A stretch of DNA of 32,000 nt from Candidatus Poseidoniaceae archaeon (GTDB lineage Archaea; Thermoplasmatota; Poseidoniia; Poseidoniales; Poseidoniaceae): the NCBI GenBank assembly GCA_943789275.1, contig CALSTM010000002.1, forward strand, positions 746,493 through 778,492. The letters are read 5' to 3'. A program made the translations under genes and the position numbers. Shown in pieces: positions 1-32,000 of this stretch (its first letter is position 1; every line of letters begins with the position of its first letter). The notes beneath the pieces were generated by a model. That model ran no database searches, was not told where the DNA came from, and saw only the letters and a program-made list of their open reading frames with translations.

Positions 1-157
1 TTAAGCAGACTTTTTTTTGCCCAGTAGCGAGCCATTGTTCGAGGTAAAGTGGTTTGATGGAGCCGGCTTTCATTGTAGCCATCACCGCTCCGTGTCCGAC
101 TTGAGCGGCCATTTTCCCTTTACCCATCTTCAATCCTTGATTGACGACACACACCAT
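1..157 (-). CDS. pth2: Peptidyl-tRNA hydrolase, Pth2 type, second tandem copy. Only the N-terminal 52 codons are present; the gene runs off the left edge.
   Basis: Absent from the ORF track (short and edge-truncated). My reverse-strand translation from the ATG at 155-157 is MVCVVNQGLKMGKGKMAAQVGHGAVMATMKAGSIKPLYLEQWLATGQKKVCL, still open at position 2. It carries the Pth2 N-terminal signature (LKM-GKGK-AAQ-xH-AV ... W..GQKKV). It aligns with the neighbouring full-length copy starting from that copy's Met12. Confidence 0.7.
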   Translation of the reverse strand, partial: MVCVVNQGLKMGKGKMAAQVGHGAVMATMKAGSIKPLYLEQWLATGQKKVCL

Positions 158-240
158 TTTACACGGCCCTTTCGGGTTTTGCCCGCTTGGAGAAGGAGCT
201 GTGAGTCGATGTAAAAAAGAACGTAATCCCATCACATCAC

Positions 241-615
241 CTAATACGGTTTCAAGTCCGATACAAGAGCATCAATGGCGCGACGGGGTGCTGGACCAAT
301 ACCGAGGACTGTAATCGTCCCCGGCGGAACTTCAGTGTGACCTGCATCTTTGACAAGCGTCGTCACTAGACCGGCCGCTTGTGCCTGTCCAGCAAGCCGT
401 TGAAGCGTTTCGAGGTCGTCTGCACGTAGGCAAATTTTCCTCGCCCCCCCGTTCTTCCAACGCTCAACAAGTCGGGCATGAGACTTGCGAGCATTCAACG
501 TGCAGGTTACAGCAGCGTGCGAACACTGGACGGCAAGTTTGCCTGCTGACATCTTGAGGTCTTTGCGAGCAATGAGTACCATTGATGGGTCTTCAGCCGT
601 CGATACCATGGCCAT
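241..615 (-). CDS. pth2: Peptidyl-tRNA hydrolase, archaeal/eukaryotic Pth2 type
   Basis: 124-aa ORF. MVLIARKDLKMSAGKLAVQCSHAAV ... VKDAGHTEVPPGTITVLGIGP matches the Pth2 family end to end. In-frame ATGs lie at 615, 609 and 582. Met12 (582) gives the same N-terminal spacing as the paralog at 1-157 and removes a 23-nt overlap with the upstream gene, so the true start may be 582. Confidence 0.9.
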   Translation of the reverse strand: MAMVSTAEDPSMVLIARKDLKMSAGKLAVQCSHAAVTCTLNARKSHARLVERWKNGGARKICLRADDLETLQRLAGQAQAAGLVTTLVKDAGHTEVPPGTITVLGIGPAPRRAIDALVSDLKPY

Positions 616-1252
616 TCACCACCGCAAACTCGATTTCTTCGAGCGATGGTTGCTCTTCAAGAAGATTGGAGAACCAACTGCCCATCCAGACAACAAAGGC
701 AAAATTACCTGCCATATGGAGAAGATCAAACGGTATGCCATGAAGAAGGTAGGTGGCAAATTCGACAAAGCCAATTGTACCGTCAAGTATGGAGAAAGAG
801 ACGATGATGTCAAACCATACCGCCGCTGCAAGCGATGCGAAAATTGCTCTGCGTAGATTGAGGCCCGAGGGTGTTACCAGTGAGAGTTGTGAGCCAGCGA
901 AGGCGACGCTTGCCCAACCGGCTGCTTGGAATACGGTCCACCACCCATCGCCCATGAAGAAATTCGAAATCATAGCGACAAGCACAGCAAATGCTGCCCC
1001 ACGTCGTGCCCCCAATTGAGCACCAACAAGCAAAGCAGCTACCGTAACCGGTTGGATATTTGGCAACGGTTGCATGACGACTCGAATCAAAGAAACCGAC
1101 AAAACAAGCGCTGCTAAGAAGAGCGTGTCCATGACCGGACGCTTCGTTGGCTTTGCCAAAAGCCAAAAGGCAACTCCCAGTAACGCGGCATCCAATACCA
1201 AACTCGCGAATGGAGAAAGTGTGGGGCCGTGAACACCCATTGCTTGGAACAT
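593..1252 (-). CDS. Polytopic membrane protein resembling an ECF-transporter substrate-capture (S) component
   Basis: 219 aa with about six hydrophobic helices and no soluble domain. QPLPNIQPVTVAALLVGAQLG (P-N-x-x-P-V-T after helix 2) and the C-terminal GIPFDLLHMAGNFAF resemble ECF S components and related uncharacterised families. It lies 41 nt downstream of the DUF4430 protein gene. The function call rests on resemblance only. Confidence 0.5.
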   Translation of the reverse strand: MFQAMGVHGPTLSPFASLVLDAALLGVAFWLLAKPTKRPVMDTLFLAALVLSVSLIRVVMQPLPNIQPVTVAALLVGAQLGARRGAAFAVLVAMISNFFMGDGWWTVFQAAGWASVAFAGSQLSLVTPSGLNLRRAIFASLAAAVWFDIIVSFSILDGTIGFVEFATYLLHGIPFDLLHMAGNFAFVVWMGSWFSNLLEEQPSLEEIEFAVVNGHGIDG

Positions 1253-1293
1253 AATTCAACCCAAGAGGGTGGATGATTTGAGGCTTACCTAAG

Positions 1294-2970
1294 TTATACG
1301 GGAGTCCATCGGACTATTGAGGTTGATTCAACCGCCACATTATCGACAGAAACCCGTCCTTTGGAACCGTCGACAAAGTACTCCCATCCATCGCCTTGTA
1401 CGCCGTTGATCGAAGAGATATAGATGCCAATACTCGTTTCTTCCACCGTAAGAGAACTGTTTCTTTCTTCTGCAGCAGCTCTGGTCAAGGTGTACACATT
1501 TTCGTGGCCGACCAATCCTCCAACCGCTGCTTCTTCTCCATCGAATTCAAAAATAACGATTTGAGTGCCAAGCCAAGATTCGGGCCATTCATCATTCCAG
1601 ACTTCTGTTGTTGAAGCAGGAAGGTTCTGGTCAACCGCCTGGGACCACAATTGCGATACGTCGGGAACGATGAGAAGCAAAATCAAAACAGTGAAGAGAC
1701 TCGATGTTCTCAAAAAGAGGTCCCTGTTTCCATTGAGAACAAAGATGGCTGAAGAACCGAGAAACACATAGGCTGCAAAAATGAGGCCCTGAGTTGACCA
1801 ATCAAAATCCTTTGAAAGTTCAGTTTCCTCGGCCTGAGCCAATTGATACAGGTGAAGAACAGATTGGTCGTTACCAAATGCGGTATAATTTACTCCGCCC
1901 GATACGAACCACAGTGGAGCGGCGGTCCCGTAACCGTAGATGCCTACATCGATGAATTCAAACGTCAAATTTTGGCCATCTTCAAAAATAAACGAGCCCC
2001 AGTTGGAATCGGGAGTATTGGATGGAGCGATGATTTGACCGTCGTGATGCCAACCAATTTCACCGTTCGTGTGGAACGGTATTTGGCTTTCAACCGAACA
2101 CGTATCGTTACAACTTAGCATTCTTAGATTTTCTGAATCTGCTACCACCACATATTGCCCTTGCAAAGAGGGGAGAGCTGGAGAGGGTCCTGCGAGAAAT
2201 TGTTGCCGTTGTTGACCGCTTTCAGGGTCGAGAATAAAGATTGTACTGTCCATAGGAGATTGGACATGAACAAGCAGTCCCGCAGAAGTAAGGAGGGGAG
2301 CGTGACGTATTTTTCCCTGGAAGCTTGCCAGAGCCGTCGCATTTCCGTTAGCGTGAACCTGCCATAACGTACCAAGTTCATCTCCAGAATACATGGAGTC
2401 GCCGTAAATACTCACGCCGTTCCTCCAACCAAGGCCTGTTTCGACCCACCAATCTTGCGAACCATCTGCAAGGCAGAATTGTCCAATGCCTCGCCGCGTC
2501 GGATAGATAACGTGGTCTTGCGAAACGCTTGCAGCGCCGGTGATGCCCCAGCCTGCAACTTCAGTTTGAGCAGTCCAGTACACACTTCCGTTGCTCGGAT
2601 GTAAAGCATTGATGACGCCATCGGTCCAACCGACAAGGAGAAGATCCGGCCAGGCTCCACATGCTCCCTCGCCAGATTTCACCGGCAACAACGGTGACAT
2701 GTCGTTGTTTTTGGAATGAACATTGGAGTATTTCCACGCTAAAGTCCCGTCAAGTTCCAAAGCAGTAACCGACGGTTCTGAATGTCCAGAAGTGCGAACG
2801 ATAATTTTCTCATCGACGAAAATCGGTGATGTGGAAATATATCCTGCTCCAAAATCATATTCCCAAGCCCGTGAATTTTCTTGGTTCCAAGACGATTCAA
2901 CCGCATCGGCGGTGACGAGTGGCAACAGCATGATGCTGAGGAAAAGGAACGCTATCAAGCGCTGAATCAT
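1294..2970 (-). CDS. Exported PQQ-like beta-propeller protein with two TM helices and a C-terminal DUF4430 (transcobalamin-like C-terminal) domain
   Basis: Signal peptide MIQRLIAFLFLSIMLLPLVTADA. Repeated propeller-blade motifs follow (DGTLAWKY, NGSVYWTAQ, DGSQDWWVE, GTLWQV). There are two TM segments (GLIFAAYVFLGSSAIFVL and LFTVLILLLIVP). The C-terminus, IVIFEFDGEE..VYTLTRAAAEE..GIYISSINGVQGDGWEYFVDGSKGRVSVDNVAVESTSIVRW, fits the DUF4430 pattern (g.fv.sIng....gW.y.vng......v.dgd.i.W). The ORF track starts at GTG 2979, which overlaps the gatE stop; the first ATG is at 2970. Confidence 0.75.
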   Translation of the reverse strand: MIQRLIAFLFLSIMLLPLVTADAVESSWNQENSRAWEYDFGAGYISTSPIFVDEKIIVRTSGHSEPSVTALELDGTLAWKYSNVHSKNNDMSPLLPVKSGEGACGAWPDLLLVGWTDGVINALHPSNGSVYWTAQTEVAGWGITGAASVSQDHVIYPTRRGIGQFCLADGSQDWWVETGLGWRNGVSIYGDSMYSGDELGTLWQVHANGNATALASFQGKIRHAPLLTSAGLLVHVQSPMDSTIFILDPESGQQRQQFLAGPSPALPSLQGQYVVVADSENLRMLSCNDTCSVESQIPFHTNGEIGWHHDGQIIAPSNTPDSNWGSFIFEDGQNLTFEFIDVGIYGYGTAAPLWFVSGGVNYTAFGNDQSVLHLYQLAQAEETELSKDFDWSTQGLIFAAYVFLGSSAIFVLNGNRDLFLRTSSLFTVLILLLIVPDVSQLWSQAVDQNLPASTTEVWNDEWPESWLGTQIVIFEFDGEEAAVGGLVGHENVYTLTRAAAEERNSSLTVEETSIGIYISSINGVQGDGWEYFVDGSKGRVSVDNVAVESTSIVRWTPV

Positions 2971-2975
2971 GACAA

Positions 2976-5006
2976 TCACTCCGAGAGGTTTTGAATCGCT
3001 TGGCGAAGAAGGGCGCTGACGACTTTCCCATCTGCTGCCCCAACTGCTTGCATCACCACGCCCATAAGAGGACCCATAGCACCCATTCCACGCTCTTTGA
3101 CAAAGTCTGCTCGTTCAGCCACAATTCCTTCGATAATGGCGCCTAAGTCCCCGGCATCCGCTGGTTTGAAGCCGTTTGCTTCACCGAAGTCAGCGATCTC
3201 TTGATTGCTTGGTGAAGCACCAGCAAAGTGTTCAATGATGTCGTTCATTGATTCCCGTGTGAGGAGCCCTTCTTCTTTGACTGCCAGTACTTTAGCACAT
3301 AATTCTGGGTCAGCAGTATCGTTCTCTAAAACTACGCTTGCCCAACCCTTGTGGGGTAAACCGTTGGCATGGTCGACAAAGATGTCGTCCAATTCACGTG
3401 CAAGCAACTGACTTGCTTGGTCGCCTGAAACTTCAAACTTCGATAATCGTTCACGGCGTTCATCGTCTGTCATCGGTAAGGATTCAAGAATTTCTTGCCA
3501 ACGTTGATCTGTTAGGGAGAAGACTGGGACGTCGGTCTCTGGATACATTCGAGCCCCTCCCGGCAATGGACGCATCGGGGAGGTAGTGCCGTCCTCAGGT
3601 GCACCCTTTTTGACAACCACATTTCGGACTTCCTGTGCAGTTCTATGCCATGCTTTTCGAGCTCTGGTCAAGACGCTCTCAAGTGCAAGTTCTGCTTGCC
3701 ACTGTGGGGCAAGACAGAGAATGAAACCGTCTGCGGGAGAAAGTGAGAGGTGTTGACGAACCAAATCGACGTGTTCTGTTTCAATGCCATACGCTGGTAG
3801 TTCGTCCGAGTGAAAAACACCTTTGACGCCAGCAAGTTTCGCAGCACCCGCTAATTCTCGGCCAAGCCTTGGCATCTGTGCGCCTTCCTTATCCAATGTT
3901 TTAGAGCCGATTTTTCCGGCAAGGCCAGCAAGAGGTAAAGCGAGCATGGTGAATCCATTGGCTAAGCCGGTCTTGACCATTTTTGATTCGCATGAGGTAA
4001 AGCACTCGCTGGTATCTTCCAAAACAAGAGGGAGATGTGCTGCAACGGCCTTGGCGACCTCCGTTTCGACCACTGAATCATCGCTTCGGCGGTCGGGAGG
4101 AAGCGCTGGCAAGGACAAATCGCTGCGCAATTGGTTGGCCAGTCTGTAGAAGTGGAGTTGCCGGGACATTTCCAGACGGATAATTCGCGGAATCCATGAA
4201 AGATCTTGACAACCTTTGATTTCAACACGGTCGCCGCATGCTAAAGAGACGTTCAGGTCTTGACGAATACTACCGAGTCCGCGACGAACTCTACGCGTCT
4301 GTCGTAGACAGCGTCCAAGCGCCATCGATGTTTCCTTTGCATGCTCTGGAGATACGACATCTGGAGATGTTGCAATTTCAATCAAAGGCAAACCAAGTCG
4401 GTCGAGGTTGTAGATGACTTGTTCTCCATTTGAAGTCGACAACGTATCGAGTTTACGAGCACTGTCTTCTTCTAAGCACAAGACATCGACCCCAACTGGA
4501 CCTGTTTCGGTTTCAAGAACCCCGTCGACTGAAATGAGCGAGGTTCTTTGAAATCCACTGGTGTTTGAGCCATCGACGACAGTCTTACGCATCGTTTGTA
4601 GCAGTGAAACAGGTTTCGCTTTAAGCAATGCCGAAACCGTGAGGGCGATTTCAACAGCATCTCTGTCGTGCGGTAGGGGTGGTTGCTCATCCAACTCGAT
4701 TAATCCAGAATTTGGCGATTGAACGTAAACAAATGAACGGTTTCGGCGAGATTCAAAACGAGCAGCAATATCGATTGCGCCACCCTCGCCACGAGCCGCT
4801 CGCAAGCGTCGCTGGAAGCGAGTCCACTGCTCTGGTACGGTGTCAATGGTGACGTCGTAAAGTACGCCAGGTTGGCGGGAATGAAGTTTGCCGGTCGCAA
4901 GTTGTTGGTGAACCTCAATACCACACATGAAGCCTAATTCTGATGGATTGAGCGCATTGGCATCCTCGACATCACCGACTGGTTCTGTGCGAATTGGGCC
5001 GGCCAT
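2976..5006 (-). CDS. gatE: Glutamyl-tRNA(Gln) amidotransferase subunit E (archaeal GatE)
   Basis: 676 aa. The N-terminal GIEVHQQLATGKL core is GatB/E-like, the large internal insertion is typical of GatE, and the C-terminal YqeY/GatB-type tail reads GAMGPLMGVVMQAVGAADGKVVSALLRQ. The length excludes GatB. No gatD lies in this window. Confidence 0.85.
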   Translation of the reverse strand: MAGPIRTEPVGDVEDANALNPSELGFMCGIEVHQQLATGKLHSRQPGVLYDVTIDTVPEQWTRFQRRLRAARGEGGAIDIAARFESRRNRSFVYVQSPNSGLIELDEQPPLPHDRDAVEIALTVSALLKAKPVSLLQTMRKTVVDGSNTSGFQRTSLISVDGVLETETGPVGVDVLCLEEDSARKLDTLSTSNGEQVIYNLDRLGLPLIEIATSPDVVSPEHAKETSMALGRCLRQTRRVRRGLGSIRQDLNVSLACGDRVEIKGCQDLSWIPRIIRLEMSRQLHFYRLANQLRSDLSLPALPPDRRSDDSVVETEVAKAVAAHLPLVLEDTSECFTSCESKMVKTGLANGFTMLALPLAGLAGKIGSKTLDKEGAQMPRLGRELAGAAKLAGVKGVFHSDELPAYGIETEHVDLVRQHLSLSPADGFILCLAPQWQAELALESVLTRARKAWHRTAQEVRNVVVKKGAPEDGTTSPMRPLPGGARMYPETDVPVFSLTDQRWQEILESLPMTDDERRERLSKFEVSGDQASQLLARELDDIFVDHANGLPHKGWASVVLENDTADPELCAKVLAVKEEGLLTRESMNDIIEHFAGASPSNQEIADFGEANGFKPADAGDLGAIIEGIVAERADFVKERGMGAMGPLMGVVMQAVGAADGKVVSALLRQAIQNLSE

Positions 5007-5075
5007 GCTTCAGCGGAGGCGTTCATCCTTCAAGACTACAACCCTTCACTTGGCACGAAGCATCAGTTTGAAATC

Positions 5076-8042
5076 TCAGTCAACTCGGGTTCGACCTACA
5101 AATGCCGATGCAGAGAGTATGCCCAACATGGTAAGAGCGACACTAAGGCTCGGGAGAGAATCCGCATCGGGTTCAATGGGTTCAGGTTCCACGACGAGGT
5201 TTTCCTCGCATGGAATCCAGTGACCGTCAATTCCTGGCTCTCCAGCTCCGGTAATTCCACCGGCTTCAGAGATGTAAAGCAATCCAGAATTTGCTGGCCA
5301 TTCGACGACATAGTTGCCAGAATAGAAGGAGATCGTATCATCCCATACGGGCTGTCCATTTGCCACCCATGTGGTCTTACAAGGGCAAGCATATGGCGTC
5401 CAAAATTCGTAGGCTTGGTCTTCGCCAGGTGCAGTTGAGACCATACCATTTGGATCAACTTGAGTCACCTGATAATACATGCCTGAGTTGGCTGGATATT
5501 GGTAAATATCACCAACAGAAACCATAGTTGTACTGTTCCAAACACCTGAGGTAGTAATTCCTTCACAAGGCCCTGGACTTGGACCGGTTCCATCACAGAG
5601 AACCCAGTGTGTATCAACACCTGGTTCTCCTGCGCCAATGCTCACACCTAATGATTCCAAAGGTATGTACAAATTACCAGAACCTGCAGGATGTTCGACA
5701 ACATAGTTTCCTGCATAAGCAGTATTGGCAACCCATGCAGGTTGTCCGTTTGCTACCCAAGTTTCCTTACATGGACAGTCAATTGGTGACCAAACATCCA
5801 TATCGATATCTGGGGCACTTACATTCCAGAATGGACTCCCAGCATTGACTTGGTAATAGATTCCCGAATCGACAGGGTATTCGTAAATTTCACCGGAAGT
5901 GACGTTCATAGAAGAATCCCAAACGCCTACAACATTGAGACCGGCACACGGATTTCCTGAAGGTTCTTGGCCATCACAGAGAACCCAGTGTGTATCAACA
6001 CCTGGTTCTCCTGCGCCAATGCTCACACCTAATGATTCCAAAGGCATGTACAAATTACCAGAACCTGCAGGATGTTCGACAACATAGTTTCCTGGGTAAG
6101 CAGTATTCGCCATCCATGCAGGTTGTCCGTTTGCTACCCAAGTTTCTTTGCATGGGCAGTCAATTGGTGACCAGACATCCATATCGATATCTGGGGCACT
6201 TACATTCCAGAAAGGACTTCCGGCATTGACTTGGTAATAGGTTCCCGAATTAACAGGGTATTCGTAAATTTCACCGGATGTAACGTTCATTGAAGAATCC
6301 CAAACGCCAACTATGGTGAGACCGGCACACGGAGTTCCATTTGCCGGTTCATCTGACTCGCTGCAGAGAATCCAATGGATATCAATTCCCGGTTCGCCGC
6401 CATTAGCGGAGATTCCTGTTGCGTCTGTTGTGACATAAAGATGCCCGGAGCCTGCAGGCCATTCAACCACGTCGCTTCCTAAGTAGGATGTATTTGCTGT
6501 CCATACCGGCTCTCCGTTGTCCATCCATGTTTCTTCACATGGGCAATCAACTGGAGCCCAAACATCCAAATCGATGAGAGGAGAAGAAACGTCTTGGTCT
6601 ACATATCCCTGGATTACAACTTCGTAATAATTCTGTGAACCTGCTGGATACTCGTATACTTCACCGGTTGAAACTCTACTTATATCGTCCCATACGCCTG
6701 CTGAGGTTGTGCCACCACAAGGGCCGCCTGTGGGTTGTTCTCCACCACAAACCTCCCATTGATTGCCGTCAGCAAACGCTTGGTCTGGAGTCACACCTGT
6801 GGTGGTTTGGCTAACAATCGCCATCCAAATATCGCCTGTTCCTGCTGGATACTCGACAAGAGCACCAACAGTGTAAACTGTGTTCGAATCCCATACTGGA
6901 TTCAAGGCTGCTTCCCAAATGTCTTTACAACTGCAACTATCTTTCGACCATGATTGGAAATCAGAACCTGGTGCTCCGACTGTTTGGTTGGAAAATCCAG
7001 GGGCTACTGCATGGAAGACTCCGGAACCTGCTGGGAATTCGTAAATCTCCCCTGTTGTAACAAGGGTAGAGTTCATCCAAGGCATACCTCCGTAGCCATT
7101 CAAATCTTCACAGAGATTACCGCTTGGCTGTAGTCCATCACAACTTCTCCATAGATAGTCATCAGAGCCACCTGGTTCAACTCCGGCACCATGATCGTAT
7201 GAGATGTAGAGGTTATTGGATCCTGCAGGCCATTCGACGACTGCCTGTTGAAGATAATTCATTGTCGAATCCCACACAGGTTGTCCGCTGTCATGCCAGA
7301 TGTCTTTACAATCACAATAGTCTTCTTCCCATGCATCTAAATCGACACCCGGTTCTCCTACTGTTTGATTATTGACAGTGGAGGAAGATACCATATAGAA
7401 ATTACCTGAATTTGCTGGGAATTCATAGATGTCTCCTGACGACACTAATGTTGTATTCCCCCATACACTCGGAGCCATTCCAATCAATTCATCACATGAT
7501 GAAGAATCTTCATGAGTGCACTGAACCCAAAGGTCATTGCCTACAAATGGTTCTGCTTGTGGTTCACCTGCAACGGTTCCGGCATCCTGTGCAATCCAAA
7601 CACTACCGTTGTGTTCAACGATTTGCCATGCACTGTAAGAGAAATTATAATTCCATTGTATCCCGCTTTCTTCAGCAATTTCTAAACATGAGCAAGGTCC
7701 TCTCCATTTGCTATTTGGAGTTGGTTCTCCTGTTATGCTGCTGGTGGTGCTTTGCCAAAATTGGCCTGAGTTTGCTGGCCATTCGACAATGTCATCGGCC
7801 GCATAGGTACTCGCGTTGTCCCATAAAGGACCGCCCATCCCGTCGCTGATACCTATGAAATTACAATTTGACACAGTGGAATTATTTCCATTCATTCCAT
7901 TGCTTTGCCGTCCTGCAAAGTTTACATTTTCATCGGTATTTTCTTCAAAACCGTTGTTCTTATCTTCAAATATATCAATTCCTGAAAGAGAGACTTGTAA
8001 AGTAAGTAAAGCCACAACCATCAAACATATCGCATTCCGCAT
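5076..8042 (-). CDS. Large exported modular repeat protein (putative adhesin) with CxC plus aromatic CBM5/12-like repeats and a C-terminal TM anchor
   Basis: 988 aa. N-terminal signal/anchor MRNAICLMVVALLTLQVSLSG. It has seven to eight modules of about 127 aa. Each contains GEIYE(F/Y)PAGSG.(F/Y)Y and C-x-C-K-(D/E)-(I/T)-W-x4-G-x-P-(V/A)-W-x3-T-x-Y-x4-VVE(W/H)PAGSG.LY. The W...Y..G..V.(Y/W)P...(Y/W) spacing resembles carbohydrate-binding module 5/12. The C-terminus is EPEPIEPDADSLPSLSVALTMLGILSASAFVGRTRVD (TM plus basic tail). Confidence 0.85.
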   Translation of the reverse strand: MRNAICLMVVALLTLQVSLSGIDIFEDKNNGFEENTDENVNFAGRQSNGMNGNNSTVSNCNFIGISDGMGGPLWDNASTYAADDIVEWPANSGQFWQSTTSSITGEPTPNSKWRGPCSCLEIAEESGIQWNYNFSYSAWQIVEHNGSVWIAQDAGTVAGEPQAEPFVGNDLWVQCTHEDSSSCDELIGMAPSVWGNTTLVSSGDIYEFPANSGNFYMVSSSTVNNQTVGEPGVDLDAWEEDYCDCKDIWHDSGQPVWDSTMNYLQQAVVEWPAGSNNLYISYDHGAGVEPGGSDDYLWRSCDGLQPSGNLCEDLNGYGGMPWMNSTLVTTGEIYEFPAGSGVFHAVAPGFSNQTVGAPGSDFQSWSKDSCSCKDIWEAALNPVWDSNTVYTVGALVEYPAGTGDIWMAIVSQTTTGVTPDQAFADGNQWEVCGGEQPTGGPCGGTTSAGVWDDISRVSTGEVYEYPAGSQNYYEVVIQGYVDQDVSSPLIDLDVWAPVDCPCEETWMDNGEPVWTANTSYLGSDVVEWPAGSGHLYVTTDATGISANGGEPGIDIHWILCSESDEPANGTPCAGLTIVGVWDSSMNVTSGEIYEYPVNSGTYYQVNAGSPFWNVSAPDIDMDVWSPIDCPCKETWVANGQPAWMANTAYPGNYVVEHPAGSGNLYMPLESLGVSIGAGEPGVDTHWVLCDGQEPSGNPCAGLNVVGVWDSSMNVTSGEIYEYPVDSGIYYQVNAGSPFWNVSAPDIDMDVWSPIDCPCKETWVANGQPAWVANTAYAGNYVVEHPAGSGNLYIPLESLGVSIGAGEPGVDTHWVLCDGTGPSPGPCEGITTSGVWNSTTMVSVGDIYQYPANSGMYYQVTQVDPNGMVSTAPGEDQAYEFWTPYACPCKTTWVANGQPVWDDTISFYSGNYVVEWPANSGLLYISEAGGITGAGEPGIDGHWIPCEENLVVEPEPIEPDADSLPSLSVALTMLGILSASAFVGRTRVD
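5568..6329. repeat. Near-identical tandem duplication, 2 x 381 bp (127 codons), inside the adhesin gene
   Basis: Protein residues 572-698 and 699-825 align without gaps at 116/127 identical by my hand alignment (CAGLTIVGVWDSSMNVTSGEIYEYPVNSG... versus CAGLNVVGVWDSSMNVTSGEIYEYPVDSG...). The antisense ORFs 5579-5848 and 5990-6229 show the same near-identity, so it holds at the DNA level. Copy boundaries are 5568-5948 and 5949-6329. Confidence 0.9.
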
Positions 8043-8062
8043 GGCTTCTACTCATTAGACCG

Positions 8063-8072
8063 GTATATATCG
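8063..8072 (-). promoter_or_regulatory. TATA-like box (minus strand CGATATATAC) centred about 25 nt upstream of the adhesin ATG at 8042, implying a leaderless or near-leaderless mRNA
   Basis: The sequence gtatatatcg at 8063-8072 is the only strong A/T box between the ATG (8040-8042) and 8100. The spacing matches the archaeal TATA-to-TSS distance of about 26 nt. Confidence 0.45.
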
Positions 8073-8209
8073 TTATTCACCACATACGCCCATTTGGTGC
8101 AAAATCGGCGATATTACGCCATCACGTGGCTATCGGAAGATGATTTATCAAACACTTCCAATTTTCGCAACTCACCGGTGAGTATCTGTTTGTAATTTAT
8201 CGGGAACGA

Positions 8210-10327
8210 TTATGCAATTTGGAGTGTGTCGTAGCCAGAGGGTCGAAGCATGCGCCCATGTTGGCACAACTTCTCAATAACATCTTCAGCAGTAGAGCGG
8301 TCAATATCGTATCGTTCTGCTTCGTTAAACACATCAAGCAATTGTGCAACGCCACCGTTGTTGGCTGAAAGCGAAGCAACGATTTCCATAATTGCCTTCT
8401 CGCGATTTCGTGTTTTGCCCTTCTTTCCAGTGACCATTGTGGTTTCATCAAAATTGCCACCCATGAGATCTTCGCGCCAGAGACGGGTCATTCGAACTGC
8501 CCGTTCTGCGTCTTCAAGAGTGGCAACCTGTGACAAACGGATACGGGCGCTGGCTTCTGCTAATCGTGCAAGAGCCTCGAGAGAACGCGCAGTGATGGCC
8601 ACGCTGTCATTTGAGTCGCCCGTTTGTTTACGGGTTTCGACGTAAAAATTGACGATTGTATCGCGTGCAGCTTGTTCCAAATGTGGATGGATTGTACGTT
8701 TCGAGTATGCAATGTATTTGCGGATGAGGTCTCGTGAAAGCACTTCGCCATGCTCTGATTTTTCAACTCCAGAGAGCGAGGTCGATTTGGTAGGATCCGG
8801 TGCGCTGCCTTCGCTAACGAGTAATTCGCTGACGCCTTGCAAACGATTGCCGATGATATGTTGGGCGATTTTCGCATCCTTTTCGACTTCAGGGTCATCG
8901 GTCAAGAGCCAAATGATATCAAACCGAGATACAAGCGGGGGAGCAAGATTGATTTGAGCGGTGAAGGGAACTTCTGAGACCGGCTCGAAACGGCCGTTTT
9001 TCGGATTTGCTGCAGCCAAAACCGCACACCGTGTCCTCAAACTCGCGTTAATTCCTGCCTTCGAAATCGAGATTTTCTGCTGCTCCATCGCTTCGTGCAT
9101 ACTGGAACGGTCGCCTTCATTCATTTTGTCGAATTCGTCAATTGCGGCTAATCCAAGGTCAGCCAAAACCAATGCTCCTGCTTCAAGGGTCCATCGTCCA
9201 TCTGCTGCTGCATCTTGAACTGCTGCTGCAGTCAAACCTGCCGCTGATGCTGATTGTCCGGAAGTAAAGCGACCACGAGGTGAAATAGTTGACATATAAC
9301 TCAAGAGTTGAGATTTCGCAACCCCCGGGTCACCCATCAGTAAAATGTGAATGTCGCCTCGATTGCGCGTACCATCGGAATTGAGTCTGGCTACACCTCC
9401 AAATAATTGTAACATCAGTGATTGTTTAACGGGATTCATTCCGAAAATCGAAGGAGCGATGCTCTTGGTAAACAATTCGTAAATATCTGGGCGTCTTGCA
9501 AGTTCTTTAATTTCCAATTCTTCATCTTCAGTGATTACAATTTCTTCAAGAGGTATGTTCTGTCTTTCAAGAGAATGTATGCGCAAGAAAATATCGAACA
9601 CGGGAGTATCTTTTCCGCCTTTTCTCTGGGAACGGATGAATAAAACGCCGTTGCCTTTCACTCGGTCTCCCGGATTGAGTTTACCAGCCAAATCATGTTC
9701 AGCAATACAGATAATACGTTCCGGTTGAATTCCGCCCTTCATCTGTTCAGGCAGTTCTTGTAATTCGATGAATTGTGAATTAATGAGAATTGAGTCTTTC
9801 TGATTGAGCTCAAATCGGGTTTGGCGCTTGGCTCGGCCGCAACCTCCGTCCAGTTGTTGGCATTCAATTGGTTCGATCAATTCTTGCTCATTGGGTTGGT
9901 TGACAACCATCGAGTGACCGCAAGCGACGCACTCGAAGGTGGCTGCATAAATACGTGGGCGGACACCAGAGATTTTGGTTGTAACAGCATCGATAGCCAA
10001 CATCATTCCAATGTCATCTGCACGCAATTGAGAAACGGTTCGGACTTGGTCCACGGGCAGGTGAGCGATTCGGACGAAAGGATACATCGTCGTATGCCCA
10101 GCGTCCATGAGGAACTGGCGAAGCGCTTGATTGGATGCGTGGAAATGAAGTTCGGGGTGCTGAACAATGTCGTGTGCGAACTCGTGGTCAAATCCTTCGA
10201 TAACGCGGTAAGAAACTTCCAAAGATTGTTCATCGGGCCACATCTGTGCGAGGTTGTGGACGGATTCTGCAAAGTGGTCTTGAATCAAGGATGTCCAACG
10301 TGCAGGTAGGTCGAATTCTTGGAGCAT
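8210..10327 (-). CDS. mcm: Minichromosome maintenance (MCM) replicative helicase
   Basis: Zn motif CVACGH...C....GGCG; Walker A GDPGVAKSQLL; Walker B AAIDEFDKM; arginine finger SRFDIIW; C-terminal winged-helix-like tail. The ORF track extends to a GTG at 10429, adding 34 aa. The first ATG (10327, MLQEFDLPARW...) gives a typical archaeal length of about 705 aa. No intein. Confidence 0.93.
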   Translation of the reverse strand: MLQEFDLPARWTSLIQDHFAESVHNLAQMWPDEQSLEVSYRVIEGFDHEFAHDIVQHPELHFHASNQALRQFLMDAGHTTMYPFVRIAHLPVDQVRTVSQLRADDIGMMLAIDAVTTKISGVRPRIYAATFECVACGHSMVVNQPNEQELIEPIECQQLDGGCGRAKRQTRFELNQKDSILINSQFIELQELPEQMKGGIQPERIICIAEHDLAGKLNPGDRVKGNGVLFIRSQRKGGKDTPVFDIFLRIHSLERQNIPLEEIVITEDEELEIKELARRPDIYELFTKSIAPSIFGMNPVKQSLMLQLFGGVARLNSDGTRNRGDIHILLMGDPGVAKSQLLSYMSTISPRGRFTSGQSASAAGLTAAAVQDAAADGRWTLEAGALVLADLGLAAIDEFDKMNEGDRSSMHEAMEQQKISISKAGINASLRTRCAVLAAANPKNGRFEPVSEVPFTAQINLAPPLVSRFDIIWLLTDDPEVEKDAKIAQHIIGNRLQGVSELLVSEGSAPDPTKSTSLSGVEKSEHGEVLSRDLIRKYIAYSKRTIHPHLEQAARDTIVNFYVETRKQTGDSNDSVAITARSLEALARLAEASARIRLSQVATLEDAERAVRMTRLWREDLMGGNFDETTMVTGKKGKTRNREKAIMEIVASLSANNGGVAQLLDVFNEAERYDIDRSTAEDVIEKLCQHGRMLRPSGYDTLQIA

Positions 10328-10508
10328 GTAGGTCACCTTTGGAGCGCGGGAGAGTCTCCCGACTTCGGAACAATATTGGCAACGGTATTTAGGCGTGTCC
10401 GAACAAAAAACCCACCCCCCCGCTTCCACTGGAGAAACGGAGCCTTGACAGCCTACGGTTTAGCAAATAATCAGTGTCCACTGCCAAACGGCCGTCACCG
10501 CAGGAAAG

Positions 10509-11558
10509 ATGAGGAAGGAGGCTTTCGCTTACCTCATGCCGAAGCATGCTTTCGCTCCCGTCTTAGGTCAATTTCGACGATGGACTCTTGACTCGACACT
10601 TCTTGAAAATCGACTGGGTGACCCGACAGAGAGGGAAGTTCTCACCCACATCAGCCCCGAAGGTATGGCCCTCTTGGCCCAAGGTCAGTCGCTGCCTGTC
10701 CTGATTTATCTTGCGCCTTTCACTTCTTCAGGACCTGCACGTGCTGGATGGAAAGCATTCGCTGAAACGCTACCTCAACGGCATGAACGGTTGGTAAAGT
10801 CAGGAAACATGAAACCTGCTATCCTCGTTATGCCGGACACGTTTACCACGCTTGGTGGTAATCAATTCGTCGACTCACCTGTTCTTGGAAACTGGTCAAC
10901 TTGGCTTGCTGAAGCATTGAAGCCCGCACTTGAACAACGGTATGCAACCAATGGGAAATTCGGACTGGTGGGTAAATCCTCTGGGGGATACGGTGCAATC
11001 GTCAACGCAATGCTGCAACCGAACGTTTGGGACGGCATAGCGTGCCATTCTGGAGATATGGGGTTTGAAACCATGTTCATGCCAACATTTGCTGAAACCC
11101 TCACGCATGTTTCAAGATACGGTAGCGCTGCCGAATATGTCGCACATGTTCAAAATGCTGAACGGCTTTCTGGGCCTGATTTCCATTCGCTGATGATTTG
11201 TGCTATGGCAGCATCCTATGATCCTCGGCCAAGCACCAACGAAAACCCAATCGGCATTGTACTCCCCGTCAACACTGAAACCGCAGACATCCTTCCTGAG
11301 GCTTGGAATCGGTGGCTCAAATTTGACCCAATCCAAATGGTAAATACCCATCATCAGCATCTTACAGGGCTTGATGCTTTGTTCATCGATTGTGGAGGTC
11401 AAGACCAATACCATATCCAATACGGTAGTCGGAAATTTGTCGAACTTCTTCGCTCTTTCGAAATTGAACACACTTGGGAAGAGTTCGTTGGAACGCATTC
11501 TGGCATTGACCATCGGCTCGATCTCAGTTTTGCCTTCCTCAGCCAAAAACTGGCGTAA
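10509..11558 (+). CDS. Alpha/beta-hydrolase of the 'putative esterase' family (enterochelin esterase / S-formylglutathione hydrolase-like, PF00756-like)
   Basis: 349 aa. PVLIYLAPFTSSG ... AILVMPD ... nucleophile elbow LVGKSSGGYGA (G-x-S-x-G) ... HSGD. No signal peptide. An alternative start lies at Met10 (10536). Confidence 0.75.
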   Translation: MRKEAFAYLMPKHAFAPVLGQFRRWTLDSTLLENRLGDPTEREVLTHISPEGMALLAQGQSLPVLIYLAPFTSSGPARAGWKAFAETLPQRHERLVKSGNMKPAILVMPDTFTTLGGNQFVDSPVLGNWSTWLAEALKPALEQRYATNGKFGLVGKSSGGYGAIVNAMLQPNVWDGIACHSGDMGFETMFMPTFAETLTHVSRYGSAAEYVAHVQNAERLSGPDFHSLMICAMAASYDPRPSTNENPIGIVLPVNTETADILPEAWNRWLKFDPIQMVNTHHQHLTGLDALFIDCGGQDQYHIQYGSRKFVELLRSFEIEHTWEEFVGTHSGIDHRLDLSFAFLSQKLA

Positions 11559-11612
11559 TGAGGCAGTATTTGGAGGCGGTGAGTTCATCAAACGCCTTCC
11601 ATTGAAGGTGGC

Positions 11613-12737
11613 ATGGCCGAACCAATGGACTATGCGAGTGCAGGCGTAGATATTGACCTTGAAGGTTCAGCTGTCGCCTCTCTTATCGCCTCACTGAGTG
11701 CATCCAGTCGACCTGCAGGAACACCTGGAGCCCCGGTGGATTTACCCGGTGGATTTGGTGGATTAATCGAGTTCGGCGATTCGTTGCTTGCACTTGCCAC
11801 TGATGGGGTGGGAAGTAAATTGCAAATCGCCTCTGCCCTCAAGCAATGGGGTGGCGTTGGAATCGATTGCATGGCCATGAACGTCAATGATTTGTTGTGT
11901 GTTGGGGCGGAACCAATCGCCTTCGTTGATTATGTTGCTGTACCAAAACCCGACCCGGAAACTCACGCAGCGTTGGGGGCATCCCTTGCCGAAGCCTGCC
12001 GACTTGCACGTGTAACGCTCGCCGGTGGAGAGACGGCTTCCCTACCTGGCATCGTCACTGAACTCGACCTTTCGGGAACCGCTCTTGGATATGTCAAGAA
12101 AGGAAATGCAATCACTGGAGAGCATCTGCAAACTGGTGATGTTTTGATTGGCCTTCCATCATCGGGAATCCACTCAAACGGTTACTCCTTGGTTCGCCGC
12201 GTCATGGAACACACGGGCCATGAGTACACCGATGATGCTCCATTCAACGTTGCGAGCATCGGCCGTAGTGTAATGCACTTTGATGGTCATGATGATGCTC
12301 AATTCACACTTGGAGAAGTGTTTCTCAATCCAACGCGCATCTATTGCGACCCTATCGTCGATCTGCTCAAGTATGCTGAAACAAACGATGCGGGTTTTGC
12401 TCTGTCCGATATACGCGCCATCTGTCACGTCACTGGTGGAGGCCTGTCCAACCTCTTACGGCTTCATGATTCACTCGGTTGGCACATCAGTGAACCACTC
12501 CCTCCACATCCAGAGTTTAACTGGTTGCAAGAAGTCGGTGGAATCGAAACTCGTGAAATGTACCGTACATTCAACATGGGCACTGGCATGATTTTAGCCG
12601 TGTCAAGTGAACACGCTGAAACTATTGCCGCTTGGCTCGAAGAGCGTATGCTCGGCACACGTATCATCGGACAAGTCAACGACCAAGGCCACAAGGTCAC
12701 CCACGCCCTTGAAGGCGTCGAGTTCTCTCATTACTGA
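11613..12737 (+). CDS. purM: Phosphoribosylformylglycinamidine cyclo-ligase (AIR synthetase)
   Basis: 374 aa. DYASAGVDID...GGFGGLIEF...ALATDGVGSKLQIA...GIDCMAMNVNDLLCVGAEP...LAGGETASLPG are canonical PurM blocks. An SD-like GAAGGTGG sits immediately upstream. Confidence 0.92.
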   Translation: MAEPMDYASAGVDIDLEGSAVASLIASLSASSRPAGTPGAPVDLPGGFGGLIEFGDSLLALATDGVGSKLQIASALKQWGGVGIDCMAMNVNDLLCVGAEPIAFVDYVAVPKPDPETHAALGASLAEACRLARVTLAGGETASLPGIVTELDLSGTALGYVKKGNAITGEHLQTGDVLIGLPSSGIHSNGYSLVRRVMEHTGHEYTDDAPFNVASIGRSVMHFDGHDDAQFTLGEVFLNPTRIYCDPIVDLLKYAETNDAGFALSDIRAICHVTGGGLSNLLRLHDSLGWHISEPLPPHPEFNWLQEVGGIETREMYRTFNMGTGMILAVSSEHAETIAAWLEERMLGTRIIGQVNDQGHKVTHALEGVEFSHY

Positions 12738-12749
12738 GTCAAAACTCAG
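12734..12749. terminator. Perfect 6-bp hairpin (CTGAGT-caaa-ACTCAG) in the 13-nt gap between convergent genes
   Basis: The left arm (12734-12739) contains the purM TGA stop (12735-12737). The convergent gene's stop (12751-12753) lies just downstream of the right arm. Any role in termination is speculative, since archaeal terminators are usually oligo-T. Confidence 0.25.
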
Positions 12750-12750
12750 T

Positions 12751-14805
12751 TCACTCGGTTGATTCTTCAGCGTCTGCCGCTGGTTCATCAGCCGATTCTT
12801 CTTGAGGAGGAGCAGCCTCGAATGCCTTTTCTGCATCTTCTTCACCCATCATCTTGACACCGAGGCCAAGACAGGCGATTGCACCAATCAAGAGAAGTGG
12901 CGCAAGGAAGTCAGTAGGGACGTCGAAGTTTGTCCAGTAGGTCAGTGCCTTCTGGTTCGTAGTGACGCTTGATGCAAGGTCCTCAGCATCTGCATCCCCA
13001 ATCTCTGAACTGGATGTAATCATGAACACAGCTTGCAAGTGACTTGCGTTAGGAGCGGTGTGTTGGTCGGTGATTGGGCGCATGTCCAACCAGAAAGTCG
13101 ATTCCGAAGAACCGGCGATGATGGCTCCACTCAGTTGCTCTGCTTGGAGAGAAACTTCGCTACCGAAGTAGACCGGTAGAGCACCTGGCAATGCATCAAG
13201 CAAGGTATCTGTATCGAGGAGCTTGGCTTGAATTGGGCGTTCCAATGGGTCAAGTGATGCTGAACAATCATCGACAGCGATGTCTTTCAAAGTCGAAGTG
13301 CCATCGCAAGTAATGGCTGCTGTTGCGTATCCTGAAAGGTCGACCATGTCACCAGAGCCCGTCAAGAATCCGCCGGTTGTTCCTGTTCGGGATTCTGCGG
13401 TAATGAGGCCGAGGGTGTTCACCGTCTTTGCAGGGTCTTTCCATGCGAAGTAGGAGCTGCCGTCAACGGCCATCATTTCGCCCTTATCACAGGTCGAGAC
13501 TTCACCGGTACAGATCATGTAATCTGTTCCAGTGTCACTGACAATTCCGCCAGAGCCGTAGAACGTTGCGTTGGATTCAAGGCTGGTCCATCCAACGGTC
13601 ATGTCCATTGGATTTCCACTTGCAAGGAAAGCAGATACTGGATCGTGCCATCCGAGCAACCAATTGTTGAACTCTTGAGTCAGGTATGGAGTGGTTCCAA
13701 AAGAACTCATCAAGAAGCCTGGTACGAAATCGGCAAAGATTGGTGAAGAAACAAAGAGACTCATTGCTTCAGCGGTGTTTTCGTCAACACCATACAAGAG
13801 GCCAATCGTGCTTGCATTCCACGTCATTGGAGCAGCAGGCTCCATGGTCATCAAGTTCACAGGCGGGGTCATACCGCTTAGTTCACCGTACAAGAACAAG
13901 GTTGCTCCAGTCGAAGTTGTCAATCCGAGTGGGCCATAGAGCATGTTTCCGGCTTGTGCCTGGGTGATGGAAACTGGAGTTGCATCAGCGTGTCCTGGAA
14001 TCATTCCAGCACCCCATGCGCCACCCATGTTGAGGGAGTTGGTGAGGTAAGGGTCGCCAACAGGACTCATGCCACCAAAGGTTTGGTTGACAAATTGCTC
14101 AGCGTTCATTGTGCCTACGCCACCAAGAAGACCCAGTTGAACCGAAGTGGCTGAGGTTGCCCATCCGCCGGCCCAAGTAGCCACTGCGGTGTATTGCTCA
14201 ACGGTGAGGTTGAAGGCAGCCATAGCGTCAGGGACTTCCATGGTAAGGAAAGCAGCAAGGCCGAATCCTGTTCCGTCAGCGTTGGTTGCAATCAATCCAG
14301 TAGGTGTATCGGTGAGGTGTCCGGCAACCATGAGGGAAATGCCGTTTGCACCAGTAAAGTCGGCACCGAGAAGGTTGTGAAGTCGGCTGGTGATGTCGTC
14401 GTTGTTTGTAGCGTTGAAGTCTGCACCGCCGCCGTAGCCGGCGAAACTTGTTCCAACTGCTGCATACATGGTCCAGTCTCGAACGAATGTTTCGTAAGGG
14501 TCTGCGGTTGCGTATCGATACAATCCTGCTCGTTGCATGACCGTTGAGTTCGCTGGATCTGCTAACACATCAGCCAGCATTACTTCAGGTTCTCCCATTC
14601 CCATGAATGCCACAACACCTATTGGATCCATGAGAGACATGTTGAATTCCGAGTCAGCAGGCGAGGAAGTGTTTTCCATTGCGTTGTCCAAATCTCCGGA
14701 TGACCAGTTTCCATTTGTGTTCGATAAATTGTGACCTGCTTGTTGCATTCGCAGCCATAATGCCCATTCCGGTTTCAGAGGCTTTCCATTCGCTTTCAGC
14801 GCCAT
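12751..14805 (-). CDS. CD36/LIMP-2/SR-B family-like surface protein, C-terminal fragment (ectodomain, C-terminal TM and acidic tail); appears to be one gene with 14654-15535
   Basis: 684-aa ORF with no signal peptide of its own. The reading frame stays open upstream to 14841. It contains LTQEFNNWLLGWHDPVSAFL and LPVYFGSEV...STFWLDMRPITDQH...LQAVF, which line up with CD36-family blocks. It ends in the TM segment FLAPLLLIGAIACLGLGV and the tail EEDAEKAFEAAPPQEESADEPAADAEESTE. Confidence 0.8.
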   Translation of the reverse strand: MALKANGKPLKPEWALWLRMQQAGHNLSNTNGNWSSGDLDNAMENTSSPADSEFNMSLMDPIGVVAFMGMGEPEVMLADVLADPANSTVMQRAGLYRYATADPYETFVRDWTMYAAVGTSFAGYGGGADFNATNNDDITSRLHNLLGADFTGANGISLMVAGHLTDTPTGLIATNADGTGFGLAAFLTMEVPDAMAAFNLTVEQYTAVATWAGGWATSATSVQLGLLGGVGTMNAEQFVNQTFGGMSPVGDPYLTNSLNMGGAWGAGMIPGHADATPVSITQAQAGNMLYGPLGLTTSTGATLFLYGELSGMTPPVNLMTMEPAAPMTWNASTIGLLYGVDENTAEAMSLFVSSPIFADFVPGFLMSSFGTTPYLTQEFNNWLLGWHDPVSAFLASGNPMDMTVGWTSLESNATFYGSGGIVSDTGTDYMICTGEVSTCDKGEMMAVDGSSYFAWKDPAKTVNTLGLITAESRTGTTGGFLTGSGDMVDLSGYATAAITCDGTSTLKDIAVDDCSASLDPLERPIQAKLLDTDTLLDALPGALPVYFGSEVSLQAEQLSGAIIAGSSESTFWLDMRPITDQHTAPNASHLQAVFMITSSSEIGDADAEDLASSVTTNQKALTYWTNFDVPTDFLAPLLLIGAIACLGLGVKMMGEEDAEKAFEAAPPQEESADEPAADAEESTE

Positions 14806-15460
14806 TGGCCCAAAGGTGGCAAGGTATTCCTTGTTGCATAGTTACGTTTAAGACTTCGACTTCCATTGTGCAGAGGTCACCAGTTGTGGCAGTTCCTGCT
14901 TGTGTGGTGTTCATGTCTTGGTTGATCATTTGTGCAGCGAATCCAACCTTAGTGAGGTCCATGATTCCGTTGATGGCCATTCCGGTTGCACCGATGACTT
15001 GCGGGGTGAAACCGATGTTCAATTGCGTGATTTCAACATCACAAGGAACGACGGTGTCCACAGAACAGGCATAGGATGTGTTCTCGTGGTAGGTGATGGT
15101 ACCTGCAGTTGAATCACGAGAAACAAATGTTCGGTCTGAGGTGATGGTGTAGGTTACAGGTCCAATCTTTTCGTGGGTTGGGGCTGTTCCATTGGCCATG
15201 ACGTCGTCAAGATTCGTTACGGTCCAGCCGTAAAAATCTCGGTCGGCGGTTGAAGTTACCCAATCGGATTCAAGTTCAGTACAGTCGTCATTGGCACAAA
15301 TATTGTCCAAAGGCGTGGTCTTTGTTGCTTCCAGTACAGCGTCTTCAACACCACCGGTAGAGAGCACGGAAAGGCCTCCACTCAGCAGTATGAACACAAG
15401 TCCTGCAGCTAGCATCGTTTTGTCTGTCATCATCGACATAAAGAGCGAACGCAAATCCAT
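14654..15460 (-). CDS. CD36/LIMP-2/SR-B family-like surface protein, N-terminal fragment (N-terminal TM plus first ectodomain blocks)
   Basis: TM segment MLAAGLVFILLSGGLSVL, then ESDWVTSTADRDFYGWTVTNLDDVMANGTAPTHEKIGPVTYT. The last 60 or so codons (GIPCHLWANG...RRFGQRNGKHFLAC) look like out-of-frame read-through. The ORF track starts at TTG 15535. ATGs lie at 15502, 15460 and 15439, and a TATA-like GAATATAC at about 15490-15497 favours 15460. Confidence 0.7.
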   Translation of the reverse strand: MDLRSLFMSMMTDKTMLAAGLVFILLSGGLSVLSTGGVEDAVLEATKTTPLDNICANDDCTELESDWVTSTADRDFYGWTVTNLDDVMANGTAPTHEKIGPVTYTITSDRTFVSRDSTAGTITYHENTSYACSVDTVVPCDVEITQLNIGFTPQVIGATGMAINGIMDLTKVGFAAQMINQDMNTTQAGTATTGDLCTMEVEVLNVTMQQGIPCHLWANGAESEWKASETGMGIMAANATSRSQFIEHKWKLVIRRFGQRNGKHFLAC

Positions 15461-15572
15461 AGCACATAAGTGTTGGCGAGAACACCTAGTATATTCGGCC
15501 ATATCCCTTTGATTCACCAAGAGCCAAGCATCCAATCGGTGCGGTCATCAAGTTGAAGCCGTACCGAGCATC

Positions 15573-16937
15573 ATGGCCGAAGGTAGTTCCGAGGGTTTTC
15601 ATCCCGATGGATGGCCTGGGCAACTCTGGCTTGAAGGTCGCACAGTCGTCCATTTGCTCGAAGAACAGGAACGTCCCACCCATATGCCCAGAGGGCCAGC
15701 AAAACGTACTGGGCCCGGTTTCCTTAATCCAGCAATGGCACCAGCCCGAACCCGCAGCGTTCTGTTGCTCAACGACGCATTAGAACACGATTGGCTGGTA
15801 AACGAGGATAAATCTATTCGAGTTCTTGACGCATTGTGTGCAACTGGGGTGCGTATCCGCAGATGGCGCAATGAAATTCCATCGCAGAGTCAGAACAGAC
15901 TTCGTATTACCGCCAACGACCTTGATGCGTTTGCCCTCAATTGGGCTCGACAATCGCATTCGACTCATCCGCCGCACCAAACGATTGAACACGAGCCTGA
16001 AGACGACCGTTACGGTAAAACCTCGAACCAAGTTTTCGAGAATGGACTTGATTTTAGACAAATGGATGCGCGTATTGCCATGCTTGAAACTGGGTATCAA
16101 TGGATTGACCTCGATCCGTTTGGCTCACCTGTACAGTTCCTTGATGCCGCCTTACAGGGGCTCTCAAGAACCGGCGTGTTGGAAATAACCGCAACCGATA
16201 CGGCTGCTCTAACTGGTTCATCGGCCTCAAGTCAAGCACGCCGATACGGTGCAAAGGGAATCGTCGATGTGTACGCTCATGACGATGCTGTCCGATTGCT
16301 CTTGGCTACGGTCGCCACAAGTGCAGCACGGCTGGATAAAACCGTCATCCCACTGTTGGCGTTGTTTGATGGCCATCACGTACGCGTTTCCTGCCTTATC
16401 AAAACCAGCCGTGAGAAAGCGAGTCAAGTCGGTGAGAACATCGGTTGGAGAATTCGAGAAGACGATATCCCCTATCGCTTTGTTCAACACCCGACCCCAG
16501 AGCAAGTGAAGCGTGGAAGTGGCCCAATGTGGACAGGTCCACTTTGGAACAAGGAGGTGGCTGAGCGAATGACGGTCGAAAAAGCGCTGGAACTGTGCCA
16601 GCCTTCATCGAAGGAATTGGAATCTTTACGACGGTCTGGACTCGAATGGAGTGATGATGATGTCGAATACTCAACCCGTGAACTCAAACGAAGCGTCCGA
16701 TATATTTCGGATGCTGCTGACCTCATGAGCCGAGAGCATCTGCTCTTGAACCTTGACGCACTGCCAAAATGGGCCGGAGTCGGTGGCGCTCCTAAACTTG
16801 AGAAACTCATTGTCAGTCTAGTTGAGAGCGGATATGCTGCTGCTCGATTGCCAGACATTGAACCTTTGATGGTCACCGATGCGCCGTTTGAGACGGTTCT
16901 TGAGCACGTTCGTAACACTACAACTTCAACCAAATGA
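15573..16937 (+). CDS. trm1: tRNA (guanine(26)-N2)-dimethyltransferase
   Basis: 454 aa. EGRTVVHL...GFLNPAMAPARTRSV (FYNP-like)...LDALCATGVRIRR...the hallmark DLDPFGSPVQFLDAA...EITATD. Its 3' end overlaps the convergent PAC2 gene by 12 nt. Confidence 0.88.
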   Translation: MAEGSSEGFHPDGWPGQLWLEGRTVVHLLEEQERPTHMPRGPAKRTGPGFLNPAMAPARTRSVLLLNDALEHDWLVNEDKSIRVLDALCATGVRIRRWRNEIPSQSQNRLRITANDLDAFALNWARQSHSTHPPHQTIEHEPEDDRYGKTSNQVFENGLDFRQMDARIAMLETGYQWIDLDPFGSPVQFLDAALQGLSRTGVLEITATDTAALTGSSASSQARRYGAKGIVDVYAHDDAVRLLLATVATSAARLDKTVIPLLALFDGHHVRVSCLIKTSREKASQVGENIGWRIREDDIPYRFVQHPTPEQVKRGSGPMWTGPLWNKEVAERMTVEKALELCQPSSKELESLRRSGLEWSDDDVEYSTRELKRSVRYISDAADLMSREHLLLNLDALPKWAGVGGAPKLEKLIVSLVESGYAAARLPDIEPLMVTDAPFETVLEHVRNTTTSTK

Positions 16938-17696
16938 CGGGTCAATGTCTTGATCGTAGACTTCGGATTCAGGAGCCGGCAGTAATGTTCGCGAATTTTC
17001 AAGGACATCTCGGACGCTGTCCTCAATGTTTTGCGCATTCTCGAGTAATTCACTCAGTGGAATTTCAATTCCAGTCAGTTCAGCAACGGCTTCAACAGCC
17101 AAAGCTGCTGCACGTGCGTCGGGATACATTGGGCTTGCTTCTGCAAGCAAAGCGGTAACATCGATTCCCAGACGATCGCCCTCTCCAAGAAGGAAACCCG
17201 TAATTCCTGCAACAATTCCTTGCTGAATCGGTTCAATGCCTGCCCGATGAAGGCGGTCTCTTGCTTGTTGTGACGAGCCTACACCAAACAAGGCTCCAGT
17301 CGAGACTTCCTTACTCGATTGAACCAAGCCGTCGATAATGATGAGTCGGTCGAAACCTCCTCGTGTGAACCATTCTAAGACCGTCGAGGCGAACATGATG
17401 TCTTGTTCATCTTTGAATTGAATTTCTGAGGTGAAAACACCGATTCCATCGCCTTGATAGACTCGAACTGGATGCTTGGGCACTTCGTTGTGAATCAAGG
17501 CAACCGCTGGAAATTCAGCGTTGAGGACCGTGCCAAGTTGATTCAGCTGGAGCGTCTGTATTATGTGAGAGGCTGCAATGACACCAACCATCCCTGCGGT
17601 TGTGAATCCTGCTACTGCGACACCACCGGTCGTCAAAGGGTCGGCACCGTCTTGCAAAACCAAAGCATAGCCCTTGAATTCATGCTCCATATTCAT
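16926..17696 (-). CDS. PAC2-family proteasome assembly chaperone-like protein (archaeal PbaA/PbaB type)
   Basis: GGVAVAGFTTAGMVGVIAASHIIQTLQLNQLGTVLNAEFPAVALIHNEVPKHPVRVY...IIIDGL fits the PAC2 family pattern. The track start at 17705 is TTG. ATGs lie at 17696 and 17690, and GGAGGGG sits 6 nt before the 17690 ATG. Confidence 0.7.
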   Translation of the reverse strand: MNMEHEFKGYALVLQDGADPLTTGGVAVAGFTTAGMVGVIAASHIIQTLQLNQLGTVLNAEFPAVALIHNEVPKHPVRVYQGDGIGVFTSEIQFKDEQDIMFASTVLEWFTRGGFDRLIIIDGLVQSSKEVSTGALFGVGSSQQARDRLHRAGIEPIQQGIVAGITGFLLGEGDRLGIDVTALLAEASPMYPDARAAALAVEAVAELTGIEIPLSELLENAQNIEDSVRDVLENSRTLLPAPESEVYDQDIDPSFG

Positions 17697-17745
17697 CCCC
17701 TCCAAGCGGTCGTAGAGCCAGTCAATGAAAAGTCATACGGTGAGA

Positions 17746-20700
17746 TTATTCTTCCCAAACCGCCCAGTCTTCCCAGCCTTCTTCGCGGTACCACCAAACG
17801 CCTTCTTCGTCTTCCCACCACTCAGTGCCGTTCTCATCGACTGAGATGTCGGCATCTTCGGTAGCTTCCTCGGTATTGTCTTCTGATTCAAACGCTTCTT
17901 CGTGGACATATTCTTCGGTAGCTCCACGGCCATCAACTTCGTCAAACAACGTGCGACGGCGTTCTTCGGGTGGATCTCCGGCAGTGAATTCATCACCTGA
18001 ACTCCGAATCTCATCAAGGCTGCGACTTGAACGAGGAGCTGGAGTCGGTGCTGAATCTTCGGTTTCGTCGAGTTCGTCAAATGCTTCGAACCAATCATCG
18101 TCCTCTTCAGTTCGAGAGCGAAGGAGTACCAAAGCAATACCGACGCCAGCTAAAACGAGAATGGCTATGATTCCGCCAACAAGAGCGCCTGAGCCACCCT
18201 CCGTACTGTCTTTGGTCGTATCTCCGTTGCCCGAATCAGGGATAACGATTGGTTCGCTCAATGTCCACTGGAGTTCACCCACGGTTGTGGCAGAAGGCGT
18301 AGTCATCTCAGTGCAGCGGCCTGTACCGTCATCCAAACACGTTAAGATCAATTGATAGCCAACGCCTTGTAATCCAGGGAACAATCCATCGGATGGACCG
18401 TTTCGTATTGGGGTAAACGTGACTTCAACGGTTTCATTGGCGTTTAATGTAAGGGGTGGCCCCGAACTGGGCAGAGAGTCGGTCTCAAAAGAGAGCGGGC
18501 CGGGTGTGGCCGAGTTTTCGGTCCATGCAAAGTCGACTTGTACTTCAAATGGATTTGGGTTGCTCACTGTACAAGTAATCGATGAATCCGTCGAGTTCTC
18601 TTCCCAAGCATAGGTTGCTGCTTCGCAAGAAAATGTGCCTGCGAGGGTAACATCAGGGAAAACAGGATTTTCGGTCTGATTATCGGTTTGATTCGTCGTT
18701 TGATTTTCGGTATTGTTCACTGTTTGATTCACCGCATGACCGGCAAACGAAAACGAGTAGGTTTCCGGGGTTACTGAAAACCAGCCTTGCCCTTGGGATG
18801 GAGTGAAACTGAGCGTACCATGGGCGTCGGAAATCCCTGTAAGCGAAACTTTCCCACCTTTGACTTCTACAGTTCCGTTTTCAATGATATTGCCCGTCTC
18901 ATTGCTAAGGTGCCAATCGTATCCCACGTTTGCTAATACTGAAGATTGTGAAGGCAGTTCAGGTGTAATCGATGCCTCGACTGAATAGTGGCCTGTCTCG
19001 TTCAACTGTACTGGTTCGGAAGAGTGTGAGACTGTAGCCCTAAGCACACCCATTCCCGAGAAGGTAACGGATGATACGTCAGCCGGCTGAATCGTTGCTG
19101 AACCTGCTGTTCCCGCGTATTCTACAGAGATGGTTGCCTGACCAAGGAACTCTGAAAACGATGCCGAGAGTTCTGTTAAATCGTCGACAGATACAGCGTG
19201 CCATACGCCGTTTTCGTCGGTTGTGCCCTGCATTGAATAAACGAAATCTCCGGCTTCAAACATCATCGACAGGTCCTGGGATTCAAGACCTGCTCCTTCA
19301 CTGGTGAGTGCCGCTGTGACATTCAATGAATCAAGAGCGCTCATCTCGAAGAACGTTGCGTTGTACGTGCCTGAAGATGAAAGACTGAGGGTTAATTGCG
19401 ATTGCCGGAGCGAATTGTTCAATGTATGAACTGGACCAACCGATGAAAACTGTTCCGAAGTATTACCGTATTCGTCATAAGCCACGACAGCGATCCAATA
19501 GTCCGTACGATCGACCAGCGGAGTACCGTCGCCGGTGGTTGTAATGTTCATGGAAAAGGAGCCAGGCGTTGAAGATGAATTCGTGATTGCGAACTCAGTG
19601 AGGTTATCCAAAGTTAGAATTTCAAACGCTTCGACAAAGACCCTGTATTCGGAAGGTGCATCGAAAGACGCATTCCAACCCAAATCAAACGAGCTTCCGT
19701 TATCGTCTGGGGTATCGACGACTGACAGGCCTTGTACCGCAGAAGGTGGAGCTGGGTAAGGAATTGTAACGGAAAGGCGAGCTGAGAGATTGCTGGTCAC
19801 TCCGTAGAGGTGCAACGAGCGAACAACATAATCATAAGAGTCGCCGGGGGCAAAATTTGGGTCTATGGTCGAGTTTATCTCGGTGGTGAAAGTCGGGTTG
19901 TTGAGGTCCAAAACGCCCCCAGAAACGACTCTAAACACTTCAAATTCTATGAAACCATCACCAAATTCAATCTCGTCTTGCCATGAGAAGGACACCATTT
20001 CATGCGTCAGGATTTCCAGTTGCAAAACAGGTGCAGGCGGTAAAGCGAGATTTGGTGCACCGGGGATGTAATCGGCACTGAGGTCTGAAGCATACAAACT
20101 GCCGTTCTTGGTAGAGGTGAACGGTAAATCAATGACAATTGTGCCGCTGCCGGCTGTTTGAAGTTGATTGATGATGTTGGTGAGGTTCCCTTGTGCTGCA
20201 GGATTGTTCTCAACGATGAAGTCGATATCGTAGCCAATGTCCAACGAACTCATGTTGAAAGTGCCATGGCCCGTACTGGTGAAATCAAGCAGGAGAGATG
20301 CCATTTCAATGTCGTAATCCATCAATTGTGACGATTGTGCAGTGAGTTGGAGCACCAGTAAATTTTTCAAAAGGCCGAGGTCGTCGATAATCGAAAGTGG
20401 ACTTGTACCCAATACGTTATCGCCAGCATAACCTTCAGCAGTCAAGTCGTTCTGCCCGTCAAGGTCAATGTCAACGCCAATCGATTCCCATGAACCGATG
20501 AACAAACCAAACACCGTATCTTCGCCTGCTGAAACAACATGCTCCATCTGTCCGTCACCGTTCAAATCTATGAACAAGGAATCAGTGGGACAGGTCCACG
20601 GCTCAAGTGCGTCCATGGTGGCGTTAATTGAAGACAATGTGATGTTGTACATGGTTAGGTTCCCATCTAAGGTTTGAGCGTTGCCGTCCGGTGAATCAAA

Positions 20701-22017
20701 TTGTGGGACAAAGAGCGACATAGCCCCGTTGTTATCGTGGTCAGCCAACGTGGTGTTTTCGAAATTCAAATTGGAGACAACTGATGTTGTTGACCAACCT
20801 GAAGCGGTATTCTCCGCAAGAGTATAGCCTTGGAGGGTCGGGGAGAAAATATCGATGTCGCCATCAAAATCAATGTCACCAAGAACAAGGTCATCGCTCA
20901 GACCATCCATCGTATCGCCTGTTGGCGAAAGGGCTCCGCTGTTCCATGTGATCTGGCTTGAGTGGCCTAGGGAATCAACGACAATGACTGTAAAAGCACC
21001 TTGGCTTCCTTCGAAATAGTCGCCTGTCAGGCCAACAAGTTGAGCAGCAGTTGCAGTGCCGTTTACGTCAATGGTAACCGTAGAGTTATCGGAAAAGGTA
21101 TTTCGTTTCGTATCGTATTCACGAAGCGATACAATTCCGTTCTGATGTACAGAGACAATGTCTGCTCCACCGTCTCCGACAATGTCCCCTGCAAGTGCTG
21201 AGATGAGTCCAGAACTTAGGGCGATTGGGGTCGCATTACCCAGAGTTCCGTTGGCAGCATCGTAAAGATGGACGCATGCAAGATTCATAGAAGGAGCGAC
21301 TGAAAGAACATCTGAATAATTGTCATCGTTGATATCTGCGACTGAAAGAGCGTTGCTTGAGCCACATGTAGGCATCCATGAAGTGGAAGTAACGCCCGAT
21401 GTAGCGTCCCAGTCAAGGATTGAAATCGCCGCTTGGGAATTCGTTACGGATTGGACTGTTGACAATACCACAATCTCATCGCGACTGTCGTTATCGAAAT
21501 CTCCGTACTCATAGGTTGTGAGTTGGCCGGTTTGTTGCAGCCCCGCTGATACTTCAGAGGTGAAGCTCATCGATGCAACTGCCGTCTCAATCGTGGATGT
21601 TTTGGGTACGTAAAACGGCATAGAGGAAGCGCCGCCGTTCGAGTAGACATCTTCGGCAGTATAGCCGTTAAAGAAGGTGTTTTGATGGCCTATGTCGCCA
21701 AAACCAACGCCTTCAAACGCCCATTCCTTAATCCCATCTTCGTTGACGTCCAGTGCCACTTGACCGGGAGATACGTCGTTATGGTCGACATTGATGTAAA
21801 ATTGGGCGGATTCAAAGGTTACATTTCTCGGGACTTCGAATGAAAAATTCGTGTCCGTTTGGTTCGCAACCAGAGGGACGGTAATTAACGCCGAACCGTT
21901 CGAAAAAAGATACACTGAGCCAGCTTGACCGTTTGCGCTCGCAGACAATAATGCCCCTGATTGGGAAAAAACAAGCAAAAAGAAAACAAAGAAAGTTGTG
22001 AATCGTTTCAATTCCAT
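17746..22017 (-). CDS. Giant surface protein: signal peptide, FG-GAP/integrin-alpha-like Ca-binding repeats, FN3/Ig-like domains, N-glycosylation stalk, single TM, 124-aa acidic Trp-rich cytoplasmic tail
   Basis: 1423 aa. Signal peptide MELKRFTTFFVFFLLVFSQSGALLSASA. Repeated D-x-D/N-x-D-G loops are present (DFDNDSRDEIV, DINDDNYSDVL, DIVGDGGADIV, DIDFDGDIDIF, DHDNNGAMSLF, DLNGDGQMEHV, DIDLDGQNDL). FN3-like segments include PAPVLQLEILTHEMVSFSWQ and PSAVQGLSVVDTPDDNGSSFDLGWNAS. TM segment GALVGGIIAILVLAGVGIALVLL. The tail ends WWEDEEGVWWYREEGWEDWAVWEE. An SD-like GTGAGG lies upstream of the ATG. Confidence 0.9.
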   Translation of the reverse strand: MELKRFTTFFVFFLLVFSQSGALLSASANGQAGSVYLFSNGSALITVPLVANQTDTNFSFEVPRNVTFESAQFYINVDHNDVSPGQVALDVNEDGIKEWAFEGVGFGDIGHQNTFFNGYTAEDVYSNGGASSMPFYVPKTSTIETAVASMSFTSEVSAGLQQTGQLTTYEYGDFDNDSRDEIVVLSTVQSVTNSQAAISILDWDATSGVTSTSWMPTCGSSNALSVADINDDNYSDVLSVAPSMNLACVHLYDAANGTLGNATPIALSSGLISALAGDIVGDGGADIVSVHQNGIVSLREYDTKRNTFSDNSTVTIDVNGTATAAQLVGLTGDYFEGSQGAFTVIVVDSLGHSSQITWNSGALSPTGDTMDGLSDDLVLGDIDFDGDIDIFSPTLQGYTLAENTASGWSTTSVVSNLNFENTTLADHDNNGAMSLFVPQFDSPDGNAQTLDGNLTMYNITLSSINATMDALEPWTCPTDSLFIDLNGDGQMEHVVSAGEDTVFGLFIGSWESIGVDIDLDGQNDLTAEGYAGDNVLGTSPLSIIDDLGLLKNLLVLQLTAQSSQLMDYDIEMASLLLDFTSTGHGTFNMSSLDIGYDIDFIVENNPAAQGNLTNIINQLQTAGSGTIVIDLPFTSTKNGSLYASDLSADYIPGAPNLALPPAPVLQLEILTHEMVSFSWQDEIEFGDGFIEFEVFRVVSGGVLDLNNPTFTTEINSTIDPNFAPGDSYDYVVRSLHLYGVTSNLSARLSVTIPYPAPPSAVQGLSVVDTPDDNGSSFDLGWNASFDAPSEYRVFVEAFEILTLDNLTEFAITNSSSTPGSFSMNITTTGDGTPLVDRTDYWIAVVAYDEYGNTSEQFSSVGPVHTLNNSLRQSQLTLSLSSSGTYNATFFEMSALDSLNVTAALTSEGAGLESQDLSMMFEAGDFVYSMQGTTDENGVWHAVSVDDLTELSASFSEFLGQATISVEYAGTAGSATIQPADVSSVTFSGMGVLRATVSHSSEPVQLNETGHYSVEASITPELPSQSSVLANVGYDWHLSNETGNIIENGTVEVKGGKVSLTGISDAHGTLSFTPSQGQGWFSVTPETYSFSFAGHAVNQTVNNTENQTTNQTDNQTENPVFPDVTLAGTFSCEAATYAWEENSTDSSITCTVSNPNPFEVQVDFAWTENSATPGPLSFETDSLPSSGPPLTLNANETVEVTFTPIRNGPSDGLFPGLQGVGYQLILTCLDDGTGRCTEMTTPSATTVGELQWTLSEPIVIPDSGNGDTTKDSTEGGSGALVGGIIAILVLAGVGIALVLLRSRTEEDDDWFEAFDELDETEDSAPTPAPRSSRSLDEIRSSGDEFTAGDPPEERRRTLFDEVDGRGATEEYVHEEAFESEDNTEEATEDADISVDENGTEWWEDEEGVWWYREEGWEDWAVWEE

Positions 22018-22175
22018 TTTGAGGCCTCACAGTGGAGGGCACAGCCCTCTTGTATTTTGCAAAGGAAGAGATGAGGTTTTCAAGCCTTGCTTCATTCGTG
22101 GGCTAAATTGGCGGATGCATCCCGCTAAAGGATTAAGAGAGACGTACGGATAGAGTCTTGTGAAGAGGGGTCACT

Positions 22176-22676
22176 TTGGACAGGTCTGCTAAGATATCTG
22201 TAACTGCAAGTGACGTCGAATTTGAGTTGGATGGCTCTCCAACTGAAATAGAAGAAAGACTCTCTCACCTACGCCAAGATGATTCTTGGAGCATCATGAT
22301 TGGCCGATTGAAAGTGGCACGCGAAGAGGTGCTCAATGCAGCAGTTGATGCTGCAAAAGCGTCGGGATTACCTGGCAGAGGCGCTGATTTCAAAACGCTG
22401 ATAGAAACGTATTCTCTCAAGAGAAAACCGGATCAAGTGCTCGGCGCCATCCACTATCTTCGAGATGTAGAGGGCATCATGGACAGCCCTCCACGCGTCA
22501 TCAATCAACTGTTTGAAGATGCTGGGATAGAATCGCCTGGAAACCTTTCACTCTATCTCAATCGATTGCGAGAGCGCGAATTCTTGATTATTCCAAGCGG
22601 CAGTGAAGATAAGAACCGCTATGCAGTACTCAGCCCAGAAGGTCAAGAACATCTGAACAAGCGTTCAACCAAGTGA
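22176..22676 (+). CDS. Hypothetical protein with a C-terminal winged-helix (MarR/PadR-like) DNA-binding domain
   Basis: 166 aa. It has a TTG start preceded by GAGGGG at 5-nt spacing. The C-terminal half, QVLGAIHYLRDVEGIMDSPPRVINQLFEDAGIESPGNLSLYLNRLREREFLIIP...RYAVLSPEGQEHL, has the helix-turn-helix plus wing pattern. The N-terminal half is unrecognised. Confidence 0.55.
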   Translation: MDRSAKISVTASDVEFELDGSPTEIEERLSHLRQDDSWSIMIGRLKVAREEVLNAAVDAAKASGLPGRGADFKTLIETYSLKRKPDQVLGAIHYLRDVEGIMDSPPRVINQLFEDAGIESPGNLSLYLNRLREREFLIIPSGSEDKNRYAVLSPEGQEHLNKRSTK

Positions 22677-22685
22677 GGCGTTCAG

Positions 22686-23129
22686 ATGGTCATGTCAGGC
22701 GGCGGAGGGGACGACCCTCGTGAATCAGAGAGCGAGGCTGCTGAAGTATTGGATTGGTCGTTTCAAAATCACAAAGATGCGATACTGCGCAAGGGAAGGC
22801 ATTCGGGTTCGGACTTTCGCAGGGCGATACTCGACAACGCTGACTTGACTGAGGGCGACTTCACCAAATGCAACTTCAAGAGAGCATCAATGGTCGAAAT
22901 CGATTTGATGAAATCAGCGTTTGACGGCTCCGATTTCCGTGGAGCAGATTTGCGAAAGGCGAGACTCAATCTTTCAAACTTTAGAAATTGTAAATTTGCG
23001 GGAGCCGATTTACGAGGCATACGCGGAAGATACGCCATTTGGCAAGGCAGTGATTGGTGGAATGCGACAATGGATGATGATTTGAAGAAAGTTCTCTCGA
23101 AAAAATGGCCACGGCCCAGTTCCGACTAA
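22686..23129 (+). CDS. Pentapeptide-repeat protein
   Basis: 147 aa. The run NADLTEGDFTKCNFKRASMVEIDLMKSAFDGSDFRGADLRKARLNLSNFRNCKFAGADLRGIRG is a continuous A(D/N)LXX repeat. It starts 9 nt after the preceding ORF, with GAGG upstream. Confidence 0.85.
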   Translation: MVMSGGGGDDPRESESEAAEVLDWSFQNHKDAILRKGRHSGSDFRRAILDNADLTEGDFTKCNFKRASMVEIDLMKSAFDGSDFRGADLRKARLNLSNFRNCKFAGADLRGIRGRYAIWQGSDWWNATMDDDLKKVLSKKWPRPSSD

Positions 23130-23131
23130 CA

Positions 23132-23821
23132 CTATTCTTCATCGTCTGTGGTTAACGTGACTTTATTCGCAGGATAGAGTGCAAGCCGTGCTCGGGCATT
23201 GATCATTGGCAAGGCTGCAATACCGAGGCACATCACCATGCACACGCCGCAGAAATAGGTAGTAATTTCATATGTAAGTAACAAAACTCCTTCCAAATGT
23301 GCGTCTGCTGCTCCTTTAATCATGAGGCTTCCCGCTGTCCCGGTAACCAGTCCAGTTCCTGCTCCGCTGATGGCAAGTTTAGCCCCAAGTCCGTTAAGAA
23401 AAATCAGCATGATGCCGCCCGTAATTAACAGCAGGCTCGAAAAAACCATTCCATAGCCCCTGAGGGCATAGCCGCCTGATTCACGAGCTGCATCATGGAA
23501 TGTTTGGTACTCATCAACGGTGACTTCATTGCTGCCATCTCCTTGACTGTTTGGAACGTCAAGTATCGCTCCTACCTCTTCGTTTGAAAGGTCTGCAGCA
23601 TTGTGAAGGCCAATATCCCCATACGCCTGACCCAACAACACCAACGCGCCGAAAAGAAGCAAAATGCCTACCGTTCGAGGGCCTTTGGTATCTGGGCGGA
23701 CCGCAAACAAATCCGGAGGCATTTCGGATTCCGGTTGACTTTCGTCCATTCGCATGGAAAACCCGAGGTCAACTCCCTCGCTCTCCTTCTTCGGCAATAT
23801 GTCTACGTTGGAATCACTCAT
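23132..23821 (-). CDS. Hypothetical integral membrane protein (about 4 TM helices)
   Basis: 229 aa. It has an acidic N-terminal region, then hydrophobic segments VGILLLFGALVLLG, GMVFSSLLLITGGIMLIFL, GLVTGTAGSLMI and TYFCGVCMVMCLGIAALPMI. Its ATG overlaps the upstream gene's stop (ATGAGTGA). No family recognised. Confidence 0.6.
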   Translation of the reverse strand: MSDSNVDILPKKESEGVDLGFSMRMDESQPESEMPPDLFAVRPDTKGPRTVGILLLFGALVLLGQAYGDIGLHNAADLSNEEVGAILDVPNSQGDGSNEVTVDEYQTFHDAARESGGYALRGYGMVFSSLLLITGGIMLIFLNGLGAKLAISGAGTGLVTGTAGSLMIKGAADAHLEGVLLLTYEITTYFCGVCMVMCLGIAALPMINARARLALYPANKVTLTTDDEE

Positions 23822-24239
23822 GCTGACCCTCCGATGTGTGGTGAAGTAAACCTGCTCGAATGTCTTCAGGAATAACCATGGGGGAAATCGAATCCATGTC
23901 TACGCATACGGTGACATGAGAAGATTCCCAAACGACTTCTTCGTTTTGGTTGTGAAATCGATACGCCCAAGTGCATGATTTCGAACCAACTTTCGAAAGC
24001 CAGATGGTGGCATGTACGGTGTCACCATAGCGTAGAGGAGTGATGAAATCTGTTTCAATATGGACGATTGGAAAGCCAATTTTTCTTTCGAGTAACATCG
24101 TCGGGTAAGGGATTCCACAAATGGGCTCCCAACACTCTTCAAAAAACCGGTGAGCCAAATCGTAAATGCGCGGGAAGTACGCAATCTGGGCGCTGTCAAT
24201 CATTGGGAAATCCACACGCCGAGAGAGATGAACCGCCAT
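23814..24239 (-). CDS. Hotdog-fold acyl-CoA thioesterase (4HBT/YbgC-like)
   Basis: VDFPMIDSAQIAYFPRIYDLAHRFFEECW...GFPIVHIETDFITPLRYGDTVHATIWLSKVGSKSCTWAYRF fits the 4-hydroxybenzoyl-CoA thioesterase family layout. The only ATG is at 24239. The track's TTG start at 24326 would run through the tRNA promoter. Confidence 0.75.
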   Translation of the reverse strand: MAVHLSRRVDFPMIDSAQIAYFPRIYDLAHRFFEECWEPICGIPYPTMLLERKIGFPIVHIETDFITPLRYGDTVHATIWLSKVGSKSCTWAYRFHNQNEEVVWESSHVTVCVDMDSISPMVIPEDIRAGLLHHTSEGQHE

Positions 24240-24315
24240 GATACGACCAAGGGCCTTTCTATCATGAAGGCTTGTATTCAGTCCATCCAAAACCCCCGAA
24301 AAGCAACCCGTTGCG

Positions 24316-24323
24316 CTTATATC
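24316..24323 (+). promoter_or_regulatory. TATA box (CTTATATC) about 29 nt upstream of the tRNA-Arg 5' end
   Basis: ttatat at 24317-24322. The spacing to 24349 matches archaeal tRNA promoters. Confidence 0.5.
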
Positions 24324-24348
24324 CAATCGGTTAGTGGCCCGACTACAA

Positions 24349-24422
24349 GGCCCTATAGTGTAGCTTGGATATCACGCCGGCTTGCGGAGCCAGCAACCCG
24401 TGTTCGAATCGCGGTGGGGCCG
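24349..24422 (+). tRNA. tRNA-Arg (anticodon GCG)
   Basis: Hand-folded cloverleaf. Acceptor stem GGCCCTA/TGGGGCC (7 bp, one G-U). D arm GTGT/TCAC with an AGCTTGGATA loop. Anticodon stem CCGGC/GCCAG (one C-A mismatch at 28:42), loop TT-GCG-GA. 4-nt variable region. T arm CCGTG-TTCGAAT-CGCGG with canonical GTTCGAATC. Discriminator G, no encoded CCA, no intron. Confidence 0.8.
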
Positions 24423-24452
24423 CTCTTGTCCTGTTTGAGTGCAACCGCTGCC

Positions 24453-25151
24453 TCAGGATTTGAGTTTCCAATCGTGCATATCCCAATTCTGGTCCTCAGC
24501 AAATTGTCGAAACGCACCTTTGGAATTGATAGCGACTGGATGGCCGGTCGTCCGCATAAACCAAGAGTCGGCCATCGTGTTGCCGTATCCATAGCATTCC
24601 TCAAGTTCATGGCCATGCTTCAACGCATCTGCTTCAACAATGGCAATCTTGCCTTTTCGCCGAGGGACCGACCATCCACGTTCTGAACCGCTGAGAATTC
24701 CTTCTCTTACATCAGGACCGCAGCCGTATACTGCATCCATTCCAAGGACTTCGGCCATGGCTTCAGCCATTGGAGCGATTGTAGCGGTAACCAAAACGAT
24801 GCGATGTCCTTGGGACTTGTGCCAGTGGAGGGAATCCCTCGCCTCTTGTGTGATTTTTCCCGAGAGATGCTGGTTGGCGATGCGTTGTGAGAACGTTTCA
24901 AGGACGCTCCATGAAGCGAGGGAAAAATGCCCGCGGTTTCGGGCAGCATCGTAGAAAGAGCGCCCCCGGAGTAGGTTTGAAATCAGGCCGAAGGACCATG
25001 CGACTGCACCGTATGGAATTCTCCACGGGCGCTTTCGTCCAAGATAAGCGGCCAGGGTTTTTTCACTCGAGGCGTCTAAAAGCGTCCCATCAAGGTCAAA
25101 ATACGCCGCAACGGACTTTCCCATGCCCTGCGCACATCGCGCTTGATACAT
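24453..25151 (-). CDS. HAD-superfamily hydrolase, subfamily IB (phosphoserine-phosphatase-like)
   Basis: 232 aa. Motif I is AAYFDLDGTLLD. Motif II is RIVLVTAT. The C-terminal motif is GYGNTMADSWFM. A cap-domain insertion lies between motifs I and II, as in HAD-IB. An alternative start lies at Met10 (25124). Confidence 0.8.
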   Translation of the reverse strand: MYQARCAQGMGKSVAAYFDLDGTLLDASSEKTLAAYLGRKRPWRIPYGAVAWSFGLISNLLRGRSFYDAARNRGHFSLASWSVLETFSQRIANQHLSGKITQEARDSLHWHKSQGHRIVLVTATIAPMAEAMAEVLGMDAVYGCGPDVREGILSGSERGWSVPRRKGKIAIVEADALKHGHELEECYGYGNTMADSWFMRTTGHPVAINSKGAFRQFAEDQNWDMHDWKLKS

Positions 25152-25173
25152 GAGTTAAACCCCGATAAAAGGT

Positions 25174-25467
25174 CTAATTTTGCTGAATTTTTGGCGCTTC
25201 GGTGCAACCTGATTCGCCGTAAACGCGCCGACCCGCAGTATGGTCTTGCCACCATACGAGGTATTCTGAGAGGTGGCGGGGGATAAAGAATCCAACTTTC
25301 CGTGGCGTTAATCCATGGTTTCGCATTGCGCGGTCGTGGCTTAGGTTAGCCACAATCGATTGAGCAGAACAACCGGGGTTTGCCCCAACGAAATTGAGAA
25401 TTTCTATCTTTAACCGTTCAAATCTTGCTTTCTTTTGAGAACCCTTGCCTTTTTTCTGGGGAGACAT
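25174..25467 (-). CDS. Small basic hypothetical protein, possible winged-helix DNA-binding protein
   Basis: MSPQKKGKGSQKKARFERLKIEILNFVGANPGCSAQSIVANLSHD...: a basic N-terminus followed by an HTH-like segment. The track start at 25524 is TTG; ATGs lie at 25506 and 25467. A TATA-like TTTGATAT (about 25492-25499) sits about 28 nt upstream of 25467. Confidence 0.5.
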   Translation of the reverse strand: MSPQKKGKGSQKKARFERLKIEILNFVGANPGCSAQSIVANLSHDRAMRNHGLTPRKVGFFIPRHLSEYLVWWQDHTAGRRVYGESGCTEAPKIQQN

Positions 25468-25527
25468 AAATCGAAAAACTCTGTTAACCCATATCAAAGA
25501 AACCATGGCAGTCCCATGGGGCAAAAA

Positions 25528-25881
25528 TCACTCAAATGAGACGTTTTGAGTGGTTTTCCAGTTGGCAGTGGCCAGTTTCTTTGCCTTACCGTCGGCAAGA
25601 ATGGGGTGGATGTCTTTCAATCGGCCATGCATGCCTTGCACATGGAATTTAACTCGAAGTTCTGCTGCTTGGTCTCGAACGACCGCTTCCATTTGAGCCT
25701 CATCAAGTTCAACAGATGCAAGCGAAGAACCGTCGGATTGGCTGCTGATGGTGAAGGTCGTTCCAGAAACGGAAAGGGAGGGGCGGAAATCCATGTCGTT
25801 TGGATGGTTCATCCAGACTGAAACATCGACTGAAAGGGAATCGCGAATATTTACTCGGCTAATTTCTACGGTATCGACCAT
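25528..25881 (-). CDS. Hypothetical protein
   Basis: About 117 aa from the first ATG (MVDTVEISRVNIRDSLSVDVSVW...). The composition is protein-like and it sits upstream of the small basic ORF on the same strand. No family recognised. Confidence 0.5.
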   Translation of the reverse strand: MVDTVEISRVNIRDSLSVDVSVWMNHPNDMDFRPSLSVSGTTFTISSQSDGSSLASVELDEAQMEAVVRDQAAELRVKFHVQGMHGRLKDIHPILADGKAKKLATANWKTTQNVSFE

Positions 25882-25939
25882 GGCAATCAACTCATCCGAA
25901 GTGCTCCCGCTTCTTACACCTTTTTATCGAGCAAAGTGG

Positions 25940-27124
25940 TTACTCATAAGCAATTTCAGTAAGTTTTGGAACAAGAACGGTGATGGTGACGGTGAGCGTC
26001 CAATCGTTCCCGGGGTCTGGGTCGGGGGCCCCCTCAAACAACGGGTCTGGATCTGCTTGTTGAGCGGTAACCGACCAAACCCATGTCCCCTGCCCTTTAC
26101 GTGTGCCCGAGGCCATCAGTAATTGTTCGAGAAGGAGTTCTGCTGAATCCGAATCATAGATTCCGTCTTCTCCTGAAGGGTTCATGTTGTTGGCGGACAA
26201 TGCAGCAGAAGAGGATTCGTTCGCAGTTAAATTTCCTCCATCGGTCTGAGCGTTCTTTTCGTAGTTATCGTTGACAATCAAAACGCTAAGGGTAAAGTTG
26301 TCTTGTGGAGCGAGGAGGTCTTGTTGGAGCTCAAGAAGGCCGTTGAAACTGATGACTCTTCCCTCGGCACCAGGAGTGATGTTGCCTTGCCACTCTTGGC
26401 CTTGGTCGAGGTATTCATCCCATGTGAACTCCACTTCTTTCGACTCCCAAGACACCTCGTACTTGCGAGACTTAATCTCGAGTGAAAATAATTCCTTGAC
26501 AAAGGCGTCAGCTGAATCTGTTACGGTTAGACTGCATTGAACAGTGCCCGAGCGGTTGGTAGGCAACAGTACAGTTTCTGTTGAAGCATCGATATCGTTT
26601 CGCATATCGCCATCACCATCGCTGTCTTCTGCCCAATTCAAATCCCAAGCATAGCGGAGAAGGTCGCCCTCGGGGTCCAAACTTCTGCTCGCATCAAGCA
26701 TGACTGAATCGCCGGAGCGAATGGATTCGGGATACGTAAGATTGAGAACCGGGGCCCCGTTGACATTGATGGTGGAAGTTGCTGAATCTTCACCCCCTTG
26801 GTTATTGACCACGGTCAATTTAACCGTGAAAATACCGAACGTTGAATACCGGTGTGAAGTAAAACCTGTTGCCGTCTCACTGGTCTGCCCGTCACCAAAA
26901 TCCCACAAAAATTCGGTGATGATGCCTTCAATGGGTTCTGACGACCGTGCATCGAAAGTGACCGTTTCGCCCTCCTGGATTTGAAGAGGGTATGCGGTGA
27001 GATTTGCACGGGGGTCGACGGTCGAGCTCAGCCCACCGGTGCAGCCAGCAACAAGACTGGAGCAGACAAGTAAAGCGACCATGGCGAGAGAACGGAGCAT
27101 ACGCCCGGAATTTCCTTGCCACAT
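25940..27124 (-). CDS. Secreted lipoprotein with two PKD domains and an unrecognised C-terminal domain
   Basis: 394 aa. The signal peptide has a lipobox (MLRSLAMVALLVCSSLVAGC). PKD 1 is VTFDARSSEPIEGIITEFLWDFGDGQT...HRYSTFGIFTVKLTVVNNQGG. PKD 2 is SVMLDASRSLDPEGDLLRYAWDLNW.... Confidence 0.8.
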   Translation of the reverse strand: MWQGNSGRMLRSLAMVALLVCSSLVAGCTGGLSSTVDPRANLTAYPLQIQEGETVTFDARSSEPIEGIITEFLWDFGDGQTSETATGFTSHRYSTFGIFTVKLTVVNNQGGEDSATSTINVNGAPVLNLTYPESIRSGDSVMLDASRSLDPEGDLLRYAWDLNWAEDSDGDGDMRNDIDASTETVLLPTNRSGTVQCSLTVTDSADAFVKELFSLEIKSRKYEVSWESKEVEFTWDEYLDQGQEWQGNITPGAEGRVISFNGLLELQQDLLAPQDNFTLSVLIVNDNYEKNAQTDGGNLTANESSSAALSANNMNPSGEDGIYDSDSAELLLEQLLMASGTRKGQGTWVWSVTAQQADPDPLFEGAPDPDPGNDWTLTVTITVLVPKLTEIAYE

Positions 27125-27207
27125 GGAAATTGCTGAAAACTCACCCTATCTAATTCTTGGGGCGATACTCTCGGCCCGATTCGGTTTCGTAAAGCGGGAG
27201 TTTGCGG

Positions 27208-27582
27208 TCAGAGTTCAACTTCTTCAGGTAAATCGCCAACAATCTGAACCGATTCCAGGTGGTCGCCCAATTCTTCTACAGATTCGTGCTCAATTATGTT
27301 CAACAAAGAGTGGTCAGATTCGGTTTCTTCTTCGGTAAACAAGTCTTCGAGTTCAACCTCTCCAACATCGTAATCTGGTGGTGAATCTGAAACTTGCTCA
27401 GGCTTAAGCTGCTGATTCTCACGTTCAAGTTCAGACATCGCTTCATCGATGACGGTTTGCTGACGGGCAGCGTGTTCTTTGGTCATCTGTTGCTCAAGGG
27501 GATCTCGGTATTCCGACGCCGTCGGCTCTGAATTTTCAGCCTTCACGCCAAAGGCTTGTTTGAAACGGTCGAGGAAACCCAC
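27208..27582 (-). CDS. Highly acidic hypothetical protein with an N-terminal amphipathic helix
   Basis: From GTG 27582: (M)GFLDRFKQAFGVK..., then a coiled-coil-like segment and the acidic tail ...DVGEVELEDLFTEEETESDH...DLPEEVEL. The track start at 27648 is TTG, only 25 nt from the divergent gene. There is no ATG in the first 50 or so codons. A TATA-like CCATATTTTG (27601-27610) is about 24 nt upstream of the GTG. Confidence 0.5.
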   Translation of the reverse strand: MGFLDRFKQAFGVKAENSEPTASEYRDPLEQQMTKEHAARQQTVIDEAMSELERENQQLKPEQVSDSPPDYDVGEVELEDLFTEEETESDHSLLNIIEHESVEELGDHLESVQIVGDLPEEVEL

Positions 27583-27673
27583 ACTCCCACGGTAGTGGAG
27601 ACAAAATATGGCCTTTACTGTTGCTTGAGAATACAGCGAGATGTTCAAGGGGGGTCAGCGTTGTTGATTCTTT

Positions 27674-28624
27674 ATGGCCCCGAATATCCTTGACGGTGAG
27701 CGCGTGCTCGCCTTTGATTTGGAGACAACGGGCATCTCAACATCTTCGGATAGAATCGTACAAATTGCCCTCATTGGTGCTGCACCAGACGGCGAACCTA
27801 TTCATTATGAGCGGATGATCAACCCTGGTAGACCAATCCCCTATGGAGCAAGCAACGTCCACGGCATCTACGACAGTGACGTGCGAGGAAAAGGAAGGTT
27901 CTCATCCATCGTTGAGGAAGTCGCTGAACTGATTGATGGTTCAGTCATCGTTGGGCATAATGTTCGTAAATTCGACCTTGAGATGCTTGAAGGTGAATTT
28001 CTACGGCTTGGGAAGCGTATGCCTCGTCCAAAAGCAGTCATGGACACCTATGAACTGGTTCGACGACTCAAACTTCCTCGGCCGCACAACCTTGGAGCGT
28101 TGTGCGCACGGCATGGTATTTCGTTAGAGAACGCCCACACGGCTGCTGCCGATGCTGCTGCATCACTGCTTCTGTTTTGGCGACTTTCGGTCGACCATGC
28201 GCCATCGTTTCGACATTCGCTCGAAGAACTCGAGCGTTGGGCTGTTCATGGAAGCATCTCGTCTGATGCAAGCCAATTGGGGCGGGGATTAGGGGATTTA
28301 GAACCGGTCGACCAGATTGGGAAAATACGCAAAGATGGAGAGCAAATGATTCTTGCATTCGGACGACACAGAGGCCGAGACATTGTAGAAGTCCAAGCTG
28401 AAGACCCGCGTTACATTCACTGGTTACTGTCCGCGAAAGGTATTGAGGACGATGATGCAAGAGAGCAGTCCGTGGATACCTGGATATTGGAGAGTGAGGA
28501 GGCGGATTTTTGTCTTATCCGAGGGTATCGTTGTATACATATGAAACTACGAGGGGGCCCTTGTATACGTCAACTTAGGATCTGTTTTTTTCATTACTCT
28601 TCTTCTGTAGAATTAACAATGTAG
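27674..28624 (+). CDS. DnaQ-like DEDDh 3'-5' exonuclease with an ExoX-like C-terminal domain
   Basis: Exo I is LAFDLETTG. Exo II is VGHNVRKFDLEML. Exo III is HTAAADAAA (H-x4-D). The C-terminal ILAFGRHRGRDIVEVQAEDPRYIHWLL matches the small domain (FGKhkG....dp.Y..Wl) found after many ExoX/DnaQ-like nucleases. The last 40 or so codons run into AT-rich sequence and look non-native. Confidence 0.8.
   Translation: MAPNILDGERVLAFDLETTGISTSSDRIVQIALIGAAPDGEPIHYERMINPGRPIPYGASNVHGIYDSDVRGKGRFSSIVEEVAELIDGSVIVGHNVRKFDLEMLEGEFLRLGKRMPRPKAVMDTYELVRRLKLPRPHNLGALCARHGISLENAHTAAADAAASLLLFWRLSVDHAPSFRHSLEELERWAVHGSISSDASQLGRGLGDLEPVDQIGKIRKDGEQMILAFGRHRGRDIVEVQAEDPRYIHWLLSAKGIEDDDAREQSVDTWILESEEADFCLIRGYRCIHMKLRGGPCIRQLRICFFHYSSSVELTM
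28520..28568. repeat. Two imperfect 19-nt direct repeats (CGAGGGTATCGTTGTATAC / CGAGGGGGCCCTTGTATAC), 30-nt period, at the left edge of the AT-rich island
   Basis: Read directly at 28520-28538 and 28550-28568, 15/19 identical. Each ends in the palindrome GTATAC. A T7 run follows at 28585-28591. Confidence 0.5.
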
Positions 28625-29037
28625 CGTGATAAATGTTCATCGAGGTCTATTAGAGTGATTTTGTTCATGTTTTGTAATTTGAAATAATGATGCCCTTTTC
28701 CATTACTAATTTTTGAATCAATGATAGGCAGGTCTGAGATGTCCAACTCAGAACGAATTAATGCTTCCGTGAGGCATCTTAAATCGAAAAATTTGGTTTG
28801 ATTGAATGCACCGAAATTCATCCCATGGGCATGTTCATTCAATGCTGCGACCAATACTACACGGTTCATTTCTGAATAAGCGGAAACTCGGCATTCAAAA
28901 TCTTCATCGCCAATATCTAGTTCGTGCATAAGAATTCTAAAACGCCCAAGTTGAAGATGTTTATGTGAAATGTAAGCAATAATCAGTTTGTTAGACAATC
29001 CACGTGGTTTTTCACTTAACCGATTGTAGACAAGCAA
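28594..29037 (-). CDS. Hypothetical protein (ORFan, AT-rich island)
   Basis: 147-aa ORF starting at TTG; the first ATG would give 111 aa (MHELDIGDEDFECRV...). No recognisable family. Coding status rests on ORF length within about 30% G+C DNA, where long ORFs are unlikely by chance. Confidence 0.5.
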   Translation of the reverse strand: MLVYNRLSEKPRGLSNKLIIAYISHKHLQLGRFRILMHELDIGDEDFECRVSAYSEMNRVVLVAALNEHAHGMNFGAFNQTKFFDLRCLTEALIRSELDISDLPIIDSKISNGKGHHYFKLQNMNKITLIDLDEHLSRYIVNSTEEE

Positions 29038-29107
29038 TATTGTTCACAAAGATTTGAGCATAGGCCTTTGAATGAATTTTAAATGATTAAATCGACTAAA
29101 GATTGAA

Positions 29108-29743
29108 TTAATCGAACATTTCATGTATTTCGTCAAGAGAATGTCCTTTAATTCTCATATCGAACGTGAATTTAGGTTGATGTAATCTTCTGGTATATCT
29201 TCCCTCTCTTGTCAATGCAAGTTCATGGTACCTATGGAACAGTTCTTTTTCAGTTTCGAGATTGCAGTATAGTGACGCATAATTAAGTGCTGCTAATATT
29301 ATATTATTATTGATGAAATTAGATAGACCATGATTCTGATTCATAATAAAAGAAGGCCAAGTTAATTCACCATTCAACACCGAATCAAGCCAAGTCCATG
29401 GATTCATCTTCAATTTGGGGTGCTTTTTATGTCTAGAAACGGCGACATTCATGGCTTGACTAATCATATGTTCACAGAGTTCTAATATGGGTTGTTCGTT
29501 ACTTCCAGCACTTTGAAGAATTTGATTTATTTTCTCTAAATCTAGTATTTCATTCAATAAAGGAATATATTTTGAAAATTCCTCGCCTTCAAACCTAATT
29601 ATTCTTTGTAGAACCACAAACCCCGGAGTTCTAGATTTCAGCGGTATTTTAACCATTTCGTTAAGATAGGATTCTACGTGATGTAATGAACCTGAAAATA
29701 GTTTAAGATAGAATTCAATGGGTTGTTCATTTCCATCCTCCAT
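29108..29743 (-). CDS. Hypothetical, probably all-alpha protein (ORFan, AT-rich island)
   Basis: 211 aa from the first ATG (MEDGNEQPIEFYLKLF...). The track start at 29758 is GTG. A TATA-like CTATAATTAAA (29768-29778) lies about 30 nt upstream of the ATG. No recognisable family. Confidence 0.55.
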   Translation of the reverse strand: MEDGNEQPIEFYLKLFSGSLHHVESYLNEMVKIPLKSRTPGFVVLQRIIRFEGEEFSKYIPLLNEILDLEKINQILQSAGSNEQPILELCEHMISQAMNVAVSRHKKHPKLKMNPWTWLDSVLNGELTWPSFIMNQNHGLSNFINNNIILAALNYASLYCNLETEKELFHRYHELALTREGRYTRRLHQPKFTFDMRIKGHSLDEIHEMFD

Positions 29744-30001
29744 GAAATAATTTAACACCCTCTCCGCTTTAATTATAGTGGTAAATTAGATTAATCGGAA
29801 TGCTTTAATCGAGTGTGTCATAATGGTTGTTTGTGGGAGAAATTTTAGATACTGAAATTCAAGAATGGACCGTTTCCCAATGTGATGTAGGCAAATCTAT
29901 GGGAACGGACGGAATTATATTCACAAAAGTGAGTCGAAACCCATGTCGTCTAGAAGAGAGGGGTATTGAATCTTTAATGCAAGCGCAGTCAAGCATTCCT
30001 A

Positions 30002-30532
30002 TCAGACTGAGCGGTTGGATGATTCTAGCGTTTCCTTCGCCAATGCCGCATCGCTGATTGCGACCTCCACAGGCTCACGCATGTACGGGAATTCTTCGTT
30101 GATGATGAGCCCTTGCTCAACACCATCAAGGTGTGAGGCCCATAGGGACTCATAGCAATGTCCATCTTTGTTGATGAACGGTGGCAATGGTTTTAATCCC
30201 CATTTATCATCTGTGGCGAAACTCGGTTGAGCCGTAAATCGCAGAGCAGCAATCCAACTCATGGGTACATTGTGCAACCTACCAAGATGTTCAAACGACA
30301 TTATCCAAAACAAAGCACCGAACGTTGAATTCAGGGATGTATCCTCATCAGCCTTATGCCATAGAGCGTGCTTAGTCGCATCTGCTCTGGCTTTGCTGGA
30401 AAGCAACACGGCTGCTTTTGCTTGGAATCGATAAGCTGTACTGAACTCTTTGGGCCATGCTTGCCATGTGTCATCTGCACTCATTCGGGCATGAAGTTCG
30501 GTCAGGCCGTCTACAACGGTATTATACTTCAT
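30002..30532 (-). CDS. Hypothetical protein
   Basis: 176 aa from ATG 30532 (MKYNTVVDGLTELHARMSADDTWQAWPKEF...). G+C is host-like and it has its own strong TATA box. No recognisable family. Confidence 0.6.
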   Translation of the reverse strand: MKYNTVVDGLTELHARMSADDTWQAWPKEFSTAYRFQAKAAVLLSSKARADATKHALWHKADEDTSLNSTFGALFWIMSFEHLGRLHNVPMSWIAALRFTAQPSFATDDKWGLKPLPPFINKDGHCYESLWASHLDGVEQGLIINEEFPYMREPVEVAISDAALAKETLESSNRSV

Positions 30533-30553
30533 CAATTTCTGTTTCTTTTAGTG

Positions 30554-30566
30554 TTTATATATAATT
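30554..30566 (-). promoter_or_regulatory. Strong TATA box (minus strand AATTATATATAAA) about 28 nt upstream of ATG 30532, implying a leaderless transcript
   Basis: tttatatataatt at 30554-30566, inside a 165-nt AT-rich intergenic gap. Confidence 0.5.
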
Positions 30567-30700
30567 GGAAATGAACTCAATCAGTTACTGTAAGTTTCAA
30601 TACAGACAAGACTGGAAAAAATCGTAATAGAATTAAAGTCATTCTGCGTTGAAAAAACATGGCTTTATTACTTGAGGAACTCTAGAATCTTGTAGTCTAT

Positions 30701-31441
30701 CTAGAGCGTATGTATTGCACAGAATATGGCATTGTGATCCGAGATATCATTGGTTAGGCAATCGATAACTCGGTACGAATTTTCAACAATTTGAACACCT
30801 GATTGTGGGCCAAAGAGAAAGTAATCAACACGAGAACAGTATGGTGTTGTCGCTTCGAAGGGTTGATCCGCTGAGGCGTCAATACACCCATATACATCAA
30901 TCAAACAATCCATCACATCCCATCTCGGAGGCCGCCTCCCTCCTTGATGGCGGACCTCAAGCAGTCGTTCAAGACCTGCTTGGTCGTAATCCCGACGATT
31001 TAGAGCGTTTAAATCACCGACGAGAAGGGATTCAGATAACCCTATCTTTTGGTCAAGGATTTCTATTTGTTCGAGCCGCGCACTTTCATCACTCACTTCC
31101 AAATGTGTGGCCACAACTTGCAAAGTGCCCCCGCTCTTCAATTCCAAAAGAGCCACAGCAGCAGAACGGTGTTCATTATCGATTGTAAGATCCACCACTC
31201 CACCACTCACCACAACATGATGAAGGGAAATGATGCCGTTGCCCCAATAATCGGCAGGAGCATAAACTGCATCTCTCGCGCCAAGTTCTCGGCTGATCTC
31301 ATCAAATGCTACAGGACCACATTCTGTAAGTACAATAACATCTGAATCGGCCTGAAACAGAACATCAACCACCTTGTCAAATCGTGGAGTTCCAGGCGCA
31401 GCGTTGTTGATGTTGAGGGCCAAGAAATTTATGGCGTTCAA
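30701..31441 (-). CDS. Endonuclease/exonuclease/phosphatase (EEP) family protein
   Basis: EEP catalytic blocks appear in order: FLALNINN (Asn), VIVLTECG (Glu), VVATHLE (His), LLVGDLNAL (Asp/Asn), ISDHNAIF (Asp-His). The track start, TTG 31525, overlaps the upstream gene by 80 nt. A TTG at 31441 ((M)NAINFLALNINN) lies 4 nt after that gene's TGA and gives a typical EEP N-terminus. The start is uncertain. Confidence 0.75.
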   Translation of the reverse strand: MNAINFLALNINNAAPGTPRFDKVVDVLFQADSDVIVLTECGPVAFDEISRELGARDAVYAPADYWGNGIISLHHVVVSGGVVDLTIDNEHRSAAVALLELKSGGTLQVVATHLEVSDESARLEQIEILDQKIGLSESLLVGDLNALNRRDYDQAGLERLLEVRHQGGRRPPRWDVMDCLIDVYGCIDASADQPFEATTPYCSRVDYFLFGPQSGVQIVENSYRVIDCLTNDISDHNAIFCAIHTL

Positions 31442-31445
31442 AGCA

Positions 31446-32000
31446 TCAATCTCCCATGAGGCGCCCGGCGTGATTTGTGACCCAAGATTCTTGTCTGATG
31501 TTTTCAATAGCACCTTTCCTAGCAAGACGTGTCCCTGCTATCGCACTCGGGGCCGAATGCTCAAAATGTGTAAGCAGCCAAGCCGTAACGCTTCCAGCGC
31601 GCCCAAGGCCACCTTTACAGTGAACGAATACAGATTTTCCTGATTTGACCTCGGCTAACACCTCGTTTAGCCCTGCATGATTGGTTTTTGTCGGAGTCTT
31701 TTGATCCACAATCGGAATCCAAATCCATTCCATACCTGCTTTTTGAACCGCTCCGCTATGGAATGCTTCCACCTTCAATTCAACAAATTCTTCAGACTCG
31801 ATTAGACTGACGACGACATCGTATCCATGCAATCTAATCCTCTCAAGATCAATTTCTAAATCTCGCTTCCAATTACCGCTCATGGCACCAGATTGCGTTT
31901 TACCAGGACACAAACTCAACCCGATTTTTTGCTGTTCATCGAGAATAATTTCTGCGATGTCAATAGGATGGGATTCAGAAGTTCTCCAATTCATGTTCAT
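31446..32000 (-). CDS. Cys-based protein-tyrosine/dual-specificity phosphatase (HCX5R), CDKN3/KAP-like
   Basis: 184 aa. The ATG lies exactly at the window edge (31998-32000), so a longer N-terminus cannot be excluded. The P-loop is VFVHCKGGLGRAGSV (H-C-x5-R), preceded by IPIVDQKTP (general-acid region). The N-terminal HPIDIAEI...GLSLCPGK is typical of bacterial CDKN3-like phosphatases. Confidence 0.8.
   Translation of the reverse strand: MNMNWRTSESHPIDIAEIILDEQQKIGLSLCPGKTQSGAMSGNWKRDLEIDLERIRLHGYDVVVSLIESEEFVELKVEAFHSGAVQKAGMEWIWIPIVDQKTPTKTNHAGLNEVLAEVKSGKSVFVHCKGGLGRAGSVTAWLLTHFEHSAPSAIAGTRLARKGAIENIRQESWVTNHAGRLMGD

Follow-up and report, generated by a model that had tools for sequence, protein, structure and literature searches.

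The window, that is, the whole 32-kb stretch of DNA analysed, carries two adjacent genes, herein termed gene A and gene B. Examination of the open reading frames returned both on the minus strand, at the coordinates and with the 41-nt gap given in the first-pass annotation.

1294..2979, minus strand: gene A, ORF of 561 aa with a GTG start, coding for a predicted membrane-anchored surface protein
593..1252, minus strand: gene B, ORF of 219 aa, coding for a CbrT-like (DUF6580) membrane protein, a homologue of ECF-type S-components
1253..1293, no strand: intergenic spacer between A and B, 41 nt from the ORF coordinates

The start of gene A overlaps the stop of GatE by 4 nt and agrees with its homologues, of which the starts fall 4-8 nt after GatE. 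The pair is surrounded by housekeeping genes (GatE, Pth2 and MCM), and the block AIRS-esterase-MCM-GatE-A-B-Pth2 is syntenic across Poseidoniales. No other B12-linked gene was found beside the archaeal pair. By Rfam scanning at both gathering and permissive thresholds, no element was detected in the A/B spacer or elsewhere in positions 1-5200, and no cobalamin riboswitch was found near the pair. Neither an ABC ATPase nor an EcfT-like gene was present in the 32-kb window, confirming the earlier remark that the window lacks ECF A and T components, and ECF A/T genes were also not found in the 6-kb flanks of five related loci.

The architecture of the gene A protein was proposed at first pass to comprise four elements, including a TM hairpin, and this was borne out by hydropathy, Pfam and profile searches. 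From the N- to the C-terminus, a signal peptide is followed by a PQQ/BamB-like beta-propeller, a membrane hairpin of two helices and a DUF4430 domain.

2905..2979, minus strand: putative signal peptide or signal anchor, aa 1 to about 25, ...LPLVTADA/VESS, by hydropathy
1804..2898, minus strand: PQQ/BamB-like beta-propeller, aa about 28-392, by profile and domain matches
1642..1794, minus strand: two-helix TM hairpin, aa about 396-446, by hydropathy
1564..1641, minus strand: juxtamembrane linker with an invariant W-x3-W-x3-W triad (W461, W465, W469), then T472-Q473
1297..1563, minus strand: C-terminal DUF4430 domain, aa about 473-561, transcobalamin beta-domain fold, CbrS-like

A total of 247 full-length homologues of gene A were collected at 37-94% identity, and the named ones are from Poseidoniales or Euryarchaeota MAGs. 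The N-terminal hydrophobic segment was identified by hydropathy as MIVMIQRLIAFLFLSIMLLPLVTADA. Within aa 1-30, hydropathy reaches a peak of 2.39, R7 precedes the hydrophobic core and the end is A-x-A-like; the signal peptide is probably cleaved. Two further hydrophobic segments were located by hydropathy at about aa 396-417 and 419-446 (398-417 and 427-446 in their narrower delimitation). The loop between them, NGNRDLFLR, is short, positively charged with two arginines and predicted to be cytoplasmic, so that the segments make a hairpin that brings the chain back to the outside. Conservation of this hairpin exceeds plain hydrophobicity, with W445 invariant within the consensus ...PDxSxxWS. The columns of the linker Trp triad and T472-Q473 are invariant in both the family alignment (A1) and the C-terminal domain alignment (A2), and the linker was modelled with pLDDT of about 92.

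The presence of a PQQ-like propeller in gene A was confirmed by searching PDB with the A1 family profile, which matched PQQ/BamB-type propellers with E values down to 3e-16 (Cake designs, 3e-16; quinoprotein alcohol dehydrogenases; BamB, 1.7e-5), and by the detection of PQQ_2 (PF13360) in most gene A homologues. Against NCBIfam, the propeller gave weak matches to BamB and PQQ-dehydrogenase. Identification as a PQQ-dependent dehydrogenase was rejected, since the score for TIGR03075 was 27 bits against a cut-off of 480, representing partial similarity at the blade level only. As to the number of blades, self-comparison of the profile detected no internal repeats because the blades are too diverged. 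Many polar, Trp and Cys residues are invariant in the propeller, including C107, C169, C290, C294, R62, D93, R186, N187, E201, R225, H226 and Q240. BtuG, the surface B12-binding propeller of Bacteroides, was absent from the matches of the A1 profile among all PDB sequences at E <= 1, in agreement with the initial judgement that the two are not similar in sequence. Kinship with BtuG was accordingly dropped, the matches being PQQ-type, BamB and designed propellers; what stands of the comparison is the propeller itself and the analogy of capture.

The C-terminal domain was matched to DUF4430 (PF14478) with 23.9 bits when the whole gene A protein was used, just at the threshold (cut-off 23.8), and with 28.1 bits, clear of the same cut-off, when the domain was isolated. 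In the gene A family, DUF4430 was matched in 30 of 32 members (Pfam, E <= 0.01). The AF2 model of the domain (pLDDT 89.2) was then compared with known structures by Foldseek. The top 19 matches were all 3U7Z or beta domains of transcobalamin, intrinsic factor and haptocorrin, with probability 1.0 and TM-scores of 0.56-0.65 by query length and, for isolated domains, 0.65-0.72 by target length. Beyond these, the matches dropped sharply to ubiquitin-like and other folds (E 0.15 or more, mostly with probability <0.5). The Pfam matches across the family and the Foldseek result together confirm the DUF4430, transcobalamin-like assignment. Among the matches is a crystal structure, with cyanocobalamin, of the TC beta domain alone; this isolated domain is known to bind Cbl and Cbi by itself (PMC5599065). 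When the A2 profile was searched against PDB sequences, only chance-level matches and no transcobalamin were obtained, so the relation between DUF4430 and transcobalamin is visible only via the Pfam model and the fold. Alignment by hhalign of the gene A DUF4430 domain with two Firmicute CbrS proteins gave E values of 8e-5 and 1e-3. A two-domain carrier of the transcobalamin type was considered and rejected: no match to Cobalamin_bind or to a prenyltransferase-like domain was found in gene A, of which the N-terminal part is the propeller. For the DUF4430 structure 3U7Z, the depositors gave the description 'putative metal binding protein'. The nearest DUF4430 proteins outside Poseidoniales are mostly from metagenome reads.

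Gene B was described at first pass as a six-helix ECF-S-like protein. The likeness to ECF S-components held, as judged from DUF6580, the CbrT match and the fold, while the number of predicted helices was revised to seven.

1157..1213, minus strand: extra N-terminal TM helix, aa 14-32, model pLDDT 90-96, absent from bacterial CbrT
659..1144, minus strand: six-helix S-component core, aa 37-198, aligning to CbrT residues 6-158
596..658, minus strand: acidic C-terminal tail, aa 199-219, Poseidoniales-specific and not in bacterial CbrT (alignment A3)

Gene B scored 40.9 bits on Pfam DUF6580 (PF20221; cut-off 27) and was sub-threshold on ECF_trnsprt, and all 25 Poseidoniales gene B homologues (25/25) matched DUF6580. 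By phmmer search of PDB with gene B, CbrT (6FNP_A) was detected with E 2e-14, the sole other chain listed being at chance level (E 0.96). A profile built from Poseidoniales gene B sequences only detected 6FNP_A alone (E 2.3e-19), and no other S-component, including BtuM, appeared at E <= 10. Transport of both cobalamin and cobinamide by ECF-CbrT has been demonstrated by experiment (PMC5997447). In alignment A3, the identity between gene B and bacterial CbrT-family proteins is 22-29%, and fourteen columns are invariant across the archaeal and Lactobacillales sequences. The invariant motifs are R57, PN(V/I)QPVT (P64, N65, Q67, T70), G101-x-G103-x-W105-T106-x2-Q109, F165, Y168, D176 and H179. In the same alignment, the Poseidoniales proteins reach about 35-50 aa past the bacterial N-termini, and the loop after the extra helix, KPTKRP, is positively charged. 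In the AF2 model of gene B (pLDDT 86.7), the acidic tail forms a low-confidence helix (pLDDT 55-59). The top Foldseek matches of this model were PanT, 4HZU_S, CbiM, FolT and RibU (probability 0.66-0.99, TM-score 0.44-0.60), with weak E values of 0.17 or more. As judged from its sequence, gene B is specifically a CbrT-like S-component homologue.

For analysis of the gene order, GTDB was scanned with the gene B/CbrT alignment. The best 80 loci were all from Poseidoniales, and in 77 of the 79 informative genomes A and B are adjacent; the pair is kept down to 37% identity within this order. Two Poseidoniales loci carry gene B without gene A upstream. Because synteny extends over the whole region, the adjacency seen in Poseidoniales carries little weight by itself. 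The syntenic block, the two lineages with gene B only, and the propeller, which accounts for the largest share of gene A and is not known to be linked with B12, could all be accommodated if A and B were functionally unrelated, gene A being a general surface protein for adhesion or a BamB-like scaffold with a DUF4430 module, and its adjacency to B a product of rigid synteny. More tellingly, the same order recurs in B12 contexts in remote Firmicutes, where the cbrT-like gene is directly preceded by a small DUF4430 gene (cbrS) in four of the seven loci sampled, amid entirely different neighbours. Shared synteny cannot account for this pairing, and we regard a lack of functional relation as quite improbable.

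The bacterial loci provide a link to B12. The order in L. helveticus is RNR-II, DUF4430, CbrT and PduO, in agreement with the published nrdJ-cbrS-cbrT-pduO cluster. In Pontibacillus, a cobalamin riboswitch (119.7 bits) was identified directly upstream of the DUF4430-CbrT-like pair; none was detected in four other bacterial loci. The pair was also found in L. backii and on a metagenomic Lactobacillales-like contig; in the other three of the seven bacterial loci, the CbrT-like gene has no small DUF4430 gene beside it. The bacterial S-component encoded behind the cobalamin riboswitch, P0359, has a DUF4430 gene next to it and matches both DUF6580 and ECF_trnsprt. Conservation of the gene pair and its order thus extends over both archaea and bacteria, with B12-regulated cases among the latter, and co-conservation of the two genes, adopted at first pass as a check on the pairing, is upheld by both the archaeal and the Firmicutes loci.

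The pair might alternatively take up a substrate other than a corrinoid, such as another tetrapyrrole, another cofactor or a metal, if DUF4430 and DUF6580 have diverged in specificity. The low identity of gene B to the bacterial CbrT-family rows (22-29%), the separation of DUF6580 from ECF_trnsprt in Pfam, the metal-binding label of 3U7Z, and the failure to find a B12 gene or riboswitch near the archaeal pair all fit such a reading. The specificity of S-components can indeed change between families, and Pfam puts gene B in a separate family from CbrT. Against this stand the independent pointing of both genes to B12, the invariance of the motifs shared with CbrT, the lack of matches to S-components of other specificity at E <= 10, and P0359, which joins the two Pfam families at a riboswitch-associated locus. 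Altogether we consider a non-corrinoid substrate unlikely.

Since gene B is CbrT-like, gene A ends in a DUF4430 domain and the pair recurs in Firmicutes, the archaeal pair is homologous to cbrS-cbrT. We propose that it is the Marine Group II counterpart of cbrS-cbrT and, most likely, an uptake module for corrinoid, either vitamin B12 or cobinamide. The B12-uptake reading of the first-pass annotation thus gained support from the DUF4430, CbrT-like and co-conservation tests and also from the need of the host: the reading had been made conditional on B12 auxotrophy, and Marine Group II is indeed described in the literature as auxotrophic for B12 (PMC9296465). In the proposed mechanism, gene A would be exported and retained in the membrane by the TM hairpin, with the propeller and the DUF4430 domain both facing outward near the membrane surface. 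The DUF4430 domain would bind corrinoid from seawater and pass it to gene B, and the propeller may take part in ligand capture. Gene B, as a CbrT-like S-component, would then move the corrinoid across the membrane. A and B presumably contact each other, possibly through the hairpin against the extra N-terminal helix of gene B. An ECF ATPase module with genes elsewhere could power transport, or gene B might work alone as do BtuM and some BioY proteins.

Gene A might instead serve as a sensor or retention device, by which extracellular corrinoid is stored, sensed or protected without delivery to gene B. BtuJ1-type surface B12 binders of Bacteroides have been described as extracellular reservoirs (bioRxiv 10.1101/2025.07.01.662609), and retention would be compatible with the very short cytoplasmic loop of the hairpin. 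This short loop, however, offers no obvious signalling output, hydropathy and topology analysis revealed no cytoplasmic signalling domain in gene A, and the close genetic coupling of gene A with a transporter homologue speaks for delivery. Storage or sensing without delivery is thus very improbable.

Among known systems, cbrS-cbrT is the closest. CbrT, reportedly named by Rodionov et al. in 2009, shares the invariant motifs with gene B and is its only significant PDB match; in both systems the same-strand gene just upstream codes for an extracytoplasmic DUF4430 domain, and the inferred substrate is a corrinoid. The differences lie in the organization. CbrS is a small DUF4430 protein (about 120-140 aa) with a signal peptide or lipoprotein signal, whereas the archaeal DUF4430 follows the propeller and the hairpin at the C-terminal end of a 561-aa protein; gene B differs from CbrT in the seventh N-terminal helix, the acidic tail and its assignment to DUF6580, not ECF_trnsprt; and the host is an archaeon, with no ECF module, nrdJ, pduO or riboswitch nearby. 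The architecture was first noted as an uncharacterised archaeal one. Given the named but uncharacterised cbrS-cbrT precedent in Lactobacillales, it is better described as a variant, with the propeller/hairpin fusion and the seventh helix. In the literature surveyed, binding or transport measurements were not found for prokaryotic DUF4430 or any DUF6580 proteins, DUF6580 was unmentioned and CbrS was given by name only.

Gene A shares the beta-domain fold with transcobalamin, intrinsic factor and haptocorrin, whose beta domain touches cobalamin and is able to bind it when isolated. Their alpha domain (alpha6/alpha6 toroid) is, however, missing in gene A, which has the propeller at its N-terminal side, and these carriers are soluble whereas gene A is predicted to be membrane-anchored; the similarity is by DUF4430 profile and fold only. 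With BtuG, BtuH and BtuJ of Bacteroides, the common concept is surface capture of scarce B12 for a transporter, and BtuG is also a beta-propeller. The transporter that they serve is a TonB-dependent one of the outer membrane, a type that archaea lack. BtuH was rejected as a DUF4430 protein, the literature assigning it to DUF4465. BtuM and some BioY proteins are S-components working alone, and solitary transporters of this type provide a possible parallel, should gene B work independently of an ECF module.

A bolder version of the corrinoid uptake module may be conceived, in which the propeller replaces the transcobalamin alpha domain, and the propeller and DUF4430, held side by side by the hairpin, close on the corrinoid as a two-jaw clamp of very high affinity. 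The hairpin would dock on the extra helix of the seven-helix gene B, combining capture and translocation in one fixed complex, maybe without an ECF ATPase. We regard this version as speculative and rather doubtful; if true, it would be a previously undescribed archaeal way of scavenging the picomolar B12 of the open ocean.

Few heterotrophs of the surface ocean are as abundant as the Marine Group II archaea, of which none has been brought into culture. In two main genomic surveys of this group, B12, vitamins and ECF transporters are unmentioned. The A/B locus offers a concrete candidate for B12 acquisition, nearly universal in Poseidoniales as judged from the best 80 GTDB loci, and as a B12 uptake pair it would explain the vitamin supply of these abundant, B12-dependent archaea. 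It also offers a testable function for two families of domains of unknown function, DUF4430/CbrS and DUF6580, and ties prokaryotic B12 transport to the beta domain of eukaryotic transcobalamin. The finding, if confirmed, would aid the reading of B12 limitation experiments and could guide attempts at cultivation.

The first-pass annotation had placed a candidate vitamin B12 capture module at 593-2979, and two minus-strand open reading frames were found exactly there, separated by the 41-nt gap that it described. The gene pair and its immediate neighbours are arranged as follows.

241-615, Pth2, downstream neighbour, overlapping the end of gene B by 23 nt
593-1252, minus strand, gene B, CbrT-like DUF6580 membrane protein of 219 aa, starting 41 nt past the end of gene A
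1294-2979, minus strand, gene A, propeller-DUF4430 protein of 561 aa, with a GTG start that overlaps the GatE stop
2976-5006, GatE, upstream neighbour of gene A

Pfam and annotation of the window identified MCM, GatE, Pth2, Trm1 and PAC2 as neighbours of the pair, and those homologues that carry names come from Poseidoniales or 'Euryarchaeota' MAGs. Neighbours and homologues jointly mark the window as DNA of a Marine Group II archaeon. The 32-kb window was also searched for ECF A or T genes, ABC ATPases, B12 enzymes and riboswitches, and none was found, in agreement with the earlier statement on the ECF components. In five related Poseidoniales loci (L001-L005, at about 8300-9190), the CbrT-like gene is followed by two tandem Pth2 paralogues; the first corresponds to 241-615, and it alone lies fully inside the window.

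Gene B belongs to Pfam DUF6580 (40.9 bits), as was proposed, and so do all 25 of the 25 homologues tested. When gene B alone was compared with all PDB chains, the sole significant match was 6FNP chain A (E 2e-14), the next being at chance level (E 0.96). A profile made only from Poseidoniales sequences again matched this chain and no other (E 2.3e-19), and no other S-component was among its matches up to E 10. 6FNP is the ECF-CbrT complex of Lactobacillus delbrueckii, for which transport of cobalamin and cobinamide is experimentally proven (PMC5997447). The matched chain of 182 aa is the S-component, and a near-identical database entry carries PF12822. In a joint alignment, 14 columns are invariant across the archaeal and Lactobacillales proteins, covering PN(V/I)QPVT, GxGxWTxxQ and FDxxHxxGN-like motifs. 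The AlphaFold2 model of gene B (pLDDT 86.7) consists of a six-helix S-component core, an added N-terminal transmembrane helix and an acidic C-terminal tail; by Foldseek it most resembles ECF S-components, at probabilities of 0.66-0.99 but weak E-values (0.17 or more). The earlier description of a six-helix ECF-S-like protein thus stands for S-component homology, and the helix number is corrected to seven in the model. We regard the PDB-wide sequence match to CbrT as decisive for the predicted identity of gene B, which by homology and modelled fold is assigned to the CbrT-type S-components, with a putative substrate.

The hydropathy profile of gene A has a signal-like segment at the N-terminus and, further on, a pair of hydrophobic helices (roughly aa 398-417 and 427-446) connected by a short loop with two arginines. 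Given this signal-like segment and helix hairpin, the N-terminal domain of about 365 aa and the C-terminal domain of about 110 aa should both be located outside the cell, as the annotation had supposed of a hairpin returning the chain; for the N-terminal domain, its four invariant cysteines are consistent with a position outside the cytoplasm. Propeller matches were weak when gene A was searched as a single sequence. PF13360 is present in most of its homologues, and the PDB matches of a 43-sequence profile include designed PQQ-like propellers, quinoprotein dehydrogenases and BamB. On these profile matches, the N-terminal domain is classified as a PQQ/BamB-type beta-propeller, in line with the propeller of about 350 aa behind a signal peptide that was originally proposed. 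A quinoprotein dehydrogenase was rejected because the scores were far below the family cut-offs. A relationship to BtuG, the B12-binding propeller lipoprotein of Bacteroides, was likewise rejected, as the same profile gave no BtuG match among PDB sequences; the first reading had also judged the two dissimilar. Many polar residues are invariant across the propeller family, a pattern suggestive of a conserved site.

The linker from the hairpin to the C-terminal domain holds an invariant W-x3-W-x3-W stretch that is peculiar to the archaeal family. The Pfam score for DUF4430 (PF14478) was just at threshold for the entire gene A. It rose to 28.1 bits when the C-terminal domain was scored alone, and the same Pfam model matches 30 of 32 family members, bearing out the predicted assignment. 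The AlphaFold2 model of this domain, built on the family alignment, was confident (pLDDT 89.2). By Foldseek against the PDB, its top 19 matches, each with probability 1.0, were the DUF4430 structure 3U7Z from Ruminococcus gnavus and beta domains from transcobalamin, intrinsic factor and haptocorrin; included was the isolated human transcobalamin beta domain with cyanocobalamin. Matches after these were ubiquitin-like and other folds (E >= 0.15, mostly probability < 0.5). The transcobalamin beta domain binds cobalamin and cobinamide in isolation (PMC5599065). Profile comparison with two CbrS proteins was modest but specific (E 8e-5 and 1e-3), the alignments spanning the motif G-x-[YF]-[IV]-x-S-I-x-G...W-x-Y-x-V-[DN]-G. 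Gene A is placed outside the transcobalamin family because it lacks the alpha domain. One prokaryotic protein, P0490 (592 aa), combines a prenyltransferase/squalene-cyclase-like alpha-alpha toroid with DUF4430, the two-domain arrangement of eukaryotic transcobalamin.

The nearest known system is cbrS-cbrT of Lactobacillales. cbrT was placed within an nrdJ-cbrS-cbrT-pduO cluster, the nature of CbrS being left unstated (PMC5997447). In L. helveticus, the order is class II RNR, a 132-aa DUF4430 protein, CbrT and PduO, which makes CbrS a signal-peptide DUF4430 protein. Among seven bacterial loci with a CbrT-like gene, a small DUF4430 gene lies directly upstream in four and is absent from the adjacent position in three. 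In Pontibacillus, a cobalamin riboswitch (119.7 bits) directly precedes a 138-aa DUF4430 lipoprotein gene and a CbrT-like gene matching PF12822 and PF20221; abutting pairs were also detected in a metagenomic contig and in Loigolactobacillus backii. The order DUF4430 to CbrT-like is common to the archaeal and bacterial pairs, and the surrounding genes are unrelated. This shared order is the strongest argument that the archaeal genes would cooperate and that their substrate would be a corrinoid. We take the pair to be older than the archaeal lineage. An AraC-type HTH regulator of 202 aa in Limosilactobacillus reuteri (locus L009, 6768-7376, minus strand) has a recorded match to DUF4430 and lies close to the CbrT homologue, CobT and PduO, a hint that the domain could additionally act as a corrinoid sensor in a transcription factor.

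Scanning one genome per GTDB species gave 399 relatives of gene B, and all of the best 80 come from Poseidoniales, with the original MG-II chromosome CM001443.1 among them. The annotation had called for a check of neighbourhood conservation: among the 79 loci of this set with upstream sequence, 77 have a propeller-DUF4430 gene directly before the gene B relative, and two have carotenoid and SDR genes in its place. The Poseidoniales MAGs SP339 (L081, 3995-4660) and ERR3525235_binner12_Refined_63 (L085) keep the CbrT-like gene and downstream Pth2, with phytoene desaturase, phytoene synthase and an SDR-like gene upstream instead of gene A. Since synteny within Poseidoniales spans the entire AIRS-esterase-MCM-GatE-A-B-Pth2 block, adjacency within the order carries little weight and by itself says little on function. 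Searching exhaustively with a profile of the C-terminal domain yielded 389 proteins. The long ones of 545-713 aa in which the match is C-terminal mostly carry PQQ_2, and all named ones are from Poseidoniales; the remainder are either CbrS-sized, at about 140 aa, or multidomain proteins of very large size. One protein from this search joins a prenyltransferase toroid to DUF4430, as in transcobalamin. On the evidence so far, fusion to a propeller is a Poseidoniales invention.

Several other features of the window were recorded. Between GatE and MCM, a 988-aa protein without Pfam match (5076-8042, minus strand) has a signal-like N-terminus, many repeated Cys/Trp-rich modules and a hydrophobic C-terminal anchor, and its gene contains a 381-bp tandem duplication of 93% identity (5590-6338). 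Five related Poseidoniales loci have MCM directly next to GatE, which makes this gene look like a surface-protein insertion specific to its lineage. A 293-aa archaeal protein (14654-15535, minus strand) matches PF01130 (CD36, a mainly eukaryotic family) at 36.7 bits (cut-off 26.5), covering only profile positions 42-157 of 463. Two large uncharacterised proteins, of 1423 aa with only a weak FG-GAP repeat match (17746-22017, minus strand) and of 684 aa without Pfam match (12751-14805, minus strand), are probably cell-surface proteins. At 29000-30600, G+C falls sharply to 0.35 from about 0.50 elsewhere; this region, including two minus-strand open reading frames without Pfam match (29108-29758 and 30002-30535), may be an island that is foreign or evolves fast.

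In our best reading, the surface domain of gene A would capture a putative corrinoid and feed it to the CbrT-like translocator encoded by gene B. B12 is not treated in two major Poseidoniales genome papers; Marine Group II is described as B12 auxotrophic (PMC9296465), the condition that the annotation had set for the host. As far as we are aware, this is the first archaeal cbrS-cbrT-like pair, none being described in the literature searched. It differs from the Lactobacillales pair in the fusion of DUF4430 to a propeller, the hairpin anchor and the seven-helix S-component. The weight of this locus lies in the ecological importance of the host and in a hypothesis that is directly testable.
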